Shown here: piece after piece, positions 1-64,000 of the stretch | How the letters are laid out: every line of letters starts with the position of its first letter | How positions within the stretch are numbered: the stretch's first letter is position 1 | Assembly: GCA_949285665.1 (NCBI GenBank) | Contig: CASDYC010000001.1 | Coordinates: 456,107-520,106, forward strand | Reading direction: 5' to 3' | DNA from: an uncultured bacterium | GTDB lineage: Bacteria; Bacillota_I; Bacilli_A; RFN20; CAG-826 | Length of the DNA: 64,000 bases | Translations under genes and position numbers: made by a program | Notes under the pieces: model-generated | Told to the model about the DNA's origin: nothing | What the model saw: only the letters and a program-made list of their open reading frames with translations | Databases searched by the model: none

Positions 1-746
1 TTTTTTCCAATGAAAATCTTATTTCTTTTTAAAGCCTTAATTTCTTCGGCTAATTCTTTCTTTTTAGTTAAGACTTTATCTTCTTTATCATCTTTTTGAA
101 GCGTAGAAATCATGTCTCCATAAGCTTCAGTAATATTTTTTGCAGTTAATATATTTTCATTTTTAAATAAATCACTTAATTTATCAATTAATTCAACACT
201 TAAAAAATCTCTGCAACTTGCTGTGTAATTAATGTTTTTATTATTAAAAATCTTATTATTTTTAATAAATGAAAAATCTTTTTTACAATCTTTTTTAAGT
301 TGAGAAAGTTTTTTATTTAATCTGATTCTTGTGTATTTAATTTCTTTTTCATTCCATCTAGTACCAGCGGCAATTCTTACATCTTTAAACCAGACATCAC
401 CAGAAGTTATTTGATAAAGTTTAATAATTGATCTTCCAGTTGTAGTTTTTCCACATCCAGATTCTCCAACTAATCCAAAAACTTCACCTTTATAAACTTT
501 AAAACTAACATCGTGAACAGCTTTTGTGTATTTAAAAGCGCCACGGCCAAATCTAAAGAATTGTTTTAAGTGAACTACATCGAGAATTGGAGTTGCATGT
601 TCATAATCAAATTCTTTATTGACTTTATTTTTAACTAAAACTTCACCTTTTTCATTAACTAAATCACTTTTACCATCTTTAGTATAAGTATTTAAATCAA
701 TTTTTTTACCAGTTGGATTTTTATTTACTTTTTTATCTTCTAACAT
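1..746 (-). CDS. oppF: Oligopeptide ABC transporter ATP-binding protein OppF-like, N-terminal part only; the gene runs past the window start
   Basis: The minus-strand reading frame stays open to position 1. The reverse complement of ~430-470 translates to FGLVGESGCGKTTTGRSII (Walker A). The ATG at 744-746 overlaps the oppD stop at 733-735. It is the last gene of an A-B-C-D-F ordered cluster and was absent from the ORF track because it is truncated. Confidence 0.65.
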   Translation of the reverse strand, partial: MLEDKKVNKNPTGKKIDLNTYTKDGKSDLVNEKGEVLVKNKVNKEFDYEHATPILDVVHLKQFFRFGRGAFKYTKAVHDVSFKVYKGEVFGLVGESGCGKTTTGRSIIKLYQITSGDVWFKDVRIAAGTRWNEKEIKYTRIRLNKKLSQLKKDCKKDFSFIKNNKIFNNKNINYTASCRDFLSVELIDKLSDLFKNENILTAKNITEAYGDMISTLQKDDKEDKVLTKKKELAEEIKALKRNKIFIGK

Positions 747-2877
747 CTTTTAATCCTCCTAGTATTGAATTTTTTGCCAATGTATAAACAGGAATATTTT
801 CAGGATTTTCTTTTAATGAACGCTCAATTCTGTCTCTTACAACTTTTGGAGCTTGAACATCTGGTGCATCTTCATGAAGTAACCAAGTTGCAGCAAAATG
901 TGTATCAGAGATTTTGAAAAATGGAGGTTGCATTTCAAAGTCAATCTTCATTGCATATTTATTTCTAGCTGCAAAAGCATCGCCTCTTGGAGGCAACAAC
1001 ATATTTGGTGGAGTACCAGGAATTGCATCTAGTTTTTCTTTAGTATTTAAATCTGGCATAGAACCAAGTAATGCCCAAGTATATGGATGTCTTGGATCGT
1101 AGAATATATCATAAACTGTACCATATTCTACAATTTTTCCAGCATACATAACGGCAATATCATCAGCCATATTTGCAACAACACCTAAATCGTGGGTAAT
1201 GAAAATAATTGATAAATTCATTTCATCTTTTAATTTATTGATTAATTCAAGAATTTGAGCTTGAATTGTAACATCAAGTGCAGTTGTTGGTTCATCACAA
1301 ATTAAAATTTCAGGATTTGAAGATAAAGCAATTGCAATAACAATTCTTTGTCTCATACCACCAGAAAATTCAAATGGATATTGTTTATATCTTCTTTTTG
1401 GATCTGGAATACCAACCGCTTTTAATAATTTAATAGCTCTTTTTTTAGCTTCTGATTTTAAAACTCTTGTTTTTGAACGGTTATATTCATCACAGAAATA
1501 TTTAAAGAATTTGTCAATGTATGTTTGAGAATCAAACTTTTCATTTTCAATTCTGTCTTCAATATATGAAATTATTTCAGTTGTATATTTTCCCATAATC
1601 TTAAAGAATTCTTCTGGTTTTACTATTGTTTCTCTTTCTCCAGCTTTTACATCATTTGGAATTTGAGACATTGTTCCATCTTCATTAAGATATGAATTTA
1701 AAAGTTTTTGTCTTGTTAAAACTAATTTTTTTGATTCAATATACTGTTCAATATAATTTCTAATTGAAACTGGATAGACTTCAATAATATCATCTTTTTC
1801 AGTTGCAAAATCAAATTGAGCTTTTTTAATCAAACGTTTAATTTCTTTTAATGTTTTTAATACTTTTTTAGTATCAAAAGTTTCCATATTTTGGAAATTT
1901 TCTTCATTAAATTTAATTAAATATTCTTTTAATTCTTTTAATTTTTTAAAAGAATAATCATAATTACTTTTTAAAATTGTTGATAAATATTCTCTATAAT
2001 CTTCAAGTTTTAAATCTTCATTATAATCTAAATGAATTAAGTTTTTATGTAATTCATTTAAGTAGAATTTTTTATTTAATTTGTGGAAATTTTCAACTAA
2101 ATCATTAAATTCCTGTTCTTTTAATTTACCTTTATTTAATTTAATTAGTTTTTCAATTTCTAAACCTAATTTATAATTTTCTTTTAAATGTTGAATATTT
2201 ATTTCAACATTTTCTTTTAAAATTTCATCTTTGTTTAATGCTAAATAATCATTAATAAAGGTTTTAAATGTATCAAATTTATTTAATAATTCATCGTTTT
2301 CAAATTTATTAAAAATATCAGAATTTAATAAATCATATTTAATATCATTTCTAATATATTTTTCATGAATATATTTTTTGTATTCATTTTTTTGTAATTG
2401 AGTAATTCTTAAATCATTTGTAATATTTAAAATTTTTCTCTCTTTTGCTTCTGATTTTTTAAGAGAAATTAAATTTTTTCTTGATTCTCTTCTTTGAGCT
2501 TTCGCTTTTAAAAACATTGGTTCCGTTAATTGTTTTCCAACTCTCATAATTGGATTTAAACTACTTAATGGATCTTGGAAAATCATCGAGATTTTACTAC
2601 CTCTAATATGAGTAAATTGTTCTTCTTTTAAAGCTAGTAAATCTTTTCCATCATATAAAATTTGTCCACCTTCAACAATTTTATTATTAGCTAAAATACC
2701 TAAAATTGCTCTTGAAGTAACAGATTTTCCACTACCAGATTCTCCAACAATTGCTAAAGTTCTACCCTTATACAAATCAAATGAGATACCTCTGACAGCT
2801 TTTACGGTACCAGAATTTGTTCTAAAAGAAATTCTTAAATCTTTAACTTCTAAGATTTTTTCTTGTTTTTCTGCCAT
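733..2877 (-). CDS. oppD: Oligopeptide ABC transporter ATP-binding protein OppD carrying a ~330-aa Lys/Glu-rich insertion between Walker A and the ABC signature
   Basis: Walker A GESGSGKS sits near the N-terminus. A long low-complexity K/E/N-rich segment follows, then LSGGMRQRIVIAIAL (signature), ILICDEPTTALD (Walker B), ITHDLGV (H-loop) and the C-terminal oligopeptide ABC domain (PRHPYTW). The stop overlaps the oppF start. Confidence 0.8.
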   Translation of the reverse strand: MAEKQEKILEVKDLRISFRTNSGTVKAVRGISFDLYKGRTLAIVGESGSGKSVTSRAILGILANNKIVEGGQILYDGKDLLALKEEQFTHIRGSKISMIFQDPLSSLNPIMRVGKQLTEPMFLKAKAQRRESRKNLISLKKSEAKERKILNITNDLRITQLQKNEYKKYIHEKYIRNDIKYDLLNSDIFNKFENDELLNKFDTFKTFINDYLALNKDEILKENVEINIQHLKENYKLGLEIEKLIKLNKGKLKEQEFNDLVENFHKLNKKFYLNELHKNLIHLDYNEDLKLEDYREYLSTILKSNYDYSFKKLKELKEYLIKFNEENFQNMETFDTKKVLKTLKEIKRLIKKAQFDFATEKDDIIEVYPVSIRNYIEQYIESKKLVLTRQKLLNSYLNEDGTMSQIPNDVKAGERETIVKPEEFFKIMGKYTTEIISYIEDRIENEKFDSQTYIDKFFKYFCDEYNRSKTRVLKSEAKKRAIKLLKAVGIPDPKRRYKQYPFEFSGGMRQRIVIAIALSSNPEILICDEPTTALDVTIQAQILELINKLKDEMNLSIIFITHDLGVVANMADDIAVMYAGKIVEYGTVYDIFYDPRHPYTWALLGSMPDLNTKEKLDAIPGTPPNMLLPPRGDAFAARNKYAMKIDFEMQPPFFKISDTHFAATWLLHEDAPDVQAPKVVRDRIERSLKENPENIPVYTLAKNSILGGLKDVRR

Positions 2878-2878
2878 A

Positions 2879-4558
2879 TTAGTTATCAGCTCCTCTCAAC
2901 GTTGTATTAAATGCATCTCTTAAACCATTTCCAAATAAGTTAAATGAAATCATTAACAAGGAAATAAGTAAAGCTGGGAACAAAACTGCATGTGGGAATG
3001 TTGTCATTGATTTTTGTCCTTCATCTAGTAATGAACCAACAGAAACCATTTCTCCTAAATTAATAATACCTAAGAATGTCAAACTTGATTCACTAAAGAT
3101 GACACTTGGTATCATTAAAACACTCGATGTAACAAGAGTTCCAATTGCATTTGGGAAAATATGTTTAAAAATCAATCTAGTATCTCTTGCCCCAAGAGTC
3201 CTACTTGCCAAAACATACTCTTGACCTTTAAACCTATAAAATTGCATTCTTGTAAGCGATGCCGTTCCAATCCACCCTGGCAAGATCAAGGCCACAATTA
3301 AACCTAATACGTTATTTCCAGGGAAGTGCGTATTAACAATATTTAAAATAACAATTGATGGAATTGCAGAAATAATATCAGTAATTCTTTCCATTGTAAG
3401 GTCAACTCTACCACCATAATATCCAGCAATTGAACCCCAAATAATACCAATAATAAAGTTAACAACACTTACGCCAATGCCAAGAAGTAATGAAAATCTT
3501 GCGCCTTCTGCAAGTCGAGTCCAAATATCTCTTCCGCCATTTGTTGTTCCAAATAAGAAAGTAGGTTCAAATCCATATTTAAATTCAAAATAATGTTCAT
3601 AATTAACTCTAACATTTAAGTTATTTGAATCCGCTGGAGTCGAATAAACTAAATTACCCTCAGAATCTCTTAAATATATATCTTCTAATGCATTATCATC
3701 ATAGCCAACTGGAACAAAAGCATTACCAGATGAACCTTCAACTCTTTCAAGTTTAAACCAGTAATTTCCTTTACCATTAACATAATATTGTCTAATACTT
3801 GTTAATCTTGATTCAATCGTTGAAGAAGATACACCTTGTTCTTCTAATTTTTGTCGATATTCAACATTGACATATGTTTCATAATCAACAAGTGGCATTA
3901 AAATTGTGACATCATGTTCTTCTTGATAATCTAATATTCTTTGATAATCAGAATTTGAAATTCTAAACGCTTGGATATTTCCAACAGCGTATGTATCATA
4001 TCTAACTCGATACATTGTACTTCCAGAAATAACTTGACCATTTGGAGCTGTTACTCCTTGGAAGAATTTATCAACTACTTCTTTAATTCTTTTTCTTTCA
4101 ACGCCTTGTTCTTGATCAACAGAGTCGTATACTTTATATACACTTTCTCCAACATCTCTAATTTCAGTTCCATCCCAAAAACCAGAATTTTCAAAAGCCT
4201 TTGGAATAACATTTGCATAATACGAATCTTGAAAACCATTTTGGTTAACATCACGTGGAACATTAGATTTAGGATCAACTGCAGGAACAATAATTGCATA
4301 TAAAACTAAAATTCCGATTACACAAGCAGCAGCTATACTTGCTTTATTTTTAGCAAATCTTAAGAAACAATCTTTAAAATATGAAACTGGTTTTGTTTCA
4401 AATTTTAAGTCATGAATACTTTCATTTAATTGTGTAAAATTAAAATCTTCTTTTTTAATATCACTTGTTGAATATGTTTTTTCAATATTTAAATCATTAA
4501 ATTCAACAAATTCATGATGAGGTTTTTTCTTGAATAAATTTTTAAAATTTAATTTCAT
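2879..4558 (-). CDS. oppC: Oligopeptide ABC transporter permease OppC-like with a long N-terminal extracytoplasmic extension
   Basis: The C-terminal half has the 6-TM binding-protein-dependent permease architecture and an EAA-like region (ASRTLGARDTRLIFKHIFPN). The start overlaps oppB by 4 nt (ATGA), and the gene sits between oppB and oppD. Confidence 0.75.
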   Translation of the reverse strand: MKLNFKNLFKKKPHHEFVEFNDLNIEKTYSTSDIKKEDFNFTQLNESIHDLKFETKPVSYFKDCFLRFAKNKASIAAACVIGILVLYAIIVPAVDPKSNVPRDVNQNGFQDSYYANVIPKAFENSGFWDGTEIRDVGESVYKVYDSVDQEQGVERKRIKEVVDKFFQGVTAPNGQVISGSTMYRVRYDTYAVGNIQAFRISNSDYQRILDYQEEHDVTILMPLVDYETYVNVEYRQKLEEQGVSSSTIESRLTSIRQYYVNGKGNYWFKLERVEGSSGNAFVPVGYDDNALEDIYLRDSEGNLVYSTPADSNNLNVRVNYEHYFEFKYGFEPTFLFGTTNGGRDIWTRLAEGARFSLLLGIGVSVVNFIIGIIWGSIAGYYGGRVDLTMERITDIISAIPSIVILNIVNTHFPGNNVLGLIVALILPGWIGTASLTRMQFYRFKGQEYVLASRTLGARDTRLIFKHIFPNAIGTLVTSSVLMIPSVIFSESSLTFLGIINLGEMVSVGSLLDEGQKSMTTFPHAVLFPALLISLLMISFNLFGNGLRDAFNTTLRGADN

Positions 4559-5595
4559 TGTTTGCCACCTCCCATTCTAATTCTTGGATCAACAATACCA
4601 TAAGATAAGTCAACTATAAGACCACCAACTAAACCAATTATTGTATAAAACATACCAACAAATAAGAATAAGTCGTAGTCTTTTTGAGTAACTGATTGAA
4701 GGAAAACTTTACCAACGCCTTCAATTGAGAATACTTGTTCAATAACAATTGATCCAGATAAAACGGAAATAAATTCACCTAAAATCATTGGGAAGATTGG
4801 AACAAGAGAATTTCTAAAGGCATGTCTAACAGTTGCTTGGAATCTTGTTAAACCTTTAGTTCTTGCAAGTAACATAAAATCACTTGTTAAAACTTCAGTA
4901 AGTTCAGCTCTTGTATATCTTGAATATCCAGCGATTGAACCAAATGACATTGCTAAGACTGGTAAAATCATTGCTACAAACATTTCAGAAGAAACCCATG
5001 GAGCATCAATTCCAGCAACAATTGCAGGAAGTGGAGTTCCAGCTGCATAGTCAATAACTTGAAGTAATAATGCATAAATAAAGCTAGGAACTGAAATTAC
5101 AACCATTACAAGAATACTTAAAGCATGGTCTTGCCATTTATTCTTTTTTAATGCCATATAAATTCCAAGTAATAAACCAATTGGAACACTAAAAACCATT
5201 GAATAAACGTTAATTAAAATTGTTGGCGGAAATCTTGGAACCATAACATCCCAAGGAGAAATTCCAGCTGAGTTAACTGACCAAGAATAACCAAATCTTG
5301 AAAGTTCTTGTCCGGTTAATGGATCAATTTGAGGAGCGAATAAATCTGTCCAAAATCTAATATATTGATCAATTATTGGAGTTTGGACATATTCACCGTT
5401 CACTTCAACCATTCTTCCTAAAGATACTTGAATTCTATAGAAAATTTCAGGATCAGTTCCCGGAGCAACTTGACCAGGATCAAGAGGTAACATTCTAATT
5501 AAAACAAAACAAATTGTAAGAATTATAATGAAAGTAATCACCATCAAAATTATTCTTTTTAACGCATAAATTCCTAAACCTTTTAAATCTTTCAT
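4555..5595 (-). CDS. oppB: Oligopeptide ABC transporter permease OppB-like
   Basis: 346-aa polytopic permease carrying the ABC permease motif TKGLTRFQATVRHAFRNSL. RBS AAAGGAAG lies upstream of the ATG, and the gene is coupled to oppC. Confidence 0.8.
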   Translation of the reverse strand: MKDLKGLGIYALKRIILMVITFIIILTICFVLIRMLPLDPGQVAPGTDPEIFYRIQVSLGRMVEVNGEYVQTPIIDQYIRFWTDLFAPQIDPLTGQELSRFGYSWSVNSAGISPWDVMVPRFPPTILINVYSMVFSVPIGLLLGIYMALKKNKWQDHALSILVMVVISVPSFIYALLLQVIDYAAGTPLPAIVAGIDAPWVSSEMFVAMILPVLAMSFGSIAGYSRYTRAELTEVLTSDFMLLARTKGLTRFQATVRHAFRNSLVPIFPMILGEFISVLSGSIVIEQVFSIEGVGKVFLQSVTQKDYDLFLFVGMFYTIIGLVGGLIVDLSYGIVDPRIRMGGGKQ

Positions 5596-5651
5596 TAAGT
5601 GCTTCCTTTCATTATATTTCTTATTTTAAATTATACTTCTAATTAGGCGCT

Positions 5652-5679
5652 AAATCACGGACAAAATTTGTCCGTGATT
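5652..5679 (-). terminator. Perfect 12-bp-stem hairpin between oppA and oppB, a possible partial terminator or mRNA-stabilising stem-loop
   Basis: aatcacggacaaa/tttgtccgtgatt is a perfect inverted repeat in the 123-nt oppA-oppB spacer. No strong U-tract follows it on the transcribed strand. Confidence 0.35.
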
Positions 5680-5718
5680 CGCTTACTAATTATTTATTAT
5701 TTATATATCTTATAATTA

Positions 5719-8529
5719 TTAGTTCTTGTACATGCTACCGGAAAGTTTTCCATCATTCCATGCAGCTTCCCATTCACCATCAGTGTAATTATAAGTCATG
5801 AATCTGATGCCGCCGTAACCAATTAAGTTAATATAATCTTCAGTAGCATCTTCAACTTTAAATGATGTTAATGCAATACTTCCTCTTGCATATAATGGAA
5901 GAGTTCTGTATTGAGAAATAATTCCAGCTTCAATACCAGCTAAGACATTTAATCTTTGATTATGTCTTTCTGTGTATGCTTGTTCAAATTCTTCTTGAGT
6001 TGCAAATTCAGTTTCTTGAACTTCAACTAATGTATCATTTAAGTAGACATACCAGTCATTCATTGATTTTGTTTCACCATCATCAATGACGCCGTTACCA
6101 TTAGTATCAATTTTCATTGTTACATCATCTTGCCATCCTGGATAGACGTATTCACAGCATTGATCAAATGAACTATCACAATAAACTTGCATTAAGTTCC
6201 AAGGATTAATTGCAGCACCACCCCAAGTTGACATGATAACATCATAGTTACCTCTTTGAGCAGTTTCATAATAGTTTTGATCTTGTCTTAAGACAAATTG
6301 AATTGTGAAGCTATCAGCCATATGAATTGGATTTTGTCCAGCTTCAGTTGGATTTGCTAATAATGTTTTAATTTCTTTAGCAAGGCTACCTAATGTTTCA
6401 TTTAAGTAATCTCTAATACCAACTGTTGCAGTACTATCTTGGTCATAGACTAAGTATTCAATTTCAATTTTATCAGTTGTTTTCATTTTACCTTCATCGA
6501 CATATTCTCTAATAGCTTTTGCCATTTTTTGAACACCGAGGTTTCTATTATAACCAATTGAATTAGAATAATTACCACTTGCATCTTTTCCAATTAAGAC
6601 TTCTTCATCTGCAAAACCTTCAGCACCATAGACTTGTCCATAGACACTTCTTCCTTGAGCTGTATCTCTATAAACTTCACCTTTTTCAACATCTGTTAAA
6701 TATAAAGAGTTAAGTAAGTTTGTAGATGCAGTTGAACCAGCACTATTACTTGCTAATTGAACTCTATCAATACCAAGAGATAAACCTTGTCTAAAGTCTC
6801 TACTTGCTAAGATTGTTTTGTTAATACCGTCTGATTGTCTGTCTTCTAACATTGATTCAGATGTATTGAATGATAATTTAGAAGTATATGATTCAGGAGT
6901 TGTTTTTGCTCTTGAAGATGCACCATAATCTCCCATATCATTTGCATCTAGAGTAAAGTCATCTAATTTACCATTTAAGAATTCTTGTTTTGCAGTTTCA
7001 TGGCTTTGAATAATTCTTGTGTAAACTGCATCAGTTTCAAATTGATTTTCATGTTTTCCATCAGTCCATCCATACCATGATTCATTCTTTTGAATATCAA
7101 TAAATGAACCATCAGTGAATGTAACTAGTTTATATGGACCATATGAATCATAGTTTGCTGCATTTCCAGAAGCATAAAGAGTAGTTTGTGTTGAACCATC
7201 TTCACTTCCAGTAACAGATCTAATTAATGATTTATATAAATCGACATTAACAATCCAGTTACCTGATAATTGGAATAATAAATCAAGTTGAGTAATTGAT
7301 TTTTCTAAATAAATTCTAATTGTGTAGTCATCAACTTTTCTAATACCAACATTTGAGAAGTCAACTTCATAATCGTTAAAGTATTCAGAGAAAAGTGGTA
7401 AATAATAGTTCCAAGAAGCGCTTGTTGCTCCACCTCTTCCAAGAGAAGAAACAACTGTTCTTAAGTCAGCTTGTAAATCTGCCCAAGAATATTTTTCAAA
7501 TGTTGATGGATCGTTATCTTCATTTGTTGTAGTTTCAACAGCACCACCTAAACTTGGATCAATAATCATTGGATTAATGGAATTTCTAACATAGATATCC
7601 ATTACATCAAAGTCAGAAATATCAATATTTTCATTTAATTGATCTTCACCAACATCACTTAATCCTTTAACATCTTTCCAGTTATCTGGATCGTGCATTT
7701 TTTGTGGATCACTGCCACCATCAACAAACTTCTTATATGCCCAATAACTTGCAGCATCAGTAATTCTTCCACAAGCTGTTTGTAAAGCAACACTACCTTT
7801 ATCAACTCTGTTATTTAAGACTTGATAGAATGTGAATTGTTCACCAACTTCACCAGAGAAAACAGAATTTCCATATGGAGATGTAGCACCTAAGTTAAGG
7901 TACCAGTTTCCAGTTTTACCAAAATTCTTATCTTTTAATGGCAATGTTGGGCTACTTGTTTTTTCTAAATCAATGTAGTCATAAGCAGGTTCAATAGTTG
8001 ATCTTTGTTGTTTGAAGTATTTTTCTGCGTTTGCAATAACAAAGCTAGAAGCATAGAAACTATCTGCTCTTCTATTAACTAAGTGTGGATTTAATTGTAA
8101 TTCTAATGAATCAACATATGTGTCAGCATTAATTTGTGTGCCCGAAGCAAATTTTGCTGCTTGATTTAATTTAATTTCCCAAACTGTACCACTTGTTGGG
8201 TTTAAAGCATTTGGATAATATGTTTGCATTTCTTCATCAGAAATAGTTCTTGAAACATCAACAGGTCTGTCTGCTGCCATTTCATTAGCAAATTCATATC
8301 CATCTTTTGTTGAATTTAAAATAACGTCATATAAACCCATTTCTGTAAAGCTCATAATGTAGGATTCATCGTTTGTTTCCCATCTATGAACATTCCATGT
8401 TTTAGGATTTACTTCCATATAGGTGTTATATGTATGTTTATCGCTACCACTATTTTCTGGTCCACATCCGACGATTGTGAACAATGAAGTGAGAGCAATA
8501 ATGGATGTACATAATATTTTCTTGTTCAT
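5719..8529 (-). CDS. oppA: Large substrate-binding lipoprotein, probably OppA
   Basis: Lipoprotein signal MNKKILCTSIIALTSLFTIVGC (lipobox VGC). 936 aa. It is the first gene of the cluster, immediately upstream of oppBCDF, with a strong RBS AGGAGGGA. The family call comes from gene context and is not motif-confirmed. Confidence 0.6.
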   Translation of the reverse strand: MNKKILCTSIIALTSLFTIVGCGPENSGSDKHTYNTYMEVNPKTWNVHRWETNDESYIMSFTEMGLYDVILNSTKDGYEFANEMAADRPVDVSRTISDEEMQTYYPNALNPTSGTVWEIKLNQAAKFASGTQINADTYVDSLELQLNPHLVNRRADSFYASSFVIANAEKYFKQQRSTIEPAYDYIDLEKTSSPTLPLKDKNFGKTGNWYLNLGATSPYGNSVFSGEVGEQFTFYQVLNNRVDKGSVALQTACGRITDAASYWAYKKFVDGGSDPQKMHDPDNWKDVKGLSDVGEDQLNENIDISDFDVMDIYVRNSINPMIIDPSLGGAVETTTNEDNDPSTFEKYSWADLQADLRTVVSSLGRGGATSASWNYYLPLFSEYFNDYEVDFSNVGIRKVDDYTIRIYLEKSITQLDLLFQLSGNWIVNVDLYKSLIRSVTGSEDGSTQTTLYASGNAANYDSYGPYKLVTFTDGSFIDIQKNESWYGWTDGKHENQFETDAVYTRIIQSHETAKQEFLNGKLDDFTLDANDMGDYGASSRAKTTPESYTSKLSFNTSESMLEDRQSDGINKTILASRDFRQGLSLGIDRVQLASNSAGSTASTNLLNSLYLTDVEKGEVYRDTAQGRSVYGQVYGAEGFADEEVLIGKDASGNYSNSIGYNRNLGVQKMAKAIREYVDEGKMKTTDKIEIEYLVYDQDSTATVGIRDYLNETLGSLAKEIKTLLANPTEAGQNPIHMADSFTIQFVLRQDQNYYETAQRGNYDVIMSTWGGAAINPWNLMQVYCDSSFDQCCEYVYPGWQDDVTMKIDTNGNGVIDDGETKSMNDWYVYLNDTLVEVQETEFATQEEFEQAYTERHNQRLNVLAGIEAGIISQYRTLPLYARGSIALTSFKVEDATEDYINLIGYGGIRFMTYNYTDGEWEAAWNDGKLSGSMYKN

Positions 8530-8589
8530 TTAGTCCCTCCTATAAAAATATGTTTTAAATTAAACACCATTAAGGACAATATGTCAAGA

Positions 8590-8628
8590 AAAAAAATACG
8601 TATTAAATAAAATTTAATACGTTTTTTT
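8590..8628 (-). terminator. Rho-independent terminator of the CarD-like gene
   Basis: Near-perfect palindrome aaaaatacgtattaaat-aaa-atttaatacgttttt flanked by A/T runs. On the minus strand the stem is followed by a U-tract. Confidence 0.6.
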
Positions 8629-8635
8629 CTGTTTT

Positions 8636-9124
8636 TTATCTAATTATGAACGATTTGATTTTATTATCAGCTTCTTCTTGGTTGATGTTTAACACTATAG
8701 AAAACTCTTCACCAAGTAATTTTTTAACTCTTTTGTAAATATATTTATCTTCTTGCGATAAAAATTGATTTTTCTTTTCTTTATCAAGCTTATAAAGGTA
8801 TAAATTTTTCAATAGAAAAACTAATTTTTTTGGATCATTTGAGTATAAAAGAGATTTAAATAATTCTCTTCTCTTTTTTGAACTTTCTACAACAAAATTC
8901 GTAATTGTTGTCATATATTTTAAAAGATCATCCGTTTCTTGTTTTGTAATTAAGTTTCTAAATGGTTGATTTTGACTATCAACTGGAGAATAAACAATGT
9001 TATGAAAATCACCAGTGGATTCTAATTTGTAAAAAGGTTTACCATTTATTTCTTCAATTGAAACTATTTTGCAAATTCCATCGCTTCTATGACTTACAAA
9101 AGTGCCAATTTTATAATCTTGCAT
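8636..9124 (-). CDS. CarD/CdnL-family RNA-polymerase-interacting transcription regulator
   Basis: The N-terminal segment YKIGTFVSHRSDGICKIVSIEE..KPFYKLES resembles the CarD_TRCF RNAP-interacting domain, and the rest is a helical C-terminal domain. The start is moved to the ATG at 9122-9124, which is preceded by AAGGGGGT (ORF-track codon 15). Confidence 0.5.
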   Translation of the reverse strand: MQDYKIGTFVSHRSDGICKIVSIEEINGKPFYKLESTGDFHNIVYSPVDSQNQPFRNLITKQETDDLLKYMTTITNFVVESSKKRRELFKSLLYSNDPKKLVFLLKNLYLYKLDKEKKNQFLSQEDKYIYKRVKKLLGEEFSIVLNINQEEADNKIKSFIIR

Positions 9125-9320
9125 GGAAACCCCCTTTTTTGAATTTATTATTGATATCTTCAACAATCAAGATTATTTTATCATGATTATAAATATTATT
9201 CAATAATATTTATCCATGAAAGTCCCATAAAATCGCCCATTTTTAAGAAATTTAACTATTAATTCAAAATCTCTAATTATGAATATTAACTTAAATTTAA
9301 CTTATATTGTTAAGAGAAAT

Positions 9321-9344
9321 AAAAAAAGGTTGAAAACTTCAACC
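9321..9344 (-). terminator. Terminator downstream of tRNA-Thr
   Basis: Hairpin ggttgaa-aac-ttcaacc (9328-9344). On the minus strand it is followed by U7 (plus-strand A-run 9321-9327). Confidence 0.55.
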
Positions 9345-9347
9345 AAA

Positions 9348-9421
9348 TGGTGCCTCGTGCCAGAGTCGAACTAGCCATTAATCCTTACCATGGATCCGTT
9401 ATACCGATTAACTAACAAGGC
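9348..9421 (-). tRNA. tRNA-Thr (anticodon GGT)
   Basis: Hand-folded cloverleaf on the minus strand. The acceptor stem GCCTTGT/ACGAGGC has one G-U pair. The D-stem is GTTA/TAAC. The anticodon stem is GATCC/GGATT with loop ATGGTAA. The T-arm is GCTAG-TTCGACT-CTGGC. It ends with discriminator A and an encoded CCA. Confidence 0.8.
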
Positions 9422-9443
9422 AGTGTTTAAAATTATATTAAAA

Positions 9444-10757
9444 TTATTCAAATTTTTCAATCACTTTAACCACTTCTCCACTTAAATCATAAATTGATGA
9501 AGATAAAATCTTAATTTTGACAATATCTCCTTCACTTAATTCAAAACTTGATTTGACATAAATATTGCCATCGATATCATCTGGAGCATTAAAATAAGTT
9601 CTCACACAATATTCATTACTGTCTTTTAATTTATTTGTAATAATTCCAATCATTTCTTCACCTATATGTTTTTTATTTAATTCATAAGAAATGAAAGTTT
9701 GTTGCTTCATTAGTTCGTTTTTTCTTTTTATTTTTGTCTTTTCTCGAACTTGATCATCCATTAAAAACCCTGCAGTTCCTTCTTCTTTTGAATAAGTAAA
9801 GACTCCAAGATGATCAAATTTATATTTATTTAAAAATGATTTTAATGAATTAAAATCTTTATTATTTTCATGTGGAAATCCAACAATTATTGTTGTTCTT
9901 AAAATTGCTTTTTTATAAGTTGATTTAATTTTATTATATAATTTAATGATGTCTTTTTTTGTATCTTTTCGGTTCATTAATTTAAGCATTTTATTTGTAG
10001 AATGTTGGATCGGAATATCAAAATATGGCAGCAAAACCTCATTATTTTCTTTAATTAAGTTAATTAAACGATCAGAAACTTCATAAGAATAAAGATATAA
10101 TAAACGAATAAATCTAAATGCTTTTAAATTTAGTATATCTTGCAATAAGTTGACAATATCATAATCTTTATAAATATCGGTTCCATATTTTGTGGTATCT
10201 TGAGAAATAATTATTAATTCTTTAATATTTAAAGAAGCTAATCTTTTGGCTTCTTTTAATAATTCTTCTTTTGGAACACTATGAAATTCACCTCTAATTA
10301 ATGGAATTGCACAATATGCACAATGATTTGAACAACCATCTGATATTTTTAAATAAGCAGAAAATTTTGGAGTTGACAATACTCGATAATATGGATTATA
10401 TTCTTGGAAAACTTCATCATTAAATAATGATTTAATTAAAATTGGTAAATTTTTATAATTAGTAATTGGTACTATTAAATCAATTTCTGGAATACTTTCT
10501 TTTAATTCTTTTTCATATCTTTGTGCTAAACATCCGACTACTACAAGCTTTTTTTGATATTTTGCATAGTTTAAAATAACATCTATTGACTCTTTTTTTG
10601 CATCTTCAATAAAACCACATGTATTTATAACAATTACATCAGCATCTTTTGGATTTAAAACAATTTCAAAACCAGACCTTTTAAAAAAAGACAATAATGT
10701 CTCGCTATCAACAGTATTTTTTACACATCCTAAAGAAATTAAAAGTACTTTTTTCAT
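9444..10757 (-). CDS. Radical-SAM methylthiotransferase of the RimO/MiaB family
   Basis: MTTase N-domain cysteines (ISLGCVKN, NTCGFI, VGCLAQRY). Radical-SAM motif SDGCSNHCAYCAIP. C-terminal TRAM-like domain. The start is moved to the ATG that encodes MKKVLL (ORF-track codon 18). Confidence 0.75.
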   Translation of the reverse strand: MKKVLLISLGCVKNTVDSETLLSFFKRSGFEIVLNPKDADVIVINTCGFIEDAKKESIDVILNYAKYQKKLVVVGCLAQRYEKELKESIPEIDLIVPITNYKNLPILIKSLFNDEVFQEYNPYYRVLSTPKFSAYLKISDGCSNHCAYCAIPLIRGEFHSVPKEELLKEAKRLASLNIKELIIISQDTTKYGTDIYKDYDIVNLLQDILNLKAFRFIRLLYLYSYEVSDRLINLIKENNEVLLPYFDIPIQHSTNKMLKLMNRKDTKKDIIKLYNKIKSTYKKAILRTTIIVGFPHENNKDFNSLKSFLNKYKFDHLGVFTYSKEEGTAGFLMDDQVREKTKIKRKNELMKQQTFISYELNKKHIGEEMIGIITNKLKDSNEYCVRTYFNAPDDIDGNIYVKSSFELSEGDIVKIKILSSSIYDLSGEVVKVIEKFE

Positions 10758-11003
10758 TACTAAATAATTATAAACTTTCTTAATCAAAAGAAAAAGATGA
10801 TAAGCCAATTAGAGGGCGATGAAGCTCATCATCTTTTTTGAAAGGAGGTGCAAATTGAAAACTATTACTTATATTATAAAATTATTAAATTATATTGCAA
10901 GAAAAAATTGAAAGCGGTTTCATACTTTTAATTTATAATTTTTTAAGTATTTTTAAAGAAAAGTATATATAAAATTATTATAATTTTATATGAGGTGTTT
11001 ATT

Positions 11004-12848
11004 ATGGAAAATTCTTATAAAATTAATGAAAATTTATACTATATTGGTGCAAGCGACAGAAGAATTCATATTTTTGAAGCAATTCAACCATTAAATTATG
11101 GTATGGCATATAATTCATACTTAATGGTTAATGATAAAACTTGTTTATTTAATACAGTTGATCATTCCGTAAGTGACCAATTTTTTGAAAATTTAGAACA
11201 TTGTTTAAATGGAAGAAAATTAGATTATTTTGTTATTCAACACATGGAACCAGACCATGCAAATTGCATTAAAGAAATTATATTAAGATATCCAAATGTA
11301 AATATAATTTTAAATGCTCAAATCTTAAACATGGTTAAAAATTTCTTTAGAGATTTAGATACAACTAAATTAAATTTAACTATCGTAAAAGACTTAGATA
11401 AAGTTCAAATTGGAGATAAAGAACTTCTTTTTGTATTTGCTCCAATGGTCCACTGGCCAGAAGTTATGATGGTTTATGAAACAACCACTAAAACATTATT
11501 TTCGGCTGATGCTTTTGGTTCATATAATGCATTAAATGGAAAAATATTCTTTGATGAATACAATTATGAAAAAGAATTTTTAGATGAAGCCAGAAGGTAT
11601 TACACAAATATTGTTGGAAAATATGGAAATCCGGTTCAACAATTATTTAATAAAGTTAAAGGCGTTGAATTTGATTTAATTTGTCCACTTCATGGACCAG
11701 TCATTAGAAACAAAAATGATATGGCATATTTAATTAATAAATATGATATTTGGTCAAGTTATACTCCTGAAGAAAAAGGTGTATTAATTGTTTATGGATC
11801 AATTTATGGAAATACAGCAAAAGCTGTTAATAAATTTGCTCATATGTTAGCTGATGCAGGAGTTAAAAATATTAAAATTTATGACTCTTCAATGAACGAT
11901 GTTTCATATTTATTAAGCGATGCATTCAAATATTCTCATCTTGTTATTTTCTCAAGTTCTTATAACGCTGGGGTTTTTCCAAAAATTGAAGAATTTTTAT
12001 TAGCATTAAAAGCTCATAACTTCCAAAATAGAAAGATAGCATTTGTTGAAAATGGAAGCTGGGCACCTACTGCTTTTAATTCTACAAAAGCTTTAATTGA
12101 ATCTTTAGCTGATTGTCAATTATATGATAAAAAAGTAACAATTACTTCAAGCTTATCAGACGCTAATTTAGTTCAATTTGAAGATATTATTAACTTTATT
12201 AAAACTGATTTTACTAAAGTAGATTTAGCAAATTTAAAACCTTTATTTAACATTCCATATGGTTTATATATTTGTTTTGCAAAAGATGAAAAAGAAAATA
12301 AATTAAATGGATGTGTCTGTAATACATTATCTCTTGTATCAGAAAATCCAAATATTTATTCAATAGCCCTAAATAAATCAAATTACACAACAAAATTATT
12401 ACAAGAAAGTAAAAAAATATCTGTTTCTATCTTACACAAACAAGCAACACAAGATTTAATTAAACTATTTGGTTATAATTCTGGAAAAGATATGAATAAA
12501 TTTGAAAACTTTACTGATTATTCCCTAAATTCTTTAAATTTACCATATTTAAATAAAAATTATTCTAATTCATTTGTAAGTGGTGAAATTATTAATTCAG
12601 TTGAAGTTAATGATCATATCGTATTTTATTTTAAAGTTGTTGAAGAAAAAGTTTTATCATATGATGAAACTCTAACCTATTCTTATTATCAAGAAAATAT
12701 TAAACCAAAATTTAAATCAGCAGGCAAAAGAGTTGGCTGGAGATGTAAAATTTGTGGATATTTATACAAAGGTGGAGTCTTACCAGATGACTTTATTTGT
12801 CCATGGTGTAAACATTCAAAAGAAGATTTTGAAAAAGTTTATTATTAA
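11004..12848 (+). CDS. Multidomain flavodiiron protein: metallo-beta-lactamase-like diiron domain, flavodoxin, flavin-reductase-like domain and C-terminal rubredoxin
   Basis: Diiron ligand motif HMEPDHAN. Flavodoxin VLIVYGSIYGNTAKA. A flavin-reductase-like segment runs from about residue 400 to 560. Rubredoxin motifs WRCKICGY and CPWCKH. Start at ATG 11004, preceded by GAGGTG. Confidence 0.75.
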   Translation: MENSYKINENLYYIGASDRRIHIFEAIQPLNYGMAYNSYLMVNDKTCLFNTVDHSVSDQFFENLEHCLNGRKLDYFVIQHMEPDHANCIKEIILRYPNVNIILNAQILNMVKNFFRDLDTTKLNLTIVKDLDKVQIGDKELLFVFAPMVHWPEVMMVYETTTKTLFSADAFGSYNALNGKIFFDEYNYEKEFLDEARRYYTNIVGKYGNPVQQLFNKVKGVEFDLICPLHGPVIRNKNDMAYLINKYDIWSSYTPEEKGVLIVYGSIYGNTAKAVNKFAHMLADAGVKNIKIYDSSMNDVSYLLSDAFKYSHLVIFSSSYNAGVFPKIEEFLLALKAHNFQNRKIAFVENGSWAPTAFNSTKALIESLADCQLYDKKVTITSSLSDANLVQFEDIINFIKTDFTKVDLANLKPLFNIPYGLYICFAKDEKENKLNGCVCNTLSLVSENPNIYSIALNKSNYTTKLLQESKKISVSILHKQATQDLIKLFGYNSGKDMNKFENFTDYSLNSLNLPYLNKNYSNSFVSGEIINSVEVNDHIVFYFKVVEEKVLSYDETLTYSYYQENIKPKFKSAGKRVGWRCKICGYLYKGGVLPDDFICPWCKHSKEDFEKVYY

Positions 12849-12871
12849 TTAAAAAACAAAATATAGCAATT

Positions 12872-12900
12872 AAAAAAAGAAATGTCATTCATTTCTTTTT
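12872..12900. terminator. Bidirectional terminator between the convergent FDP and ABC exporter genes
   Basis: aaaaaaagaaatg-tcatt-catttcttttttt: a hairpin flanked by an A-run and a T-run. Confidence 0.6.
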
Positions 12901-12903
12901 TTA

Positions 12904-14658
12904 TTATTCGTATTGTGAATTATAAAGTTGATAATAATAGCCTTTATTTTTTATTAATTGTTCATGATTACCACTTTCAATTATTTTCCCACTATCTAAA
13001 ACAATAATTAAGTCACTATTTTTAATTGTTGGTAAACGATGAGCAATTACAATTGAAGTTTTATGTTTTAATAATTTATCAAACGCTTTTGTAACTTTAT
13101 CTTCTGTTAAAGCATCAATATTACTCGTTGCTTCATCTAAAATAACAAAATTTGGATTTTTTAATATCGCTCTTGCAATACATATTAATTGCATTTCTCC
13201 AATACTAAGTCCAGAATTATCAGAAATTAAAGTATCGTAACCATTTTTTAAATTACGAATAAAATTATCTGCTTGAGCCTTTTTTGCTGCATCTATAATT
13301 AAATTTTCATCACTTATATCACTTCCAAAGGTAATATTTTCTTTAACAGTTCCATTAAAAATCCAGGTATCTTGTAATACCATGGCAATATTTTCTCTAA
13401 ATTTATCAATATCTAGTGAATATAAATTTTTATTATTAATTAATATTTCACCGTTTTGAATTTTATAAAATCCCATAATTAAATTAATTATAGTAGTTTT
13501 ACCACAACCTGTTTTCCCTACAATTGAAATTCTTTGTCCTTTATTTAAATTAAATGATAAACTATCAATTATTTTTTTATTTTGATCATAAGAAAAGTCG
13601 ACATTTTTTAATACTAATTCTTTAATATCATCATTTAATAATTCTTTTCCATTATTAATTTCTTCATCAAGAGTTAATATTTCATAAACCCTATTAAATG
13701 ATGCAAGAGCGTTTTGAAGTTCAGTAACAGTTGCTGAAATATCATTAAATGGTTTTGCATATGAATTTGCATAAACAAGTAATGCTTGCAAACCTCCAAC
13801 ACTTAATGTTAATCCTAAACCAATAAATGCATCACTATAAACAATCATAAAAGCACCTAATAATAAGACAAAACAATATGTAATATTGTTTAAAAATCGA
13901 GTTGTAGGATTAACCCAACTTGAATAAAATTGAGCCTTTTGACCAGATTTATATAATTCTTTATCTAATTTTTGAAAATTAAAGTTTCTATTATCTTCAA
14001 AATTATATGTTTTATTTATTATTAAATTATTGAGTGATTCTAAAGAAAATGAAGATAATTTTCCACTGCTTGAAGCTTGTAATTTAAAATATTTATTACA
14101 TTTTTTTGCAATAAAATAACTAATATAAATACTTAATGGAGTAATTAAAACAATGACCATAGCAAGTAGCCAATTTAGATAGAACATAATTACAAAAATT
14201 ACAATAATTGATATAATTCCTTGATAAAATTGTTTAAATCCACCAATTAATCCGTTTGAAATATTTTCTATATCATTAATTTCTCTAAGCAATAAATCAC
14301 CTTTATTTCTTGAATCTAAATCCTTGATTGCAAGTTTATTATATTTTGTATATAAATCGTCTCTAAATTTTTTAACAAGAGATTGAACAAAATAACTTGA
14401 TAAAAATTCAAACAAATATTGCAAAATAATTGAAAAAACAATTAACAAAACTATAAATAAAATATTTTGTGAAATAGTTGTTAAAATCGTATCAATTGAG
14501 TCGCTTTTGCCCATTTCTTCAATATAATCAATTATATTTCCGGAAATAATTGGAATAACTAATTGAGCAACGACAAAGACAATTGCTAAAAATAATATAG
14601 CAACTAATAAAAATATAAGAGGTTTTATATATTTTAAAATAAATCTAAACTTACTCAT
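12904..14658 (-). CDS. Heterodimeric ABC exporter subunit (TMD-NBD) with a degenerate signature motif
   Basis: Six-TM domain. Walker A GKTGCGKTT. Signature LSIGEMQ in place of LSGGQ. Walker B ILDEATSNID keeps the catalytic Glu. Confidence 0.8.
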   Translation of the reverse strand: MSKFRFILKYIKPLIFLLVAILFLAIVFVVAQLVIPIISGNIIDYIEEMGKSDSIDTILTTISQNILFIVLLIVFSIILQYLFEFLSSYFVQSLVKKFRDDLYTKYNKLAIKDLDSRNKGDLLLREINDIENISNGLIGGFKQFYQGIISIIVIFVIMFYLNWLLAMVIVLITPLSIYISYFIAKKCNKYFKLQASSSGKLSSFSLESLNNLIINKTYNFEDNRNFNFQKLDKELYKSGQKAQFYSSWVNPTTRFLNNITYCFVLLLGAFMIVYSDAFIGLGLTLSVGGLQALLVYANSYAKPFNDISATVTELQNALASFNRVYEILTLDEEINNGKELLNDDIKELVLKNVDFSYDQNKKIIDSLSFNLNKGQRISIVGKTGCGKTTIINLIMGFYKIQNGEILINNKNLYSLDIDKFRENIAMVLQDTWIFNGTVKENITFGSDISDENLIIDAAKKAQADNFIRNLKNGYDTLISDNSGLSIGEMQLICIARAILKNPNFVILDEATSNIDALTEDKVTKAFDKLLKHKTSIVIAHRLPTIKNSDLIIVLDSGKIIESGNHEQLIKNKGYYYQLYNSQYE

Positions 14659-14660
14659 AT

Positions 14661-16391
14661 TTAGATATCCTTTGTTTGAATGTCATAAATTTGTTTATAT
14701 AACGGAGAAATTTTTAACAATTCATCATTATTTCCAATTGCTTGAATTTCTCCATTATCTATAACTATAATGGCATCTAAATCTTTTAAACTTGATATTC
14801 TTTGTGAAATAATAATTGTTGAAAGATTGCAATTTCTCTGCAATTGTTCAATATTTTTTCTAATTGTCTTTTCTGATAAATAATCAAGAGCGCTAAAAGA
14901 ATCATCGATTATTAATAATTTTGAATCTTTAAGTAAACTTCTTGCAAGAGATAATCTTTGTTTTTGTCCACCTGAAAAATTAGTTCCATTTTCTTCGACT
15001 TCGTGATTTATTCCATCATCATATTTCATTACAAATTCATAAGCATTAGCTAATTTTAAAGCATTTATAATTTCTTCATCACTTGCATCTTTTTTGGCAA
15101 TTAACATATTTGATTTAATTGTTCCTTTATAAAGGAGTGATTTTTGAGGTGAATAAGAAATTAATTCTTTTAAATAATCAATATTATAATCATTTAAATT
15201 ATTTCCAAAAAAATTAATCTTACCATTACTTGCGTTATATAATCGTAAAATTAAATTAACAATACTTGTTTTACCTGAACCAGTTGTTCCAATTATTCCT
15301 AAAGATTTACCTTTTTCAAGTTTAAAATTTAAATTATTTAAAACATTTTTCTTTCCATCATTAAATGAAAAACTAACATTATTAAATTCTAAACAGTTTA
15401 AAGAATGTTCATCAATTTTATTTAAATTACCAGATTTTATTTCATTTTGTTCGTTTAAAAAATCATCAAGTCTTTTTTTACTGGCAAATGCTTTATTAAA
15501 AATAACAACTAGATTGCTGACAACTAATAATGCAACTAAAATTTGATTTAAATAATTAATTAAAGCAACAATTTCTCCACCATTTAAATTAAAAAATCCT
15601 GGATAAAATGAAGTAAAATATAAAATTAAAACGATACCGACATTAATTATTCCAAATGTTAATGGATTAATAAATGAATTAAATTTTTCTACACTTAATA
15701 CTTTCTTTTTATAATCATTTGATTCTTTTTTAAATTTAACAACTTCTTCATCTTGATAATTAAAAGCTCTTATAACTCTGCTTCCTTTTAAATTATCTGA
15801 GACATTATTGCTTAAATGGTCTAATTGTTTTTGAATTATTAAATATCTTTTTGATGCATAAGAAATAATAAAATATAAGATAATTGAAATAATTATTGTT
15901 AATCCTAAAAATATAAATCCGACAATGTAATTAATAATAAATGAACATATCATTGCACCCAATACTAAAAAAGGTGCTCTAATTAATAATCTAATTCCAA
16001 CTGCAACGGCATTTTGCATATATATTGAATCATTTGTAATTATGGTTTGAATATAACCTTTAGAAAAAGAATTAATTTGTCTTAAAGATAAATTATTTGA
16101 ATGTTCAAATATTTTATCTCTTAGTAGCGTTCCATAGCCTTGGGAGGCAATGCTTGCAAAATATTGACAAACAAGCGTTGAAGTTAATCCTAATATTCCA
16201 AGACTTATAATTAAAATACATCTAGTTATAATAAAAAATACATCATTATTAACAATTCCAATATTTATAACATCGCTCACAATAAATGGAATTATAAGTT
16301 CAAAAATGACTTCAAAAGATTTAAAGATTGGACCTGCTATTAATTGTTTTTTAAAATATTTTAATAAAGATAACGACTTACTTTTTTTCAT
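14661..16391 (-). CDS. Heterodimeric ABC exporter subunit (TMD-NBD) whose Walker B lacks the catalytic Glu
   Basis: Walker A GTTGSGKTS. Canonical signature FSGGQKQRLSLA. Walker B LIIDDSFSALD has D-S where D-E is expected. Paired with the downstream subunit this predicts one degenerate and one consensus ATP site (BmrCD/LmrCD-type). Confidence 0.8.
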   Translation of the reverse strand: MKKSKSLSLLKYFKKQLIAGPIFKSFEVIFELIIPFIVSDVINIGIVNNDVFFIITRCILIISLGILGLTSTLVCQYFASIASQGYGTLLRDKIFEHSNNLSLRQINSFSKGYIQTIITNDSIYMQNAVAVGIRLLIRAPFLVLGAMICSFIINYIVGFIFLGLTIIISIILYFIISYASKRYLIIQKQLDHLSNNVSDNLKGSRVIRAFNYQDEEVVKFKKESNDYKKKVLSVEKFNSFINPLTFGIINVGIVLILYFTSFYPGFFNLNGGEIVALINYLNQILVALLVVSNLVVIFNKAFASKKRLDDFLNEQNEIKSGNLNKIDEHSLNCLEFNNVSFSFNDGKKNVLNNLNFKLEKGKSLGIIGTTGSGKTSIVNLILRLYNASNGKINFFGNNLNDYNIDYLKELISYSPQKSLLYKGTIKSNMLIAKKDASDEEIINALKLANAYEFVMKYDDGINHEVEENGTNFSGGQKQRLSLARSLLKDSKLLIIDDSFSALDYLSEKTIRKNIEQLQRNCNLSTIIISQRISSLKDLDAIIVIDNGEIQAIGNNDELLKISPLYKQIYDIQTKDI

Positions 16392-16794
16392 AATTAACTA
16401 ATCTAAATAATTCAAATCCTATAATAATTGCATCAAGTAATGCAATCATAGATAAAATAATAGATAAATTATTTATATCTATATCATTAATTATTGGTCC
16501 AGTTAAAAATAAAATAATACAATTTATAAACATTGAAATTCCAATAATACTTGAAAAAACAATCTTTAAAACTCTAAATTTACTACTTAAACATTCAAAA
16601 AATAAATAAATAATATTGATAATTAAACTAACTGATAAAAACACAAAAAACATGACAAAACTTGCATTATTTTGAATAAAAATTATATTAAAAAAATTTA
16701 AATTATCATTATAATTTAAAGAAAGTAAACCAAATAAAATAATAATCAATATTAAACTAAAACTTATTAAAAATAACGACTTAAATTTTTTCAT
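16378..16794 (-). CDS. Small polytopic membrane protein of unknown function
   Basis: 138 aa with four predicted TM segments. Its stop overlaps the ABC exporter start by 14 nt. No recognisable motif. Confidence 0.4.
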   Translation of the reverse strand: MKKFKSLFLISFSLILIIILFGLLSLNYNDNLNFFNIIFIQNNASFVMFFVFLSVSLIINIIYLFFECLSSKFRVLKIVFSSIIGISMFINCIILFLTGPIINDIDINNLSIILSMIALLDAIIIGFELFRLVNYEKK

Positions 16795-16797
16795 ACC

Positions 16798-17535
16798 TTA
16801 ATATTTTACATCAAATAAGTATAATCCATTAGCATTTAAACAATATGCAGTTACATTTCTTGAAGTTAAGTTATTTAATTTATCTAATATTTCTTCTTTT
16901 TTAATTTTATTTTGTCCATAAAGTAAGATATTAGCTGAAATCATTCTAACTTGATACCTCATAAAACCATCACCATAAAATCTAATGTGAATTAAATTAT
17001 TTTTCTTATATATTTTAATTTTATAAATACATCTAATAAAATTAAATTCATCTTCTTCTTTAGATGTAAAATTTATAAAACATTTTTGTCCAATAAACAG
17101 TTTTGCAATTTTTTTCATTTTATTAATGGATGTTTTGTTAAATGAATCAATAACATAATTATTTAAAAATGGATTATGTTGAAAATTATTAATTACCATA
17201 TCATATATTTTTATTTTTACATTAAATCGAGCATTAAAGTTTTCGTCAACTTGTTTAATATCTTTAATATAAATATCATTAGGTAGCATTTTATTTAATC
17301 GATATTTTAAATCATTTAAATCATAATTTAATTTGTCTATAAAAAAATTAGCATATTGATTTAAAGCGTGAACTTTTGCATCAGTTCGACCACTTCCATA
17401 TATTTTAATTTCTTTATTAAATAATTTTGATAAAACATTCTCTAATTCTTGTTGAACACTTCTAAAATTAGGTTGTTTTTGAAACCCATAAAAATTACTA
17501 CCATCATATGAAAATCTTAATAATAAATTGATCAT
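16798..17535 (-). CDS. truA: tRNA pseudouridine(38-40) synthase TruA
   Basis: Motifs RFSYDGSNFYGFQKQPN and GSGRTDAKVHA. It sits directly downstream of ecfT, as in the Firmicutes ecfA-ecfA-ecfT-truA arrangement. Confidence 0.8.
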   Translation of the reverse strand: MINLLLRFSYDGSNFYGFQKQPNFRSVQQELENVLSKLFNKEIKIYGSGRTDAKVHALNQYANFFIDKLNYDLNDLKYRLNKMLPNDIYIKDIKQVDENFNARFNVKIKIYDMVINNFQHNPFLNNYVIDSFNKTSINKMKKIAKLFIGQKCFINFTSKEEDEFNFIRCIYKIKIYKKNNLIHIRFYGDGFMRYQVRMISANILLYGQNKIKKEEILDKLNNLTSRNVTAYCLNANGLYLFDVKY

Positions 17536-17537
17536 AA

Positions 17538-18416
17538 TTACCTCAAAACCGTTATTGTACTTGTAAAATTAAATAAAACTTCTAATAAATCAAACTGCAT
17601 ATAAGCTAAATAAAATAAGAAACAACAGCATCCTGTTACAAAAATAAATGAAAATAAATCAGCTAGAGAAAACTTATAAATGTGATAACGAGTTCTTTTT
17701 TTACTTGGAATAAATCCTCGAATAGTCATTGCATCAGCCATATCAAGACTTCTTGAAATTGCTGATAATAATAATGGAACAATAATTGAAGTAAAAGTTA
17801 TTATTCTTTTAAAAATATTTCCAGTTGTAAAATTTGCTCCTCTTGATTCTTGTGCTTTTTTAATTCTTGTAGTCTCATTTAAAATTAATGGAATACACCT
17901 TAAAACAAGTGAGATAATCATTGCAAAATCACTGACTGGAAATTTAATAAGTTTTAATGGATACATATACCACTCTAAAGCAAATGATAAGTCAGTTGAT
18001 TTTGTTGTTGAAGTTAAAATAACTGTCAATAATATCATCATTATTAAACGAAGCAATATTCTAAAAGATTGTAAAATTGATTCCCAATAAATGTTATATT
18101 CATAAATATCAAACGCTACCGTTACATAATTTTTATTTGGTAAAAATATATTAATTAAAAATATAAATAAAAATGTAATCCAAATAAATTTTAATGATTT
18201 TAAAATTGTTATAAATTTAATTTTTGAAATAAACATTATAATAGAAATTAAAACTAATAAAATTCCATCAATAATTAAAGTTGTAACAAAAGTGCCATAG
18301 CTAAAAAATACCGCAACCATTAAAATAACAAGAAAAAATAACTTCAATCTGCAATCGATTTTATGGATTATTGTATTATATGGAGTATAATTCCCAAAAA
18401 CAAAATCATTTCCCAT
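17538..18416 (-). CDS. ecfT: Energy-coupling factor transporter transmembrane component EcfT
   Basis: 292-aa polytopic protein downstream of two ECF-type ATPases. Its position and size fit CbiQ/EcfT. Confidence 0.7.
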   Translation of the reverse strand: MGNDFVFGNYTPYNTIIHKIDCRLKLFFLVILMVAVFFSYGTFVTTLIIDGILLVLISIIMFISKIKFITILKSLKFIWITFLFIFLINIFLPNKNYVTVAFDIYEYNIYWESILQSFRILLRLIMMILLTVILTSTTKSTDLSFALEWYMYPLKLIKFPVSDFAMIISLVLRCIPLILNETTRIKKAQESRGANFTTGNIFKRIITFTSIIVPLLLSAISRSLDMADAMTIRGFIPSKKRTRYHIYKFSLADLFSFIFVTGCCCFLFYLAYMQFDLLEVLFNFTSTITVLR

Positions 18417-19251
18417 TCTTTTTTAACTCCACAATGAAATCATCAATATTTTTAACTTTATTAATATCAATAAATCTTTCAAAATCTCTACAAAACTCAA
18501 ATATTTTTGGCTTAACTATACCATAATTTTCTAAATCATCTCTTTTAAAAACACTATAAACATCATTAAAATCAATAACCTTACCTTTATCCATTAAAAT
18601 TACATCATTGCAACAATTTAAAACTAAATCCATATCATGAGTTACTAATAAAATTGAAACACCACTTTCATATAATTTTTTTAAAAGATTAATTAAATCG
18701 TTTTTACCACTTACATCTAGGCCACTTGTTGGCTCATCAAGCAATAAATATTTTGGTTTTAAGGCTAAAATTCCAGCTAAAGCAGCTCTTCTTTTTTCTC
18801 CCCCAGATAAATTAAGTGGACTTTTTTCATATAAATTTTCATTTAAATTAACTAATTTTAATGATTCAATTGCTAATTTTTTTGCTTCTTCTTTTTCAAT
18901 TTTAAAATTGAGTGGTGCAAACATAACATCATCTAAAACGGTATTTTCAAATAATTGATTTTCAGAAAATTGGAATAAATAACCAACTTTTTTTCTAATT
19001 TCTACAATATTTTTTTTAGATTTTTTATAATTACTTGTAATTTTAAAATCGTCCAAAATAACTTCACCATCATTTGGAATTAATAAACCATTTAAATGTT
19101 GTAAAAAAGTTGTTTTACCACTTCCAGTTTTTCCAATAATTGCTGTGAAAAAATGATCTTTAAGTTTTAAAGATATATTATTTAAAGCAGATGTTTCAAT
19201 ATCTGTTTTCTTATTATAAACATGAGTTAAATTATTTATAATGATTGCCAT
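18406..19251 (-). CDS. ecfA2: ECF transporter ATPase EcfA2
   Basis: Walker A GKTGSGKTT, signature LSGGEKRRAALA, Walker B LLLDEPTSGLD. It is the second ATPase of the module. Confidence 0.8.
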   Translation of the reverse strand: MAIIINNLTHVYNKKTDIETSALNNISLKLKDHFFTAIIGKTGSGKTTFLQHLNGLLIPNDGEVILDDFKITSNYKKSKKNIVEIRKKVGYLFQFSENQLFENTVLDDVMFAPLNFKIEKEEAKKLAIESLKLVNLNENLYEKSPLNLSGGEKRRAALAGILALKPKYLLLDEPTSGLDVSGKNDLINLLKKLYESGVSILLVTHDMDLVLNCCNDVILMDKGKVIDFNDVYSVFKRDDLENYGIVKPKIFEFCRDFERFIDINKVKNIDDFIVELKKNGK

Positions 19252-20054
19252 ATTTTATCCCTTATAGTTTTTAAAGAATCATTAAAATCTAGAGTAAAAC
19301 CAGCTTTTTTTAATTTAGTAACTAATTCATATTTAAAAGGTGGATTAATATTTAAAGTTTTTAATAATTCTTCGTTTTTAAATAAATTATCTGGTGTCCC
19401 ATCATATGATATTTTTTGATCTTTTAAAACTAAAACTCTATTAGTTAATAATACTTCTTCCATATTGTGAGTAATTATAATTAAAGTCATTTTATTATCA
19501 GTTTTTTTTAATTTTTCTATAATATTACTAACTTCTAATTCGCCTTTTGGATCAAGCATACTTGTAGCTTCATCAAAAATTAATAATGATAAATTTAAAG
19601 CTAGATTACTTGCAATTGCTACACGTTGTTTTTGTCCTCCAGATAATAAATTTGGCTGATATTTTTTATAATTAATCATGTCAACTAAGTTTAATTTTTC
19701 GTCAATAATTTTTGGCATATCTTTAGGATTTATACATCTATTTTCTAATCCAAAGGCAACATCATCTTCAACGGTATTTCCAATAAATTGATTATCAGGA
19801 TTTTGAAAAATCATTCCAAAATTTTTTCTTATTTCTTCATTTGATATTGAATAATTTTTATTTTTAAAAAATAATTCTCCTTTTGTGGGTTCAATTAACT
19901 TTGTTATTAATTTTCCAAGAGTTGATTTTCCAGATCCATTTTCTCCAATAATTGAAATAATTTCACCTTCGTTTATGCTAAAAGAGATGTTATTTAAAGC
20001 AACATCTTTTTTGTTATAAATTAAAGATACATTTTTTAATTCAATTAATTTCAT
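19236..20054 (-). CDS. ecfA1: ECF transporter ATPase EcfA1
   Basis: Walker A GENGSGKST, signature LSGGQKQRVAIA, Walker B IFDEATSMLD. It is the first ATPase of the module. Confidence 0.8.
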   Translation of the reverse strand: MKLIELKNVSLIYNKKDVALNNISFSINEGEIISIIGENGSGKSTLGKLITKLIEPTKGELFFKNKNYSISNEEIRKNFGMIFQNPDNQFIGNTVEDDVAFGLENRCINPKDMPKIIDEKLNLVDMINYKKYQPNLLSGGQKQRVAIASNLALNLSLLIFDEATSMLDPKGELEVSNIIEKLKKTDNKMTLIIITHNMEEVLLTNRVLVLKDQKISYDGTPDNLFKNEELLKTLNINPPFKYELVTKLKKAGFTLDFNDSLKTIRDKIWQSL

Positions 20055-20522
20055 TTATTTTAATATAACTTCGCTAAATCTTCCTTGATATTTAGTTAAT
20101 TTTACCCCACTTAATTCAAGCATTAATTTCGAGGCTTGAGTTGAAATTTGATCGGCGTATTTATTATCTAAATAAATAACTTCTTTAATACCAGTTTGAA
20201 TAATTGCTTTGGCACATTCATTACACGGAAATAATGTTACATATAATCTACAACCTTGTAGTGCTGAACCGTTTCTTGTATTTAAAATAGCGTTAAATTC
20301 AGCATGACAAACGTACAAATATTTAGAATCTAAACCTTCGCCTTTATTCCAGGATATTTTTGATTCATCAATTTTTCTAGGCATTCCATTATAACCAATT
20401 GAAACTACTTTATTATCATCATCTACAATACAAGCTCCAACTTTAGTATTTGGATCTTTGCTTCTTTTTGCGCTTAATAAAGCAATTCCCATAAAATATT
20501 CATCCCAAGTAATGTTACTCAT
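20055..20522 (-). CDS. dCMP deaminase (ComEB/DCD family)
   Basis: CMP/dCMP deaminase zinc motifs HAEFNAI and PCNECAK in a 155-aa protein. Confidence 0.75.
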   Translation of the reverse strand: MSNITWDEYFMGIALLSAKRSKDPNTKVGACIVDDDNKVVSIGYNGMPRKIDESKISWNKGEGLDSKYLYVCHAEFNAILNTRNGSALQGCRLYVTLFPCNECAKAIIQTGIKEVIYLDNKYADQISTQASKLMLELSGVKLTKYQGRFSEVILK

Positions 20523-20628
20523 CTTTCAAACCTCTTTATACTTTAATAATTATAAATAATTATTAATTTTTATCAAAATATTATTTAATATCTTTATTAA
20601 TAAAGTCTAATCTCATATAATTTTATAT

Positions 20629-21060
20629 ATGGATAATGTTTTATTTTTTATGACACCAAAGTCACAAGTTTGTTATTTAAATTCCGATTTTACAATTAGA
20701 CAAGCTTTAGAAAAAATTAAATTTCATAGATACACATCCGTTCCAGTAATTGATAAATTTGGAAAATATGTTGGAACAATTACTGAAGGTGATATTTTAT
20801 GGTATATTGTTGATAATGAAATTTTGGATGTTAAAAAATTAGAAGAAATTAAATTATCTGAAGTTCAAAGAAATAGAGATAATTTTGCAATTAATGTTTC
20901 TAGTAAAATTAGTGATTTATTCAATGTAATAATTAATCAAAACTTTATTCCACTAGTTGATGATAGCAATGTTTTTATTGGAATTGTCACTCGAAGAAGA
21001 GTAATTGATTATTTACAAAAACAAAATTTAAATAAAAATAACAATAAAGAAGACAAATAA
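20629..21060 (+). CDS. Stand-alone CBS-pair domain protein
   Basis: Two CBS-like repeats (VPVIDKFGKYVGTITEGDIL and IPLVDDSNVFIGIVTRRRV). No other domain present. Confidence 0.6.
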   Translation: MDNVLFFMTPKSQVCYLNSDFTIRQALEKIKFHRYTSVPVIDKFGKYVGTITEGDILWYIVDNEILDVKKLEEIKLSEVQRNRDNFAINVSSKISDLFNVIINQNFIPLVDDSNVFIGIVTRRRVIDYLQKQNLNKNNNKEDK

Positions 21061-21086
21061 AAAAGATTCAACTGAATCTTTTTTAT
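21061..21086. terminator. Bidirectional terminator between the convergent CBS and GT2 genes
   Basis: aaaagattca-act-gaatctttttt hairpin with a flanking A-run and T-run. Confidence 0.6.
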
Positions 21087-21090
21087 TTAT

Positions 21091-22434
21091 TTAGTTATTA
21101 GATTGCGTTATATCAGTAGTTCTTTTTAACTTTTTCCATTTTGGTTTTTTAAACATACCAACACAACTTGCAATTGCTTCAATTAAAGAAAATACACAAG
21201 AAAATAAAATACCAGGAATTAATTTTCTAACTTTGATATTTAATTTTTTTCGATCTAAGAATAAACCTAACCATGATTGGAATGTAAATAAAACATAAAA
21301 TACAACCACAACCCAGACAATCATTAATAATAACATTGCTAAGTTTTCTTGAGCCATTGTTGTATTTAAAATATTTGAATCCCCAAACCATGAAGTCGAA
21401 GATAAACCAAAAATATCTGGGAATGCAATTAATGCATTAACAATAATGTAAAAGATGTAATATGGAACAAACCAACAAACTGCAATAAAAGAAATAACAA
21501 TAAATTGCATCGTTAATAAGATATCAATATTTGAAATTCTTCCAGTTTTAAAAAAATTAATAAATAATCTTGGACCATATTTAAAATAATTCTTATTAAT
21601 TCCATAAGCCATTCTTGAAACTCTATTATATGTATCTTTTAAATTGCTTGGTTGATCTTCATAAACAACGGCATCACACACAAAATGCATTCTTTTTTTA
21701 TCTAATAATCTAAGACAAGTAAACTCACTATCATCTGAAAATCCCATCGCATCCCAGCCACCGATATCTTTTAATAATTTATAAGAAATCATTAAACCAG
21801 CACCAGATAACATTTGATCTAAATGGAGTTTTTCTCTAACATGACATGCGATTCTTGAATCTCTAATATAATAAATTCCATTTACTTGTGTCCAAATATT
21901 TTTAGTTAGATTACTGCTTGCTTCATAACTTCTTGCAATTTCAACACCCGTATCAAAAGCATCGTTCATTTTTTCAATATATTCCTTATTGACTAAATTA
22001 TCAGCATCTAATTTAATGATGGCATCATATTTTCCATCATATTCTTGAATAATTTTATCAATCAAAAATTTAATTGGGAAAGCTGCTCTTTTATGACTTG
22101 AATCATTATCAAATCTTTCAAAAACAATTGCTCCTGCTTCTCTTGCAACTTTAGCAGTCTTATCTTTACAATTATCTGCACAAACAAAAATATCATAATA
22201 TTCTTTTGGATAAGTTTGATTATTTAATAATTCTTTAACAGTATTTCCAATAACTTCTTCTTCGTTACATGCTGGAATTATTATTGCAAATTTATGTAAA
22301 TTTTTAGCTTTTGGAAAATGTACTTTTTTAACCCAAGTTAAGCAAATAAAAATTAATTGAACAAATAAACTAATACTTACAAATGCAATAAAAAAATAGT
22401 TGATATAATAAAGTACTTGATAAAAAATATCCAT
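21091..22434 (-). CDS. Membrane-embedded family-2 glycosyltransferase (synthase-like; N-terminal TM plus C-terminal TM bundle)
   Basis: GT-A fold motifs IIIPACNEEEVIG, DAD (DxD) and GxxxxSDD. The catalytic domain is flanked by hydrophobic helices, as in processive NodC/HasA/PgaC-like synthases. Confidence 0.65.
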   Translation of the reverse strand: MDIFYQVLYYINYFFIAFVSISLFVQLIFICLTWVKKVHFPKAKNLHKFAIIIPACNEEEVIGNTVKELLNNQTYPKEYYDIFVCADNCKDKTAKVAREAGAIVFERFDNDSSHKRAAFPIKFLIDKIIQEYDGKYDAIIKLDADNLVNKEYIEKMNDAFDTGVEIARSYEASSNLTKNIWTQVNGIYYIRDSRIACHVREKLHLDQMLSGAGLMISYKLLKDIGGWDAMGFSDDSEFTCLRLLDKKRMHFVCDAVVYEDQPSNLKDTYNRVSRMAYGINKNYFKYGPRLFINFFKTGRISNIDILLTMQFIVISFIAVCWFVPYYIFYIIVNALIAFPDIFGLSSTSWFGDSNILNTTMAQENLAMLLLMIVWVVVVFYVLFTFQSWLGLFLDRKKLNIKVRKLIPGILFSCVFSLIEAIASCVGMFKKPKWKKLKRTTDITQSNN

Positions 22435-22444
22435 AAACTAACTC

Positions 22445-23419
22445 CTAAATTACTTCAATATCATCATTACCAGTTTGTTTTTTCAATTTTTGTTTTTGAA
22501 TAAATTTATTAATAAACATTTCAAAAATTAAAATTAAAGCTAAAACTGAAAATATAATTAAACCAATTGGTTCTTCAAAAATTGTCCGAAAATATTGATT
22601 GTCTTGTAATGTAAAAACAAGCATAATTAAACTTGCTAAAAATACAAAACTTGTAATTAAAATATTAAATAATTTAGAATTTTTATCGTCTTTTTTAATA
22701 ATATTAAATATATTAAATAAAGTCAGAGAGAAAATTAATACACCAAAAACTAATCCCATAATAAATTCAATACCAATTCCATTAAATGCATTTAAAATTG
22801 CATTTAAAAACATTGAAATGCCATAATAAAAGAAAACAACATTAAAATACACTAATAAAATTCTACCCTTAACATTTATTACTTGTTTATGATCATAGAC
22901 AATATTAGAAAATTTTAATGAATTATCATATTGATTTAATCTAACTTGATATTGTTCAATTGAAAAATATTTTAAAAAGAACAATAAAATTAATAAACAA
23001 CTACTAGCAAATCCTAAAATAACTAAGATATTAACAACACTTCCAGATATTCCAAAATTTAAAACTTCGGCAATCATTTGCATAGTGCCAGATTTTAGAT
23101 AAGTTAATAGTGTTATAAAAATATATGTTGAAAGAAACATGCAATAAAATGATGGTCTTGAGCTTGTATCAGCTCTATTTTTAGCCATTATATAAATCAT
23201 TCCAATTAAACAAACTATATCTAATATTAATGAAAATAAATTAATACTTTCATTTAAAAGAGTATCTTGAAGAGCTGCATCAAGAGAATAATATGAAAAT
23301 AATAAATATAAAAATACAAAGTAAACTGCAAAAATAAATACATTTATTGCTATTGTAATAAATTTAATAATATAACTGTTTTTTAAATAAAAATCTAATA
23401 AATTTACCTTGGTTTTCAT
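22445..23419 (-). CDS. Polytopic membrane protein (about 8 TM) of unknown function, co-transcribed upstream of the GT2 synthase
   Basis: Hydrophobicity pattern only. It lies 10 nt upstream of the GT2 gene on the same strand. Confidence 0.4.
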   Translation of the reverse strand: MKTKVNLLDFYLKNSYIIKFITIAINVFIFAVYFVFLYLLFSYYSLDAALQDTLLNESINLFSLILDIVCLIGMIYIMAKNRADTSSRPSFYCMFLSTYIFITLLTYLKSGTMQMIAEVLNFGISGSVVNILVILGFASSCLLILLFFLKYFSIEQYQVRLNQYDNSLKFSNIVYDHKQVINVKGRILLVYFNVVFFYYGISMFLNAILNAFNGIGIEFIMGLVFGVLIFSLTLFNIFNIIKKDDKNSKLFNILITSFVFLASLIMLVFTLQDNQYFRTIFEEPIGLIIFSVLALILIFEMFINKFIQKQKLKKQTGNDDIEVI

Positions 23420-23473
23420 TTGTAATATTTTAACATAAAATTAATTTATTTAATAAAATAATTGTGTTAATAT

Positions 23474-24793
23474 ATGAGCATGAAATTAAGAAATTTTTTT
23501 ATTGCGATATTATTTGCTACATTACCTGGGCTAACTTATTCAAAAACTACTGCAAAACCCTTACAAAATTCAAATTTAACAGTTTTAAAAGCTGGTGAAA
23601 ATCAAACTAGTGGGAAACAAATTTTTGCTACTCCATTAGTTAAATCAACTTATATTAAAATTAAAGATGAAAGTATAAGAGATACACTTGATTTATCTAA
23701 TTTAAATTTATATACCGGAAACGAAGGCATTGATTTTGAAAATTTAACATCATTACAAGGTGATGATTTATTATCAATTAAAGAATATCACGGCGATTAT
23801 CAAGTATTTTTACAAGATGAATTATTATATGATTCAACAATTCTAGGTGAACAAATTATTGAAATTGATTCAAGATTTGAAACTGGCGTTGTAAATTTAA
23901 CAATTAAAGCTCCTGAAGAAAGTAATTTAGTTGATGGAACTCTTCCAATTGTTGTAAGTGAACCACTTCCAACCTTTACTTCTTTATTATTTATTGAAGA
24001 ATTGCCAACAAAAATTGATTATTCTATTGGCGAAACAATTTCATTTGATGGATTAGTTGTAAAAAAAATTTATTATGAATCAACTGTTGCAGATCCAAGT
24101 ACTAATGATGGATTTTATTTTAATGCTGCAATTACATCAACTGAAATTTTAAATATTGACCAACTTGATATTATTTACCAAGACACTTCAACTGGAAGTA
24201 TTGATGAAAATAATACAATTAATTCAATGGGATTATATGCGTTTGCAATCGGTGAAAATGGCCATACTGATGGAGAAATCGAAACTTGGGATCCTCAGTT
24301 TTGTTTATTAAATTTCTTTGTAATTGAAACTTTTGATACACTTCTTCCAAGTTTAAGATTAGAAATTATATCTCAGCCAGAAAACACAAAATATTATGCA
24401 AACGAACTTTATTCTCCAAATGGTTTAGTTGTTGGTTTAAAAGTTAATTACGATAACGAAGATTTAGATTTTTATATTCAAGTCATTGGATTTAAGACAA
24501 CTTATGTAAATAATTCAAATCAAGTCATTGAAATTAAACCAGGCGAAACATTTAAAAATATATCTGATGGAAATCATGATGTTACAATCTCATTTGATTT
24601 TGAAGGATTTAGTTTTGAAACAAAATATCAAATAGAATTTTCAAATATAAATTCAACAGATGTAGATAATGTAGATCCAACATCGAATGGTCCAATGTTA
24701 TTTGCAATTGTCGGTGGTATAATATTTATTGTTTTGGGTGTTATTGGTTTAGTACTTCACATTGTTTTAAATATTTTTAGAAAAAAGAAATAA
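23474..24793 (+). CDS. Secreted surface protein with N-terminal signal peptide and C-terminal TM anchor
   Basis: Signal peptide MSMKLRNFFIAILFATLPGLTYS. C-terminal anchor MLFAIVGGIIFIVLGVIGLVLHIVL followed by RKKK. No LPXTG motif. It is divergent from the GT2 operon. Confidence 0.5.
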   Translation: MSMKLRNFFIAILFATLPGLTYSKTTAKPLQNSNLTVLKAGENQTSGKQIFATPLVKSTYIKIKDESIRDTLDLSNLNLYTGNEGIDFENLTSLQGDDLLSIKEYHGDYQVFLQDELLYDSTILGEQIIEIDSRFETGVVNLTIKAPEESNLVDGTLPIVVSEPLPTFTSLLFIEELPTKIDYSIGETISFDGLVVKKIYYESTVADPSTNDGFYFNAAITSTEILNIDQLDIIYQDTSTGSIDENNTINSMGLYAFAIGENGHTDGEIETWDPQFCLLNFFVIETFDTLLPSLRLEIISQPENTKYYANELYSPNGLVVGLKVNYDNEDLDFYIQVIGFKTTYVNNSNQVIEIKPGETFKNISDGNHDVTISFDFEGFSFETKYQIEFSNINSTDVDNVDPTSNGPMLFAIVGGIIFIVLGVIGLVLHIVLNIFRKKK

Positions 24794-24809
24794 TAAATTT
24801 TATTAAATT

Positions 24810-25823
24810 ATGAAAATATTATTATATTTTGGTAATAATGAACCGTTTCATAAATCAGGAATTGGACGTGCTCAATTTCATCAACAAAAAGCAATTGAAT
24901 TGATGAATTATTCTTATACTCATAAATTAAAAGATAAATATGATATAGTTCATATCAATGTTTTAAGTTTTAAATCATATCGATTATTAAAAAAAGCTAA
25001 AAAGAAACATATACCTGTAATTGTCCATGGTCATTCAACTTTTGAAGACTTTAGAAACTCATTTCGTTTTTGGAAAATTATGAGTATTTATTATTACAGT
25101 GTAATAAAGTTATTATATTCTCATGCTGATTTAATAATTACTCCAACAAATTATTCCAAAAATTTAATTGAAAATTACAATTATAATGTAAAAGTTCTAG
25201 CCTTATCAAATGGTATAGATTTAGAAAATTATAAATATTCACAAGAAAAAATTAATAAATTTAAACAATATTTTAATATTACAAATGAAAAAGTAATTAT
25301 TGGAATTGGATTTCCATTTCAAAGAAAAGGAATTTTAGAATTTATTGAAATTGCAAAACATTATGAAAATAATAAAAACTTAAAATTTATATGGTTTGGT
25401 TATTTAAATAAATTTTTAGTATCTCATAAAATTAATAAATCAATGAAACATAAACCACAAAATTTAATTTTTCCAGGTTATATAGAAAATGAAATTATTA
25501 AAGGTGCTTTATTATATGCAAAATGTTTATTATTCCCATCATATGAAGAAACTGAAGGTATCGTTGTATTAGAAGCGCTTGCATCAAATTGTATCGCTTT
25601 AGTTAGAGATATTGGTGTTTATAAAGATTGGTTAACCGATTCTTATGATTGTCTAAAAGCAAATTCAAATGATGAATTTATTAAAAAAATTGACTATATA
25701 TTAAATGATGAAAATAAAGAAAAACTAGACGAAATAAAAAGAAACGGTTATAACACCGTTTCTAAATTAAGTATAAAAAATATATCAATTAAATTAAAAG
25801 AAATTTATGATTCTTTAGTTTAA
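24810..25823 (+). CDS. Family-4 glycosyltransferase (GT-B, retaining)
   Basis: C-terminal E-x7-E motif ETEGIVVLEALASNCIALV, typical of GT4. 337 aa. It lies 16 nt downstream of the surface protein gene. Confidence 0.65.
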   Translation: MKILLYFGNNEPFHKSGIGRAQFHQQKAIELMNYSYTHKLKDKYDIVHINVLSFKSYRLLKKAKKKHIPVIVHGHSTFEDFRNSFRFWKIMSIYYYSVIKLLYSHADLIITPTNYSKNLIENYNYNVKVLALSNGIDLENYKYSQEKINKFKQYFNITNEKVIIGIGFPFQRKGILEFIEIAKHYENNKNLKFIWFGYLNKFLVSHKINKSMKHKPQNLIFPGYIENEIIKGALLYAKCLLFPSYEETEGIVVLEALASNCIALVRDIGVYKDWLTDSYDCLKANSNDEFIKKIDYILNDENKEKLDEIKRNGYNTVSKLSIKNISIKLKEIYDSLV

Positions 25824-27386
25824 TTTTAAAATATAAACACTCCTTGCAGGTAGAATTAATTTATTTCCATTTAATGTTGCCTTATTATAACTAAGTAAAA
25901 CGTTTCCAGTGTATAAACGGTCTAAATTAATTTCTTTTTTCCTAGAACTTGCATTAATTGCAACTAAAATTTGACCTTTTTGAGACTTTCTAAGATAAAT
26001 AATTGGGTATTTCTTTTCTTCTAAATAAACATATTCCAAATCTGAAAAAGCCCACAATTCTTCATTATTTAATCTAATTTCGATCATTTTTTTAACAAAA
26101 TTTAATAAAGAATCTTTGTTATTTTTTTGTTGTAAAACATTTGGTCTATCTTTACTAGAATCTAATGAAATATATAATTTTGCATTTTCTTGATTCATAC
26201 TAGAAAATCCAGCATATTTTGTATTATCCCATTGCATTGGAGTTCTACTTCCAGTTCTTTGATAGCCACCTTCAATACTTTTTAAGCCTTTTACATAATT
26301 CATTCCAATTTCATCACCATAATACATAAAAGGAATTCCTGGCCAAGTATACATAAATGCATAATACATTTTAATATCTTCATCATCAGTTAGAGTTTCT
26401 TTAATTCTAAATGTATCGTGATTTCCAGAAATTAATGAGATACTACAGTGATTTTTATTAACTTGATTAAACATATTCATGTAATAATCGATAAATCCTT
26501 TTGCATCTCCACCTTTTGATTTAGCTGAAAAATAAGGTTTATCGCCTCTTGTTAAATCAGTGTGATATTTTGAAAAACTATCTTGTAAAATAAAATCTGC
26601 ATCAAAACCACAATTAAGTGATGATAGAGGTTTTGACCACTCAGAAACAAAAAAGCTTTCTGGATATTTTTGTTTAACTTTTTTAAAAATTTGCTCCCAT
26701 ACTTTCATTGTTCCTAGACCATCAGGATCTCTTTTTACAAGCCAGCCAGCCATATCAACTCTAAAGCCATCAACACCTAAATCAAGCCAATAAGAAATAA
26801 CATCAATTATTGCTTTAATTGTGTCTTGAGGTCCTTTATCATCTATTTTTTGTTCAAAAGAATTTTCAACTTTATAAAAACCATAATTTAAAGCTGGTTG
26901 AATGGAAAAGAAATTAGTCATTACAGCTCCATCTCTTTCGCTAATTCCTTTTAAAAAAGCAAAATCTTTTGGTAAATCCCAACAACCTTTTGTCCAAATA
27001 TATCTGTCAGTGAATTCGTTTTTTTCATCTAAACATGATTTTTTAAACCATTCACTATCAATTGCAGTATGACCTGGAACTAAATCAAGGCAAATTCTAA
27101 TTCCTTTTTCATGAGCTTTTTTTAATAAAGATAAAAAATCTTTAAGAGTTCCATATCTTGGAGCTATTTTATAATAATCAGTTACATCATATCCAGCATC
27201 AAAAAAAGGTGATAAGAAAATTGGATTAAGCCACAAAGCGTTAAAACCTAAATCTTTAATGTAATCTAATTTTTCACTAATTCCGTTTAAATCGCCGATT
27301 CCATCACCATTGCTATCTTTAAATGATTGAGGATATATTTCATAAAATACAGCATTTTCTGCCCATTTTGGATGAATAAATTCCAT
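25815..27386 (-). CDS. GH13 alpha-glucosidase or oligo-1,6-glucosidase-like enzyme
   Basis: GH13 regions YEIYPQSFKDSNGDGIGDLNGI, GFNALWLNPIF, DLVPGH, the catalytic GFRVDMAGW, and GNHD. Confidence 0.75.
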   Translation of the reverse strand: MEFIHPKWAENAVFYEIYPQSFKDSNGDGIGDLNGISEKLDYIKDLGFNALWLNPIFLSPFFDAGYDVTDYYKIAPRYGTLKDFLSLLKKAHEKGIRICLDLVPGHTAIDSEWFKKSCLDEKNEFTDRYIWTKGCWDLPKDFAFLKGISERDGAVMTNFFSIQPALNYGFYKVENSFEQKIDDKGPQDTIKAIIDVISYWLDLGVDGFRVDMAGWLVKRDPDGLGTMKVWEQIFKKVKQKYPESFFVSEWSKPLSSLNCGFDADFILQDSFSKYHTDLTRGDKPYFSAKSKGGDAKGFIDYYMNMFNQVNKNHCSISLISGNHDTFRIKETLTDDEDIKMYYAFMYTWPGIPFMYYGDEIGMNYVKGLKSIEGGYQRTGSRTPMQWDNTKYAGFSSMNQENAKLYISLDSSKDRPNVLQQKNNKDSLLNFVKKMIEIRLNNEELWAFSDLEYVYLEEKKYPIIYLRKSQKGQILVAINASSRKKEINLDRLYTGNVLLSYNKATLNGNKLILPARSVYILKLN

Positions 27387-27434
27387 AAATTTCTCCTTTT
27401 TATATACAAACTAAATCATTATACACTAAATTAA

Positions 27435-27815
27435 TTAAAACTTATCAAAATTTAATTTATTAGCATCTGTTAATCCTACAACTTCATGAATTGGAAGTGT
27501 AAAAATAATTCCAGCTCCAACTGTATCTAAACCCGCCGCTTCATACATTGCTTTTAAAATTTCATCACTTAATTCTTTTTTAACAACAATTAATAAAACT
27601 TCTTTTTCTGGAACAATATCAATTCCATAAAATTTTCCAACTTCTTTATTACCTGTTCCACGAGCTTGAAAAACAGTCCCACCAGTTGCACCTTTACTTT
27701 TTGCAGCATTTATTGCTAAATCGGTAGAACCCTTATTTAAAATACAGACAATTAATTCATATTTTTGTTCATCTAAATTATTTAATTCTTCTGCTTTCTT
27801 ATCCATATTAATCAA
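27435..27815 (-). CDS. PII-like (GlnB-fold) signal transduction protein
   Basis: 126 aa. The pattern KYELIVCILNKGSTDLAINAAKSKGATGGTVFQARGTG fits the PII beta-alpha-beta fold and its T-loop region. Confidence 0.6.
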   Translation of the reverse strand: MINMDKKAEELNNLDEQKYELIVCILNKGSTDLAINAAKSKGATGGTVFQARGTGNKEVGKFYGIDIVPEKEVLLIVVKKELSDEILKAMYEAAGLDTVGAGIIFTLPIHEVVGLTDANKLNFDKF

Positions 27816-28257
27816 ACTCCTTTTCTTTCATAAAACCCATCTTTGTAAAATATTTATATAAACTAACTCCCGCCATCGAACTTAAATCGATTGTAAAGAA
27901 AATTCCTTTTGCATAACGAGAAATTTTAAATCGATCGATTAAATCATTTTTAACTTTATCATAATCATCTTGAGAAATAATTCCCATAACAATTGTTTTT
28001 TTATCTTCAAATAAGTCATTTAAATAAGTTTCTTTACTTGCAGTACCAACTCCGTGAAAAGCAAAAGATGCTGAAACTTTATTTTTTGAAAGAATATTTT
28101 GAATGGCTTCGCCTTGTCCTTTATTGACAATTACAATTAATAAAAATAACTTCATAATTTTATTAGAATCTTCAAAATTAGAAGAAGTTTTAGATTTAAT
28201 ATTTCTTCTTTTTGGAATTATTTTATTTCTTATATCTGATATTTTTTGTTTAACCAT
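27808..28257 (-). CDS. Second, divergent PII-like protein
   Basis: Core KLFLLIVIVNKGQGEAIQNILSKNKVSASFAFHGVGTAS. Its stop overlaps the downstream PII-like start by 8 nt. The true start may be the internal ATG encoding MKLFLL (about 28155), which would give roughly 115 aa. Confidence 0.5.
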   Translation of the reverse strand: MVKQKISDIRNKIIPKRRNIKSKTSSNFEDSNKIMKLFLLIVIVNKGQGEAIQNILSKNKVSASFAFHGVGTASKETYLNDLFEDKKTIVMGIISQDDYDKVKNDLIDRFKISRYAKGIFFTIDLSSMAGVSLYKYFTKMGFMKEKEFD

Positions 28258-28268
28258 AAATCTAATTT

Positions 28269-29780
28269 TTAAGCAAAATGAATAATTTGATTTTCATTTT
28301 CTTCTTTAATCCTTTCACGAGCTTTTTTGTAAATTAATTTTGCTTTGATCACACTATTTAAACCTAATAATTCAACAACAAGCAATGGAATCATCGCAAC
28401 AATAGCAGCAACTCCAAAGCTTGTACTACTTGCAAGACTAACGTCATTATTATATTTTTCTAATGCCATACCACTTGCAATTGGAGTAATAAAAGCAGCT
28501 GTTAATGTACCACTTGCAACACCACCACTATCAAATGCAACTGCGACAAATTGTTTTGGAACAATTAATGCTAAAGCAAAAATTAAAATGTATCCAGGAA
28601 CAATTATATATACTAAATTTATCTCATAAATAACTTTATATAATGACAATAATAGAGCAAAAATATTTCCAACAGCTAATGTGAAAAATAATTGTTTTCT
28701 TTTAATAATACCTTCGCTTAAATTTTCAACTTGTTCACCTAAAATTCTAACTGAAGGTTCGGCATAAATAATAGCTGCTCCAATAATTATAGAAAATAAT
28801 AAGACATAATATGGTTCATCAACAAGTGATTTTCCCATACTTCTTCCAATTGGAATTAAACCTAGATTTGCACCAGATAAAAAGAAAATTAATCCAATAA
28901 ATACAATTAAAATTCCAATTAAAATATGAATGATTTCTTTTAATTTTGATTTAATAAATATGAAATCATAAATTAAATAAAATGCTAATATTGGAAAAAT
29001 TGAAATACTGGTACTAACTAATGTATCAATTAATGAAGATGAAATTGTTTGTCCAACAGTTACAATTTGGTCAACTTCACCAGTTAAATCTAGTTTTTGA
29101 TTTGCAAAAATAAAATAAATTAATAATACAATTAATGGTCCGCTTGAAACAATTCCAGTAAAACCAAATGATGTATCATCTTTATTATTTATTTTTTTAA
29201 TACTTGATAAACCAACACCTAAAGAAATAATAAATGGAACAGATACACTACCAGTTGTGATTCCACCACTGTCAAATACAAATGGAATTACATTTTGATC
29301 AACTAAAATTGCTAATGCAAATATTAATCCATAAAGTGCTAATAAAGTATAAGTTATATTTATGTTAAATAATATTCTAAGAGAAGCTAATATAAACATA
29401 ATACCGATTCCAAGGGCAATAATTGAAATTAATAACCATTTATTAGTATTAATTTGATCAACCAATAATTCCAAATCAGGTTCTGCTAATGTAATAATAA
29501 ATCCAATTAAAAAGACAACAACAAAAATTAAGTAAATATTTTTATGTTTTGTCAAAGAATTACCAATATTATTTCCAATTTTTCCAAGAGATAAATCCGC
29601 TCCAAAAGAAAATATACTTGCGCCAATTATTAAAAAAGATACTCCTATCCCAAATAAAATTAACTCGTCATTATTAGAAATTGGAGTAACATTAAAATAA
29701 CAAAAACAAAGTACAATTAAAACAATTGGTACTAAAGAAGCAAATGTTATCGAAAAGTTCTTCCACAATTCTTTGAGCAT
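28269..29780 (-). CDS. Internally duplicated polytopic membrane protein (DUF1538-like), a putative transporter
   Basis: Two homologous halves. Each carries a G-rich helix followed by an AEP motif (LTLAEPDLELLVDQ in the first, IIYAEPSVRILGEQ in the second). About 12 TM. Its stop is 11 nt upstream of the PII-like gene. Confidence 0.55.
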   Translation of the reverse strand: MLKELWKNFSITFASLVPIVLIVLCFCYFNVTPISNNDELILFGIGVSFLIIGASIFSFGADLSLGKIGNNIGNSLTKHKNIYLIFVVVFLIGFIITLAEPDLELLVDQINTNKWLLISIIALGIGIMFILASLRILFNINITYTLLALYGLIFALAILVDQNVIPFVFDSGGITTGSVSVPFIISLGVGLSSIKKINNKDDTSFGFTGIVSSGPLIVLLIYFIFANQKLDLTGEVDQIVTVGQTISSSLIDTLVSTSISIFPILAFYLIYDFIFIKSKLKEIIHILIGILIVFIGLIFFLSGANLGLIPIGRSMGKSLVDEPYYVLLFSIIIGAAIIYAEPSVRILGEQVENLSEGIIKRKQLFFTLAVGNIFALLLSLYKVIYEINLVYIIVPGYILIFALALIVPKQFVAVAFDSGGVASGTLTAAFITPIASGMALEKYNNDVSLASSTSFGVAAIVAMIPLLVVELLGLNSVIKAKLIYKKARERIKEENENQIIHFA

Positions 29781-29814
29781 ATTTTTATTATAAATAAAAA
29801 TATGATAATAAAAA

Positions 29815-29847
29815 AGAAAAAATGCTTCAATTGAAGCATTTTTTTCT
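29815..29847. terminator. Bidirectional terminator
   Basis: aatgcttcaattgaagcatt is a perfect 8-bp stem (29821-29840). An A-run flanks it upstream and T7 downstream. Confidence 0.6.
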
Positions 29848-29867
29848 AATTGATTTTTGTTAATATA

Positions 29868-31274
29868 TTATTTATTTTTAGATTTAATATATTCGTCAAT
29901 TGCTTTAGCTGCTTTTTTACCAGCACCCATTGCAAGAATAACAGTTGCAGCACCAGTTACTGCATCACCACCAGCATAAACGCCGACTCTTGATGTTTCT
30001 CCAGTTTCTTCTTTTGCAATAATACAACCATGATCATTTGTTTCTAATCCTTTAGTTGTCTTTTTAATTAATGGATTTGGTGAGGTACCTAAAGCCATAA
30101 TTAAGCAATCAATTGGTAAAACGTATTCACTACCTTCAACTGGAACTGGTCTTCTTCTACCAGATGCATCTGGTTCTCCTAATTCCATTTTAATTACTTT
30201 AACACCACAAACATGTCCATTTTCATCACCTAATACTTCAACCGGATTATTTAAAGTATCAAAAATAATTCCTTCTTCTTGAGCGTGATGAATTTCTTCT
30301 TTTCTAGCAGGCATTTCTTCAATGTCTCTTCTATAAATAATATGGACTTCTGCTCCTAATCTTAATGCACATCTTGCAGCATCCATTGCAACGTTGCCAC
30401 CACCAACTACTGCAACAACTTTCGAGTGAGCAATTGGAGTTTCACTATCTTCTTTGTAAGCTTTCATTAAGTTAGTTCTTGTTAAAAATTCATTAGCACT
30501 ATAAACACCATTTAAATTTTCACCTTTAATTCCCATAAATTTTGGAAGTCCAGCACCTGAACCAACAAATACAGCCTCAAATCCTTGTTCAAACAATTCG
30601 TCAATTGTAATAGTTCTTCCAATAACGGTATCAGTGTAAACTTTAACACCTAAATCAATTAAGTTTTCAACTTCTTTTTGAACAATAACTTTTGGAAGTC
30701 TGAATTCTGGAATACCATAAACTAAGACACCACCTGCTTTATGTAAAGCTTCAAAGACTGAAACTTCATAACCTAATTTAGCTAAGTCACCAGCACAAGT
30801 TAATCCACTTGGGCCAGCACCAACAATTGCAACTTTATGACCATTTGATTGAGGTTTTACAGCTTTTTCAGTTGAATTATTCATATGCCAATCAGCAACG
30901 AATCTTTCAAGTCTTCCAATTCCAACTGGTTCTCTATTAGGGCCTTTTCCTCTTACACATCTTGATTCACATTGACTTTCTTGAGGACAGACTCTACCAC
31001 AAACAGCTGGAAGAGAGCTTGATTTATGAATTATTTTATAAGCACCTTCGTAATCTTTTTCTTTAATTTTTGCAATAAAGTTTGGAATGTCAATTGAAAC
31101 AGGACATCCTTCAACACAAAGTGGTTTTGGACAATGTAAACATCTATTAGCTTCATCTAAAGCTAATTCTTCTGTATAACCTAATGCAACTTCTTTAAAA
31201 TTTTTAGCTCTTTCTTTTGGATGTTGACTTGGCATTTTGTTTTTGTCAGGTCTCATGTTAAATTTTGCTGGCAT
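29868..31274 (-). CDS. nfnB: NADPH-dependent GltD-family oxidoreductase (NfnB/SudA-like large subunit)
   Basis: Two [4Fe-4S] motifs (CLHCPKPLCVEGCP and CGRVCPQESQCESRC). FAD and NAD(P) Rossmann folds (VAIVGAGPSGLTCA and VAVVGGGNVAMD). Confidence 0.7.
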   Translation of the reverse strand: MPAKFNMRPDKNKMPSQHPKERAKNFKEVALGYTEELALDEANRCLHCPKPLCVEGCPVSIDIPNFIAKIKEKDYEGAYKIIHKSSSLPAVCGRVCPQESQCESRCVRGKGPNREPVGIGRLERFVADWHMNNSTEKAVKPQSNGHKVAIVGAGPSGLTCAGDLAKLGYEVSVFEALHKAGGVLVYGIPEFRLPKVIVQKEVENLIDLGVKVYTDTVIGRTITIDELFEQGFEAVFVGSGAGLPKFMGIKGENLNGVYSANEFLTRTNLMKAYKEDSETPIAHSKVVAVVGGGNVAMDAARCALRLGAEVHIIYRRDIEEMPARKEEIHHAQEEGIIFDTLNNPVEVLGDENGHVCGVKVIKMELGEPDASGRRRPVPVEGSEYVLPIDCLIMALGTSPNPLIKKTTKGLETNDHGCIIAKEETGETSRVGVYAGGDAVTGAATVILAMGAGKKAAKAIDEYIKSKNK

Positions 31275-31276
31275 AA

Positions 31277-32119
31277 TTATTTGACCTCCTTTTTAAATAA
31301 ATTACAGGTCTCTTCGTATTTCTTTCTTTCAAAATCACGATACATTTTATTTCTATTGATGGCTTCATCAAAATCAACTTCATGGCCATCAAAATCTGGT
31401 CCATCAACACAAGCAAATTTGACTTTACCACCAACTGTTAATCTACAGCAACCACACATTCCAGTTCCATCAATCATAATTGGGTTTATGGAAACAACAG
31501 TTTTGACGTTGTATTTCTTTGTTAATAAACAAACAAATTTCATCATAATGAGTGGTCCAATACAGATAACTCTATCAAATTTTTCACCTTTTTTGAGTAA
31601 TTCTTCTAAAGCGTTAGTTACTAAACCTTTTGTTCCTACACTTCCATCATCAGACATCAAAATATATTCATCTGATACTTCTTTAAATTCATCTTCTAAA
31701 ATTACTAAATCTTTATTTCTAAAACCAACAATAGAAGTAACTTTTGCACCATTTTCATGTAAAGCTCTAGCAACTGGAAGAGCAATTGCACAACCAGCAC
31801 CGCCACCAATTACACAAACTTTATTAAATCCTTCTACTTCGCTTGGTTCACCTAATGGACCTACAAAATCTTGTAAATAATCTCCAACTTGTTTGTGTGC
31901 CAATAACAATGTTGAACCACCAACAACTTGGAAAATAATTTCAACAGTACCTTCTTTTTTATTTGTACCAGCTACTGTTAAAGGAATTCTTTCACCTTCT
32001 TCATTAACTCTTAAAATGATAAATTGTCCAGCTTTAGCTTTATTTGCAACTAAAGGAGCTTCAATATCCATCATTATAACAGTTGGATTTAAATCTCTAC
32101 GTCTTACAATTTTAAACAT
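31277..32119 (-). CDS. nfnA: PyrK/FNR-like electron-transfer subunit with a C-terminal [2Fe-2S] cluster (NfnA/SudB-like)
   Basis: FAD/NAD-binding barrel and Rossmann fold (VCVIGGGAGCAI). Cluster cysteines GMCGCCRLTVGGKVKFACVDGP. It lies 2 nt upstream of the GltD-like gene. Confidence 0.7.
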   Translation of the reverse strand: MFKIVRRRDLNPTVIMMDIEAPLVANKAKAGQFIILRVNEEGERIPLTVAGTNKKEGTVEIIFQVVGGSTLLLAHKQVGDYLQDFVGPLGEPSEVEGFNKVCVIGGGAGCAIALPVARALHENGAKVTSIVGFRNKDLVILEDEFKEVSDEYILMSDDGSVGTKGLVTNALEELLKKGEKFDRVICIGPLIMMKFVCLLTKKYNVKTVVSINPIMIDGTGMCGCCRLTVGGKVKFACVDGPDFDGHEVDFDEAINRNKMYRDFERKKYEETCNLFKKEVK

Positions 32120-32191
32120 AATAAAACCATCCTTTACAAATAATATTTTATAACTTATTGACTAATTTTAATATAAAAAATTTAATAAAAC

Positions 32192-32221
32192 TATATAAAA
32201 AGAGACAACTTTCGTCGCCCC
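32192..32221 (-). terminator. Terminator of the Fe-ADH gene with a GNRA tetraloop
   Basis: On the minus strand the RNA GGGGCGAC-GAAA-GUUGUCUC forms an 8-bp stem (three G-U pairs) with a GAAA loop, followed by UUUUUAU. Confidence 0.55.
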
Positions 32222-32275
32222 TTTTTTATGTATTCGTGTATTATTTAAAATTATATGTTTTTTGGAAAAAATTAA

Positions 32276-33460
32276 TTAGAAATCAACTTTTTGTCCGTAG
32301 TAACAATAAGTTAATAATTTTTCCATTTCTTCTTGGCTAGGTTGTCTTGGATTGCTACCTGTACATGCATCAGCAATTGCATTTTTAGCAATATCATGAA
32401 CTTTAGCTTTGAATTCATCTTCTGGAACCATTCCATTATTGAAATCTTTAATACAAGCTGGAATGTTTAAAATCTTATTGTAGTCTTCAATTTTCTTACA
32501 AAGTGCTTCAATTTTGTTTTCTGCACTACCAACGATACCACATGCTTCAGCAATTTCTACATATCTTGCAGCAGCAACTGGGTTTTTAGAATTGAATCTA
32601 ATAACGTTTGGTAAATACATAGCATTAGCACATCCATGTGGAATATGACCATTTTTAAATGCTGCACCAGTTTTGTGAGCCATTGAGTGGACAATACCAA
32701 GTAATGCATTAGAGAATGCCATACCTGCTAAACATTGAGCATTGTGCATTTGATCTCTTGCGACGTGGCATCCATTGTATGAATCTGGTAAATATTCAAA
32801 AACCATTTTAATAGCTTGCATTGCAAGTGGATCTGTATAAACACTGTGAACTGTTGAAACATAAGCTTCAATAGCATGTGTTAAAGCATCCATACCTGTA
32901 TAAGCTGTTAAGCTTTGTGGCATTGAATAAGCAATTTCTGGATCAACAATAGCGACATCTGGAGTAATATTGAAGTCTGCTAATGGATATTTAATACCTT
33001 TCTTATAATCTGTAATAACAGCAAATGCTGTAACTTCAGTAGCTGTACCGCTTGTAGAAGAAATAGCACAGAATTTTGCTTTAGTTCTTAATGTTGGGAA
33101 TGAGAATGGTGTAATTAAATCTTCAAATTTAACATTTGGATATTCATAGAATGCCCACATAGCTTTTGCAGCATCAATTGGGGATCCTCCACCAATAGAA
33201 ACAATCCAATCAGGATTGAATTTTCTCATTGCTTCAGCGCCTCTGTAGACAGTTTCAACACTTGGATCTGGTTCAACACCATCAAAAACTTCTACTTCCA
33301 TACCAGCTTCTTTAAGATAATTAACTGTTTTATCTAAGAAACCAGTTTTTTTCATTGAATGACCACCAGTTACAACAATAGCTCTGCTACCTTTTAAATT
33401 TTTAAGTTCAGCTAATGAACCAGCGCCATAATAAACATCTCTTGGTAATGTAAAACGCAT
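32276..33460 (-). CDS. Iron-containing (group III) alcohol dehydrogenase
   Basis: Fe-ADH signatures GGGSPIDAAKA and the His cluster HSMAHKTGAAF..HG. 394 aa. Confidence 0.8.
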   Translation of the reverse strand: MRFTLPRDVYYGAGSLAELKNLKGSRAIVVTGGHSMKKTGFLDKTVNYLKEAGMEVEVFDGVEPDPSVETVYRGAEAMRKFNPDWIVSIGGGSPIDAAKAMWAFYEYPNVKFEDLITPFSFPTLRTKAKFCAISSTSGTATEVTAFAVITDYKKGIKYPLADFNITPDVAIVDPEIAYSMPQSLTAYTGMDALTHAIEAYVSTVHSVYTDPLAMQAIKMVFEYLPDSYNGCHVARDQMHNAQCLAGMAFSNALLGIVHSMAHKTGAAFKNGHIPHGCANAMYLPNVIRFNSKNPVAAARYVEIAEACGIVGSAENKIEALCKKIEDYNKILNIPACIKDFNNGMVPEDEFKAKVHDIAKNAIADACTGSNPRQPSQEEMEKLLTYCYYGQKVDF

Positions 33461-33503
33461 AAATTAATTTTTCCTCCTTATTTTACATAATAACCAGTTT
33501 TGA

Positions 33504-33525
33504 TTGTTATATATTTATATAACAA
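33504..33525. promoter_or_regulatory. 22-bp palindrome TTGTTATATA-TT-TATATAACAA in the Fe-ADH promoter region, a candidate operator
   Basis: Perfect 10-bp inverted arms. The outer half-sites TTGTTA/TAACAA resemble clostridial Rex half-sites, but the spacing is not canonical. It lies about 45 nt upstream of the ADH start codon. Confidence 0.35.
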
Positions 33526-33659
33526 CAGGATTTTCCTGCCTTAAATATTATATAAAAAAATTATAAATAAGTATAGAATTAAGTATTTTTTTACCGATTA
33601 ATTTTTGTCAAAAATTAACAATTATTACTATAAAATATAATATAGATTTATAGTATAAT

Positions 33660-34223
33660 ATGAAAAGTATGAAAATAATGATTTTTGGATACAGTGGTTC
33701 TGGAAAATCAACTGTTGCTAAGATTATTTCTGATCACATGCATTTACCACTTTTAACAACTGATAAAGCTTTATTTAATAGTAATTGGAAAAAGAAAAAT
33801 CATGAAGAAACAAATGGAATAATTCAAGATTTTATGAATAAAAATAAATGTTGGATTATTGAAGGAAATGCAACAAATAATTTATTTTTAGAACGCGGAC
33901 AAGCTGCTGACATTATTATTTTCATGAATTTTTCAAGATTTGTTTGTTATAAACAAGCTAAAAATAGAGCTAGATATTTTAAAAATAAACCAAGAGATAA
34001 CCGACCAAATGGTTGTAATGAAAAATTTAATTTATCATTTCAATTTTGGATTTTATTTACATCAAGAATTGGTGAAAATAAAAGAAAATATAAAAAATTA
34101 ATAGAATTAAATAAAAATAAGATTATTAACATTAAAAATCGAAAACAATTAGATAACTTTTTAAAAGATTTTTTAGAAAATAACGGAAAGGATGTTTTAA
34201 TAAATTATGAAAGAGAAAATTAA
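33660..34223 (+). CDS. P-loop NTPase of the topology-modulation (FlaR-like) or adenylate-kinase-like family
   Basis: N-terminal Walker A IFGYSGSGKSTVAK. A WIIEGN motif. About 187 aa. Confidence 0.5.
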   Translation: MKSMKIMIFGYSGSGKSTVAKIISDHMHLPLLTTDKALFNSNWKKKNHEETNGIIQDFMNKNKCWIIEGNATNNLFLERGQAADIIIFMNFSRFVCYKQAKNRARYFKNKPRDNRPNGCNEKFNLSFQFWILFTSRIGENKRKYKKLIELNKNKIINIKNRKQLDNFLKDFLENNGKDVLINYEREN

Positions 34224-35082
34224 AAATATTATTGAAAATAACTTAATTAAAAGAGATAAAAATTCTTTTAAAGGATCTTATGGAAAACTACTTGTTTATG
34301 GTGGTAGTAAAAATTATGTTGGAGCTCCAAAAATTGCCTGTCATGCCGCTTTAAGAAGTGGCGTTGGATATGTAACTTTTTTAAAAACAGATGTTAATAA
34401 GGATGTTAATAACTTTTATGATGAAGTAACTTATTTAAATTATGAATCTAAAACATTTATAAGTAATATTTCAAAATATAATGCAATATTATTTGGAAAT
34501 GGACTTGAAAATAACTTATTTAATAGAAATTTATTAAAAGATATCATAAAAAACTATAAAAATAATTTAGTAATTGATGCAACCGGTATTGATATATTAA
34601 AAAGTCTTGGTTTTGATGTTTTAAAAAATAAACAATGTAATATCATAATTACACCTCATATCGGAGAATTTAAAAGACTTTTTAATATAAATATTGACTC
34701 AAATGATGTTTTTAATTTTGCAAATGAAGTTAACAAAATGTCAAATAATTATGATATTTCTATAATTCTAAAAAGTTTTAACTGCTTAATTGCAAGTAAA
34801 AATAAATCAAGAATTATTGAAGGCAAATCTCCATCTCTTGCAAAAGCTGGAACTGGCGATGCACTAGCTGGAATAATTGCAAGTTTAATTTCATATATAA
34901 ATGAAGATATTTTAGATATTTTAGAGACTTCTTATACAATTTTATTAATTTCTTCAAAAGATTTAGAATCTAAAAAAGCCTGCGGATCCTTAATAATTTC
35001 TGATATTATTGAAAATATTCCTCAAAGTTTATTTAATGCAATTAAAAAAGAAAATAACTTAATTAAAAAACCACCAAATTAA
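34207..35082 (+). CDS. nnrD: ADP-dependent (S)-NAD(P)H-hydrate dehydratase (YjeF C-terminal domain)
   Basis: Carbohydrate-kinase-like motifs GSKNYVGAPKIA, TPHIGEF and KAGTGDALAGIIASL. Confidence 0.7.
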   Translation: MKEKIKNIIENNLIKRDKNSFKGSYGKLLVYGGSKNYVGAPKIACHAALRSGVGYVTFLKTDVNKDVNNFYDEVTYLNYESKTFISNISKYNAILFGNGLENNLFNRNLLKDIIKNYKNNLVIDATGIDILKSLGFDVLKNKQCNIIITPHIGEFKRLFNINIDSNDVFNFANEVNKMSNNYDISIILKSFNCLIASKNKSRIIEGKSPSLAKAGTGDALAGIIASLISYINEDILDILETSYTILLISSKDLESKKACGSLIISDIIENIPQSLFNAIKKENNLIKKPPN

Positions 35083-35095
35083 TTAAGACAACAAT

Positions 35096-35650
35096 TTAGT
35101 GGTTTTCTTCACTTTTATTTTCGTTTTCTTTTTCAATTTCTGATTCTAGATAATCATAATAATAATCAATTATTTTTAAATCATCGAAAGGGAATATTCT
35201 TTTTTCCATTAATTTTTTAATTTCGGTTATCGTATTTTTTAAAATCGCATCAATTTTTGGATTGTAATGAAATAAGGTTTTATGATTTTCATATTCATTT
35301 ATGTCAATCAATTTAATTTCATTTTTATAATTAAATTTCATATCTAAATCATAATCGACATATTTTATTACACCATTTTCTAAAATTGGAGGGGAAGCCA
35401 AATTGACATAATATCCAACAAATGGATCTTTTAGCATTGCAATAACGTTAAACCATTTATTTTTTGGAAAGATTGTAATTGCTGGTTCTTTTGCTTTCCA
35501 TTCTCTACCATTTCCTTCAAAAACGAGAGCTTTTTTAGAAAGCAAAACAAAATAGTCTTCATTATTTTCAATTAAATATGACTTTTTCCAAGTTCTATGA
35601 AGACTTCCATCATGCTTATAGCATTTTACAATTACTTCGTTTTTTCGCAT
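35096..35650 (-). CDS. DUF402 (Ntdp/FomD-like nucleoside di- and triphosphatase family) protein
   Basis: 184 aa. The FVGYYVNLASPP and KYVDYDLD pattern resembles the DUF402 family. The call rests on memory only. Confidence 0.45.
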   Translation of the reverse strand: MRKNEVIVKCYKHDGSLHRTWKKSYLIENNEDYFVLLSKKALVFEGNGREWKAKEPAITIFPKNKWFNVIAMLKDPFVGYYVNLASPPILENGVIKYVDYDLDMKFNYKNEIKLIDINEYENHKTLFHYNPKIDAILKNTITEIKKLMEKRIFPFDDLKIIDYYYDYLESEIEKENENKSEENH

Positions 35651-36798
35651 TATTTTTCTTCTTTATAAATTTCTTTTACCTTTTCATTTAAATATTCAAT
35701 TAATTCAAAAGCTAAATTTGTTTCAACTTTAAGTCTTTCAATTGCTTTATAATTAATTGTTTCTTTATAATTATCAGCAACTCTCATTATTGAATCATTA
35801 TAATCAAGCGCAAATAAGACTTGTTTTGGAGTTATGGAAATAATAATATCTAATAAATCATTATCATATTTAAATTCATCAAGTTTAGATAAAAATTGAG
35901 AAGTAATAATTAATTTAGCTTTATTTAAATTTGAATAAACTTTTAAATTATTTCTTTCAATTATTGTATCTAATCCATCAATATCATTGACAGAATATAC
36001 TAAATCATTTTTACTTCTAATTTGAAGTAAAATTCTACCTGGTAAATCAACTTCATTTTCAACAACTAAAACTCTTCCTAAAAAAATAGAAACTAACTTC
36101 TTTTCCCCATTTCTTTGCATTGAAACTTCACTATATGAAATATTGCTTCCTTCTTGGTTTAAGTTTTTATAACAAACTCCAACAACATTTCTTGAACCCA
36201 TATTTGCAATATTAGTATAAATTCTTGCATTAGAAACTACTTCTTTATTTAAATTTCCACCTGTATTTAAGGTTACATTAGAATATTTTTCTTTATCATC
36301 AAAAATTAAATCAGTTGTTACTTGATAAAACTTTTTAGCATATTCTAAATATTTCTTTCTTAAATATTTTTTCCCAAGCCAAATATAAAGAAAAAGAGCA
36401 GCAACAAAAAGTATTACAAGACCTAAACCTAAACCTGATCCATATCCTTCAATTGGCATTACAAAAATATAGATTAATACAAAAACAATAATAACTACTG
36501 CAAATAAAGCATAATTAATATAGTTTATGATTTTACTAAGTTTTAAAAATTTAAGTCTATCTTTTTCTAAATCTATTGCATATTCTGGTGCATCTTGAGT
36601 TAAAGTAGATTTTTCATTTCCTGCGATTGCAAAACCTTCTTCATCAACTAATAATTTACTTGAAGAGTCAGGTTTTTCTTCTTGCAATTCTTCACTATTT
36701 TCTTCTAATTTAGTCTCAACTTCTTTTCCATTTTCAGTGTTTTCAACTAAACTTTCTTCTTTATTAATTTCTTGATTTTCGTCTTTTCTTTTTAACAT
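35650..36798 (-). CDS. Membrane protein with an acidic disordered N-terminus, two TM helices and a ~240-aa C-terminal domain
   Basis: The first ~90 aa are E/K-rich. Hydrophobic segments fall at about residues 92-142. Its stop overlaps the DUF402 start by 1 nt. Confidence 0.4.
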   Translation of the reverse strand: MLKRKDENQEINKEESLVENTENGKEVETKLEENSEELQEEKPDSSSKLLVDEEGFAIAGNEKSTLTQDAPEYAIDLEKDRLKFLKLSKIINYINYALFAVVIIVFVLIYIFVMPIEGYGSGLGLGLVILFVAALFLYIWLGKKYLRKKYLEYAKKFYQVTTDLIFDDKEKYSNVTLNTGGNLNKEVVSNARIYTNIANMGSRNVVGVCYKNLNQEGSNISYSEVSMQRNGEKKLVSIFLGRVLVVENEVDLPGRILLQIRSKNDLVYSVNDIDGLDTIIERNNLKVYSNLNKAKLIITSQFLSKLDEFKYDNDLLDIIISITPKQVLFALDYNDSIMRVADNYKETINYKAIERLKVETNLAFELIEYLNEKVKEIYKEEK

Positions 36799-36878
36799 AT
36801 TTAACCTCTAATAACTTAAAAATTTTAACACTTATTTTATATTAATAAAATAAAATTATTAGAGTACTATATCAAAAT

Positions 36879-38024
36879 TTATAAACTCTTATCACTATTA
36901 TCTTTGATTTCTTTGCTATTTTCTAATGTAGAATTTTCTTCTAAATTTTGATTTTCTAGTTCACTATTTTCTACTTCAGTATTTTCTTCTTCGCTTAATT
37001 TAATCGCTTTTAAGTTTAAATCATCTTGACTTGGTAAAACAGAATTAATCATAAATAATGGTTTAATATATAAAACAATTAAAACTGCAAGATTAATTGC
37101 TCCAGTTGGAAGTACATAAATTGCATTATAAATTAATGCGGCTCCAAATGTTGGAGTTTCTAAATCAGCAAGATAAAATACATAACTATCAATACTTGCA
37201 GCAAACCATCTAATTAAAGTTTGTCCAATAATCAAACCTGATAAAATTAATAAACCATACCAAGTAAAATGATCTTTTCCAATAATAAATTTTCTAAAAA
37301 TAGAAACAATCATTACACTTCCAAAAGCAATCATATATTCCATTGGGAATGTAAATAAACCATAACCATCTAAAACACAACTTAATAAACCATAAACTAA
37401 GCCACTAGCAATAAATGTTTTAGCTGGGCCATATCTTAAAGCGATCACAAATAAAGGAACAATTTGAAGATTAATACTTCCTCCGGTTGCTCCAAGTGGT
37501 ATTTTTAAATAATTTAATCCAAGTGCTAAAGCAACTAATACTGCAATTTCAGTCATACTTTTAACACTAAATACATCAGTTTTTCCTTCGGCACCAAATA
37601 GTAATAAGCAAGATAAAATTTCAAATACAGCAGCAAAAATAAATGTTGTTGTGTATTCAAAATTAAATTCTTCACTTATCATTCCAGGAGATTTTAAAAA
37701 ATTTGGAATTAAAAATAAACCAGCAACAATAACAAGAATTAATAAAGGGGTTATTCCTTTAATGTATTTTTTAAAAAACAATGAAATAGGAATCATAATT
37801 AATGAAACTACATTAAGAATGAAAATACATAATATAAATCCATTAAAATATTTCCCAAAAAACATTGAAGTACCTGAAATTTCTTCAATCACATCTTCTG
37901 TGGTTTCAAAAGATACTAGATTAAAAAAACTTAAAGTAAATCCAATTATCAAAAATAAAAAGGATAAGCAATAAAGAATAAATGATTGCAAATCCAAATG
38001 TAAGAATTCTAGTAATTTTTTCAT
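36879..38024 (-). CDS. ECF-type S-component-like membrane protein (ThiT-like thiamine or precursor transporter candidate) with extra N- and C-terminal regions
   Basis: The central region MTEIAVLVALALGLNYLKIPLGATGGSINLQIVPLFVIALRYGPAKTFIASGLVYGL is typical of ECF S components. A TPP riboswitch sits directly upstream. The start is moved to the ATG at 38022-38024, which is preceded by GGAGGTG. Confidence 0.5.
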   Translation of the reverse strand: MKKLLEFLHLDLQSFILYCLSFLFLIIGFTLSFFNLVSFETTEDVIEEISGTSMFFGKYFNGFILCIFILNVVSLIMIPISLFFKKYIKGITPLLILVIVAGLFLIPNFLKSPGMISEEFNFEYTTTFIFAAVFEILSCLLLFGAEGKTDVFSVKSMTEIAVLVALALGLNYLKIPLGATGGSINLQIVPLFVIALRYGPAKTFIASGLVYGLLSCVLDGYGLFTFPMEYMIAFGSVMIVSIFRKFIIGKDHFTWYGLLILSGLIIGQTLIRWFAASIDSYVFYLADLETPTFGAALIYNAIYVLPTGAINLAVLIVLYIKPLFMINSVLPSQDDLNLKAIKLSEEENTEVENSELENQNLEENSTLENSKEIKDNSDKSL

Positions 38025-38026
38025 AG

Positions 38027-38106
38027 TCACCTCCGCTAGCATTACCTAGATCAAGCATAGTTCAACTGAATCACAGTTGTCTCAGGCGAATTTATTCACC
38101 ACCCAA
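38027..38106 (-). promoter_or_regulatory. TPP (THI-box) riboswitch
   Basis: The minus-strand RNA reads GGUGGUGAAUAAAUUCGCCUGAGA-CAACUG-UGAUU-CAGUUG-AACUAUGCUUGAUCUAGGUAAUGCUAGCGGAGG. The pyrimidine-sensing CUGAGA motif, a P3 hairpin, and the pyrophosphate-sensing GAUCUAG-GUAAUGC-UAGCG-GAGG motif appear in the canonical order. The 3' end overlaps the SD GGAGG. Confidence 0.65.
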
Positions 38107-38191
38107 CAAAATTATAAATATTTAATCAAAAAAATTAAATAAAAAAATTTAAAATATACAAAATCAAATCAAAAATCTCTGCAAAACCTAA

Positions 38192-38857
38192 TTATTTTTG
38201 ATTTATATTCGCCCAATCAATCTCTTTTAAATTATGTTGTTTTAAAAAATTATTACACTTAATAAATACATTGCTATTAAACCAGCCACCTTTATTTGCA
38301 CTTAATGGACTTGGATGAGATGTTTTTAATACAAGATGATTTTTATTTTTAATTAATGGTTCAAGTTTTTGAGCCTCTCTTCCCCATAACATATAAACAA
38401 TTGGTTTATCTAATTGTTCAATAAAATTAATAACATCGATAAAAAAATTATCATACTGTTTAATTTTATGAGATAAAGCCATATGTGCTCTAACAGTTAG
38501 ATATTTATTTAAAAGTAAAACACCTTGCTTTGCAAGATATGTTAAATCTCCATCTTTTTTATTAATATTGCCAAATTCAATTTTAATTTCTTTATAAATA
38601 TTAATTAAACTTGGAGGAATTTCTACACTTTTATTAACACTAAAAGCTAACCCATTAGCTTGATTTTCTTCATGATATGGATCTTGACCAACAATTACAA
38701 CTTTTAAATCACTAACACTACAATAATCAAAACAAGCAAAAACTCTATTTCTTGGAGGATATATTATATGATTTTTGTATTCTATGTTTAAAAATTTATT
38801 AAGTTCAAGACAATAATCTTTGTTTTTTATATTTTTAAATAAATCAGTCCATTCCAT
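38192..38857 (-). CDS. ung: Uracil-DNA glycosylase (family 1)
   Basis: Family 1 UDG motifs VVIVGQDPYH and HPSPLS. 221 aa. Confidence 0.8.
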   Translation of the reverse strand: MEWTDLFKNIKNKDYCLELNKFLNIEYKNHIIYPPRNRVFACFDYCSVSDLKVVIVGQDPYHEENQANGLAFSVNKSVEIPPSLINIYKEIKIEFGNINKKDGDLTYLAKQGVLLLNKYLTVRAHMALSHKIKQYDNFFIDVINFIEQLDKPIVYMLWGREAQKLEPLIKNKNHLVLKTSHPSPLSANKGGWFNSNVFIKCNNFLKQHNLKEIDWANINQK

Positions 38858-39740
38858 TTTTCTTTTTTGATAAATAATAAAAAATCTCGTATAACCCTTT
38901 TATTGCTAAATATGATGTAATATCGTTAATATCGAGTTTTGGAGAAACTTCAACTAGATCAAGAGAAATACAGTTTAAATATCTTATTAAATTACAAATA
39001 ATTTTAATAACTGTTAAATTATCAATGCCAAATGGCTCTGGAGTACCTGTTCCTGGGGCATAACTTGGATCATTTATATCTATATCATATGATATATGAA
39101 TAAGATATTTATCGCTAGAATATTTATTAACTAAATATTCAACTAAAGCATCTGTTTTTAGTTTTAAAACATCGCTTGTTTTAAAAACATCAATTTTAGG
39201 ATGCTTTTTTAAAAATTCAACTTCTTGTAATTCAAAACCTCTTGCTCCAATTATTGTTAAGTTTTCATCTTTTAAACCATAATCTAAGCTTCTTTTATTT
39301 GGACAAGCATGCGAATATAAATTATCTTCATAAATATCACAAATATCTGGATGAGCATCAAAATGAATTACGACTGGGATTTTATTTAATTTTTTTGCAT
39401 AATCAATAAATGCTCTTTCAGAAGCAATTGAAATTGAATGATCTCCCCCTAAAAAGACATTAAATTTATTCTTATTATATATATCAAAAATTTTATCTTG
39501 AATAACTTTAAAATCTTCATCTAAAATATCGCCATTATCAAATAATTTTACATTTTCAATTAAATATCCATCCATTGATAAAGCTGGAACCATAATTGAT
39601 AATTCTCTAATATGACTTGGAGCAAGACTTGCTCCTTTTCCAATTGATGCATTTTTATCTAATGGGATACCAGTTAAAATTATATCTGCATCATTTAAAT
39701 TTTTTGTTAATAAACCTCGAAATTCCTCGCAATTCTTCAT
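38844..39740 (-). CDS. Arginase/agmatinase/formiminoglutamase-family ureohydrolase
   Basis: Binuclear Mn ligand motifs GGDHSISIA, HFDAHPD and SYDIDINDPSYAPGTGTPEPFG. Substrate specificity cannot be determined from the sequence. Confidence 0.7.
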   Translation of the reverse strand: MKNCEEFRGLLTKNLNDADIILTGIPLDKNASIGKGASLAPSHIRELSIMVPALSMDGYLIENVKLFDNGDILDEDFKVIQDKIFDIYNKNKFNVFLGGDHSISIASERAFIDYAKKLNKIPVVIHFDAHPDICDIYEDNLYSHACPNKRSLDYGLKDENLTIIGARGFELQEVEFLKKHPKIDVFKTSDVLKLKTDALVEYLVNKYSSDKYLIHISYDIDINDPSYAPGTGTPEPFGIDNLTVIKIICNLIRYLNCISLDLVEVSPKLDINDITSYLAIKGLYEIFYYLSKKKNGMD

Positions 39741-40123
39741 TATTTTGCACCTCTTCTATTCCAAAATCCACCTATAAATATCATAAAACCTAAAACTATA
39801 TTAACAATTGTATCAATTATTCGATAATTATATGTCAAGTTTGATTCAACATTTAAAAATGTTAAAGAATAAAAAATTCCAAATCCAATAATTAATAAAC
39901 CTAATCCTAGATCGGCTTCTAAAAATCGATTTTTCTTAAATAAATATAATGAATATATAGAAATAACAAGTTTAGCAGTTATATCAAAAAAGGCAATTAA
40001 ATTATCTAAAAAAGTTGATTCTTTAACATAATATGCACCATAGAGAACAATTTGACAAATAGCTATAATAATTAAAGCTATTGATGCACAACAAATAAAT
40101 AATTTGCCGATTGTTTTAAACAT
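39740..40123 (-). CDS. Small membrane protein (127 aa, about 4 TM) of unknown function
   Basis: Hydrophobicity only. Its stop overlaps the arginase-family start by 1 nt. Confidence 0.35.
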   Translation of the reverse strand: MFKTIGKLFICCASIALIIIAICQIVLYGAYYVKESTFLDNLIAFFDITAKLVISIYSLYLFKKNRFLEADLGLGLLIIGFGIFYSLTFLNVESNLTYNYRIIDTIVNIVLGFMIFIGGFWNRRGAK

Positions 40124-40129
40124 ATTTTA

Positions 40130-40507
40130 TTAAAATTCCCATCTATGTGGTAATAATTCTGATAATTTATATACTTTATCATTTAATAAAATTTCTGTAT
40201 TTAAATTATCATTATCAATTTGGACCATAAATTCACGACACCTTCCACAAGGTGGAACTATATCATGTTTTACACTAACTGCAACTAATTTCGCAATCTT
40301 TGTTTCATTATTTGTTAACATTGTTCCAATAGCATTTGCTTCTGCACAATAACCCATTGAACATGCTGTATCAATATTAATACCAGTATAAACATTACCA
40401 TCCACTGTTTCTAAAGCACAAGCAACTTGTCCAATTTCTGTATTTCTTGAAGTAGTTCTTGGATTTAATGTCTTTTTAGCAATTTCATATAATTGTTTAA
40501 ATTCCAT
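40130..40507 (-). CDS. cdd: Cytidine deaminase (homotetrameric type)
   Basis: Zinc motifs CAEANAI and PCGRCREF. 125 aa. Confidence 0.8.
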   Translation of the reverse strand: MEFKQLYEIAKKTLNPRTTSRNTEIGQVACALETVDGNVYTGINIDTACSMGYCAEANAIGTMLTNNETKIAKLVAVSVKHDIVPPCGRCREFMVQIDNDNLNTEILLNDKVYKLSELLPHRWEF

Positions 40508-40674
40508 ATTAATACCTCGGGCATATATAATACCATAAATTTGATAATTTTTTAAGTGTTAATAATGATTGTCATATTTATATTACTTAAAAAATTTCTG
40601 CATTAACTAAAAGTTAATACACAAATGTGAATTGTGCGTTCATAATAATAAAATATTTTTAACGGAGGTGTGTT

Positions 40675-43029
40675 ATGAAGAAAAATTTACTAACAATTGC
40701 AAGTGCATTGTTATTGTCAATTTCTTTAGCTTCCTGTGATGGTCGAACCGTTGATGGTTCATCAAGTACTGCTACGTCTGATACAGCTACTACTACAACC
40801 ACAGGTACAACAACTACTGGTACAACAACTACTGGTACAACCACAACTACTACAACTACTACTTCCGTCCATACAATGGATGAAGTATTAGCTCAACTTA
40901 AAGGCGTTTTAAGTTTAAAAGGCGATTTGTCAATGCTAGTTAAGGAAAATGGCATTGTCGTTTCTAGTCAAAAATCTGTTTTAGAAGTATTAGTTTCTCC
41001 ATCTCATTACTTTAATAGAGAAACAGGTGATTCTTTCTACATTACAGATATGTATTTAGCAGAAGATGGAACAACTGTTGAAAAATCAGTTGATCCTACA
41101 ACTGGAGAAGTAAGTGAATCTGCTTCTTATTATGATATTGCTGAGTATCAAAACCCATTTGCTGATTTAACAGTTGATGATTTAACACTTGGTGCAAATC
41201 ATCAAGTCGCAATAACATTAACTGAAGATGAATTTACAAAAGCTGGTGCTGTATTAACAATGTATGGCGAAGCTTCTGTTACTTTCCAAACAGCTGTATT
41301 AACAATTGATGATGATTACATGATTACAGAAATGACATTTACTGGAGTTAGCAGCGAAGGTGTCGAATCAAAGTTTGCTTGTTCTGTAATTGATGAAAGT
41401 GAATTAAGTATTCCAGTTTATGAAAGAACTGAAACACATGAAGAAATCGATTCATTATTTAGTGAACTTAAAAAAGGTAATTATACTTTTGCAGTTGAAG
41501 ATAGTGCTGGTGTAGCTTTTGAAACTAAAGTTACTTCTGAAGGTTTTATTATTGATGATCAACAAGGATATATTTTAACAGATGAAGGTTTAGCTGATTT
41601 TGAAGTCGTTGATGGAAAATTAGTTGGTTCATCCCCAGCAACAAGCTTAACAATGGCTGATGTTGTTCCTCCATTTGATTATTTATCTTCAATGTTTGAT
41701 AAAGATGGAGATGTTTATACACTTCCAGCTGGTCTTGGATTAGATTTTGCAATTGAAAATATTTTACCAGAAGCTGCAATATATGATCCTCTTGGCTATG
41801 GTATTGTTTTAGTAGATGATGGTTCATATACATTAACAAATAATCAAGATGGAACTTGGGCTGCTTCATATACTTCTTCTGATCCATTATTTGGATCACA
41901 AGTAACAGTTGAAGTTACAATTTCGGAAATTGGTACAACATTATTTGGTTACACTTTAGAAGATTATGTTGAACCAGCACCACAAACTTCATGGGCAGAT
42001 GTTGATTATGCTCTTGAATTATTAGAACTAGCTGGTATTGCAGAAGAAGATTTACCATTCTATTTACCAGAAGGTGGTTTCTGGCAACTTGATACAGAAA
42101 ATCTTTCTGACTTAATTTTACTCTTACCAAGTGATGTAACTGCTACTCAAGCTCTTACTACTTATACAAGTATGTTAGTTAATGCTGGTTGGGAGCAAAC
42201 ATCTACTAGTGATTATGGAACAAGTTTCTCATTAGATACTGGTGAGCCAGGAAAACTTATTGGTAATATTACATTAGAAGCATATGATGAAGATGGTTTA
42301 TTTGTAATTTGGTTTGAAGATCCAACTCTTCCAGAAACAGAAAATAAAGTAGGACCTTGGATTGATGAACACTTTGCAGATTCAGCAACAATTAACTATA
42401 CAATGGAATTTGATTCTACTTTATATTATTATGAAGTTGATCAAGAAACTCAAATTAAATTAGATGATGTTGCAGATGGAAGTCAAGAATTTGGAACTTC
42501 AAGATTTATGTATACAAAAGATGCAATGCTTACTGGTAAAGTAAGTGAAACTAATGCATTTACACCAAGTGTATTATACTTAAATACTACTAGCGGATTA
42601 TCAATTTATACATATTCAACCGGAGAACCAACACTTGCTCAATCATATCCAGATTATACTTATCAAGCTAATGCTGTTTATACAATGGCTGATTTAGTTG
42701 GTATGGAATCATTATTAGCACTTAATGAAGATGGAACACAAGTTGAGGTTATGGATGAATATGATCTATATTACATTCTTGAAATGACTCAATTTGCTTT
42801 GACCTCTGGTGGAGAAGAAGTTGAATTAACACCTGTTAAATGCGTTATGACACTAGATGAAACTGCAAATGAACTTCAATTCACATTAACATTAGAAGAT
42901 CAAAATTATCTATGGTGGTTAGATCAAGCTCAAACTAAACTTGCATGTATGGAAGTTGAAATTGTAGGTACAATTAAAGCAATTGGAACTACTACAATTG
43001 ATGAAACATACTTACCAAGTAGTCTATAA
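40675..43029 (+). CDS. Large surface lipoprotein with a Thr-rich low-complexity linker (paralog 1)
   Basis: Lipoprotein signal MKKNLLTIASALLLSISLASC. It is followed by DTATTTTTGTTTTGTTTTGTTTTTTTT and then a ~700-aa acidic D/E/T-rich domain. RBS GGAGGTG. Confidence 0.7.
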   Translation: MKKNLLTIASALLLSISLASCDGRTVDGSSSTATSDTATTTTTGTTTTGTTTTGTTTTTTTTTSVHTMDEVLAQLKGVLSLKGDLSMLVKENGIVVSSQKSVLEVLVSPSHYFNRETGDSFYITDMYLAEDGTTVEKSVDPTTGEVSESASYYDIAEYQNPFADLTVDDLTLGANHQVAITLTEDEFTKAGAVLTMYGEASVTFQTAVLTIDDDYMITEMTFTGVSSEGVESKFACSVIDESELSIPVYERTETHEEIDSLFSELKKGNYTFAVEDSAGVAFETKVTSEGFIIDDQQGYILTDEGLADFEVVDGKLVGSSPATSLTMADVVPPFDYLSSMFDKDGDVYTLPAGLGLDFAIENILPEAAIYDPLGYGIVLVDDGSYTLTNNQDGTWAASYTSSDPLFGSQVTVEVTISEIGTTLFGYTLEDYVEPAPQTSWADVDYALELLELAGIAEEDLPFYLPEGGFWQLDTENLSDLILLLPSDVTATQALTTYTSMLVNAGWEQTSTSDYGTSFSLDTGEPGKLIGNITLEAYDEDGLFVIWFEDPTLPETENKVGPWIDEHFADSATINYTMEFDSTLYYYEVDQETQIKLDDVADGSQEFGTSRFMYTKDAMLTGKVSETNAFTPSVLYLNTTSGLSIYTYSTGEPTLAQSYPDYTYQANAVYTMADLVGMESLLALNEDGTQVEVMDEYDLYYILEMTQFALTSGGEEVELTPVKCVMTLDETANELQFTLTLEDQNYLWWLDQAQTKLACMEVEIVGTIKAIGTTTIDETYLPSSL
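40789..40863 (+). repeat. Tandem 15-nt repeat (ggtacaacaactact) encoding GTTTT units within a Thr-rich linker
   Basis: Two perfect 15-nt copies at 40804-40833. Degenerate copies extend through 40863. Confidence 0.6.
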
Positions 43030-43038
43030 ATAAAAACA

Positions 43039-43066
43039 AAAGGCTTTGTGTTTTTCAAAGCCTTTT
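43039..43066 (+). terminator. Terminator of lipoprotein gene 1
   Basis: aaaggctttg-tgttttt-caaagcctttt hairpin followed by a T-run. A second imperfect hairpin (atgtttaaaggcc...ggtctttaaacat) lies at 43081-43113. Confidence 0.6.
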
Positions 43067-43187
43067 CACTTATTAAAAAAATGTTTAAAGGCCTTAAATA
43101 GGTCTTTAAACATGATTAGGGTTTTAATATTTTTAACTAAATATTTCTATATATTTAAAAAAAATTATGTAATTGAAAGGAGATTTT

Positions 43188-45635
43188 ATGAAAAATAAAT
43201 TACTAATTTTTGCAACAGCTATCTTATTTAGTATTACATTAGCATCTTGTGATAATAACACAACTTCTTTAAGTAATACTACAACTAGCACTCAAACAAC
43301 AACTCAAACGACAACTACTACAACTACAACTACTACTACAACAACAACTAGTATTGATCCCGCAACAGTTTTAAGTAATGTTTTAAATCAATTAAAGTCA
43401 CCAATTTCATACGATGGAAAAATTGTTTTAAAACAAAATGGTATTGTTTTATCTCAAATGCATATTTATGGCTATCAAGGTGTTGGTGAAGTTTATATTA
43501 ATAGAGATGGCACAGCAATTCACTTATTTAAAGATGAAACTGGTTATGCAGTTCAAAAAATGATTAATCCTTTAAAAAATGAAGTTGTTAGTGTGCCACT
43601 TACATCTTCTTCGCAATATGTTTTATATGATGAATATGTATTTAATCCATTCCTTAGCTTAACTGCCGATGACTTAGTTTTAAGTGGTAATGAAATTACA
43701 ATTACTGCAACTCAAGAAAATGGTCTTGCTCAATCTTTAAGATATTTTGCTTTTTATACTGATGAGATGAAAGAAGTAAAATTAACTATTGATGATGTTG
43801 GGACAATTTTAAAAGTTGAATTATCAAGTGATAATATTACTTATACAGCAGATATTGTTGATAAAGAAACAATTAATGTTCCAGTAATTGAAGCAAAACA
43901 AGCAACTTCTGATCATCAAAAATTAACAGATTTATTTACTGAATTAGAAAAAGGTAATTATACGGTATCTTATAAATCTGTTTATGAAGATGGTACAGAA
44001 AGCATTGAATTAACATCATTTGATTTTAAATTAACTCCTGATGGTTTATTAACTTCTACTGGTCAAGGGTTCTTAGAAACTGATGATGGATTAGTTCAAG
44101 TTGAAGTAACAGATGATAATAAACTTCAAGGTGTTAGTTTACCAGATGATAGTGTTTCAATTCTTGATGATTTTGTAAATCCATTTTCTCAATTTAAAGC
44201 AGAGACTTTTGATTATGAAAATAACATATTTACTTTACCAGAATATATTGATTATGATTATTTAACATATATTCTTCCAGAAATACAATTTGTTTATAGT
44301 AGTACTTTTGGTTATGAAGTAACTCCAGGTAGTTTATCAATTACATTTAATGAAGATAATACTTATACAATTAATTATGAATATATTTATTATACATATA
44401 ATGATGATTATGAACTTGTATATGTTCCATTAAATGTTACAACAGTAATCTCTAATGTTGGAACTACTTCTTTAGGTTATACATTAGATGATTATATTCC
44501 AAAACCAAGACAAAATTCTTGGAGTGATGTTGAAGGAGCTTCTGATCTATTAGAAACTTATTCGATTCCAAGTGATTTACTTCCATTTTATTTACCAGAT
44601 GAAGCAGATGAATGGTACATTTATAGTGACATTTATTCTGGTGATAGTTTATGTTTATCATTCCCAACCGGTGATAATTTAGCAGCTCATTATGCTGAAT
44701 ATAAAAAATTATTAGAAGCAAAGGGTTGGCAATCTCAAGGTGTTGATGATTATGATGAAGAAAAATTTACATATACAACATCTGAAGGTACAATTTTAAA
44801 AATTGGTCTTGTGCAAGTAGAACAAACTGGTCAATATGAATATTACGAAATTGATATTTATTTATATGCTCCAGAAATTGCATCAGAGATCTCAAATTAT
44901 GTAAATGAAAATATTGTTAATAAACATAACTACACACTTACTGGTACATTAGTTGAAACTTATACTGAAGTTGATGCTGATGGAAATACTGTCGAAAATG
45001 GAATAGTCATCGAAAATACTTTAGTTGATGGTTTGACAACTTATGTAACTGAAGATGCTTATTATCAATATATAGAAACTGAAAAAGGAAAAGCAGGCGT
45101 TCTTTATAAAGAAACTCAAAGTAATGGCACCATAAATACTGAAGGATATATTGCAATGACAGATGATCCAAATGGAGAATTAACTTTCCAATATTCCGAA
45201 GATTTATCAATTGACGATTGGGAATTATATTTATGGGTTTATACATTAGATGATGTATTTAATGGATATACTCCACTAGTTGTTGAAGATGACTACACAC
45301 TTGTTGGAAATGAAGGTCAAGGATATTATGGATTTAACGTTTTTTCAGAAGTATTATCTCTTATAATGTTCCCAGAAGATGCTGGATTTGAATTGGATTC
45401 ACTTTTATCTGAAGAAACTTTATTAAAAATTGATGAAATAGATCCAGATTCAATTATTGTAACAATGGATCCAGAAACAAAAGCCATTCAATTAGTTATT
45501 TCTTGTTTTAGTGAATCTGGTGTTACTATTGACGAACAAGAAGGAAAAACATTTAATCATACTATTGAATTAATCGTTGATGTCTCTGATATTGGTACAA
45601 CAACAATCGATCTTGATTCATTTAATATTCAATAA
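43188..45635 (+). CDS. Large surface lipoprotein with a Thr-rich low-complexity linker (paralog 2)
   Basis: Signal MKNKLLIFATAILFSITLASC. Linker TSTQTTTQTTTTTTTTTTTTTT. It shares conserved blocks with paralog 1 (ELEKGNYT..., SW.DV.....LLE......LPFYLP...). Start at ATG 43188, preceded by AAAGGAG. The ORF-track TTG start at 43173 is rejected. Confidence 0.7.
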   Translation: MKNKLLIFATAILFSITLASCDNNTTSLSNTTTSTQTTTQTTTTTTTTTTTTTTSIDPATVLSNVLNQLKSPISYDGKIVLKQNGIVLSQMHIYGYQGVGEVYINRDGTAIHLFKDETGYAVQKMINPLKNEVVSVPLTSSSQYVLYDEYVFNPFLSLTADDLVLSGNEITITATQENGLAQSLRYFAFYTDEMKEVKLTIDDVGTILKVELSSDNITYTADIVDKETINVPVIEAKQATSDHQKLTDLFTELEKGNYTVSYKSVYEDGTESIELTSFDFKLTPDGLLTSTGQGFLETDDGLVQVEVTDDNKLQGVSLPDDSVSILDDFVNPFSQFKAETFDYENNIFTLPEYIDYDYLTYILPEIQFVYSSTFGYEVTPGSLSITFNEDNTYTINYEYIYYTYNDDYELVYVPLNVTTVISNVGTTSLGYTLDDYIPKPRQNSWSDVEGASDLLETYSIPSDLLPFYLPDEADEWYIYSDIYSGDSLCLSFPTGDNLAAHYAEYKKLLEAKGWQSQGVDDYDEEKFTYTTSEGTILKIGLVQVEQTGQYEYYEIDIYLYAPEIASEISNYVNENIVNKHNYTLTGTLVETYTEVDADGNTVENGIVIENTLVDGLTTYVTEDAYYQYIETEKGKAGVLYKETQSNGTINTEGYIAMTDDPNGELTFQYSEDLSIDDWELYLWVYTLDDVFNGYTPLVVEDDYTLVGNEGQGYYGFNVFSEVLSLIMFPEDAGFELDSLLSEETLLKIDEIDPDSIIVTMDPETKAIQLVISCFSESGVTIDEQEGKTFNHTIELIVDVSDIGTTTIDLDSFNIQ

Positions 45636-45654
45636 AATTAACTAAAAACTTATA

Positions 45655-45690
45655 AAAAAGAATTCTTAGCAATTTCTAAGAATTCTTTTT
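45655..45690. terminator. Bidirectional terminator between the convergent lipoprotein 2 and hydrogenase genes
   Basis: aagaattcttag-caattt-ctaagaattctt is a perfect 12-bp stem with a flanking A-run and T-run. Confidence 0.65.
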
Positions 45691-45738
45691 AATTTTTGGA
45701 AAATAATGAATTTTTATTACGACTTATTTAGTAGAAGA

Positions 45739-47151
45739 TTATTTAATATCTTCTACTGCTTGTTTAATAGATTCTTTTTGTGAAGTTTTTCCATATCTTT
45801 CAACAGACATTTTATCTTTTAATTCATGAGTTAAATTACATGGCCCTCCAACACAGCCTCCAACACAAGCCATACCTTCAATAAAGTTTCCGTCTAAGGT
45901 TCCATTTTTCATCTTGTTTAAAGCATCTCTACAAGCAGGAATTCCATCACATGGTACAGATTTTGCAATAAAATCAATATTTTGTTCTTTTAATGATTCA
46001 TTAATTGCATCTGTTAATCCACCACATCTTGCAAATATTCTTCCAAAATATGATGCATCATTTAATTGATCTTCTTTTAAGAGTTTCATATCAATTTCAT
46101 AAGCATCAATTAATGCTTGCAATTCTTCAAAAGTCATTGCAGAATCAATATATTTTTTAACTTTTTCATCTTTTATTTCTTGTTTTTTAGCAGTACATGG
46201 ACCAATAAAAACAATATAAGAATCAGGATATTTTTGCTTCATAACTTCTCCAATACATGCCATTGGAGATAAACTTGAAGAAATATTTTCAACTAAACTT
46301 GGAAAGTTCTTTTTAATATAAGAAACAAATGCTGGACAACATGAAGAAGTTAATTTTCCTTTTTCAGTTAATTCTTTTCCTTCATGAAGAGCAACAATAT
46401 CAGCACCTAGTGCAGCTTCAACAACTAAATCAAATCCTAGTTCTTTAATGGCAGATACGACTTGTCCAGTTTTAACTTCATAAAAGTTTGAACTAATTGA
46501 TGGAGCAATTACAGCAATCTTTTTGATATTTTCATCATTTAAATGATCAATTATATCTAAAATATATGAATCATCTACAACAGCTCCAAATGGACACATG
46601 TATACACAGTTTCCACATTGTATGCATTTATTGTCATCAATAATTGCATGTCCATCTTCACTTGAGTGAATTGCGTGAGTTTTGCAGGATTTTTCACAAG
46701 GTCTTATTCTATTTTCAATTGCATTATAAGGACAATTTTTAGCACATAATCCACAATTTATACACATCTCTTTATTAATATGTGCTCGTTGATTTTCATC
46801 AAAATAAATTGCTTTTTTAGGACATGATTGTTCGCATCGATGAGCAATACAACCTCTACAAGCATCGCCAATAAAATATCCACCAAGAGGACATTCATCA
46901 CACGCAATTGGAATAACTTTAATTACATTAGAATCATTTTTTTCTTTAGCTTTTAAAATTAAAGACATTCTTTCTTCAACTATTGCTCTTTCTTTATAAA
47001 TACAACATCTCATGGATGGTTTTGGACCTGGAACAATAATCTTAGGAATTTCTAATAATTTTTCTTTTAATTGATTATTTTTATAAGCAATAGCAACTTC
47101 TTTTAAAATTCTATATCTTAATTCTTGGACTCTTGTGTCAAATTTTGGCAT
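45739..47151 (-). CDS. [FeFe]-hydrogenase-family protein (N-terminal multi-[4Fe-4S] domain plus a compact H-cluster domain with non-canonical motifs)
   Basis: Ferredoxin-like motifs CINCGLCAKNCP and CIQCGNCVYMCP plus additional Cys clusters. H-cluster motifs TSSCCPAFVSYI (P1-like), IGPCTAKKQEI (P2-like) and EGMACVGGCVGGPCN (P3-like). RBS AAAGGAG. Confidence 0.7.
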   Translation of the reverse strand: MPKFDTRVQELRYRILKEVAIAYKNNQLKEKLLEIPKIIVPGPKPSMRCCIYKERAIVEERMSLILKAKEKNDSNVIKVIPIACDECPLGGYFIGDACRGCIAHRCEQSCPKKAIYFDENQRAHINKEMCINCGLCAKNCPYNAIENRIRPCEKSCKTHAIHSSEDGHAIIDDNKCIQCGNCVYMCPFGAVVDDSYILDIIDHLNDENIKKIAVIAPSISSNFYEVKTGQVVSAIKELGFDLVVEAALGADIVALHEGKELTEKGKLTSSCCPAFVSYIKKNFPSLVENISSSLSPMACIGEVMKQKYPDSYIVFIGPCTAKKQEIKDEKVKKYIDSAMTFEELQALIDAYEIDMKLLKEDQLNDASYFGRIFARCGGLTDAINESLKEQNIDFIAKSVPCDGIPACRDALNKMKNGTLDGNFIEGMACVGGCVGGPCNLTHELKDKMSVERYGKTSQKESIKQAVEDIK

Positions 47152-47175
47152 ATCAAACTCCTTTAAAAATATATA

Positions 47176-47199
47176 GGCATAAGATAATTCTTATGCCTA
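47176..47199 (-). terminator. Terminator downstream of adhE, also the 5' leader of the hydrogenase gene
   Basis: aggcataaga-taat-tcttatgcct is a perfect 10-bp stem. On the minus strand it is followed by AUAUAUUUUU. Confidence 0.55.
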
Positions 47200-47241
47200 C
47201 AAATTATTATACTATAAATTTCAAGTTAACTTAAATTACAA

Positions 47242-49869
47242 TTAGTTGCCTTTATATGCTTTACGCATAATTTCTTTCATATCTTCAACCATTGGAATTC
47301 TTGGATTTGCGGTTGTACATTGATCTTCAAATGCAAGATAAGCTAAATCATCTAATGATTCATCCCAAGCTTTTTCATCTTTTACCCAACATGAGAAGTT
47401 TGGATCAACACCACATTCTTTAATTAATGTAGCAACAGCATCTGCAAGTTTATCAACAGCATCATGTAAATCTTTATATTTAATGCCAATTACATCACAT
47501 ATTTCAGCATATTTTTCTGGAGCACAATAATAATTATATTTTGGCCAAGTAGTTAATTTTTGAGGTAAGATTTTACCATTATATCTAATAACATGTGGTA
47601 ATAAAATTGCGTTTGCAAGACCATGTGGAACATGCCATTCACCACCAATTTTATGAGCCATTGAGTGACACATACCTAAGAAAGCATTTGCAAATGCCAT
47701 ACCAGCAATTGTACTAGCATTATGCATTTTTTCTCTTGCTTCTAAATCATGCTTCCCATCTTTTACACATCTTACTAAATATTTAAATACAATTTTAATT
47801 GCTTGTAATGCAAGACCATCCGTATAATCACTTGCTAAAACACTTGTATATGCTTCAATTGCATGAGTTAAAACATCAAGACCAGTCCAAGCTGTTGTTG
47901 CTGGAGGTAAATTTGTTGTAAATTCTGAATCAACAATAGCGATTGTTGGAGTTAAAGAATAATCAGCTAATGGATATTTCTTCATATTAGCTTTATCAGA
48001 AATAACTGCAAATGGAGTTACTTCACTACCAGTGCCAGATGTTGTTGGAATACAAATAAGTTTAGATTTTTTACCTAATTCAGGATATTTAATAGCTCTT
48101 TTTCTAATGTCCATGAATTTTTGTTTTAAATCATCAAAATTAACTTCTGGATGTTCATAGAATAACCACATACCTTTTGCAGCATCCATACAGCTACCAC
48201 CACCTAAAGCAATAATTGTATCTGGTTGGAAGGATTGCATTAAAGCTACACCTCTTTTAACTGTTGAAATATCTGGATCTGGTTCGACATCACAGAATAA
48301 AGCTGTTGTGACTTTATTTCTTCTTAAATTTAATTGTTCAGTAATTTTATTTAAGAAACCAAGTTCAACCATTGAACCATCTGTTACGATACAAACTCTA
48401 TTTACATTTCTACAAGTTCTTAAATATTCAATTGAGTTTCTTTCAAAATAAATTTTTGAAGGAACTTTAAACCATTGCATTGTATTTCTCCTTTTTCCGA
48501 TTTTTTTGATATTGATTAAATTGATACAACTAATATTTCCTGCAACCGAGTTATGACCATAACTTCCACAACCAAGTGTCATTGAAGGAATAAATGAGTT
48601 GTAGATATTACCAATTCCACCAAATGATGTTGGAGAATTCCAAATGATTCTACAAGCTTCACATCTTTTACCAAATTCATCAGCTAATTCTTGAGATTTT
48701 GTATGAATACATGCACTATGGCCTAAACCATTAAGTTCAACCATTTGTTCACTTAATTTTAAACCTTCTTCATTATCTTTTGCTTTTAAGATAGCTAAAA
48801 CTGGTGATAATTTTTCTCTTGATAATGGTTCTTCATAACCAACCTTTTTAATCTTAACAGCTAAGATAACTGTTTCTTTTGGAACGCTAAATCCGGCTTG
48901 TTCAGCAATCCAAACTGCTGATTTTCCAGCAACTTTAGAATTAAGACTTAATAATTGGCAATCTTTGCTATATGCTTTATTGCCAAACATAAACATTTCT
49001 AATTTTTCTTTTTCTTCTTCGTTTACAAAATAAACGTTATATTTTTTAAATAAATCAACTGCTTCATCGTATACATCTTTATGAATAATTGCAGCTTGTT
49101 CACTTGCACAAACCATACCATTATCAAATGATTTGGACATAACAATGTCATTTACTGCTTGTTTTACGTCTGCGTCTGAAGCAATAAATGCAGGAACGTT
49201 ACCAGCACCAACGCCTAAAGCAGGTTTTCCACAGCTATAAGCTGATTTAACCATTGAGTTTCCACCAGTTGCAAGAATTGTAGCGACACCAGGATGTTTC
49301 ATTAATGCACTTGTTGCAGCCATTGATGGTTTATCAATCCATTGAATACAATTTTTTGGAGCACCATTTGCAACCGCTGCTTCTAAAATAACTTGAGCAG
49401 CCATTTTAGAACATTGTTGTGCATTTGGATGGAAAGAAAAAATAATAGGATTACGTGTTTTTAAAGAAATTAAACACTTAAAAATTACAGTTGAAGTTGG
49501 ATTGGTTACTGGTGTAATACCACAAATAACACCAACTGGATCAGCAATTTCAGTAATTCCAGTAACAGGATTTTCTGAAATTATACCAACTGTTTTCATA
49601 TGTCTCATATGATTAACAACGTATTCACATGCGAATAAATTTTTTGTTGCTTTATCTTCAAAAACTCCTCTTTTTGTTTCTTCAATTGCTGCTCTTGCAA
49701 GTATTCCATGTTTATCAAGTGCAGCACATGAACATTTTGCAACAATCAAATCAACTTGTTCTTGATCTAATTTTAAAAATTCTTCTAATGCTTTTTGTCC
49801 TTTTACAACTAAGTCATTAACCATTGTATCGACTTCAAGTTGTTTTTCATCTTTTTTAATTTCTTCCAT
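47242..49869 (-). CDS. adhE: Bifunctional acetaldehyde-CoA/alcohol dehydrogenase AdhE
   Basis: 875 aa. N-terminal ALDH domain and C-terminal Fe-ADH domain (GGGSCMDAAKGMW and the HSMAHKIGGEWHVPHG His cluster). It starts 4 nt downstream of rex. Confidence 0.85.
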   Translation of the reverse strand: MEEIKKDEKQLEVDTMVNDLVVKGQKALEEFLKLDQEQVDLIVAKCSCAALDKHGILARAAIEETKRGVFEDKATKNLFACEYVVNHMRHMKTVGIISENPVTGITEIADPVGVICGITPVTNPTSTVIFKCLISLKTRNPIIFSFHPNAQQCSKMAAQVILEAAVANGAPKNCIQWIDKPSMAATSALMKHPGVATILATGGNSMVKSAYSCGKPALGVGAGNVPAFIASDADVKQAVNDIVMSKSFDNGMVCASEQAAIIHKDVYDEAVDLFKKYNVYFVNEEEKEKLEMFMFGNKAYSKDCQLLSLNSKVAGKSAVWIAEQAGFSVPKETVILAVKIKKVGYEEPLSREKLSPVLAILKAKDNEEGLKLSEQMVELNGLGHSACIHTKSQELADEFGKRCEACRIIWNSPTSFGGIGNIYNSFIPSMTLGCGSYGHNSVAGNISCINLINIKKIGKRRNTMQWFKVPSKIYFERNSIEYLRTCRNVNRVCIVTDGSMVELGFLNKITEQLNLRRNKVTTALFCDVEPDPDISTVKRGVALMQSFQPDTIIALGGGSCMDAAKGMWLFYEHPEVNFDDLKQKFMDIRKRAIKYPELGKKSKLICIPTTSGTGSEVTPFAVISDKANMKKYPLADYSLTPTIAIVDSEFTTNLPPATTAWTGLDVLTHAIEAYTSVLASDYTDGLALQAIKIVFKYLVRCVKDGKHDLEAREKMHNASTIAGMAFANAFLGMCHSMAHKIGGEWHVPHGLANAILLPHVIRYNGKILPQKLTTWPKYNYYCAPEKYAEICDVIGIKYKDLHDAVDKLADAVATLIKECGVDPNFSCWVKDEKAWDESLDDLAYLAFEDQCTTANPRIPMVEDMKEIMRKAYKGN

Positions 49870-49873
49870 TTTT

Positions 49874-50515
49874 TTACCTCTCTTTTCTTTTTAAAATTAA
49901 TTGATGATATAAATTAGCATAGCTAGATGCCATAGACATGTTTGAAACAACAATATTTGGATTTACATTAATTGCAATTGTCGCAAAATTCCATATCGCT
50001 TCAATTTTTGTTTGATTTAAGATATCAACTACTTCTTGAGCATGATTATTTGGAACTGTTAAAATTGCAACTGAAATGTTATTTTTATCTACATAATCTT
50101 TAAGTTCTTTTAGTGGATAGACATTAATACCATTAATATCTACTTCGTATAATAATGGATTAATATCAAATGCTGCAATAATATTTAAACCATTCTTTTT
50201 AAAGTCATCAAAATTTAACAAAGCTTTTCCAAGATGACCGGCACCAATTAAAACAGCATTTAATTCTTCTTTCACACCAACAATTTTCATTAAGTCATTA
50301 ATTAAAACCGATACTTTTCTTCCAATTCTTGGTAAGCCTTTTTCACTTGAAATAGCCGCTAAATCTTTTTTAACTACTTCAATGTTTAATTTAAGAACAT
50401 TTGCAAACTCACGATTGGAAATATAAGTATTATCATCAAAATTAATGGACCTTAAGTAATCCAAATAAAGCGGGTATCTTTGAACTTGATTCTGAGATAA
50501 TTTGTTCCTTTTCAT
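49874..50515 (-). CDS. rex: Redox-sensing transcriptional repressor Rex
   Basis: N-terminal winged helix (RYPLYLDYL). Rossmann NADH-binding motif IGAGHLGKALL. 213 aa. Confidence 0.8.
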   Translation of the reverse strand: MKRNKLSQNQVQRYPLYLDYLRSINFDDNTYISNREFANVLKLNIEVVKKDLAAISSEKGLPRIGRKVSVLINDLMKIVGVKEELNAVLIGAGHLGKALLNFDDFKKNGLNIIAAFDINPLLYEVDINGINVYPLKELKDYVDKNNISVAILTVPNNHAQEVVDILNQTKIEAIWNFATIAINVNPNIVVSNMSMASSYANLYHQLILKRKER

Positions 50516-50573
50516 AAACTCGGTATTTTTTTACCGATATAATGATACTAAATAATTTCTTATTACTCAATAA

Positions 50574-51467
50574 TTATTTTTTATATATTTTATTATATAT
50601 AAAATCACAATAAATTTTGGCTATATTAACCTTACTAATTTTTTCAATTTCCGTAAAAAAGGCATTAGAATTAACTTCTATCAAAATATATTTTCCGCTT
50701 TTATCCAATACAAAATCAACAGCACAATAATCAAGTTTTAATAATTTACTTGCCTTTGTTGCATCTTTAATAATTTGTTTATTTGGTGTGAAAGTATAAC
50801 CAACACCACCTGCTGCTACATTAGAAACATATGAATTGTTGTTAACCCTTTTCATATAAGCTACAGGTTTTTTATTAATTAAGAAAACTCGATAATCAGT
50901 ACCTTTTGATTCTTGTATAAATTCTTGAAAAATATGAGGAGTATATTTTAATTTTTCTTCGATTAAATTAAAATCATCTAAATTATTAATTAAATAGACT
51001 TGTTTTCCAAGAGAACCAAAGTTTTCCTTAATTAAAAATGGAAAAGTGAATTCTTTTAATATCTTATTTTTAAATTCAATAAATTTACTTTCATTATTAA
51101 AATAATTCAATGGATAAGATATTGTTTTAGGCATCATTATATTATTATTTGACAATTTAATATGCGTTAACATTTTATCATCGCAATCAATTATTGATTT
51201 TGAATTATTAAATAAAATGTATCGTTCTTTTTCTAATAATTCACTAATATATTTATCTTTATCTAAATAAATAATAAAATCATATTTTTTTAATTTATTG
51301 GTAATTTTTCCTTCATTATCTATGTAAATAAAAATATCGATGTTAGAAATAACATCAATTGAAACGTTTACCTCTTTAAATTCTTCAATTAATCGATTAA
51401 TTTGATATATAGTTGAATCTCTTAATATAAAAGCATTTACAATAATTGCACCTAACTTATTTTCCAT
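50574..51467 (-). CDS. ATP-grasp ligase of the RimK-like family (alpha-L-glutamate ligase-like)
   Basis: The C-terminal half (DYRVFLINKKPVAYMKRV..SNVAAGG..KLLKLDYCAVDFVLDKSGKYILIEVNSNA) parallels the RimK ATP-grasp core. Its start overlaps the glf stop by 11 nt. Confidence 0.6.
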   Translation of the reverse strand: MENKLGAIIVNAFILRDSTIYQINRLIEEFKEVNVSIDVISNIDIFIYIDNEGKITNKLKKYDFIIYLDKDKYISELLEKERYILFNNSKSIIDCDDKMLTHIKLSNNNIMMPKTISYPLNYFNNESKFIEFKNKILKEFTFPFLIKENFGSLGKQVYLINNLDDFNLIEEKLKYTPHIFQEFIQESKGTDYRVFLINKKPVAYMKRVNNNSYVSNVAAGGVGYTFTPNKQIIKDATKASKLLKLDYCAVDFVLDKSGKYILIEVNSNAFFTEIEKISKVNIAKIYCDFIYNKIYKK

Positions 51468-52584
51468 TTTTTACGTTCATTAATTTATTAAAATCATCAA
51501 AAGCCTGTTTAATTGTATCATCCATATCAAAATATTTATAGTTACCTAATCTTCCTCCAAATAAAATATTTTTTTCAGCTTCTGCTTTTTCTTTATATTT
51601 ATTATATAAATTGTTATTTTTATCATCATTTACTGCGTAATATCTTTCTTCACCAATTTTATATGAATTAGGATATTCTTTTGAAATAATTGTAAATGGT
51701 AAATTTAAAACATCTTCGTTTTCAATTTGAAAAAATTTATGTTCTATAATTCTTGTATAAGGTATATCAAATTCTGTGTAATTTACAACAGCATTATTTT
51801 GATATGCTTGCTTATTAATTCTTTCGGTTTTAAATTTTAAACTTCGATATTCTAATTCGCCAAAACAGTAATTATAATACTCATCAATTGGTCCGCTATA
51901 TATAATAAACTTTGCAATTCTTGAATATTTTCCCTTATTTTTTAAAAAATCTTCATTTAAAACCACTTCAATTCCGTCGAGCATTCTTTCAATAATTTTT
52001 GTATACCCATCAATTGGAATTCCTTGATATTTATCATTAAAATAATTGTTATCATATTCAAATCTTAAAGGTATTCTTTTAATAATAAAACTAGGCAAAT
52101 CTTTAGCGCTTTTACCCCATTGTTTTTCAGTATAACCTTTAATTAATGTTTCATAAATATCTCTTCCAACCAATGATAAAGCTTGATCTTCCAAATTTTT
52201 AATTTCTTTAATATTTTCTTTTTTAACTTGTTCTTCTATTTTTTCTTTTGCTTCTTGAGGTGTTTTAACTCCCCACATCTGATTAAAAGTGTTCATATTA
52301 AAAGGCATATTAAAATATTTGCCTTTATAATAAGCAAGTGGTGAATTTATAAAATTATTAAATTTAGAAAATTTATTAACAAAATTCCAAACATCTTCAT
52401 AACTTGTATGAAAAATATGGGCACCATAGACATGAACATTAATTCCATCAACATTTTTTGTATAAATATTCCCAGCTATATGATCTCTTTTTTCAATAAC
52501 TAAAACTTTAAACCCTTTATTTTTTAAAAGATAAGCTAAAGTTGCGCCATAAAGACCACTTCCAATAATTAAATAATCATACAT
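51457..52584 (-). CDS. glf: UDP-galactopyranose mutase
   Basis: N-terminal FAD fold YDYLIIGSGLYGATLA and the NIYT pattern. 375 aa, typical Glf length. Confidence 0.8.
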   Translation of the reverse strand: MYDYLIIGSGLYGATLAYLLKNKGFKVLVIEKRDHIAGNIYTKNVDGINVHVYGAHIFHTSYEDVWNFVNKFSKFNNFINSPLAYYKGKYFNMPFNMNTFNQMWGVKTPQEAKEKIEEQVKKENIKEIKNLEDQALSLVGRDIYETLIKGYTEKQWGKSAKDLPSFIIKRIPLRFEYDNNYFNDKYQGIPIDGYTKIIERMLDGIEVVLNEDFLKNKGKYSRIAKFIIYSGPIDEYYNYCFGELEYRSLKFKTERINKQAYQNNAVVNYTEFDIPYTRIIEHKFFQIENEDVLNLPFTIISKEYPNSYKIGEERYYAVNDDKNNNLYNKYKEKAEAEKNILFGGRLGNYKYFDMDDTIKQAFDDFNKLMNVKNGK

Positions 52585-52585
52585 A

Positions 52586-53134
52586 TTAGTTTTTTCCTTT
52601 ATTTTCTAAATATAATTTATATAAAGATAAACCTACTAAAAATTTAGAATCTTTAATTAAACCTTTTTTGTAATATTCATTTATTTCATCAAAAGTTAAA
52701 TAGATTAAAGAAATATTTTCATTTTCATCTAAATTTTGTTTATCTAAATCAAAACTATCAGTAAAATAAACAAAAATTTCTTCACTAGAATTACCAGCGC
52801 TTGGATAAAAGCTACCTAAAAATGTCATATTTTTACTTACTAATCCAGTTTCTTCATGTAATTCTCTAATTGCTGCAGTTTTTGGATCTTCGCCAGCATC
52901 AATTTTTCCAGCTGGAATTTCTATAATACTGGATTTAACAGCATATCGATATTGTTTAACAAATAAAACTTTATTATCTTTAATAACTAAAATACATGAT
53001 GCATTATGAGGTTTTATATATTCTCTTTTTGTCTTGTGATTATTAAAAGTTACTAAAACATCATCTGAATATAAATCTAATATCTTCCCATTATAAACAA
53101 TATTTTCTTTAATAGTGATTTCTTTATTTTCCAT
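52586..53134 (-). CDS. NUDIX hydrolase
   Basis: Nudix box GKIDAGEDPKTAAIRELHEETGL. It lies 1 nt upstream of glf. Confidence 0.7.
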   Translation of the reverse strand: MENKEITIKENIVYNGKILDLYSDDVLVTFNNHKTKREYIKPHNASCILVIKDNKVLFVKQYRYAVKSSIIEIPAGKIDAGEDPKTAAIRELHEETGLVSKNMTFLGSFYPSAGNSSEEIFVYFTDSFDLDKQNLDENENISLIYLTFDEINEYYKKGLIKDSKFLVGLSLYKLYLENKGKN

Positions 53135-53160
53135 AAATTAAATCCCTTTATATTATTAAA

Positions 53161-53772
53161 TTAGTGAATGAAATTTGTTTGATGACCACTTTCAAGTTTT
53201 ATATCATCTCTTTTTAATAAATATTTAGCCATATTTCTTGCTAAATTTCTCATTGTTTGTAAACCTTCTTCATCTTTTTCAACATCTTCTTTTTTCATAC
53301 CATGAACCATATTCAAATAAGATGAAGAAATTATAGGCATATTTGTAATTCCGAAATATTTATAAAGAACATCTAAACTAGCGCTTGTTCCAGCTCTTCT
53401 TGCTGAAACAACAACTGCTCCTGGTTTTCCTTCAAATAATTTTTTATCACTAGAACAAAATACTCTATCTAAAAAACTTAAAATTCTTCCACTTGGATGA
53501 GCATAATAAACAGGGGAGCCAAAAACTAAAGCATCGCTTTGTTTTATTTTTGATATGAAATCATTAACCCCATCATTATCAATTTTTGAAAATATACAAC
53601 CTTCAGAAGTACATTTATTGCAGCCAATACAATCTCTTATTGGTTTATTTGTGATTTGAAAAATTTCAAAATCAATACCAAATTCATTTTTTAATGTATT
53701 TCCAACTTCAATTAATGCTCTATTTGTACATCCATCAGGATTTGCAGATCCATTTAACATTAATACTTTCAT
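53161..53772 (-). CDS. Flavodoxin-fold NADPH-dependent FMN reductase-like protein with a compact Cys cluster (iron-sulfur flavoprotein, Isf-like)
   Basis: MKVLMLNGSANPDGCT is a flavodoxin-like fold. CIGCNKCTSEGC gives a CxxCxxCxxxxC spacing, as in Isf [4Fe-4S] sites. Confidence 0.5.
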   Translation of the reverse strand: MKVLMLNGSANPDGCTNRALIEVGNTLKNEFGIDFEIFQITNKPIRDCIGCNKCTSEGCIFSKIDNDGVNDFISKIKQSDALVFGSPVYYAHPSGRILSFLDRVFCSSDKKLFEGKPGAVVVSARRAGTSASLDVLYKYFGITNMPIISSSYLNMVHGMKKEDVEKDEEGLQTMRNLARNMAKYLLKRDDIKLESGHQTNFIH

Positions 53773-54233
53773 TTCAAAACTCCTTTTTCTAATTTAAGTA
53801 ATTTATTTTTTGTATTTTCTCCTAATACATAATTTGAAATTTTACCATTTGATTTTATAATTCTATGGCAAGGAATAAAAAATAAAACATCATTTTTACT
53901 TAAAATATTCCCAACAAATCTCGCATATTTTTTATTATTGAAACATTTTTTTGCTAATTCTTGATATGATTTAGTTTCTCCATAAGGAATCATTAAAACT
54001 TCCTTATAAACTAATTGTTGATATTTATTAAAATGAGATAGATCAATTAAGACATCAAATGTTTTTCTTTTTAAATTAAAATATTCATCTAATTGCTTGA
54101 TGTAATTTTCTTCAATTTTTTTGTTATCAGAAATTTTGTTCATATTATTTTTGTCACATAAAGAACAATAATATAATTCATTTTTATTATTTACCAATAA
54201 TAAAATATCACCAAAAATTGACTTATATATCAT
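53769..54233 (-). CDS. ogt: Methylated-DNA--protein-cysteine methyltransferase
   Basis: Active-site motif IPCHRII and a helix-turn-helix. 154 aa. Its stop overlaps the Isf-like start (ATGA). Confidence 0.75.
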   Translation of the reverse strand: MIYKSIFGDILLLVNNKNELYYCSLCDKNNMNKISDNKKIEENYIKQLDEYFNLKRKTFDVLIDLSHFNKYQQLVYKEVLMIPYGETKSYQELAKKCFNNKKYARFVGNILSKNDVLFFIPCHRIIKSNGKISNYVLGENTKNKLLKLEKGVLK

Positions 54234-54272
54234 AAAACGCTGTAATTCTTTAATATTTTATCTATTTATGAT

Positions 54273-54299
54273 AAAGGCCCCATATTAAATGGAGCCTTT
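54273..54299 (-). terminator. Probable terminator downstream of PFOR
   Basis: aaaggcccca-tattaaa-tggagccttt is an imperfect hairpin 12 nt after the PFOR stop. Confidence 0.45.
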
Positions 54300-54311
54300 A
54301 CACACATCAAA

Positions 54312-57300
54312 TTATAAACCGAATTTTTTAATTCTTTCGTATCTTTCTTTTGCAGTTCTTTCACATTTTTCGAGTAATTCTTCTGCGTGTTCAGGATTAA
54401 CTTTTGGAAGTTGTGAGAATCTTGATTCTTTCATAACGAATTCTCTAATCTTTGTGAAGTCAGGTTCCTTACTATCTAATGTTAAGCAAGGTTTTCCTAA
54501 TTCTGCATTTCTTGGATCAAATCTAAAGATTGGGAAATATCCAGATTCAACTGCTTCTCTTTCAACTTGCATTGAATTAGATAAACCACCTTTAATACCA
54601 TGGTTAGCACATGGTGAATAACAAATAATTAAACTTGGTCCATCATAACTTTCAGCTTCTTTCATAGCTTTAATAGCTGCCATTGGATTTGCTCCAAGTG
54701 CAATTTGAGCAACATAGACATTTCCATATGCCATTGCCATTAATGCTAGATTTTTCTTACTTGTTGTTTTACCACTTGCAGTAAATTTAGCAATTGAACC
54801 AGTTTGACTTGATTTAGAAGATTGACCGCCAGTATTAGAATAAACTTCTGTATCTAATACTAAGACATTAATATCATCTTCACTTGCAAGAACATGATCA
54901 AGACCGCCGTAGCCAATATCATAAGCCCAGCCATCTCCACCAATAACCCAGACTGACTTGTCAATTAAATCTTTTTCAAATTTTAAGACTTCTTTAACTT
55001 CTTGATCTTTTGAAGCTTTAACTAATGAAACTAAATTACTAACAAGTCCTCTAACTACATCTTTATTTTTAATATTTTCAAGATATTTATTAATAACTTG
55101 TTTTAATTCATCTTCAACATCATCTTTATTTAAAGCTGCAGATAAAATTTTAACAATTTGAGATAATTTATAATTTGTTGCAACTCTCATACCATAGCCG
55201 AATTCTGCATTATCTTCAAATAATGAGTTAGACCATGCAATACCATTTTTATCTTTATCATTTACAAATGGAGTAAGTGGAGTTGAACCACTATAAATTG
55301 AGGAACAACCAGTTGCATTTGCAACCATCATATCTTTACCAAATAATTGTGACAATAATCTATAATAAGGAGTTTCACCACAGCCAGCACATGCACCAGA
55401 AACTTCCATATATGGCATTAAGAATCCAACACCTTTGACCATTGTAAGTGGGAATTTATCACTCTTATAAGATACATGTTTATATAAGTAATCTGCACCT
55501 TCTTCTTGATCAAATTGTGATTTAGCTTCTTCCATTGTAAGAGCCATTTTACCATTTCCAGATTTTAATGCAGCTTTATTAGCCATACATTCATTTACAC
55601 ATAAACCACAGCCAACACAGTTTCTAGCAGAAACTTGAATTCTGAATTTTAATCCAGCAACATTTGGTCCACCTTTTGCATCGACTACATCATTTTTGAC
55701 AACGTCAGGAGCCTTTGCCAATTCTTTTTCATCAATTAAGAATGGTCTAATTGTTGCATGTGGACAAACAAATGCACATTGGTTACATTGAATACAGTTT
55801 TCTTTATGCCACATTGGAACTCTATCAGCGATACTACGTTTTTCTTTAAATGTAATATCTTCTTCCATTGTGCCATCTAATAATTCAAATTCTCTAAATT
55901 TAGAAACAGGTAAATTATCTCCATCAAGAGAGCCAATTGGAGTAACATATGAATCAAAATAATCATCACCAATTAAATGTACTTCTCTAAGTGGTGGAAG
56001 TTTTGCCCATTCTGGATCGACTTTAACTTCTCTTAAACCTTCGGTACCTCTATCGATTGCTTTAAAGTTACTAGCAACGACTTCTGGTCCTTTTTTAGCA
56101 TATGTTTTTTCAGCAAATTTTTTCATCCATTTATTTGCTTCTTCATATGGCATAATATTTTGATTTAAGTAGAAGAAACTAGATTGAAGAATTGTATTTG
56201 TATGTCTTCCCATACCAGTTTCTTGAGCGATTTTATTAGCATCAATTACAAAGAATTTAGCATGTTTTGTAGCTAATTGATATTTAACTCTATTTGGAAG
56301 AGTTTCAATAAGTGTCTTATCATCCATATCTGTATTTAATAAGAATGTTCCACCATCTTCCAAATTCTTTAACATATCAAATTTAAATAAATAAGTATCT
56401 AAACTACAAGAAATAAAGCTTGCATGTTCAACATAATATGTTGATCTAATCGGAGTTTTACCAAATCTTAAGTGAGATCTTGTAACACCACCAGCTTTTC
56501 TTGAGTCATATGCAAAATATGCTTGAGCATATTGTCCAGTTTCATCACCAATAATTTTAATACTTGATTTATTAGCACTAACTGTACCATCACTACCTAA
56601 ACCATAGAATAAGCATGATGTATAATCACCTTTAACATGATAATTTTCATCAACTGGAATTGATAAATGAGTTACATCATCATTAATACCAACTGTGAAA
56701 TTATGATGTGGATTGTGATCTAAGAAATCAAATACACTCTTAATATGTTTTGGTTGAGTATCTTTACTTGAAAGACCATATCTTCCACCAAATACTTCAA
56801 TATCTTTTAAGCCTTCTTTATTTAATGCAGCAACTACATCTAAATATAAAGGTTCTCCAAGAGCACCAGATTCTTTTGTTCTATCTAAAACAGCAATTTT
56901 CTTAACTGTTTTTGGTAATTTCATTACTAAATGTTTACTTGAAAATGGTCTAAATAAGTGAACTTTAATTAAACCAACTTTTTCACCTTTAGCAAGTAAA
57001 TCATCGATTACTTCTTTTGTAGTTTCAGTAACACTACCCATTGCAACGATAACTTTTTCAGCATCTTTTGCACCATAATATGTAAATGGAGCATATTCTC
57101 TCCCGGTTAATTCGCTTGCTTTTTTAAAGTAGTAATCAGCAATATCAACTACTTTATCAAATTCTTTATTTTGAGCTTCTCTTGCTTGGAAATAAATATC
57201 ATCATTTTCAGCACCACCTCTTGTGACTGCATGTCCATGAGGATTTAAAGCTCTTGCTCTAAATTCATCTAATTTTTCTTGATTGATTAATTTTTTCCAT

Positions 57301-57878
57301 TCTTCTGGATCAACAAATTCAACATTTTGAATTTCATGAGATGTTCTAAATCCATCAAAGAAATGGCAAACTGGAATTGAAGAATCAATTGCAAGTAAAT
57401 GAGCAACACTTGCTAAATCAGCAACTTCTTGAACACTATGTGAACAAATCATTGTTACACCAGTTTGTCTAATTGCATAAACATCTTGATGATCTCCAAA
57501 AATTGAAAGTGCACGTGTTGCTAAACTTCTAGCAGAAACGTGTAAAACAGCTGGTAATAATTCACCAACCCATTTATAAATATTAGGAATCATCAATAAT
57601 AAGCCTTGAGAGGCTGTGTAAGTAGTTGCTAAAGCACCAGCTTGAAGAGCACCGTGAACTGTACCACTTGCGCCACCTTCTGATTGCATTTCGACAACTT
57701 TAACAGTATTTCCAAAAAAATTTAATTTACCTTGGCTTGCATAAACATCAACTAATTCAGCCATTGGTGATGATGGAGTAATAGGAAAGATTCCAGCTAC
57801 TTCAGTAAACATATAAGATGTTAAAGCTGCAGCAGTATTTCCATCACAAGATAATTTTGTCTTTTTAACTTCTGACAT
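54312..57878 (-). CDS. nifJ: Pyruvate:ferredoxin (flavodoxin) oxidoreductase, single-chain
   Basis: 1188 aa. Two ferredoxin motifs (CIQCNQCAFVCP and CVGCGLCVNEC) and the TPP-binding region GGDGWAYDIGYGGLDHV. RBS AAGGAG. Confidence 0.9.
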   Translation of the reverse strand: MSEVKKTKLSCDGNTAAALTSYMFTEVAGIFPITPSSPMAELVDVYASQGKLNFFGNTVKVVEMQSEGGASGTVHGALQAGALATTYTASQGLLLMIPNIYKWVGELLPAVLHVSARSLATRALSIFGDHQDVYAIRQTGVTMICSHSVQEVADLASVAHLLAIDSSIPVCHFFDGFRTSHEIQNVEFVDPEEWKKLINQEKLDEFRARALNPHGHAVTRGGAENDDIYFQAREAQNKEFDKVVDIADYYFKKASELTGREYAPFTYYGAKDAEKVIVAMGSVTETTKEVIDDLLAKGEKVGLIKVHLFRPFSSKHLVMKLPKTVKKIAVLDRTKESGALGEPLYLDVVAALNKEGLKDIEVFGGRYGLSSKDTQPKHIKSVFDFLDHNPHHNFTVGINDDVTHLSIPVDENYHVKGDYTSCLFYGLGSDGTVSANKSSIKIIGDETGQYAQAYFAYDSRKAGGVTRSHLRFGKTPIRSTYYVEHASFISCSLDTYLFKFDMLKNLEDGGTFLLNTDMDDKTLIETLPNRVKYQLATKHAKFFVIDANKIAQETGMGRHTNTILQSSFFYLNQNIMPYEEANKWMKKFAEKTYAKKGPEVVASNFKAIDRGTEGLREVKVDPEWAKLPPLREVHLIGDDYFDSYVTPIGSLDGDNLPVSKFREFELLDGTMEEDITFKEKRSIADRVPMWHKENCIQCNQCAFVCPHATIRPFLIDEKELAKAPDVVKNDVVDAKGGPNVAGLKFRIQVSARNCVGCGLCVNECMANKAALKSGNGKMALTMEEAKSQFDQEEGADYLYKHVSYKSDKFPLTMVKGVGFLMPYMEVSGACAGCGETPYYRLLSQLFGKDMMVANATGCSSIYSGSTPLTPFVNDKDKNGIAWSNSLFEDNAEFGYGMRVATNYKLSQIVKILSAALNKDDVEDELKQVINKYLENIKNKDVVRGLVSNLVSLVKASKDQEVKEVLKFEKDLIDKSVWVIGGDGWAYDIGYGGLDHVLASEDDINVLVLDTEVYSNTGGQSSKSSQTGSIAKFTASGKTTSKKNLALMAMAYGNVYVAQIALGANPMAAIKAMKEAESYDGPSLIICYSPCANHGIKGGLSNSMQVEREAVESGYFPIFRFDPRNAELGKPCLTLDSKEPDFTKIREFVMKESRFSQLPKVNPEHAEELLEKCERTAKERYERIKKFGL

Positions 57879-57959
57879 TTTAAATCTCCTTAATATCTCT
57901 AATATTATAAAATATTTATATATTTTATCAATAATACCAAGGAGAGTTTCTTAAAATTT

Positions 57960-58841
57960 TTAGTTATTTTTATCGATATATTTTTTAATAAATTGTTTGA
58001 CGCTTTCACCAATATCGTCTCTTAAACAACTATAAAAAATAAATGCTTCAGCATATCCAAGTTTCGAACCTGTATCAAATCTAATTCCTTGTAAGTTTTT
58101 AGCAAATATTTTGTTATTATCAACCAACATATTTTTTAAAGCATCAGTTAATTGAAATTCGTTATTTTTTCCAACTTTTAATTTTTCAATGAAATCAAAA
58201 ATATTATTTTTAAAGATATATCTTCCAATAATTGCATAATTTGAAGGTGCTTTTTCAATTTCTGGTTTTTCCATTAAATCATTTAATTGAAATACATCAG
58301 CTTCAATCTCTTTTTCAACACCAACTATTCCATATTTAGATACTTCGCTTTTATCAACTTCTTGAACTGCAATTACATTACAATCATATTGATTATAAAT
58401 ATCTAATAATTGTTTTAAACAAGGATAATCTTGATTATACATTAAATCATCACCTAAAATTACTGCAAAATCTTCTCCAGCAATTTCATTTTTTGCAACA
58501 TATAATGCATTTGCAAGTCCAATTGGTTTTTCTTGATAAACAAAACTAATCTTAACACCACTTCCAATTGACTCTATTGCTTTTAATTCATTTAATTTAT
58601 TTTCTTTTTTTAGTGTTTTAGTTAATTCTTCATCTTTTGAATAATACTTTTCAATTTCTGGTTTTTTATTATTAACAATTAAAATAACTTCTTCAATGCC
58701 ACTTTTTTTACATTCATCTACTAAATATTCTAGGTTAGGTCTGTCAACAATTGGAAGCATTTCTTTTGCAACAGATTTAGTAAATGGCAAAAATCTAGTG
58801 CCTAAACCTCCGGCAGTAATAATTACTTTTTTTATTTTCAT
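57960..58841 (-). CDS. galU: UTP--glucose-1-phosphate uridylyltransferase
   Basis: N-terminal motif KKVIITAGGLGTRFLPFTKSVAKEMLPIVD. 293 aa. Confidence 0.8.
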   Translation of the reverse strand: MKIKKVIITAGGLGTRFLPFTKSVAKEMLPIVDRPNLEYLVDECKKSGIEEVILIVNNKKPEIEKYYSKDEELTKTLKKENKLNELKAIESIGSGVKISFVYQEKPIGLANALYVAKNEIAGEDFAVILGDDLMYNQDYPCLKQLLDIYNQYDCNVIAVQEVDKSEVSKYGIVGVEKEIEADVFQLNDLMEKPEIEKAPSNYAIIGRYIFKNNIFDFIEKLKVGKNNEFQLTDALKNMLVDNNKIFAKNLQGIRFDTGSKLGYAEAFIFYSCLRDDIGESVKQFIKKYIDKNN

Positions 58842-58845
58842 ATAT

Positions 58846-59259
58846 TTATTTTCCTTTTTTCTTATTTTTTGTTTTTAATTCTTTATTAATTAAGTATCTT
58901 AAATGTTTCAAATCTTGATTTGAAAATTTATAATGTCGATCGATAAAACCATTGTCTAATAAGAGTTTTGAATAAATAAAATCCATTGTTGTTTGATTTG
59001 GATCATATTTTAATCTTTTTGTTTTTTTCTTGGTTTCTTTTTTCATTGAGTTTGAAATATAATCTTCAATATTTTTTTCTAAATTTCTAAAATTATAATT
59101 TTCAACAATCATTCTCAACATTGGTTCAAAATAAATTAAATCGTCAATAATTAAGTCGGCCTTGATATTTACCCCTTTTGATAAAGTATCAACATCGACA
59201 ATTTTTTTATTTGTTGACTTTAAAAATTTATCGTATTTTTTTAAATTAGATAACTTCAT
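58846..59259 (-). CDS. Small Lys-rich basic protein of unknown function
   Basis: 137 aa, very high K content. It sits between the thioesterase-like gene (overlapping it by 14 nt) and galU (4-nt gap). Confidence 0.35.
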   Translation of the reverse strand: MKLSNLKKYDKFLKSTNKKIVDVDTLSKGVNIKADLIIDDLIYFEPMLRMIVENYNFRNLEKNIEDYISNSMKKETKKKTKRLKYDPNQTTMDFIYSKLLLDNGFIDRHYKFSNQDLKHLRYLINKELKTKNKKKGK

Positions 59260-59998
59260 TTATTTTACCTTCAACGTTGCACTTAAAAACAACCAAATCA
59301 TTTGAAATTCCAATCATTTCTTCTTTATTTTCATCAACCTTATATTTATAGACTTTAATAACATCATTAATATAAGATTGTTTTATAAAATCAACTTGAA
59401 TTGAATCAATTAAATCAAAACTAGAAGAATTAAAAATAATTTCAACATATTTTGCATTATTCATGTGTTTATTTCGATCATAATAACTTCTATAAACTTT
59501 AAATTCATCAACATATTTAAAATTTTTATCGAGTTTAAAGTTTAATTTTTTTAAACTTTCAAGAGAAATTTTATCCCAATATCCTTTATTAAAATCTAAT
59601 TGTCTTCTAATTTCTACAAATTTAGTTTTTAAATTAAAAACAGTCCAAACAGATGAGGCTTTGATCAATAATTCATCATTTAAATCATAAACTTCAAATT
59701 CTCTCATATAGTCAATTTTATTTGGTTTTAATGGCCATGTTTTAATTTTTACTTTTTTTAATTCTTTAACTCTTTTAATTATTTGATATTTTTGTCTAAT
59801 TAAAACCCAAATTAAATTATCCTTAATCAAATCATAAAAACCAAGACCGTTTTCTTCGGCCTGAATTGTTGCCGCTTCTTGTAAAATATCAAAAATAGCT
59901 TCTGGTTTTAAGTTATCATCTTGGTCTAATTGACCACTTGTTATATTGAAAGTATAAGTATTAATTAAAAAGTCGTTCATAGTATGTATATTATACAT
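59246..59998 (-). CDS. Acyl-ACP thioesterase-like (hot-dog fold) protein
   Basis: 250 aa. The pattern DNLIWVLIRQKYQIIKRVKELKKVKIKTWP....REFEVYD...LIKASSVWTVFNLKT parallels acyl-ACP thioesterase family members. Confidence 0.5.
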   Translation of the reverse strand: MYNIHTMNDFLINTYTFNITSGQLDQDDNLKPEAIFDILQEAATIQAEENGLGFYDLIKDNLIWVLIRQKYQIIKRVKELKKVKIKTWPLKPNKIDYMREFEVYDLNDELLIKASSVWTVFNLKTKFVEIRRQLDFNKGYWDKISLESLKKLNFKLDKNFKYVDEFKVYRSYYDRNKHMNNAKYVEIIFNSSSFDLIDSIQVDFIKQSYINDVIKVYKYKVDENKEEMIGISNDLVVFKCNVEGKINEVI

Positions 59999-60054
59999 AT
60001 TTTAATTAATATTGCATAATATAAATTAAAAAACTACAGCAAAACCTTAATATT

Positions 60055-60822
60055 TTATTCTTGAGTAAATAAATATTTTTTAAATATCTTTATAATTAAT
60101 TCAAAAATTACAACATAGAATACAATAATTAAAATACTACCAATTAAATCCGAAGTATTTAGAGAATCTTTATATATTTTAATTAAAAATCCTAATGAAT
60201 TTTCTTGTAAAACTAAATATTCACACATTACCGTTGTCTTAAAAGCTAAGCCAATTCCTTGAAATAAAGACATAATAATATATGGAAAAATCATTGGTAT
60301 AAATATTTTAAAAAACTTAATAAATATATTTGCTTTATTTAATTCTAAATCATCTAATATATCTTTATTTATATTATTAATTCCATTTATGTTAGCTTCT
60401 AATAATAATGGAATTAATAACATACAAGTTACTACATAATTAACTCCATTACTTGGTAAAATTAAAAATAAATATAAAGTAATTGCTGCAAGTGGAGCAA
60501 CTTTAAAAATATATAAAATTGGTTTAAATAAATTTAAAAGTGGCTTATATAATACAAATATAAAAGTTAAAAATAATGAAATAATAAAAGAAATAACTAC
60601 ACTAATTAATACTCTAAAAAATGAATAAGCTAGAGGAACAAATTTACTTAAATCATAAAAAAATCCACCAAAGCTAACAAATACAGAACTTAAATCAGGA
60701 TATACAAATTCATTATTTTGAAATATAGTTATAAAAAAATATATTAAAATTACTACTAAAATCCCACTAATTCCAAATAAATATGGACTATAAGTAGAAA
60801 TCTTCTTTTGGATCTTCACCAT
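60055..60822 (-). CDS. ABC transporter permease (binding-protein-dependent, 6 TM)
   Basis: Polytopic 255-aa protein with an EAA-like loop (LLEANINGINNINKDILDDLELNKANIFIKFFKIFIP). It lies directly downstream of a binding-lipoprotein gene. Confidence 0.55.
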   Translation of the reverse strand: MVKIQKKISTYSPYLFGISGILVVILIYFFITIFQNNEFVYPDLSSVFVSFGGFFYDLSKFVPLAYSFFRVLISVVISFIISLFLTFIFVLYKPLLNLFKPILYIFKVAPLAAITLYLFLILPSNGVNYVVTCMLLIPLLLEANINGINNINKDILDDLELNKANIFIKFFKIFIPMIFPYIIMSLFQGIGLAFKTTVMCEYLVLQENSLGFLIKIYKDSLNTSDLIGSILIIVFYVVIFELIIKIFKKYLFTQE

Positions 60823-61786
60823 AAGTATTAAGATTTAAATCTTTTAATAAATCTAAATAAAAATTAATTGCTTCTTTATCAGTATTTATATCATCTTCTA
60901 CTTTTATATTAGAATTTGGAATTGCTGATTTTAATACATCAATAGAAAACGTTGAAAATGTTGAAATATTATTTTTTGCATTATTCGCCGTTGTTTCAAT
61001 ATCAATATTTGAATCATTAATGGTATTTTTAAAATTATCTAAAATATCAAGATTATAATTTTCAATATAATTTTCTGATACAAACAAAGCTGCTTGAGGA
61101 TAAGAAGATTTTCCAGTTATTTTCTTATATTCTTTTTGCATATCAATAATATTAAATTTTAAACCTTTAGACTTTAATTGACTTAAAGATGGTTCAGCAA
61201 TAATAATTGTGTCAACTTTATTAGATGTAAATTGAGCAACTGCATCTGCTACATCACTTGTATAATCAATACTACAATTTTCAATATTATTAGAATCTAA
61301 TATTGTTCTTAAAATAATATCTGGAGTATTGTTTTTTTGAAATGCTAATATTTTATTATTATTTAAATCGTCTAAACTACTTATAGTTTTTGAAATAATA
61401 TAAAAATTACCCCAAACAATACTTCTATAGTATTTATAATAACTACCTTTATTATAAGTTGTTAAACCTACAGTTAATGGAGCAACAATAAAATCATATT
61501 CTTGTTTTTCTGATATAAAATTTGGAGCAAGTAAATCAGCTCCCCCAACAGTTAGTGATCCTTGATGTTCAGCTTCAAAATTTGCAAGAGCTAATGCTGG
61601 AGTTCCACTAGGTGTTAAAACTTTTATTTCATCTTTAACTGGTTTATCAGTTACATTATTACTAGTTGTTGTAACTTCTGTCTTTGTTTTATTTGATAAT
61701 TTTGTGTCTGAATTATTTTGACAAGATGATAAAAATAAAATTGGTAATATAGATATAATTAAAAATTTGTTTTTCATAAATTTCAC
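60788..61786 (-). CDS. ABC substrate-binding lipoprotein (NMT1/SsuA-like fold suspected)
   Basis: Lipoprotein signal MKFMKNKFLIISILPILFLSSC. Thr/Asn-rich linker. 332 aa. Co-oriented with the permease. Confidence 0.5.
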   Translation of the reverse strand: MKFMKNKFLIISILPILFLSSCQNNSDTKLSNKTKTEVTTTSNNVTDKPVKDEIKVLTPSGTPALALANFEAEHQGSLTVGGADLLAPNFISEKQEYDFIVAPLTVGLTTYNKGSYYKYYRSIVWGNFYIISKTISSLDDLNNNKILAFQKNNTPDIILRTILDSNNIENCSIDYTSDVADAVAQFTSNKVDTIIIAEPSLSQLKSKGLKFNIIDMQKEYKKITGKSSYPQAALFVSENYIENYNLDILDNFKNTINDSNIDIETTANNAKNNISTFSTFSIDVLKSAIPNSNIKVEDDINTDKEAINFYLDLLKDLNLNTYGEDPKEDFYL

Positions 61787-61820
61787 CCTATAAAATTATA
61801 CTTTTAATCTATCAAAAAAA

Positions 61821-61838
61821 ATGTGATAATTATCACAT
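61821..61838. promoter_or_regulatory. Perfect 18-bp CRP/FNR-type palindrome ATGTGATAATTATCACAT (TGTGA-N6-TCACA)
   Basis: Exact inverted repeat in the divergent promoter region. It abuts the ATG of the Crp/Fnr-family gene at 61839 and lies 35 nt upstream of the binding-protein gene. Confidence 0.55.
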
Positions 61839-62432
61839 ATGTTAGATAATTTAATTATTTTTTTTATAAATAATAAAGAAAACTATGCAAAAATTAATCT
61901 TAATAAAAATGAAGTTTTATTTTTTGAAAATCAAAAAAACGAAAATATTTATTTTATCTTAAAAGGGGAAATTAATATTTCTACAAATCAATTTAATGAA
62001 GAAATTATTTTCAACACTTTGAAAGAAAATGATATTTTTGGAAATAATAATATATTTTCAAAAGATAAAATTGTAAAAGGTACGGCATTTGCAAAAAAGA
62101 AAACTAAACTTTTAGTAATTGATAAATTAAGTTTTATAAATTTATTAAAAAATGATTTATTTTTAGAAGAATATTTAACATATCAATCAAATATTATAAT
62201 TACTCAAAAAGCTTATTTAAGATTATTAAAAATTAACAACTTAAAAAATAAACTTATATATTTATTAAAAGAAAATAATAATCAATATAAATATGAATCA
62301 ATTAATAAACTTTCAATCTATTTAGCTACAACAAGAGAAAATTTATCAAGAACATTAAGTAAATTAGAAAAAGAAAATATTATTTCTATAAAAAATAAGA
62401 TTATATTTCTAAATAATGAATCAATTATTTAA
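61839..62432 (+). CDS. Crp/Fnr-family transcriptional regulator
   Basis: N-terminal cNMP-binding beta-roll (IYFILKGEINIS) and a C-terminal helix-turn-helix (RENLSRTLSKLEKENII). Confidence 0.65.
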   Translation: MLDNLIIFFINNKENYAKINLNKNEVLFFENQKNENIYFILKGEINISTNQFNEEIIFNTLKENDIFGNNNIFSKDKIVKGTAFAKKKTKLLVIDKLSFINLLKNDLFLEEYLTYQSNIIITQKAYLRLLKINNLKNKLIYLLKENNNQYKYESINKLSIYLATTRENLSRTLSKLEKENIISIKNKIIFLNNESII

Positions 62433-62904
62433 CAAAAATTGAACCAACTCCTATTAAACCACCGACAATTGGAAATACACCAGCAATAATTGTTCCCGTT
62501 CCAATTCCATAAGAGACAAGTTCGTTTTTTAAATTATCAAAAATATCACCAAGACCACCTTCAGAAGAACTTATAGCTGTATATGTAGATGGAGCAATGA
62601 AAAACATAACACCACCGACAATTGCTAAAACTCCACCGATTAATTTCAATATTTTATTATTACTAAATAACAAAAGAGCACCAATTAAACTTAAAATAAA
62701 TCCTAATAAACTCATTACTAAAATACTATTCTCGTTTAATCCAAAGACATAATCACTAAGATTAAATAAATTTATTGGTTCACCTTCATTAATGCTCATT
62801 GTGATACCAGTAAAGGCTAAACCAATCAGAAATAAAAAGGTTATAATTCCGCCTAAATTATTAACAAAATAACCTTTGATTCCAGAAGAAGCTTTTTTTG
62901 CCAT
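62425..62904 (-). CDS. Small Gly-rich membrane protein of unknown function
   Basis: 159 aa with four hydrophobic segments rich in small residues. RBS AGGAGGAA. Confidence 0.35.
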   Translation of the reverse strand: MAKKASSGIKGYFVNNLGGIITFLFLIGLAFTGITMSINEGEPINLFNLSDYVFGLNENSILVMSLLGFILSLIGALLLFSNNKILKLIGGVLAIVGGVMFFIAPSTYTAISSSEGGLGDIFDNLKNELVSYGIGTGTIIAGVFPIVGGLIGVGSIFVK

Positions 62905-63066
62905 ACCAATTCCTCCTATTTATTTATTTGTTTATACATTAATTATATAGTAAATGTAATATGTATTTAATACATTTCTAATATTTTTTTATTAAAAATT
63001 TTATCTTATTTTTTGTCATCTTTAAAAACTGAAATATTTTATTTAAATTTTAAATTTTTATTGTGT

Positions 63067-64000
63067 TTAAATTTGATTATTAATTAATTCTAAATAAAAA
63101 GTAACTGGTCTAAATCCATCATTACAAGATACCATTGCAGAATATGGATTTTTCATCCAACCATCAAAAAAAGTTTCCTTTACCATTTAATAAATCTTTT
63201 ATAAAAGGATATAAAGTTTCCCATGCTGAATTACATAAATTATCTGGTTTTTCTAATTTGCTAACATAAAAAACATCACCAACTTTTAAATTACATGGTA
63301 GTTCGATTTTATTTTCATATTTAGAAATTAAATCATCATATATTGTAATTTTTAAGACACTAATTTTAACAATCATAAAACTTTTTTATTAAAATGACCT
63401 CTTGTTTGATTTAAATTATCAAAAGTTGTTAAATCTTTATTATTTTTTAAAATATCGATGCAATTCTTAATTATTTTTTCAACCTCACTTTTATTTTCAG
63501 TTGTAAATATTAATCTATAAACGGAGATTCCATTAATTTTTTTAATATTATCCATTAAATTTAATATCTTAGAATTTAATACATTCATTGTACAATCATC
63601 ATTAAAAGTTAATGGAAAAGTAGCAAACTTATCTTTTAGTCCAAATTTATTACTTTTACAAGAATTACACATATTTAGCCTTTTTAAAACACAATACTTA
63701 GAATGCATTAAAGTTTGTCTTCCATATATAATTAATTCTAAATTTGGATAAGTATTAAAATTACTATAATAATTATTAACTAAATTATTTATTTGATCTT
63801 TTGATAATTCTAAAGATAAAGTTATTCGTTTAGCTCCAAGATTACTTAATAATGCAACATCTAAATAATTTGAAACATTAAAAGAATAATCTGTAACTAA
63901 ATTTAAATTACTATCTTTATATTTTTCTAGTGAACCATAGCCTCCAATTAATAGCTCATTATTGTCAACAATTTCTGGTTCATTTTCATTATTTCTTCGA
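63067..64000 (-). pseudogene. U32-family peptidase gene broken at two homopolymer runs (3' part; the gene continues past the window end)
   Basis: The minus-strand frame is open from position 64000 and carries the U32 signature region ELIIYGRQTLMHSKYCVLKRLNMCNSC. A stop at 63373 occurs where an A6 run would restore the frame if it were A7. The stop at 63164 sits in a T7 run, and if that run were T6 the frame continues 35 codons (FDGWMKNPYSAMVSCNDGFRPVTFYLELINNQI) to the stop at 63067-63069. Confidence 0.45.

Follow-up and report, generated by a model that had tools for sequence, protein, structure and literature searches.

A candidate PII-gated transport operon: a DUF1538 membrane protein gene followed by two PII-type genes

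Few signal proteins are as widespread as those of the PII type. To our knowledge, understanding is limited to a small number of their transporter partners, namely AmtB, SbtA and the cyanobacterial nitrate and urea systems. The well-studied PII-transporter pairs work with ammonium or inorganic carbon (bioRxiv 10.1101/2023.08.10.552651). The known pairs are not known to handle Na+ or K+. Among PII complexes, NifI1,2 is the only heteromeric one known, according to a 2025 paper. On the transporter side, the only characterised member of the DUF1538 family is UmpAB of Halomonas zhaodongensis, a two-component heterodimer encoded by a split-gene pair, for which Na+(Li+,K+)/H+ antiport has been reported (PMC5484666). 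These data come from one study in a heterologous host, with a clone which lacks the gene downstream of umpB; a PII partner is not mentioned (PMC5484666). DUF1538 is also found among the transporter features which are predictive of growth pH (PMC13255231).

We describe here a bacterial locus in which a DUF1538 membrane protein gene is followed by two genes of the PII type, PII-A and PII-B. The window, that is, the whole stretch of DNA analysed, has 64,000 nt. In our reading, to which we give a probability of about 0.6, the locus is a self-contained operon for a PII-gated secondary transporter, likely of the monovalent cation/proton type, with PII-A/PII-B as its dedicated regulator and a non-canonical effector. 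This unit is a variation on the theme of GlnK-AmtB and SbtB-SbtA, with a transporter family which is almost unstudied. As in those systems, a gene for a small PII-fold protein adjoins the transporter gene and its product has a conserved T-loop and intersubunit cleft; the regulation which we propose would also be an effector-dependent plugging from the cytoplasmic side. However, the DUF1538 transporter is unrelated to AmtB and SbtA and has no solved structural relative, two PII paralogues or a fused tandem take the place of one homotrimer, and the canonical ATP/2-oxoglutarate residues are missing in PII-B. The locus is not a GlnK-AmtB or SbtB-SbtA pair: the adjoining membrane protein matches only DUF1538, not the product of amtB or sbtA. 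A literature search on DUF1538, PF07556, UmpAB and PII-like proteins with antiporters found no paper describing a DUF1538/PII pairing. A paper on Borrelia BB0017 was considered as a precedent and discarded: it deals with a different PII-like membrane protein, YitT/DUF2179.

Gene order and its conservation

The three open reading frames were confirmed on the minus strand (Table 1). Their spacing had been predicted as an 11-nt gap and an 8-nt overlap. The gap, from the transporter stop to the ATG of PII-A, is right as read from the sequence. The packing of PII-A against PII-B is also tight, but the overlap does not hold: it depends on the TTG start at 27815, and the favoured start is the ATG at 27806, which lies 1 nt past the PII-A stop and is picked by gene callers on four independent assemblies. 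The two PII genes are closely packed whichever start is used. On the 5' side the terminator-like hairpin of the preceding gene marks the upstream boundary of the operon. Promoter-like sites showed no enrichment over shuffled sequences across the scan. The flanks contain oxidoreductase and glycosidase genes and no nif genes. Rfam scans of the window and of 34 related loci gave no upstream element or riboswitch hinting at a substrate or effector.

Table 1. Features of the locus, with positions in the window
Feature	Position (nt)	Strand	Remarks
Membrane protein gene	28269..29780	(-)	503 aa; two DUF1538 repeats; 14 predicted transmembrane segments
N-terminal repeat, aa 1-238	29067..29780	(-)	Predicted N-terminus in, C-terminus out; K+R-rich odd loops
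AEP motif of N-terminal repeat	29478-29486	(-)	
FDSGG motif of N-terminal repeat	29262-29276	(-)	
C-terminal repeat, aa 239-503	28272..29066	(-)	Predicted inverted relative to N-terminal repeat; cytoplasmic basic tail
AEP motif of C-terminal repeat	28755-28763	(-)	
FDSGG motif of C-terminal repeat	28521-28535	(-)	
PII-A	27808..28257	(-)	149-aa divergent PII-fold protein; basic N-terminal extension of ~35 aa
PII-B	27435..27806	(-)	123-aa PII-family protein; 126 aa if the alternative TTG at 27815 is the start
PII-B ribosome-binding site GGAG	27817..27820	(-)	Within the PII-A 3' end, 10 nt before the PII-B ATG; read from sequence
Promoter-like site (TTGAAG, 17 nt, TATCAT)	29802..29830	(-)	5' of the transporter gene; consensus scan only, weak
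Terminator-like hairpin of upstream gene	29817-29844		12 pairs and a T run; precedes the promoter-like site

A genome scan for the transporter gave at least 600 matches among 185,579 species genomes, many of them in gut Clostridia and Bacilli. We have studied 80 loci with fused DUF1538 genes, 33-39% identical and mostly from metagenome-assembled genomes of Clostridia and Bacilli. PII-A and then PII-B are found directly 3' of the transporter gene in all of them (80/80). In 38 of these loci PII-A has a gene of its own, and in the other 42 A and B form a single fused gene; the order is always A then B. The reverse survey started from PII-B, with a narrower alignment as the metagenome query, which is biased towards Clostridia-type sequences: PII-A and DUF1538 are upstream in 69 of 70 informative metagenome loci. 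The exception is an A/B pair without DUF1538 upstream, on a short contig. There is also a natural fusion of transporter and PII-A in a 654-aa protein, followed by PII-B, which was found in two samples. A survey of genomic context had been suggested for this locus, and this co-occurrence in both directions, together with the natural fusions, bears out the association. The pairing of the DUF1538 transporter with PII-A/PII-B is not due to chance: they are functionally linked.

Another form of the unit is present in Alphaproteobacteria. On plasmids of Methylocystis and Chelativorans the DUF1538 genes are split in pairs, followed by one B-type PII gene; this single PII is of the PII-B type, with a score of ~104 bits. 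PII-B is the partner which DUF1538 transporters of both forms share. The N-terminal repeat of our protein is orthologous to the first gene of the split pairs (98.6 vs 65 bits) and the C-terminal repeat to the second one (111 vs 63 bits).

When the neighbours of the 80 loci were clustered no third conserved partner appeared: the next commonest real neighbour, a pseudouridine synthase, is present in 9 of them. The absence of another neighbour pointing to an output would also suit a different role, in which the membrane protein is mainly a sensor or docking site, and the true targets of the PII pair lie elsewhere and are held or released according to the state of the transporter. It is well established that AmtB sequesters PII at the membrane, and GlnK bound to AmtB controls other proteins. 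We nevertheless consider this role improbable: the covalent fusion of transporter and PII-A and the near-absolute co-occurrence in both directions point to the transporter as both partner and target, and no candidate soluble target is linked to the unit.

Repeats, topology and cargo of the membrane protein

The membrane protein matches the Pfam DUF1538 profile (PF07556) with 348.1 bits against a cut-off of 22.6 (E 1.7e-104), in two full-length copies. Compared with each other by BLASTP, its halves are 31% identical over 178 residues (E 6e-20). The internal duplication and the family assignment which had been predicted for the 503-aa protein are thus confirmed, and the AEP-type motifs quoted in the original prediction are in place: LAEPDLELLVDQ at aa 98-109 and YAEPSVRILGEQ at aa 339-350. 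Residues E100 and D170 in the N-terminal repeat, and E341 and D417 in the C-terminal one, are invariant in 28 homologues. In the same homologues the K+R loop bias is +7.2 in the N-terminal half, while the equivalent loops of the C-terminal half give -2.7, or -8.2 if the tail is counted. Since the bias flips between the halves, the predicted topology indicates an inverted repeat of 7+7 helices with the halves oppositely oriented, as had been claimed. This topology is based on the charge bias together with the helices of the AlphaFold model. The model is confident, and no structural relative was found for it in the PDB.

A cation as cargo is suggested by the homology with UmpA/UmpB, the antiport of UmpAB, the four invariant carboxylates and the ranking of DUF1538 for growth pH: by analogy, the transporter probably carries out cation/proton exchange. 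UmpAB belongs to the same Pfam family, and in both cases two homologous units of about seven helices work together. They are fused in one chain in the 503-aa protein, whereas UmpA and UmpB are separate in Halomonas. The scores against the UmpA and UmpB equivalogs NF041627 and NF041628 are 136.6 (cut-off 490) and 133.7 (cut-off 500), so far below the cut-offs that by sequence the membrane protein counts as homologous to UmpA/UmpB but not as their ortholog. The substrate had been regarded as uncharacterised. This has to be qualified for the family as a whole, in which Na+(Li+,K+)/H+ antiport has been reported for the distant UmpAB; our protein is not its ortholog.

The same low scores leave room for a transporter with identical architecture and PII gating and a cargo other than an alkali cation, such as bicarbonate, ammonium, an organic acid or another nutrient or anion. 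In that case the PII pair would signal metabolic status, like the PII proteins of the classical PII-transporter pairs. We find this rather unlikely. It is true that the well-studied pairs all work with ammonium or inorganic carbon (bioRxiv 10.1101/2023.08.10.552651), that SbtB and the bicarbonate-binding CPII are among the structures which PII-A matches, and that the antiport claim for UmpAB comes from a single heterologous assay. However, this assay is the sole experimental datum in the DUF1538 family and it favours cations. The membrane protein has no match to the Pfam families of AmtB or SbtA and falls in DUF1538 only, genes for nitrogen or carbon assimilation are not among the conserved neighbours, and PII-B lacks the 2-oxoglutarate/ATP residues Q39, K90, R101 and R103.

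The two PII proteins

PII-B is a member of the P-II family of Pfam (PF00543), with 36.7 bits against a cut-off of 25. The residues invariant in its own family are G26, G39, G42, G43, T44, G50, K68 and G99. Most of them fall on positions of the ligand cleft of GlnB: G42/T44 correspond to G27/T29, G50 to G35, K68 to K58 and G99 to G89. The glycine scaffold and the equivalent of K58 are kept; in canonical GlnB/GlnK, K58 and Q39 are ligands of 2-oxoglutarate. On the other hand, the canonical ATP/2-oxoglutarate residues R38, Q39, K90, R101 and R103 are absent, so that nucleotide binding is not assured. At positions 90, 101 and 103 the PII-B family has I, G and a variable residue, and the B-loop of PII-B reads DTVGAGIIF where the signature of GlnB/GlnK is TGxxGDGKIF. 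The T-loop is about 5 residues shorter, and the YRGAEY segment is missing; Y51 is the T-loop modification site of the canonical proteins. PII-B is clearly not a canonical GlnB/GlnK, given the lack of the B-loop signature and of R101/R103, the C-terminal arginines which hold the phosphates of ATP, and a score of 16.6 for the NCBIfam GlnB equivalog, with a cut-off of 202. Searches with its sequence find canonical PII, GlnK and NifI1; they do not find SbtB, and membership in that group is rejected. Among solved structures, NifI1 of 9P1X is the nearest by sequence (E 6e-9).

PII-A is much more divergent. It has no match in a Pfam scan, and only 9 of 68 members of its family match the P-II profile, even weakly. 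It is related to PII-B by BLASTP (E 3e-7), and more strongly when it is compared with the profile of the PII-B family (hhalign probability 99%, E 3e-18). Its AlphaFold model has a pLDDT of 85.7 and the order beta-alpha-beta-beta-alpha-beta. A Foldseek search with this model matches structures of PII, GlnK, CutA, CPII and SbtB; the probability is 1.0, and most of the target TM-scores are 0.6-0.75. On the basis of profile comparison and predicted structure, PII-A is assigned to the PII superfamily despite the missing Pfam match. The PII fold which had been predicted for both small proteins is thus supported, for PII-B directly by the Pfam family. PII-A has relatives in 351 cluster representatives at E<=1e-3. 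It retains the equivalents of G35, K58 and G89 and a C-terminal glycine, but has no GGT strand motif.

The divergence of PII-A, its poor fit to P-II and the loss of the GGT motif of PII-B would be expected if it were a decayed duplicate without a role, or if the adjacency of these genes had no functional meaning. We disfavour this explanation as very improbable: PII-A is retained in the 80 loci at 25-40% identity with conserved motifs and residues (GxGTA, K87, G118 and Y134), it has a confident fold, and it has been fused in frame to PII-B repeatedly and once to the transporter.

Two other groups of PII proteins have to be compared. NifI1/NifI2 are also two different PII paralogues encoded side by side, and NifI1 has the same short T-loop length as PII-B. 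However, NifI1 has retained GDGR and IRT, which are replaced by GxGI and G in PII-B, and the NifI 2:1 heterotrimer inhibits nitrogenase, while the target proposed here is a membrane protein. In the natural A-B fusions the ratio is necessarily 1:1, and a single three-subunit ring cannot be formed from it. Membership in NifI1/NifI2 is rejected: the flanks contain no nif genes and the nucleotide-binding basic residues are gone in PII-B. PstA/DarA, which are c-di-AMP receptors, are also PII-like in fold, occur in Bacillota and have non-canonical ligand residues. They differ in that B-type partners are present in Alphaproteobacteria as well, and neither PII-A nor PII-B matches them in Pfam or in PDB sequence searches; this candidate was also discarded. 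In the Gram-positive phylum Bacillota c-di-AMP is a common control of K+ and cation/proton transporters; to name it as the effector of PII-A/PII-B is a guess.

Proposed gating and effector

The architecture of the genes, the folds, the conserved residues, the strict linkage in both directions and the natural fusions are what the analysis shows. From these, we infer by analogy with GlnK-AmtB and SbtB-SbtA that PII-A/PII-B bind the transporter physically and gate it, and likewise the substrate and the effector proposed here. The carrier would be a DUF1538/UmpAB-type protein of 14 helices, with two homologous seven-helix halves in opposite orientation. In each half the E of AEP and the D of FDSGG, both of them conserved carboxylates, would be placed at helix breaks. 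Both the N-terminus and the basic C-terminal tail are predicted to be cytoplasmic. PII-A and PII-B would always be produced in the same order, probably in equal amounts, and on the cytoplasmic face they would most likely form a mixed A/B oligomer. Their short conserved T-loops may open or plug the carrier, as GlnK does on AmtB and SbtB on SbtA. The switch would be a small intracellular ligand in the clefts between PII subunits, presumably other than the canonical ATP and 2-oxoglutarate, and maybe another adenine nucleotide. Monovalent cations exchanged for protons would be the most likely cargo.

A bolder form of this proposal can be advanced only tentatively: DUF1538 may be a new structural class of inverted-repeat ion carriers, set by an obligate 1:1 PII hetero-oligomer whose effector is non-canonical, for example c-di-AMP, AMP or an ion. 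If this were true, the 1:1 PII pair would be the second known case of a heteromeric PII complex and the first with a six-domain assembly. In many gut Bacillota, PII-type signalling would then be tied to the homeostasis of cations and pH.

DUF1538 would be a further family of PII transporter partners, a common one, with a predicted fold unmatched among solved structures. Through this system the function of DUF1538 can be approached directly, and so can a new effector specificity of PII; it could also show how a family of threefold-symmetric regulators fits a 1:1 design with two paralogues. Its culturable hosts include Paraclostridium bifermentans DSM 14991, Mediterraneibacter glycyrrhizinilyticus and Diplocloster modestus.

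Gene order and linkage

The three open reading frames of the module are all found within the stretch that the original prediction gave, on the minus strand, and the 11 nt between the transporter stop and the ATG of PII-A are borne out in the sequence. The predicted 8-nt overlap of PII-A and PII-B depends on the start codon: it is present if PII-B begins at the TTG at 27815 and disappears if it begins at the ATG at 27806, 1 nt past the PII-A stop. This ATG has a GGAG 10 nt upstream and is chosen by gene callers in four independent assemblies of the same organism, which gives a PII-B of 123 aa. The genes are tightly packed with either start.

Features of the locus, its surroundings and related loci
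Feature	Position	Strand	Remarks
Membrane protein	28269-29780	minus	503 aa, hydrophobic
PII-A	27808-28257	minus	149 aa
PII-A N-terminal extension	28152-28257	minus	residues 1-35
PII-B	27435-27815	minus	126 aa, from TTG
Terminator-like hairpin	29817-29844		end of upstream gene
Weak promoter-like site	29802-29830		ahead of transporter ORF
tRNA	9351-9421	minus	
439-aa ORF	23474-24793	plus	
Oxidoreductase pair	29868-32119	minus	immediately upstream; 280 and 468 aa
Iron-type alcohol dehydrogenase	32276-33460		
Related locus L140	739-1723		2.1-kb metagenome contig
Transporter–PII-A fusion	L088 3001-5329 (with PII-B)		654 aa
Transporter–PII-A fusion	L089 3001-5329 (with PII-B)		654 aa
RNase P RNA gene near PII-B	L009 2865-3221		
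RNase P RNA gene near PII-B	L013 3794-4143		
RNase P RNA gene near PII-B	L021 2909-3255		
RNase P RNA gene near PII-B	L031 4323-4669		
RNase P RNA gene near PII-B	L065 5812-6149		

A genome scan with the transporter alignment gave at least 600 matches, of which we have used the best 80 loci. They are 33–39% identical to the query and come mostly from Clostridia and Bacilli MAGs, with some isolates. In all 80 a PII domain of A-type and after it one of B-type follow directly downstream of the transporter, always in this order. PII-A is a separate gene in 38 of them (in one the contig ends before PII-B), while 42 have a single fused A-B protein of 225–280 aa. Comparison of neighbours in these best 80 loci detected no other conserved gene. 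We also searched metagenome contigs with the PII-B alignment: PII-A and DUF1538 are upstream of PII-B in 69 of the 70 loci which could be judged; 10 more are cut by contig ends. In the only exception, L140, the DUF1538 gene is absent upstream and PII-A is in frame behind a GNAT-like N-terminal fragment, with PII-B after it as usual. Either a rearrangement or a chimeric assembly could explain this locus.

In two sequencing runs the whole two-repeat transporter and a PII-A domain form one protein, with a 120-aa PII-B 1 nt downstream. This fusion fits the predicted cytoplasmic C-terminus of the transporter. A xanthine/uracil permease gene adjoins it on the opposite strand. From the synteny in both directions, the fusions and the conservation of cleft and T-loops, we give a probability of about three in four to a dedicated PII-regulated transporter. 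The module originally noticed is real and its interpretation as a candidate PII-gated DUF1538 transporter is supported.

Downstream of the split DUF1538 pairs of alphaproteobacteria there is only one PII, with about 104 bits on the B-family model. Since it is of B-type, the partner common to all is PII-B; PII-A seems to be a paralogue gained in the sampled lineages with a fused transporter.

Rfam gave no known RNA element upstream of the transporter, either in the window or in 34 related loci. In several Faecousia/Oscillospiraceae loci an RNase P RNA gene lies just past PII-B on the opposite strand, which looks like the gene order of one lineage rather than a functional link. Bacillota-like modules are also found on contigs labelled Alistipes shahii, Bacteroidia and Bacteroidales (L029, L043, L057), which suggests horizontal transfer, or else binning or labelling errors.

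The membrane protein

Pfam finds two full-length copies of DUF1538 (PF07556) in the membrane protein, with E 1.7e-104. The predicted internal repeat is present: the halves align with 31% identity (E 6e-20), and both motifs on which it had been proposed are found. In an alignment of 28 homologues (33–72% identity) E100-P101 and E341-P342 of the AEP motifs and D170 and D417 of the FDSGG motifs are among the invariant positions, so that each repeat has one such glutamate and one such aspartate. The AlphaFold model is of high confidence (pLDDT 85.7, pTM 0.86) and all helical; in each repeat FDSGG is placed between two short helices and AEP at a helix break. We found no solved structural relative of this family.

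We have taken the loops from this model and counted lysine and arginine over the 28 homologues. In the N-half they are abundant at the N-terminus and in loops 2-3, 4-5 and 6-7, with a mean excess over the other loops of +7.2 (+4 to +11). The equivalent loops of the C-half are poor, with a mean difference of -2.7, or -8.2 with the basic C-terminal tail. Under the positive-inside rule this gives the 7-segment halves opposite orientations; the predicted topology has both termini in the cytoplasm and the linker between halves outside. The inverted repeat proposed originally gains support from this reversal, as a prediction.

Methylocystis rosea and Chelativorans sp. carry the family on plasmids as two adjacent half-size genes. 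Of these, the first resembles the N-half more closely (98.6 bits, against 65 for the C-half) and the second the C-half (111 bits, against 63 for the N-half), which indicates that the two kinds of half predate the fusion.

The only characterised DUF1538 case in the literature we found is UmpAB of Halomonas zhaodongensis. UmpA and UmpB are both needed, form a membrane heterodimer and give Na+(Li+,K+)/H+ antiport in E. coli KNabc; the cloned fragment ended at umpB and PII goes unmentioned (PMC5484666). Our protein is homologous to both NCBIfam Ump models (136.6 and 133.7 bits), but far under their equivalog cut-offs of 490 and 500. DUF1538 is also among the transporter families which predict optimal growth pH in a machine-learning study (PMC13255231), a weak correlative hint. 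The homology to UmpAB, the four invariant carboxylates at helix breaks and the association with pH make alkali cation/proton exchange a tentative candidate, at somewhat less than even odds; most of the remaining probability goes to another small solute as cargo.

The PII proteins and their cleft

Both small proteins have the PII fold which had been predicted. PII-B matches Pfam P-II (36.7 bits, cut-off 25). PII-A has no Pfam match, and of 68 relatives only 9 match P-II, even weakly. It aligns with PII-B (E 3e-7), and the two family profiles align in hhalign with 99% probability (E 3e-18). Its AlphaFold model (pLDDT 85.7) is strand-helix-strand-strand-helix-strand with an N-terminal extension and a C-terminal helix, and resembles PII, GlnK, CutA, CPII and SbtB structures with probability 1.0.

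For the PII-A family an exhaustive search gave 351 cluster representatives; a large number are about 220–280 aa long with two matched stretches. Two PII-A-type proteins, P0003 (239 aa, 1.4-kb ENA contig) and P0243 (335 aa), join a PII-A-like N-terminal part to a uridine kinase/PRK or TsaD domain; these are more probably chimeras from gene calling or assembly than real architectures. When PII-A is a separate gene it has a basic N-terminal extension of variable length, here about 35 aa, with a conserved aromatic-acidic motif at its end (FE, FD or YD, often with N or H two residues on). Fused A-B proteins do not have this extension, which might contact the membrane or the transporter.

Cleft positions are numbered against E. 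coli GlnB. Most of the invariant residues of PII-B are at the GlnB inter-subunit cleft (PII-B/GlnB: G42/G27, T44/T29, G50/G35, K68/K58, G99/G89), with G43 beside them at the M28 position. None of R38, Q39, K90, R101 and R103 has a conserved counterpart, with I at position 90 and G at 101. Compared with that of GlnB, the T-loop of PII-B lacks about 5 residues; it includes a conserved EKFFGI-like segment. PII-A retains equivalents of G35, K58, G89 and the C-terminal glycine, and lacks the GGT strand motif and R49. The PII-B cleft looks functional, yet not like a standard ATP/2-oxoglutarate site. The glycine scaffold is retained, which points to a ligand that contains adenine, and the residues that clamp phosphates are lost, which speaks against ATP in its canonical binding mode. 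Natural A-B fusions fix a 1:1 ratio, which is impossible in a single three-subunit ring, so that a six-domain assembly is implied.

The nearest solved sequence to PII-B is a 105-aa chain of 9P1X (E 6e-9), the Methanosarcina nitrogenase-NifI1,2 supercomplex. We infer that it is NifI1 from its 12 copies and the 2:1 stoichiometry. NifI1 has a T-loop as short as that of PII-B but, unlike it, retains GDGR and IRT. The module is not a GlnK-AmtB, SbtB-SbtA, NifI or PstA system: it has a DUF1538 partner with no solved structural relative and a regulator made of two PII paralogues or their fusion. We found no description of the pairing in the literature searched for PII-like proteins with antiporters, UmpAB or PF07556. 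RefSeq names its members 'DUF1538 domain-containing protein' and 'P-II family nitrogen regulator', so that the adjacency is visible in databases yet seemingly undiscussed.

Surroundings of the module

The source bacterium is uncultured, has a low G+C content and recurs across many metagenome assemblies; the window has about 25% G+C, within 20–33% throughout. Its only Rfam RNA gene at gathering thresholds, in the 64 kb, is a tRNA. Upstream of the module, the 280-aa (Pfam DHODB_Fe-S_bind) and 468-aa (Fer4_20 and Pyr_redox_2) proteins resemble an NfnAB-type NADH-dependent ferredoxin:NADP oxidoreductase or GltD-like enzymes. Neither this pair nor the alcohol dehydrogenase is kept beside the module in other genomes. 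The 439-aa ORF, among glycosyltransferase genes, has a signal-like segment at its N-terminus and, at its C-terminus, a hydrophobic anchor with RKKK after it. Related contigs have no Pfam family on record for this ORF, which may encode some unknown type of surface protein.

Follow-up and report, generated by a model that had tools for sequence, protein, structure and literature searches.

TPP riboswitches form the most widespread riboswitch class and are usually described as P1-based strand-exchange devices, the classic translational design having a separate anti-SD/SD hairpin. In the thiM and thiC structures, CUGAGA contacts the pyrimidine ring of the ligand, and UGAUC and GCG contact its pyrophosphate. 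Riboswitches of the TPP class are listed under 'strand exchange' in a 2024 review, which places SAM-II, SAM-III/SMK and preQ1-I/II in a direct-occlusion group (PMC10907184). We analyzed a 64,000-nucleotide stretch of DNA from an uncultured CAG-826 bacterium (contig CASDYC010000001.1; hereafter the window), in which a TPP-type leader precedes a gene for a ThiT-like protein; all features described below lie on the minus strand. With the RF00059 riboswitches of E. coli thiM and of the Lactococcus lactis thiT leader (PMC8862789), the window leader has in common the core with its P2/P3/P3a and P4/P5 arms, the association with a putative thiamine transporter gene and, as we propose here, an OFF polarity. 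It differs from them in its J2-4 of 2 nt rather than 5, in the absence of a detectable P1, with a transcript that probably begins at P2, and in the absence of an expression platform, the 3' strand of P4 doubling as the Shine-Dalgarno sequence. The gene pairing is textbook, and the minimal switch and fused protein domain are lineage-specific variants.

We put at roughly two in three (0.68) the probability that the window encodes a P1-less, platform-free TPP riboswitch that controls a ThiT-type thiamine importer by direct occlusion of the Shine-Dalgarno sequence, a reading in which we infer that the RNA binds TPP, where transcription begins, that the Shine-Dalgarno sequence is occluded and that the protein carries thiamine.

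The TPP aptamer and its conservation

The aptamer core spans 38030..38105 and is supported by the RF00059 match and by RNAalifold on orthologous leaders. The core sequences CUGAGA, ACYUGAUC, the UAAU loop and GCG-AGG are all found in the right order between 38085 and 38030; direct reading of the strand gives CUGAGA in J3-2 (38085-38080) and GATCTAGGTAATGCTAGCGGAGG at 38052..38030, and none of the ligand-contacting motifs (CUGAGA, UGAUC, GCG) is damaged. The window sequence makes each pair of five helices, namely P2 (38105-38103 / 38060-38058), P3 (38100-38095 / 38090-38085), P3a (38079-38074 / 38068-38063), P4 (38055-38053 / 38032-38030) and P5 (38049-38046 / 38039-38036), with L5 at 38045-38040. 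P2 is weak, consisting of U-A, G-U and G-C, and P4 consists of C38055-G38030, U38054-G38031 and U38053-A38032 (alignment columns 102-104/125-127). The window leader does not fold more stably than its shuffles (z=-0.4), and its aptamer secondary structure lies 3.6 kcal/mol above the unconstrained MFE.

Of 80 orthologous loci, 72 contain a single match to the THI-box pattern, always at the same place and on the same strand relative to the gene, and one further locus with the element (L065) was spotted by eye. Four loci end too early upstream to judge; the element thus stands ahead of the same gene in 73 of the 76 with enough upstream sequence, and L043 and L050 are without it. De novo folding of 70 orthologous leaders by RNAalifold returned the same five helices (P2, P3, P3a, P4 and P5). 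Compensatory changes affect 15 of the 21 pairs, per-helix pairing is 88-100%, and covariation is 0.446 as compared to 0.171 in shuffles, with none of 500 shuffles reaching the observed value; the core motifs are invariant or almost so in this alignment. The window and locus L001 are 96.6% identical from the aptamer to the AUG and 92.5% identical in the coding sequence, and they are unrelated upstream of the -10 box, where their similarity begins. About 3 kb is inserted between ung and the leader in L001, and a figure for window/L001 identity over the last 300 nt of ung was discarded because this insertion makes it meaningless. From its THI-box motifs in canonical order, the first-pass annotation had proposed a TPP-type riboswitch; motifs, five helices and conserved linkage to the gene agree with it. 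These sequence comparisons confirm that the TPP-type element is real, if reduced in design.

RF00059 is the sole riboswitch family matched in the whole window among 4227 families, scoring 38.2 bits at 38010..38116. With E=3.2e-6 for a 301-nt segment and E=6.7e-4 when both strands of the whole window are scanned with all 4227 families, the match exceeds chance. The gathering score is 54.3 bits, 16 bits above the window, and because of this shortfall a default Rfam scan of the window is silent on the riboswitch and reports tRNA only; the match emerges with E-value thresholds. Six of 22 orthologous leaders tested reach 54.3 bits (L003, 59.7; L028, 58.2; L088, 56.8; L011, 56.2; L087, 55.9; L008, 54.5), among them four of the nine that have the window's compact design, at 55.9-59.7 bits. 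The first-pass annotation had named a cmsearch score below threshold as evidence against its proposal, and the window's score is indeed below; compact orthologues score above the threshold, however, and the helices covary, and in our judgment this comparative evidence outweighs the low score of a single leader.

A Shine-Dalgarno sequence within the aptamer

A P1 helix closing the three-way junction is undetectable throughout the clade. Across the orthologous leaders, the canonical register shows pairing in 42% of cells, which is chance level; in any register, matched flanks have a duplex energy of -0.95 kcal/mol as against -0.91 kcal/mol when flanks are mismatched (p=0.28), in a test for which P3, as positive control, gave p=1e-30. 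A -10-like hexamer, TATAAT (38111..38116), ends 5 nt before the first P2 pair of the window, and nearly all of the 70 orthologous leaders have a TAnnnT hexamer 5–9 nt upstream of P2. This hexamer lies 16–17 nt after a -35 sequence (TTGACT/TTGATT) inside ATTGACTGG, provided in most relatives by the C-terminal IDW codons of ung. A generic promoter scan of the window did not list the TATAAT box because the window's -35 is weak. From these promoter-like hexamers, the transcript probably starts at about 38107-38102, that is, at P2; should transcripts instead extend from ung into the leader, a P1-like helix could arise around the AUG through AU-only pairings, AAUUUU/AAAAUU for example. P1 was reportedly counted as part of the folded state in work on E. 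coli thiM, and we know of no P1-less TPP aptamer demonstrated to bind ligand.

The Shine-Dalgarno GGAGG (38030..38034) was placed by the first-pass annotation inside the 3' aptamer strand, and it does overlap the aptamer: A38032-G38030 constitute the P4 3' strand, and G38034 falls in the conserved GCG bulge. The start codon ATG (38024..38022) follows 5 nt beyond GGAGG, a spacing that is all that separates the two; no terminator was found in the window leader, and no anti-SD of the CCUCC type within 60 nt downstream. With no separate platform in the window leader, the GGAGG of the aptamer must therefore itself serve as the Shine-Dalgarno sequence, implying direct occlusion. Hence the label of a 'classic' translational OFF design, also given at first pass, does not suit a leader lacking both platform and detectable P1. 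As in the direct-occlusion riboswitches, the aptamer itself contains the ribosome-binding site and a separate platform is absent; those riboswitches, however, are of unrelated aptamer class and fold, whereas the occluder here would be a helix of a junction-type TPP aptamer rather than a pseudoknot. By architecture the window leader would belong to the direct-occlusion group (PMC10907184), with ligand-dependent blocking as a prediction.

An in-frame upstream AUG in L5 (GUAAUGC, 38040..38042) is not a start codon but incidental: firstly, the loop sequence UAAUGC is near-invariant in the aligned leaders, and the AUG belongs to the loop; secondly, loci differ as to whether this AUG is in frame with the gene (in L002 it is out of frame); thirdly, the N-termini of homologues align from 38024. 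The homologue alignment and the unconserved frame thus bear out the earlier preference for ATG 38024 over the start at 38042 in the ORF list. Two homologues (P0007 and P0008) carry spurious 'LDLGNASGG' N-termini because their genes were called from starts within the aptamer or ahead of it.

The platform-free compact form is found at nine loci (the window, L001, L002, L003, L028 and L086-L089), with ThiT proteins 36–98% identical to that of the window. About 58 relatives instead have the order GCGGAGG-(U-rich)-CCUCCG-loop-GGAGG-U run-AUG, and in platform-bearing relatives the aptamer CGGAGG is exactly complementary to the anti-SD strand. Related gut Bacilli MAGs (for example L007, L012, L022 and L053) resemble the window in having an aptamer without P1, a promoter embedded in ung and a long ThiT gene, but keep the CCUCCG...GGAGG hairpin and U-run right before the AUG, a hairpin that the window lineage has lost. 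We propose that this hairpin would act as terminator and SD-sequestering platform, with the aptamer CGGAGG as the competing strand; the window design then appears to be the relatives' arrangement minus the hairpin, the SD mimic having been promoted to SD. The P4 5' strand reads CUU, not CCU, in 9 of 9 compact loci and in 0 of 65 platform-bearing relatives, which fits a tuning of P4 after it became the helix that would hold the Shine-Dalgarno sequence.

In the mechanism that we favor, the leader would be a TPP sensor cut down to the arms P2-P3-P3a and P4-P5, with transcription starting at P2 or a few nucleotides away. Abundant TPP would bridge the arms and lock P4-P5, so that GGAGG would be held in the folded aptamer, the 30S subunit excluded and translation switched off. 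At low TPP, P4, which is weak with its three pairs (C-G, U-G, U-A), would open and thiT would be translated; its product, a ThiT-type S-component, would import thiamine after docking on the EcfAA'T module, whose genes lie 18 kb away. Counting against this proposal, P4 can clamp the Shine-Dalgarno sequence only weakly, having three pairs of which one is U-G.

The output may also involve more than pure occlusion, with a cryptic platform in the first codons acting by strand exchange, in which a coding segment would pair with the 5' strand of P4 or P5 in the absence of TPP, or with a main output that is secondary, by Rho termination or mRNA decay once translation is blocked. Consistent with a cryptic platform, the unconstrained MFE pairs coding AUUACUAG with aptamer CUAGGUAAU (the P5 5' strand and L5), and L003 and L028 carry AUCAAG and AUUAAG, respectively, near the start of their coding sequences, each complementary to CUUGAU, the 5' strand of P4. 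We nevertheless regard this as unlikely: the complementary segments vary among loci in sequence, position and target, they sit in AT-rich Lys/Ile/Glu codons in which such matches are common, and the downstream 60 nt hold nothing like CCUCC.

A sub-threshold Rfam score, the loss of both platform and P1, a weak P2 and a thermodynamic signal that is not significant would also suit a decaying relic, in which thiT is expressed constitutively from the aptamer GGAGG and the THI-box is a remnant without regulation. Such a remnant would be expected to erode quickly in a genome of ~25% GC, yet the compact form is kept in nine loci whose ThiT proteins are as little as 36% identical, all core motifs are intact with compensatory helix changes, four compact leaders exceed the Rfam threshold, and the window and L001 differ less in the aptamer than in the coding sequence. 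Decay is thus an improbable account of this leader, and we retain direct occlusion as the preferred reading.

A ThiT-like protein with an added membrane domain

The thiT-like gene (36879..38024) encodes 381 amino acids plus stop, as identified from the ORF list, Pfam PF09515 and an AF2 model (pLDDT 78.9, pTM 0.75). Pfam places the ThiT (Thia_YuaJ, PF09515) S-component core at residues 157–322 (37059..37556), with 58.4 bits against a cut-off of 25.8. These figures match the earlier description of a ThiT-like S-component of ~380 residues with a membrane extension of ~150 residues at its N-terminus. Ten helices are predicted, four of them in the added N-terminal domain, whereas the norm for ThiT is six helices in a single domain of ~180–200 residues. 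Relative to solved ThiT structures (L. lactis 3RLB and Listeria 4TKR; 20–21% identity), the window protein is twice as long, owing to the fused four-helix domain and a low-complexity tail, and it differs at W34 and H125. The architecture is unusual, as first claimed, only by comparison with characterized ThiT; within the clade it is standard, homologues having 323–403 residues. The Glu/Asn/Lys-rich C-terminal tail (residues ~330–381; 36882..37037), which follows the Thia_YuaJ domain much as the acidic Glu/Asn-rich tail of the first description, is modeled as a long low-confidence helix (pLDDT 42–70) and is limited to the closest relatives; it is low-complexity sequence specific to the lineage, in a genome of ~25% GC.

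A single-sequence PDB search gave a weak match to 4HZU_S only, and a profile search reached ThiT; a second protein search with an alignment gained few sequences. By sequence profile and fold, the best matches are ThiT structures, ahead of RibU, FolT, BioY, PanT and YkoE. The NCBIfam ThiT model gave no result, the protein having no NCBIfam match at E<=1; one 381-residue homologue (P0010) is named 'energy-coupled thiamine transporter ThiT' by NCBI. We take the thiamine-binding residues of L. lactis ThiT to be W34, E84, H125, G129, W133, Y146 and N151. In an alignment at 21% identity, which is not residue-exact, E84 corresponds to E229, Y146 to Y299 and W133 to Y284, and W34 (G182) and H125 (A276) are unconserved; N300, adjacent to Y299, is invariant. 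The substrate is uncertain because the ligand residues are partly unconserved and the NCBIfam ThiT search is null, and the product is best described as a ThiT-family ECF S-component with thiamine as its presumed substrate.

The same two unconserved positions out of seven and the NCBIfam result, together with the short J2-4 and missing P1 of the aptamer, might be taken to indicate that RNA or protein recognizes something other than TPP or thiamine, such as a thiamine precursor, thiamine phosphate or an analogue. We consider this very unlikely, as the aptamer arms retain the pyrimidine-contacting CUGAGA and the pyrophosphate-contacting UGAUC and GCG, and ThiT tops the profile and fold comparisons. 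A161 and A165 align with A15 and A19 of L. lactis ThiT as an AxxxA motif in helix 1, which is important for docking on EcfT (PMC11109136).

The N-terminal four-helix membrane domain (residues 1–150; 37575..38024) has helices at residues ~12–34, 62–83, 91–110 and 118–147. A partial duplication of the S-component core was ruled out as its origin (hhalign probability 0.2%), and Pfam returned only inconsistent, sub-threshold matches for the extension and its stand-alone homologues. Its predicted model resembles the Claudin / TARP / MP20 tetraspan fold, at 10–13% identity and with no significant Pfam match, so the likeness would be one of fold, short of demonstrated homology; of the four membrane helices and the extracellular beta-sheet from loops 1 and 2 by which claudins are recognized, the window protein has only a short stretch for the sheet, modeled at low confidence (pLDDT 45–56). 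Stand-alone members of this four-helix family occur in varied surroundings, following an ABC importer operon, within a gal operon or behind rplL, and this genomic context yielded no functional lead.

An ECF energizing module (17538..20054) is also encoded in the window, comprising EcfA (19236-20054; Pfam ABC_tran), EcfA' (18406-19251; Pfam ABC_tran) and EcfT (17538-18416; Pfam CbiQ, the EcfT family), followed by truA (Pfam PseudoU_synth_1). Upstream of thiT is ung, encoding uracil-DNA glycosylase (38192..38857; Pfam UDG), which occupies this position in 68 loci. Downstream lies a gene for a 382-residue membrane protein (35650..36798) with no Pfam family above cut-off; a homologue is directly 3' of thiT in 44 loci, and a DUF402 gene is next in 53. 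No terminator-like site was found between thiT and this membrane protein gene, which is possibly in the same operon.

Implications for TPP riboswitches and ECF transporters

Beyond the single locus, we propose tentatively, and with less than even confidence, that a P1-less TPP riboswitch, transcribed from P2, is found throughout a clade of uncultured gut Bacilli and switches through the P4 3' strand instead of P1, that the window lineage has a platform-free direct-occlusion form of ~80 nt in which the SD mimic now serves as the Shine-Dalgarno sequence, and that its ThiT is fused to a claudin-fold tetraspan. Searches found no relevant literature on long ThiT, on platform-free or P1-less TPP riboswitches or on bacterial claudin-like proteins; with most subscription journals outside the search, this is weak evidence of novelty.

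If true, a natural P1-less family would offer a minimal TPP sensor of ~80 nt for structural and synthetic work, and the relatives would form a series recording the loss of a platform through promotion of an SD mimic to SD. Leaders fall below the Rfam threshold and ORF calls begin inside the aptamer; therefore, AT-rich MAGs are likely to be mis-annotated with respect to the RNA as well as the protein start. The toppling model of ECF transport presumes a small, free S-component, and this model is touched by a ThiT to which a claudin-like domain of four helices is permanently attached: the domain, if its claudin fold is real, would have to be accommodated by the proposed S-component toppling or would modify it. 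The fusion would also provide the first functional context for an uncharacterized family of bacterial tetraspan proteins.

The TPP riboswitch ahead of the thiT-like gene

Reading the minus strand from ung (38192..38857), the upstream gene bounding the intergenic region, to the thiT-like ORF (start 38024, end 36879; 381 aa) revealed the layout TATAAT (38116-38111)-UUUGU-UGGGUGGUGAAUAAAUUCGC-CUGAGA (38085-38080)-CAACUGUGAUUCAGUUGAACUAUG-CUUGAUCUAGGUAAUGCUAGCGGAGG (38055-38030)-UGACU-AUG (38024), with a GGAGG (38034-38030) 5 nt 5' of the ATG at 38024. These include every motif named by the first-pass annotation, at the positions it reported; as it had also proposed, the ORF-track start (38042) falls inside the riboswitch, being the AUG of the conserved loop GUAAUGC. 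Public gene calls of two homologous proteins, P0007 (locus L086) and P0008 (L087), likewise begin inside or 5' of the riboswitch and translate the aptamer as '...LDLGNASGG...', an N-terminal mis-annotation that recurs.

A default Rfam scan of the window reported a tRNA alone. Once E-value thresholds were used, RF00059 matched 38010..38116 with 38.2 bits (E = 3.2e-6 on 301 nt; 6.7e-4 when the whole window was scanned with all families), and that wider scan gave no other riboswitch family. The cmsearch check proposed earlier thus returned a score below the gathering score of 54.3 bits, because of mismatches to the model P1, a weak P2 (U-A, G-U, G-C), the loss of 4 nt from J2-4 and stems rich in AU, the host genome having ~25% GC. 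The ribosomal S15 leader model (RF00114) also matched at 55500..55610 (minus strand), inside the stretch spanned by a 1188-aa ORF, with 25.3 bits where its threshold is 39.5 (E = 0.1); this match is probably due to chance.

Scanning genomes with the protein family yielded 80 loci in MAGs of uncultured 'Bacilli' from gut or rumen, Candidatus Alectryobacillus among them, the closest being L001 (ThiT 92% identical). The THI-box pattern was present in 72 of the 80, in single copy, 5' of the gene and in the same orientation; L065 carries a variant overlooked by the pattern, four loci end short upstream of the gene, and the element is absent only in L043 and L050, where the ThiT homologue directly follows a gene for a transketolase-like (TPP-dependent) enzyme. 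From 70 distinct aligned leaders, RNAalifold predicted P2, P3, P3a, P4 and P5 de novo, with 88–100% helix pairing given this structure and compensatory changes at 15 of 21 pairs; the covariation score was 0.446 versus 0.171 in shuffles (0 of 500 reached the observed value), and slid registers collapsed. The window sequence forms every consensus pair, and six of 22 orthologous leaders tested passed the Rfam threshold. At the level of sequence, we consider the question of a TPP riboswitch settled by these comparative data. The finding is real and its earlier interpretation essentially right overall; a TPP riboswitch in front of ThiT is in itself a textbook combination.

Leaders with and without an expression platform

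After the aptamer, ~58 relatives continue as GCGGAGG-UAA-(U-rich)-CCUCCG-loop-GGAGG-UUUUUU-AUG. In this hairpin the 3' arm serves as the actual Shine-Dalgarno sequence, with a U-run behind it; the hairpin can therefore be both sequestrator and terminator, and when the aptamer helices were imposed on the folding it formed in 5/5 leaders. The 5' arm, CCUCCG, is also perfectly complementary to the aptamer CGGAGG (the P4 3' strand plus the GCG bulge), and the unconstrained MFE structure of one relative, L012, contains the alternative CGGAGG:CCUCCG pairing. This complementarity argues that P4, not P1, is the switching strand of the clade.

By contrast, hairpin and U-run are absent in nine loci: the window, L001, L002, L003, L028 and L086-L089. 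Here the aptamer GGAGG or AAGGAG lies 4–10 nt 5' of the AUG, the ThiT proteins are 36–98% identical to that of the window, and four leaders pass the Rfam threshold (L003, 59.7; L028, 58.2; L088, 56.8; L087, 55.9 bits). The P4 5' strand reads CUU instead of CCU in all nine, a U for C in the middle P4 pair (alignment A7 column 64; window 38054) found in none of the 65 platform-bearing relatives; this U, correlated with platform loss, may tune Shine-Dalgarno release. The window and L001 are 96.6% identical from aptamer to AUG versus 92.5% in coding sequence. The platform-free pattern is more consistent with a functional design that has been maintained than with a relic.

The mechanism that we propose is inferred wherever it goes past sequence, predicted structure and conservation. 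TPP would bridge two sensor arms, one for the pyrimidine (P2-P3, CUGAGA) and one for the pyrophosphate (P4-P5, UGAUC and GCG), the roles that these elements have in the published thiM and thiC structures. Locking P4-P5 would bury GGAGG and would set a folded domain at a distance of 5 nt from the AUG, blocking the 30S subunit. P4, of three pairs (C-G, U-G, U-A), is weak when TPP is absent. In the unconstrained ensemble the Shine-Dalgarno nucleotides are 23–79% unpaired, and the aptamer fold of the window leader lies 3.6 kcal/mol above the MFE. That MFE pairs AUUACUAG (38007..38014) with CUAGGUAAU (38041..38049), and early coding AUCAAG and AUUAAG in L003 and L028 are complementary to CUUGAU, as would be expected if the first codons held a cryptic platform pairing with aptamer strands; we rate this low, because such segments vary between loci in both sequence and target and fall in AT-rich Lys/Ile codons, where they could arise by chance. 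Occlusion by the aptamer itself would count as direct occlusion as that term is used in PMC10907184, a review that lists TPP riboswitches under strand exchange. This platform-free, putatively direct-occlusion form in the window lineage is new; the literature searched, of incomplete coverage, described no TPP riboswitch lacking either the platform or P1.

P1 and the thiT promoter

In its canonical register, only 42% of P1 cells are paired across orthologous leaders. A register-free comparison of duplex energy between 5' and 3' flanks taken from one leader and mismatched flanks revealed no P1 signal (-0.95 versus -0.91 kcal/mol, p=0.28); P3 gave p=1e-30 under the same test. Almost all loci carry a sigma-70-like promoter, whose -35 (TTGACT or TTGATT) sits within codons conserved at the ung C-terminus, ATTGA(C/T)TGG; 16–17 nt further 3' comes a TAnnnT -10 that ends 5–9 nt (mode 8) 5' of the first P2 pair. 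The placement of these conserved hexamers suggests that the transcript most likely begins at P2. This P1-less aptamer family is new.

In most relatives (L004-L080) the -35 lies ~45 nt 5' of P2 and is built from the Ile-Asp-Trp codons of the ung C-terminus; promoter element and coding constraint therefore coincide. In the window, the ung -35 site (38215..38220) is separated from the leader by ~60 nt of AT-rich sequence, and a new TATAAT (38116-38111, minus strand) adjoins P2; similarity to L001 starts at this box. In L001 an insertion of ~3 kb (981..3900) separates ung from the thiT leader, where the window has 85 nt.

The ThiT protein, its neighbours and its N-terminal domain

Pfam Thia_YuaJ matches aa 157-322 (E=1.3e-15), and NCBIfam gave no match for the 381-aa protein, of which a homologue of equal length is already named ThiT by NCBI. 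The family profile matches Listeria ThiT (4TKR, E=5.9e-11) and L. lactis ThiT (3RLB, E=1.4e-9), both within the C-terminal half only. Helix 1 keeps, as A161/A165, the AxxxA motif required for docking on EcfT (PMC11109136), and the ECF module genes (EcfA, EcfA', EcfT) together with truA occupy 16798..20054. Ligand-contacting positions are conserved in part only and therefore do not prove thiamine as the substrate, which it most likely is. Long ThiT proteins (323–403 aa) are the rule in this clade, unlike the 193-aa ThiT behind a riboswitch in Anaeroplasma-type relatives; the acidic tail is present only in the closest relatives.

Gene order is conserved as arginase-ung-(riboswitch)-thiT-382-aa membrane protein-DUF402, with ung 5' of thiT in 68 loci, the 382-aa protein, which matches no Pfam family, 3' in 44, and DUF402 in 53. 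No terminator-like site was found after thiT in the window, so the 382-aa protein and DUF402 genes (35096..36798, minus strand) may share its transcript and its riboswitch control. Elsewhere, two large plus-strand ORFs (40675..45635; 784 and 820 aa) lie amid almost wholly minus-strand genes, the first bearing a signal that resembles those of lipoproteins (..LASC) as well as an extended Thr-rich tract; their GC is 0.28–0.31 versus 0.22–0.25 in adjoining sequence.

The N-terminal 150 aa are predicted to form four membrane helices, an even number that keeps the core topology. Comparison with the core rejected a duplication of it, and no Pfam family matches. A profile of the domain retrieved 258 proteins at E<=1e-3 from 1.84 billion representatives, many of them complete stand-alone proteins of 145–200 aa with conserved G..VFG, FSF and LGxGAIxGGIxSILAA motifs; profile-profile comparison gave 98.6% probability (E=6e-16, 156 columns). 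The model of the stand-alone protein (pLDDT 90.7) has four helices and, on the extracellular side, a sheet of five strands, a predicted fold resembling the Claudin / TARP / MP20 tetraspans at 10–13% identity, which does not establish homology. Stand-alone gene neighbourhoods vary, so no function follows for this family. The tetraspan-ThiT fusion is new, and raises the question of how an S-component with a tethered four-helix domain would topple on EcfT.

Follow-up and report, generated by a model that had tools for sequence, protein, structure and literature searches.

The window that we consider here, a stretch of 64,000 nucleotides from an uncultured gut lineage of Bacilli with a very low GC content (about 26%), codes on its minus strand for a group B [FeFe] hydrogenase, of the kind with which gut bacteria evolve H2 during fermentation. 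Judged from its sequence, the product of this gene, hyd, is an ordinary member of a known family, and its features are not unusual: the motifs that look odd at first sight turn out to be the consensus of group B, and this is what makes the finding ordinary. We predict, with good confidence, that the protein is a catalytically competent, monomeric and ferredoxin-dependent enzyme. A first-pass annotation had placed it at 45739–47241; the last part of this span, 47152–47241, is the 90-nt intergenic region between adhE and hyd. The gene and the relevant parts of its product are the following:

45739–47151, minus strand: hyd, coding for a monomeric [FeFe] hydrogenase of group B (B1-type), 470 aa (TIGR04105, Fe_hyd_lg_C, AF2 model)
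46594–47007, minus strand: accessory Fe-S region, aa 49–186, 18 Cys (Pfam matches Fer4_7 and LdpA_Fe-S-bd)
45841–46521, minus strand: H-cluster domain core, aa 211–437 (Fe_hyd_lg_C; aligns to CpI and to HydA1 of HydABC)
46327–46350, minus strand: P1, TSSCCPAF, aa 268–275 (read in the protein sequence; CpI alignment)
46177–46203, minus strand: P2, GPCTAKKQE, aa 317–325 (read in the protein sequence)
45841–45879, minus strand: P3, EGMACVGGCVGGP, aa 425–437 (read in the protein sequence)

Membership of the family is a direct result. The protein matches TIGR04105, the NCBIfam model FeFe_hydrog_B1 ('monomeric [FeFe] hydrogenase'), with 537.5 bits for a cutoff of 450 (E = 2.5e-161), and the alignment is full-length, aa 4–442 covering positions 1–461 of the 462 in the model. 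The group A models all score below their curated cutoffs (TIGR02512, 177.5 vs 405.95; NF040763, 166.8 vs 765; NF040762, 135.8 vs 900). Fe_hyd_lg_C is found by Pfam at aa 211–437 (E = 4.6e-63), which, together with the TIGR04105 match, bears out the initial assignment to the [FeFe] hydrogenases. The AF2 model (pLDDT 88.4, pTM 0.85) has as its top PDB matches the [FeFe] hydrogenases CbA5H and CpI, with a probability of 1.00. At least 8000 homologues were scored, the best 120 of them being 58–99% identical to the hyd protein and nearly equal to it in length, and a search of the full library gave 442 clusters (50% identity) at E <= 1e-30. Between strains, the protein is 98–100% identical.

The first-pass annotation had quoted P1, P2 and P3, and all three are present exactly as quoted in the 470-aa reading frame. 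They do differ from the group A consensus (TSCCPxW, MPCxxKxxE and GGGQP), the canonical forms being absent. What is present in their place is the set of group B forms, namely an extended P1 (xT/S-S/C-CCP), GPC in P2 and a P3 that ends in G-G-P/A, not in GGGQP. TSSCCP is shared by 114 of 121 close homologues, by 73 of 82 related loci and by 19 of 106 representatives of the broad family, where it stands beside TTSCCP (33) and TSCCCP (12). GPC is more constant still (121/121, 81/82 and 91/106, with a recognisable P2 in 98 of the representatives). By alignment, C271 in P1 corresponds to CpI C299, the proton-relay Cys, and C272 to CpI C300, the ligand of [4Fe-4S]H; P2 holds the H-cluster ligand C319 (CpI C355) and the conserved Lys K322, with Gly instead of the Met of group A; P3 holds the ligands C429 and C433 (CpI C499 and C503) and the conserved M427. 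Conservation of the catalytic residues is, here again, directly observed: the 23 functional Cys (5 for the H-cluster and proton relay, 18 accessory) are each kept in 120–121 of 121 homologues, with C271, C272, C319, C429 and C433 kept in all 121, while E257, E260, S295, K322 and M427, the equivalents of CpI E279, E282, S319, K358 and M497, are invariant in an alignment of 35 sequences.

The H-domain had been described as short, about 265 aa against some 350, and alignment with CpI agrees with this: residues 211–470 (260 aa) correspond to approximately 226–574 (about 349 aa) in the clostridial enzyme's numbering. This compactness is a trait of the group B family, whose 462-position model the protein covers from end to end. 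The several ferredoxin-like Cys clusters reported at the N-terminus are also there. The 18 Cys counted at aa 49–186 form two CxxCxxCxxxCP, one CxxCxxxxCxxxCP, a CxxxC and a CC...CxxC group; they would be sufficient for four predicted [4Fe-4S] clusters, and four accessory clusters have been modelled for the homologue of Bacteroides fragilis (PMC12578642). The anomaly implied at first, and with it the doubt cast on catalysis, finds no support: the B1 model is matched over its full length, the motifs are the family consensus, the B. fragilis enzyme BfHydM, with P2 and P3 of like type, makes H2, the compact domain is a family trait and no gene resembling hydE or hydG adjoins the hydrogenase gene in the relatives examined either.

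Synteny, the third direct observation, associates hyd with genes of fermentation:

47242–49869, minus strand: adhE, bifunctional acetaldehyde-CoA/alcohol dehydrogenase (NF010378, 1374.5 bits, cutoff 951)
49874–50515, minus strand: rex, redox-sensing repressor, with its stop 4 nt before the adhE start (NF003994, 191.8 bits, cutoff 130)
54312–57878, minus strand: pyruvate:ferredoxin oxidoreductase, PFOR (TIGR02176, 1599 bits, cutoff 911)
47172–47201, minus strand: terminator-like hairpin, 13-bp stem, 4-nt loop, then TATTTTTAAA, located past the adhE stop and ahead of the ribosome-binding site of hyd
47158–47164, minus strand: AAAGGAG, ribosome-binding site of hyd, whose ATG (47151) follows after 6 nt (read from the sequence)
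50520–50538, minus strand: conserved palindrome ATCGGTAAAAAAATACCGA, candidate operator of rex-adhE(-hyd), between the promoter-like site and the rex ATG
50570–50542: promoter-like site TTGAGT-17-TATCAT, upstream of the palindrome and rex
45655–45690, no strand assigned: hairpin with a 15-bp stem, terminator-like in both directions, past the hyd stop and common to a convergent lipoprotein gene

Thus hyd does lie directly downstream of rex-adhE behind a leader hairpin, as had been proposed: rex and adhE both score above their curated cutoffs, and the 13-bp stem is real. The 90-nt leader folds with −21.8 kcal/mol (z = −3.76), and 12 relatives have a GC-containing hairpin followed by a T-run at the equivalent place, with unrelated stem sequences. 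An Rfam scan of 45500–51000 at E <= 1 returned a chance snoRNA match only, so that known riboswitches and leader RNAs do not account for the leader. Most simply, the hairpin is the intrinsic terminator of adhE, and hyd is probably expressed by read-through, because no promoter fits between the hairpin and the ribosome-binding site; a promoter scan lists nothing of the sigma-70 type in the adhE-hyd interval. One point goes against this explanation: if the adhE terminator were efficient, hyd would require its own promoter. Ahead of rex, the form CGGTA-N6-TACCG is found at the equivalent position in 13 related loci, with degenerate copies in others. The canonical Rex box (TTGTKAA-N4-TTMACAA, at most 2 mismatches) has 6 matches for a chance expectation of 8.8, none of them near rex, adhE or hyd. 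As to other promoter-like sequences, inspection by eye picked out TTAAGT-17-TATAAT upstream of the adhE-hyd hairpin, a weak candidate, too weak to claim.

With these elements at hand, a plausible role can be outlined. PFOR, encoded 7 kb upstream of hyd, would reduce ferredoxin and, by analogy with the Bacteroides case (PMC12578642), is the likely source of reduced ferredoxin for the hydrogenase; no gene for a free-standing ferredoxin (motif CxxCxxCxxxC) appears in the 64-kb window. Electrons would enter via the accessory [4Fe-4S] clusters, in the first 200 aa, and arrive at the H-cluster, presumably bound by C272, C319, C429 and C433, while protons would travel along the conserved relay E260, S295, E257 and C271, and H2 would be released. 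Upon accumulation of NADH, Rex would be expected to free the rex-adhE-hyd unit: AdhE would then discard NADH as ethanol, and the hydrogenase reduced ferredoxin as H2. There are precedents for the chemistry. Group B enzymes of Bacteroides with similar P2 and P3 bind the H-cluster and make H2 in a PFOR-dependent manner (PMC12578642), and the group B enzyme ToHydA, engineered from TSCCCP to TSSCCP, makes more H2 than its wild type (bioRxiv 10.64898/2025.12.18.695218).

Other roles have to be weighed. The enzyme might mainly take up H2, or it might belong to a multimeric complex, NAD(P)H-linked or bifurcating, and supply its catalytic subunit; one conceivable partner would be the NfnAB-like pair encoded at 29868–32119, which, with a second Fe-ADH, lies 14 kb away and is accompanied by a copy (33598–33580) of the palindrome found upstream of rex. 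We consider this unlikely: only two of the 82 related loci, L050 and L077, have NfnAB-like genes adjacent, hyd is flanked by no HydB or HydC genes of the NuoE/NuoF type, the curated name of the family is 'monomeric' and the Bacteroides enzymes serve the reoxidation of ferredoxin (PMC12578642). A monomeric, ferredoxin-dependent producer of H2 remains our preferred reading.

Such an enzyme calls attention to the maturases. It had been noted that hydE, hydF and hydG are missing from the window, and the scan of open reading frames confirms it, the sole radical-SAM frame (9444–10808) being RimO and no frame of about 400 aa having the N-terminal P-loop of HydF; none of the three occurs either in the approximately 3.7 kb of a sister-strain scaffold that reach past the right end. 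What lies beyond that end is, on the sister-strain scaffold, a peptidase U32 and, on the contig of a second sample (L084), TetR with an NMN transporter; at the other end, no exact match on record was found for the leftmost protein. Looking for HydE/HydG-type genes only, as CxxxCxxC frames of 300–520 aa, we found none in the 82 related loci at 10 kb or less from the group B gene. The single CxxxCxxC match, a frame in L070, is unlike HydE or HydG. The lack of neighbouring maturases is therefore the norm in this family, and uninformative. It could nevertheless be argued that, in a reduced genome deprived of HydEFG, the protein stays unmatured, an apo-hydrogenase carrying electrons or an evolutionary relic: the host belongs to a Mollicutes-like gut lineage with small genomes, and no maturase gene is seen in the 64 kb or just past them. 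We find this very improbable, not only because local absence says nothing, but because all the H-cluster ligands and proton-path residues are intact in a protein almost identical from strain to strain, which argues for purifying selection on catalysis.

The related loci also tell us what accompanies the gene elsewhere. Upstream of hyd and on the same strand, adhE is present in at least 41 of 82, usually with rex. In 53 of the 82, the stretch directly upstream of the hyd orthologue encodes a PAS hydrogenase and a PP2C phosphatase together with a small [2Fe-2S] protein; HydS is there a gene of its own, whose product has an FeS domain and matches PAS weakly, and the phosphatase gene comes after it. 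Neither HydS nor PP2C genes are found in the 64-kb window, and the sensor/phosphatase module is wholly absent from the nearest relatives (L001–L004, L009–L011, L021, L022, L038 and L059), so that rex is the only linked regulator remaining there and in the window. Since the three genes of the module are absent while adhE and rex are adjacent, the window may hold a reduced form of the H2-regulated cluster of hfsABCD or hydS-hydA2-adhE type. As to the type of the enzyme, first proposed as 'group B/C-like', group C is marked by a PAS domain and an additional Fe-S motif at the C-terminus, by an altered P1 without the usual relay context and by a PP2C phosphatase as partner. For hyd, the B part stands, with the TIGR04105 B1 match, while the C (sensory) part does not, the relay Cys being present, the PAS domain missing and identity to HydS (that of L023) amounting to 29%. 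That hyd would code for a sensory or regulatory protein akin to group C, reporting H2 or redox state and turning over no H2, is hardly credible, for although its P1 and P2 depart from the group A consensus and it adjoins a redox regulator gene, it has no PAS domain (as the first-pass annotation had seen), FeS (PF04060), small-subunit or other output domain in the Pfam scan, its C271 is invariant, its best curated model is that of catalytic group B1, the true HydS is a distinct and distant neighbour in the 53 loci and the homologues from Bacteroides evolve H2 (PMC12578642).

A bolder view, to which we give very little credence, is that this lineage may have kept an intact and strongly conserved group B hydrogenase but lost both the H2-sensor module and HydEFG or, in a milder version, that the hydrogenase-adhE unit may be under Rex alone, with a re-specified operator (TCGGTA-N6-TACCGA). 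Were HydEFG lost, the hydrogenase would have to be matured by another route, or else have a redox role other than that of a hydrogenase.

As far as enzymology is concerned the gain is small, the family having already a curated model, thousands of members in databases and recent biochemistry. The value is ecological and comparative: gut Bacilli with small, Mollicutes-like genomes carry the fermentation set made of PFOR, group B hydrogenase and AdhE, a set which is now thought to be dominant in gut H2 production, and the lineage of the window has shed the HydS/PP2C module for sensing H2 that most relatives retain beside hyd. Furthermore, because the natural TSSCCP is the very change that raises H2 output in engineered ToHydA, enzymes of this clade may make useful partners in comparisons with those of the TSCCCP (B2) type.

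How, then, does hyd compare with known systems? One close parallel is BfHydM (Welsh et al., Nat Microbiol 2025, PMC12578642), of the same family, with an accessory Fe-S region (four predicted clusters) and a compact H-domain. Its P2, GPCVAKRKE, is of the GPC..K..E type, as is GPCTAKKQE in hyd, and its P3, EVMACEGGCISGP, shares with EGMACVGGCVGGP the type E.M.C..GC..GP; P1 is TSCCPSY as against TSSCCPAF, the likeness being judged by motifs and description. BfHydM is predicted to act as a monomer and to make H2 from ferredoxin that PFOR has reduced, as we propose for hyd, but its host belongs to the Bacteroidota, whereas hyd is found in Bacilli and is tied to rex-adhE. The group B2/M2a enzymes CpIII, MeII and ToHydA (TSCCCP) are group B like hyd, their P1 having, as in hyd, one residue more than that of group A and at the corresponding place, and in all of them, hyd included, the N-terminal cluster motifs are variable. 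At the supernumerary third Cys of TSCCCP, hyd has Ser, and is thus the natural form of the engineered C-to-S variant of ToHydA; the Hinact chemistry that has been put forward for the B2 enzymes, and that depends on Cys, should, as a consequence, not apply to it.

The gene order has its own parallels. In Thermoanaerobacterium hfsABCD and in Ruminococcus albus hydS/hydA2/adhE (PMC11837493, PMC6776011), the hydrogenase gene closes a unit that contains adhE, as here, but the window is without their sensor and phosphatase module. In R. albus, the cluster that combines AdhE with two hydrogenases, one ferredoxin-only and one sensory, is 111-fold lower in co-culture with a consumer of H2, which the authors credit to low H2 (PMC6776011). 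The orthology of hyd to HydA2 and HfsD is inferred from gene order and, as the hydrogenase of the R. albus cluster was labelled group A1 (PMC6776011), the parallel rests on that order and not on proven orthology. With CpI, finally, hyd has in common the H-cluster ligands, the proton-relay residues, two proximal [4Fe-4S] motifs and the overall fold, for an identity of only about 24%. Its H-domain is shorter by about 90 aa, with trimmed loops and a C-terminal small-subunit-like tail of 32 aa where CpI has about 66; M353 of CpI is replaced by Gly and, in place of the [2Fe-2S] or His-ligated N-terminal domain of CpI, hyd has a different, Cys-rich N-terminus.

The hydrogenase gene hyd encodes an ordinary group B [FeFe] hydrogenase. 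The interval flagged in the first-pass annotation comprises its open reading frame and the 90-nt spacer reaching the adhE stop. The gene and its H-cluster motifs (P1 to P3, also termed L1 to L3) are as follows:

45739..47151, reverse strand: hyd, 470 aa, ATG start with AAAGGAG ahead of it
aa 268-275 of the product: P1, TSSCCPAF
aa 317-325: P2, GPCTAKKQE
aa 425-437: P3, EGMACVGGCVGGP

The annotation had described a compact protein with ferredoxin-like cysteine clusters and motifs deviating from the catalytic consensus. The three motifs are present as described, and so are the clusters, with 18 cysteines in ferredoxin-like spacings between aa 49 and 186. Pfam places the H-domain at aa 211-437, and finds neither a PAS domain nor a small-subunit domain in the product. 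In a HMMER alignment, residues 211-470 (260 aa) correspond to residues ~226-574 (~349 aa) of CpI, the group A reference enzyme, which confirms that the H-domain is compact. The group suggested was also the right one. Treating these features as anomalous was the error, because the motifs flagged as non-canonical are the consensus of the family. Compact length, likewise, is a trait of the 462-position family model, NCBIfam TIGR04105 (FeFe_hydrog_B1, 'monomeric [FeFe] hydrogenase'). The product matches this model over its full length (residues 4-442 on positions 1-461) with 537.5 bits for a cutoff of 450, and fails all three group A models (177.5, 166.8 and 135.8 against cutoffs of 405.95, 765 and 900).

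This is a very large family, with at least 8000 homologues scored in a collection of 5.8 billion proteins; 1.84 billion cluster representatives, searched without filters, gave 442 clusters at E <= 1e-30. The best 120 homologues are 58-99% identical to the hyd product and 469-495 aa long; several homologues carry the source names 'monomeric [FeFe] hydrogenase' or '[FeFe] hydrogenase (group B1/B3)'. TSSCCP is found in 114 of 121 aligned close homologues, the Gly-Pro-Cys of P2 in every one of them, and P3 ends in GGP or GGA. The 82 related loci that carry an orthologue give the same picture (TSSCCP in 73, GPC in 81). Among 106 divergent representatives, P1 reads TTSCCP in 33, TSSCCP in 19 and TSCCCP in 12, while P2 has GPC in 91. 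An exact match to the protein exists in ENA ERZ16268045 scaffold_123 (118 kb) and in one Logan contig. Its nearest species representative is 'uncultured Bacilli bacterium BRZ_FB__bin55' (98% identity), followed by Candidatus Alectryobacillus merdavium (70%), then by uncultured 'Mollicutes' UMGS MAGs and Candidatus Onthovivens (57-65%). We take these names to denote RF39-type small-genome gut Bacilli; the GC content of the window is ~26%.

Every residue known to be important in CpI is present and conserved. The H-cluster ligands C272, C319, C429 and C433 and the proton-relay C271 are kept in 121/121 homologues. E257, E260, S295, K322 and M427, aligned with CpI E279, E282, S319, K358 and M497, are invariant among 35 sequences. 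The sole active-site change with respect to CpI replaces Met353 by Gly317, and this glycine is a hallmark of group B. The AlphaFold2 model computed from the alignment has high confidence (pLDDT 88.4, pTM 0.85); two [FeFe] hydrogenases, CbA5H and CpI, are its top PDB matches, with probability 1.00, and those listed (CbA5H, CpI, HydABC, Desulfovibrio) are all of group A type.

The maturase genes hydE, hydF and hydG are indeed missing from the window, as had been claimed: its only radical-SAM reading frame is RimO, and no HydF-like GTPase was found there. Nor is there a maturase in the ~3.7 kb of sister scaffold past the window's right end. Yet a HydE- or HydG-like radical-SAM frame lies within 10 kb of the hydrogenase in none of the 82 related loci. 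A maturase-free neighbourhood is thus the rule for the family, and says nothing about function.

Upstream of hyd the window contains:

47201..47172: the 'leader hairpin', a 13-bp stem followed by a T-run (leader fold z = -3.76)
47242..49869, reverse strand: adhE (1374.5 bits)
49874..50515, reverse strand: rex, its stop 4 nt from the adhE start
54312..57878: PFOR gene (1599 bits), 7 kb upstream of hyd

The hairpin looks terminator-like. All relatives with direct adhE-hyd adjacency have a strong hairpin and T-run at the equivalent place, with stems unrelated in sequence, which argues for an intrinsic terminator rather than a conserved regulatory RNA; Rfam has no match for the leader. Because in this strain the T-run continues directly into the hyd ribosome-binding site, hyd would most simply be expressed by read-through of the rex-adhE transcript.

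In at least 41 of the 82 related loci, from Bacilli and Clostridia, adhE precedes the hydrogenase, usually together with rex. A three-gene module of the hfsABC type stands directly before the hydrogenase and downstream of adhE in 53 of the 82 (6867..9975 in locus L023, 6797..9971 in L041, and 51 more). It codes for a [2Fe-2S] protein resembling thioredoxin, for the group C sensory hydrogenase HydS and for a SpoIIE/PP2C phosphatase; HydS combines an H-domain with an FeS domain, and its weak PAS match falls short of the Pfam cutoff. Neither the window nor its nearest relatives contain this sensor/phosphatase module, either through loss or because it was never acquired: rex-adhE-hyd is a reduced unit.

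A motif search found no canonical Rex box near rex, adhE or hyd, and two sites of another kind are of interest:

50520..50538, reverse strand: palindrome ATCGGTAAAAAAATACCGA (CGGTA-N6-TACCG), separating a promoter-like site from the rex ATG
33580..33598, reverse strand: second copy with 2 mismatches (chance expectation 0.05 hits), ~120 nt upstream of the Fe-ADH and NfnAB-like genes

The palindrome is kept at the equivalent position, just upstream of rex, in 13 related Bacilli loci (L001, L003, L004, L006, L010, L011, L021, L022, L029, L040, L053, L073, L080), with degenerate forms (TCAGTAAAAAAATATTGA) in ~10 more, whereas clostridial relatives have near-canonical Rex boxes instead. Since its half-site and spacer geometry is that of a Rex box, although the half-site sequence differs, it may serve as a Rex operator specific to this lineage, a lead rather than a result. 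By eye, a near-perfect Rex-like inverted repeat, TTGTTAA-TTT-TTGACAA, can be made out in the adh promoter region (33600..33640, reverse strand), immediately upstream of the second copy; its spacer is 3 nt instead of 4 nt.

Within 29868..33460 (reverse strand), a stand-alone, 394-aa iron alcohol dehydrogenase is followed downstream by the NfnAB-like pair, made up of a GltD-type subunit of 468 aa and an FAD/NAD-binding subunit of 280 aa. With PFOR, AdhE and the hydrogenase, much of a ferredoxin and NAD(P)H balancing set is found within the window. A 617-aa flavodiiron-type protein (10995..12848, forward strand), flavorubredoxin-like below cutoff over its N-terminal 375 aa and with an extra C-terminal region and 12 Cys, probably serves the source anaerobe in O2/NO detoxification. 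Tandem paralogous genes (40675..43029 and 43173..45635, forward strand) encode lipoproteins of ~800 aa each (30% identity, E = 1e-51); both carry a signal peptide, a lipobox Cys and a poly-Thr linker of some length, and NCBIfam has no match for either. In L001, a locus with an identical hydrogenase, the hyd-proximal one is called as 622 + 148 aa against 820 aa; they look like strain-variable surface proteins.

The hyd product is most likely a ferredoxin-dependent H2 producer, predicted to be co-expressed with AdhE. Published work settles the question of function for the family. In Bacteroides, enzymes of group B have been shown to bind the di-iron site, to evolve H2 and to reoxidize PFOR-reduced ferredoxin (Welsh et al., Nat Microbiol 2025, PMC12578642); they are predicted to contain four accessory clusters, and their motifs are L2 GPCVAKRKE and L3 EVMACEGGCISGP. 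Among 274 group B sequences the commonest P1 forms are xTSCCPxx and TSCCCP, the latter defining subgroup B2 (Fasano et al., bioRxiv 10.1101/2023.06.23.541094). Replacing the extra Cys of the B2 enzyme ToHydA by Ser gives exactly TSSCCP, and increases H2 production (bioRxiv 10.64898/2025.12.18.695218). That serine was engineered in ToHydA; in the hyd product it is natural.

Follow-up and report, generated by a model that had tools for sequence, protein, structure and literature searches.

A co-directional string of five genes, from ogt to a RimK-family ATP-grasp ligase, in an uncultured gut Bacilli genome: very probably housekeeping neighbours and not a new sugar-modification pathway

The window analysed here, a stretch of 64,000 nucleotides from the metagenome-assembled genome of an uncultured gut member of the Bacilli, a compact genome with a strong strand bias and a low GC content (about 25%), carries a string of five genes on its minus strand. 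As delimited in the list of open reading frames, these are ogt (53769-54233; 154 amino acids), encoding a methylated-DNA-protein-cysteine methyltransferase of DNA repair; a gene for an Isf-like FMN reductase that has a flavodoxin fold and a compact four-cysteine motif (53161-53772; 203 amino acids); a gene for a NudF-type Nudix hydrolase of the ADP-ribose/NDP-X pyrophosphatase family (52586-53134; 182 amino acids); glf, encoding UDP-galactopyranose mutase (51457-52584; 375 amino acids); and a gene for an ATP-grasp carboxylate-amine ligase from an uncharacterised clade of the RimK family (50574-51467; 297 amino acids). From ogt to the ligase gene the gaps are -4 (an ATGA overlap of ogt and isf), 26, 1 and -11 nt (the overlap of glf and the ligase gene), exactly as the initial annotation had given them, and its five family assignments all hold up against profile scores and sequence motifs. 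The tight spacing, overlaps and common strand support the operon-like layout that it had proposed. The sequence is compatible with translational coupling of the five genes, which are probably co-transcribed. Downstream on the same strand are rex (49874-50515), the product of which matches the Rex model NF003994 at 191.8 against a cutoff of 130, and adhE (47242-49869), recognised from its translation.

Close packing is the default for genes of the window, and the spacing of the five is therefore unremarkable: the minus strand carries 46 of the 55 genes, and of the 42 pairs of same-strand neighbours 27 are no more than 30 nt apart and 13 overlap, with a median of 4 nt between neighbours. Six runs contain three or more tightly spaced genes in a row, among them an eight-gene run at 12904-20522 with Pfam-recognised products of mixed function (ABC exporters, TruA, parts of an ECF transporter, a deaminase). 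This run is itself one of the uber-operon-like strings found in Firmicutes (e.g. ecfA-ecfA'-ecfT-truA), which, like the five-gene string, consist of co-directional, tightly spaced or overlapping genes that are functionally unrelated. Whereas the ecf-truA order is widely conserved, the order ogt-isf-nudix-glf-ligase is restricted to the source species and, in part, to one related lineage (locus L004). In small strand-biased genomes overlapping or abutting genes are the rule, and adjacency alone does not make a pathway.

The first two genes encode proteins of unlike function. Ogt matches PF01035 (83.5 bits), PF02870 (25.8 bits) and TIGR00589 (80.6, above the cutoff of 46.4), and its translation contains the active-site motif PCHR at P121-C122-H123-R124. 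The second protein matches PF03358 (99.8 bits), and its translation has cysteines arranged as C48-x2-C51-x2-C54-x4-C59; Isf-type proteins such as the Isf of Methanosarcina combine a CX2CX2CX4-7C cluster motif with a flavodoxin-like FMN_red fold. It reached no NCBIfam equivalog, the libraries used containing no curated Isf model, and had no significant sequence match in the PDB. Both genes are absent from the corresponding position in L004, where the order is PFOR-nudix-glf-grasp followed by rex-adhE, and this absence supports the earlier caveat that Ogt and the Isf-like protein may simply share the promoter of the string.

The Nudix protein matches PF00293 (70.7 bits) and possesses an intact Nudix box (GX5EX7REUXEEXGU) at G76-x5-E82-x7-R90-E-L-H-E-E-T-G-L98 of its translation. 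Its length of about 180 amino acids and its full-length similarity to NudF-type ADP-ribose pyrophosphatases (8wv3, 1v8i, 5c7q) and the Bacillus methanolicus activator ACT (8zr8) place it with this group, the best solved relatives being the ADP-ribose pyrophosphatases 8wv3 and 9jax at 114 bits. Unlike curated members of TIGR00052 and NudE, however, it scores under both cutoffs (53.1 against 79.55, and 63.6 against 169 for NF008736). The Nudix identity in the initial annotation stands, and the nucleotide-sugar pyrophosphatase role suggested there is possible but is not indicated by the nearest solved structures. One version of such a role would make nudix and glf a functional unit in which the Nudix enzyme, as a UDP-sugar (UDP-Galf/UDP-Galp) pyrophosphatase, controls or cleans the UDP-Galf pool. 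The two genes are adjacent, with gaps of 1-16 nt, in the window and in L004, L089 and L090; in L091 and L093 glf has a Nudix homologue (40-43% identity) at a distance of 2-5 kb; and NudE/YffH/NudK-like matches assign the protein to the NDP-X hydrolase group. Yet the lineages that have the adjacent pair are close relatives with rex-adhE and further synteny in common as well, and common descent is thus sufficient to explain the pairing; the homologues in L091 and L093 are on the opposite strand, and there is none near glf in L092 or L094. Together with the closeness to ADP-ribose pyrophosphatases over the full length, these observations make a dedicated nudix-glf unit unlikely.

The identity of Glf is clear from TIGR00031 (415.3, above the cutoff of 303.75), PF03275 (257.5 bits) and a match of 478 bits to the UDP-galactopyranose mutase of Escherichia coli (1i8t) over residues 1-369; its FAD-binding GxGxxG Rossmann motif is G8-S-G-L-Y-G13 (PF13450, 78.4 bits). 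Mycoplasmas have a described galactan route consisting of GalU, GalE, Glf and a GT2 synthase (PMC11658790), and the window likewise contains, as in Mycoplasma mycoides, a GalU-like gene (57960-58841; TIGR01099, 295.6 bits) and a GT2 gene with about four hydrophobic segments (21091-22434), in addition to an IagA/BgsA/Dgs-type glycosyltransferase gene (diacylglycerol glucosyltransferase; 24810-25823). In contrast to that route, the window yielded no galE, and glf lies between Nudix and RimK-family genes, outside any polysaccharide cluster; the other Glf relatives in L092 and L094 are encoded within polysaccharide clusters. The GalU-like, GT2 and glycosyltransferase genes of the window suggest that Glf may be explained by a standard route from the GalU-like enzyme through Glf to the membrane GT2 synthase or to glycolipid glycosyltransferases.

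The ligase meets the RimK family model TIGR00768 (rimK_fam; 165.5 against 143.4) and PF08443 (99.3 bits against a cutoff of 21, residues 96-285), but none of the equivalog models of known specificity: it scores 52.2 against 331 for the S6 ligase (NF007764, aligned over residues 179-293 only), 109.1 against 275.6 for LysX (TIGR02144), 75 against 350 for MptN and 53 against 300 for CofF. An AF2 model (pLDDT 91.5) has the three-domain ATP-grasp fold of the RimK/LysX/ArgX group (5zct, 3vpb, 3vpd), with TM scores of 0.83 to ArgX (3vpb), 0.82 to LysX and 0.78 to RimK. The ATP/Mg and acyl-phosphate motifs of that group are kept, residues K147, D191, R193, R207, N216, G220-G221, D251, E264 and N266 do not vary among 25 orthologues, and the ArgX motif C-x-DK-x-LT is also present. 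Identity to the group is 17-23%. By analogy, the expected chemistry would be the ATP-dependent coupling of a carboxylate with an amino acid. In a word-limited search the ligase had 1,499 matches at E<=0.001, which include more distant RimK-family relatives; its own clade, with orthologues 38-60% identical, comprises at least 424 confirmed metagenomic loci of uncultured gut Bacilli/Firmicutes. It belongs to a RimK-family clade of its own, to which the models for S6, LysW, H4MPT and F420 acceptors give no assignment. Membership in PF14397 (sugar-transfer associated ATP-grasp) was considered and rejected: the match is weak and partial (38 bits; residues 230-268 on profile positions 216-255 of 278) and corresponds to a generic Mg/ATP motif, and sugar genes adjoin the ligase gene in only one of 57 informative loci.

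[quoted passage not shown] It passes the family model, solved RimK structures are among its top matches in both sequence (5zct, 102 bits) and fold, and in the majority of relatives its gene stands alone, without a conserved partner; PMC10092738 describes the genetic surroundings of RimK as highly diverse. Against this reading are the failure of the S6-ligase equivalog described above, identity to RimK of about 21-22%, and ArgX and LysX matches that are as good or better (112 bits). The S6 gene, rpsF, was looked for in the window and in the 964 kb of fetched loci and found in neither. Nor is the context that of LysX or ArgX: a clustering of neighbouring open reading frames of at least 70 amino acids, in which a LysW-sized carrier of about 54 amino acids would be missed, revealed neither a conserved partner nor genes of lysine or arginine pathways in about 85 loci. 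In the window there is no room for a small open reading frame beside the ligase gene, which is flanked by the overlapping glf and by rex 58 nt away.

The neighbours of the ligase gene were surveyed in 726 kb of sequence flanking its orthologues at 84 non-conspecific loci (38-58% identity); 57 of these loci are informative in having at least 1.2 kb upstream of the gene. The initial annotation had taken the pairing of glf with the ATP-grasp gene as a hint of an amino-acid-modified Galf pathway, and had proposed a check of whether the two are neighbours in relatives. Only L004, where the ligase is 58% and Glf 73% identical to those of the window, has glf beside the ligase gene, and glf was not found within up to 8 kb of it in the remaining informative loci. 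The closest relative (L095, 60%) has the order PNP_UDP_1, ligase, a 126-amino-acid protein, agmatinase-like protein, UDG; L097 (56%) has GNAT/PNP_UDP_1, ligase, rex, adhE; in L096 the ligase gene and rex-adhE are divergent; and in L005-L008 the ligase gene is accompanied by genes for dCMP deaminase, an arginase-family protein and UDG. Conversely, L089 and L090 (Glf 72-73% identical) have nudix-glf-rex-adhE-hydrogenase-dCMP deaminase without the ligase at this site. The pair rex-adhE follows glf or the ligase gene in L004, L089, L090 and L097. Across the ligase family no conserved partner gene was found, and most neighbours are on the opposite strand.

These comparisons bear directly on the proposal that, in this lineage at least, Glf and the ligase, perhaps together with the Nudix enzyme, work in a single pathway making or regulating an amino-acid-modified Galf glycoconjugate or a UDP-Galf derivative. 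The overlap of glf and the ligase gene (11 nt in the window and 4 nt in L004), the partial PF14397 match and the lack of any equivalog of known specificity are consistent with it. However, glf is upstream in a single informative locus, the closest relative has PNP_UDP_1 in that place, L089 and L090 retain nudix-glf without the ligase, no glycosyltransferase is encoded within the five-gene string, and the PF14397 match is outweighed by a RimK profile that extends over residues 96-285. We regard the proposed pathway as highly improbable. The refutation that had been named for it is borne out only by half: firm clustering with S6 ligases was not found, and synteny with glf is present in one other lineage. 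The overlap kept in L004 leaves a lineage-specific functional link between glf and the ligase gene as a possibility; there is only a very slight chance that in the lineages of the window and L004 the ligase, the start of which overlaps the glf stop, may have been recruited to couple an amino acid with a molecule that contains Galf or derives from UDP-Galf. Were this so, amino-acid attachment to a Galf molecule would be a previously undescribed modification of glycoconjugates.

Because the adjacency of glf and the ligase gene is confined to the source species and one related lineage, it is best attributed to the usual crowding of genes in a small genome. The cluster is a mosaic of modules, since L095 lacks glf upstream, L089 and L090 lack the ligase and L004 lacks ogt and isf. 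The five genes are thus very probably a co-directional, probably co-transcribed string of unrelated housekeeping genes and not a new sugar-modification pathway. Three independently mobile modules (ogt-isf, nudix-glf and the stand-alone ligase gene) very probably stand before the conserved rex-adhE, and each gene most likely acts by itself. Ogt would remove O6-alkyl groups from DNA, and the Isf-like protein would be a redox flavoprotein paired in one module with this repair of DNA alkylation. The Nudix enzyme would hydrolyse ADP-ribose or another NDP-X, and Glf would supply UDP-Galf, made from UDP-Galp, to a membrane GT2 synthase or to glycolipid glycosyltransferases encoded elsewhere. The ligase, by analogy with RimK, LysX and ArgX, would activate a carboxylate with ATP to an acyl phosphate and then add an amino acid, most likely L-glutamate; the likeliest acceptors are a protein C-terminus or a small acid, and nothing demonstrable links the acceptor to Galf. 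The interest that remains is modest: the ligase clade is conserved across hundreds of uncultured Bacilli from gut and rumen, and its substrate, once found, would extend the RimK/LysX family by one specificity and not establish a new kind of system.

Several features of the flanks concern the extent of the transcript. At the upstream edge of the string, just past the PFOR stop codon, folding predicts a hairpin on the minus strand (54272..54300) that is a probable terminator or attenuator, with a stem of 12-13 bp in an 82-nt spacer with an MFE of -21.6 kcal/mol (z = -3.9 against shuffles); the consensus terminator scan missed it because its tail is not U-rich. The 58-nt spacer between the ligase gene and rex (50516..50573, minus strand) contains a promoter-like site, TTGAGT-17-TATCAT at 50570..50542 (9 of 12 matches in the consensus scan), and two small hairpins (MFE -13.6 kcal/mol, z = -4.5), and no terminator-like site was called in it by the consensus scan. 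This spacer may supply an internal promoter for rex-adhE, although the promoter scan yielded fewer sites than shuffled controls (60 versus 73.5) and so provides no usable promoter evidence. The conserved downstream module rex-adhE may also share a transcript with the five genes: on the minus strand the consensus scan called no terminator-like site between 54233 and 47201, and the first consensus intrinsic terminator 3' of ogt is located after adhE (47172..47201), where a 13-bp stem is followed by TATTTTTAAA.

The five minus-strand genes at 50574-54233 are an ordinary tight packing of unrelated genes. They encode, in order, Ogt (53769-54233, 154 aa; PF01035, 83.5 bits; TIGR00589, 80.6 against a cutoff of 46.4; PCHR at residues 121-124), a flavodoxin-fold FMN reductase (53161-53772, 203 aa; PF03358, 99.8 bits), a Nudix hydrolase (52586-53134, 182 aa; PF00293, 70.7 bits) with an intact Nudix box (G76-L98), UDP-galactopyranose mutase (glf, 51457-52584, 375 aa; TIGR00031, 415.3 against 303.75; 478 bits to E. 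coli UGM, 1i8t), and a RimK-family ATP-grasp ligase (50574-51467, 297 aa; TIGR00768 (rimK_fam), 165.5 against 143.4; PF08443, 99.3 bits). The FMN reductase is described as Isf-like because of its compact four-cysteine motif (C48-x2-C51-x2-C54-x4-C59); it has no informative sequence match in the PDB, even at E<=1. From ogt to the ligase, the junctions in the ORF list are -4 nt (ATGA), +26, +1 and -11 nt; these gaps and the ORF coordinates match those of the initial annotation exactly, and its five gene identities are borne out by the Pfam and NCBIfam scores. The DNA comes from an uncultured Bacilli MAG, and a conspecific locus (L001, CALVNF010000005) is 95-100% identical over the whole segment.

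The spacing of the five genes is nothing special for this genome. The window has a G+C content of about 25%, with negative GC skew throughout, and the minus strand carries 46 of its 55 genes. Gaps of 30 nt or less separate 27 of the 42 same-strand neighbour pairs, 13 pairs overlap, and the gap has a median of 4 nt. At least three tightly spaced genes occur in a row six times, the longest such run being eight minus-strand genes at 12904-20522 (gaps from -16 to +3 nt). This run combines two ABC exporters, TruA, EcfT, two EcfA ATPases, a cytidine/dCMP-type deaminase and an unknown ORF of 138 aa, and so shows that close packing of genes with unrelated functions is normal in this genome.

The pairing of glf with the ligase, which had been read as a hint of a pathway to an amino-acid-modified Galf glycoconjugate, is not supported by gene order in relatives. 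Close, full-length homologues of the ligase number in the hundreds (38-60% identity). Loci were gathered by exact-protein look-ups and by a metagenome scan (80 loci with flanks of up to 8 kb), and window proteins were run against all of them by tblastn, giving 84 non-conspecific loci with a ligase orthologue and flanks totalling 726 kb, 57 of them informative for the upstream gene (at least 1.2 kb upstream). The glf-ligase neighbourhood recurs in one informative locus, L004 (ligase 58% and Glf 73% identical), but in none of the other 56, and the closest relatives differ from the window. When the ligase protein alone was searched against genome contigs, the only matches were the conspecific locus and two distant Nitrospinota sequences. 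The ligase is followed by a 126-aa protein, an arginase-family protein and UDG in L095 (60%), by rex and adhE in L097 (56%), and by dCMP deaminase, UDG, YuaJ and DUF402 genes in L005 and L006 (54%); in L096 (56%) it is divergent from desulfoferrodoxin-rex-adhE. Conversely, L089 and L090 (Glf 72-73%) have nudix-glf-rex-adhE, continuing into hydrogenase, dCMP deaminase, 127-aa and arginase genes, and the ligase is missing between glf and rex. More distant Glf relatives lie beside epimerases or within polysaccharide clusters (L092, L094) or beside unrelated genes (L091, L093). No paper that links RimK or ATP-grasp proteins to UDP-galactopyranose mutase came up in a literature search. A functional glf-ligase link restricted to this lineage is very improbable.

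Neighbour clustering over all loci gave the ligase no operonic partner that is conserved; the gene most often beside it is DJ-1/PfpI-like and lies on the opposite strand (20 loci). A PNP_UDP_1 gene (nucleoside phosphorylase/nucleosidase family) is directly upstream of the ligase in three separate lineages that include its closest relatives (51-60%), with overlaps of 8-14 nt or a 1-nt gap: L095:1-1183 (14-nt overlap), L097:1075-3283, as a fusion with a GNAT acetyltransferase, and L007:5205-6885 and L008:2728-4408 (ligase 51% in both). This partner is more recurrent than glf and is absent from the 64-kb window. Two long Glf homologues from ENA assemblies, P0148 (525 aa) and P0149 (483 aa), were considered as Glf-ligase fusions, and no ATP-grasp part was found in them. 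Their excess length comes from stretches of about 110-150 Glf residues that are duplicated internally in tandem, most likely assembly artefacts.

Comparison of gene order resolves the five genes into a mosaic of three modules upstream of a conserved rex-adhE unit. The ogt-isf module was found in this species only, nudix-glf at four loci that represent three or more lineages (this species; L004; L089/L090), and the ligase in two lineages at this site. In L004 the pyruvate:ferredoxin oxidoreductase (PFOR) gene is followed directly by nudix, without ogt or isf (L004:3-747 versus window 53161-54311), so this pair was either inserted in the lineage of the window or lost from that of L004. The same arrangement upholds the caveat of the initial annotation that Ogt and the Isf-like protein may merely share a promoter. 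Since the block of dCMP deaminase, 127-aa, agmatinase-like, UDG, YuaJ, 382-aa and DUF402 genes is also present in the window (35096-40507), the ligase is an old resident of this chromosomal neighbourhood whose immediate neighbours have been reshuffled. Within this block, the minus-strand order of a dCMP-deaminase-like protein (125 aa), the unknown 127-aa protein and an agmatinase-like arginase-family protein (38844-40507; TIGR01230, 156 bits, cutoff 174) is kept in L089, L095 and L008, where it follows the ligase or the hydrogenase gene.

Co-transcription of the five genes, possibly on through rex-adhE, is plausible from the placement of predicted signals. A stable minus-strand hairpin (54272-54300; z = -3.9) follows the PFOR stop codon, and no minus-strand terminator-like site was called from the five genes down to 47201-47172, past adhE. 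The 58-nt ligase-rex spacer (50516-50573, minus strand; MFE -13.6 kcal/mol, z = -4.5) contains a promoter-like site and two small hairpins, the second of which (UCGGUA-N6-UACCGA) stops 5 nt short of the start codon of rex; no canonical Rex operator was seen in it by eye. The promoter consensus scan was uninformative in this AT-rich DNA (60 sites versus 73.5 expected), and Rfam and tRNA scans gave nothing in or near the five genes, their sole match being tRNA-Thr at 9348-9421.

An ordinary supply role may be enough to account for Glf, given the GalU-like, GT2 and glucosyltransferase genes of the window and the mycoplasma galactofuranan route, which runs from GalU through GalE and Glf to a membrane GT2 synthase (PMC11658790). 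One gene (PFOR) upstream of the five is a GalU-like UTP-glucose-1-phosphate uridylyltransferase (57960-58841, minus strand; TIGR01099, 295.6, just under the cutoff of 326.8), which would provide a UDP-hexose precursor to Glf; galE was not seen in the window. A glycoconjugate cluster at 21091-25823 holds candidate users of UDP-Galf: a synthase-type GT2 with about four hydrophobic/transmembrane segments, one N-terminal and three C-terminal (21091-22434), an IagA/BgsA/Dgs-type diacylglycerol glucosyltransferase (24810-25823; scores of about 392-398 bits, below the respective limits of 460 and 500), and two ORFs without any family match (22445-23419, minus strand; 23474-24793, plus strand). The best solved relatives of the Nudix protein are ADP-ribose pyrophosphatases and a B. 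methanolicus activator protein (114 bits, full length), and it is most simply viewed as a putative NudF-type housekeeping enzyme. The nudix-glf adjacency in these related lineages could be functional; shared ancestry explains it.

The ligase is predicted to belong to the RimK/LysX group as a catalytically competent enzyme that has a clade to itself. A 25-orthologue profile gives matches of similar strength to solved ArgX (3vpb, 112 bits), E. coli RimK (5zct, 102 bits), Pseudomonas RimK and LysX; the motifs for ATP/Mg and the acyl-phosphate do not vary across the orthologue family; and the protein falls below all specificity models (score/cutoff: LysX 109/276, MptN 75/350, CofF 53/300, GAK 52/300, S6 ligase 52/331). 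Its AlphaFold model (pLDDT 91.5) has TM scores of 0.83 to ArgX, 0.82 to LysX and 0.78 to RimK at 17-23% identity, and its PF14397 'sugar-transfer associated' match covers just 39 residues of a generic C-terminal motif. Firm clustering with ribosomal S6 glutamate ligases, which the initial annotation, together with a lack of glf synteny in other genomes, had set against its pathway, was not seen, and queries approximating ribosomal protein S6 (rpsF) had no match in 964 kb of window and locus sequence. By family analogy, the enzyme would form an acyl-phosphate on a carboxylate at the expense of ATP, to be attacked by an amino acid, most likely L-Glu. This uncharacterised RimK-family clade is the only mildly novel element among the five genes.

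Elsewhere in the window, two large plus-strand ORFs without Pfam matches (40675-43029, 784 aa; 43173-45635, 820 aa) lie between Fe-hydrogenase and dCMP-deaminase genes that are directly adjacent in L089, which gives this pair of large unknown proteins the look of a lineage-specific insertion. A 617-aa plus-strand product (10995-12848) combines ODP metallo-beta-lactamase-like (flavodiiron-type), flavin reductase and C-terminal rubredoxin-like domains, and looks like a fused O2/NO-detoxifying flavodiiron protein.
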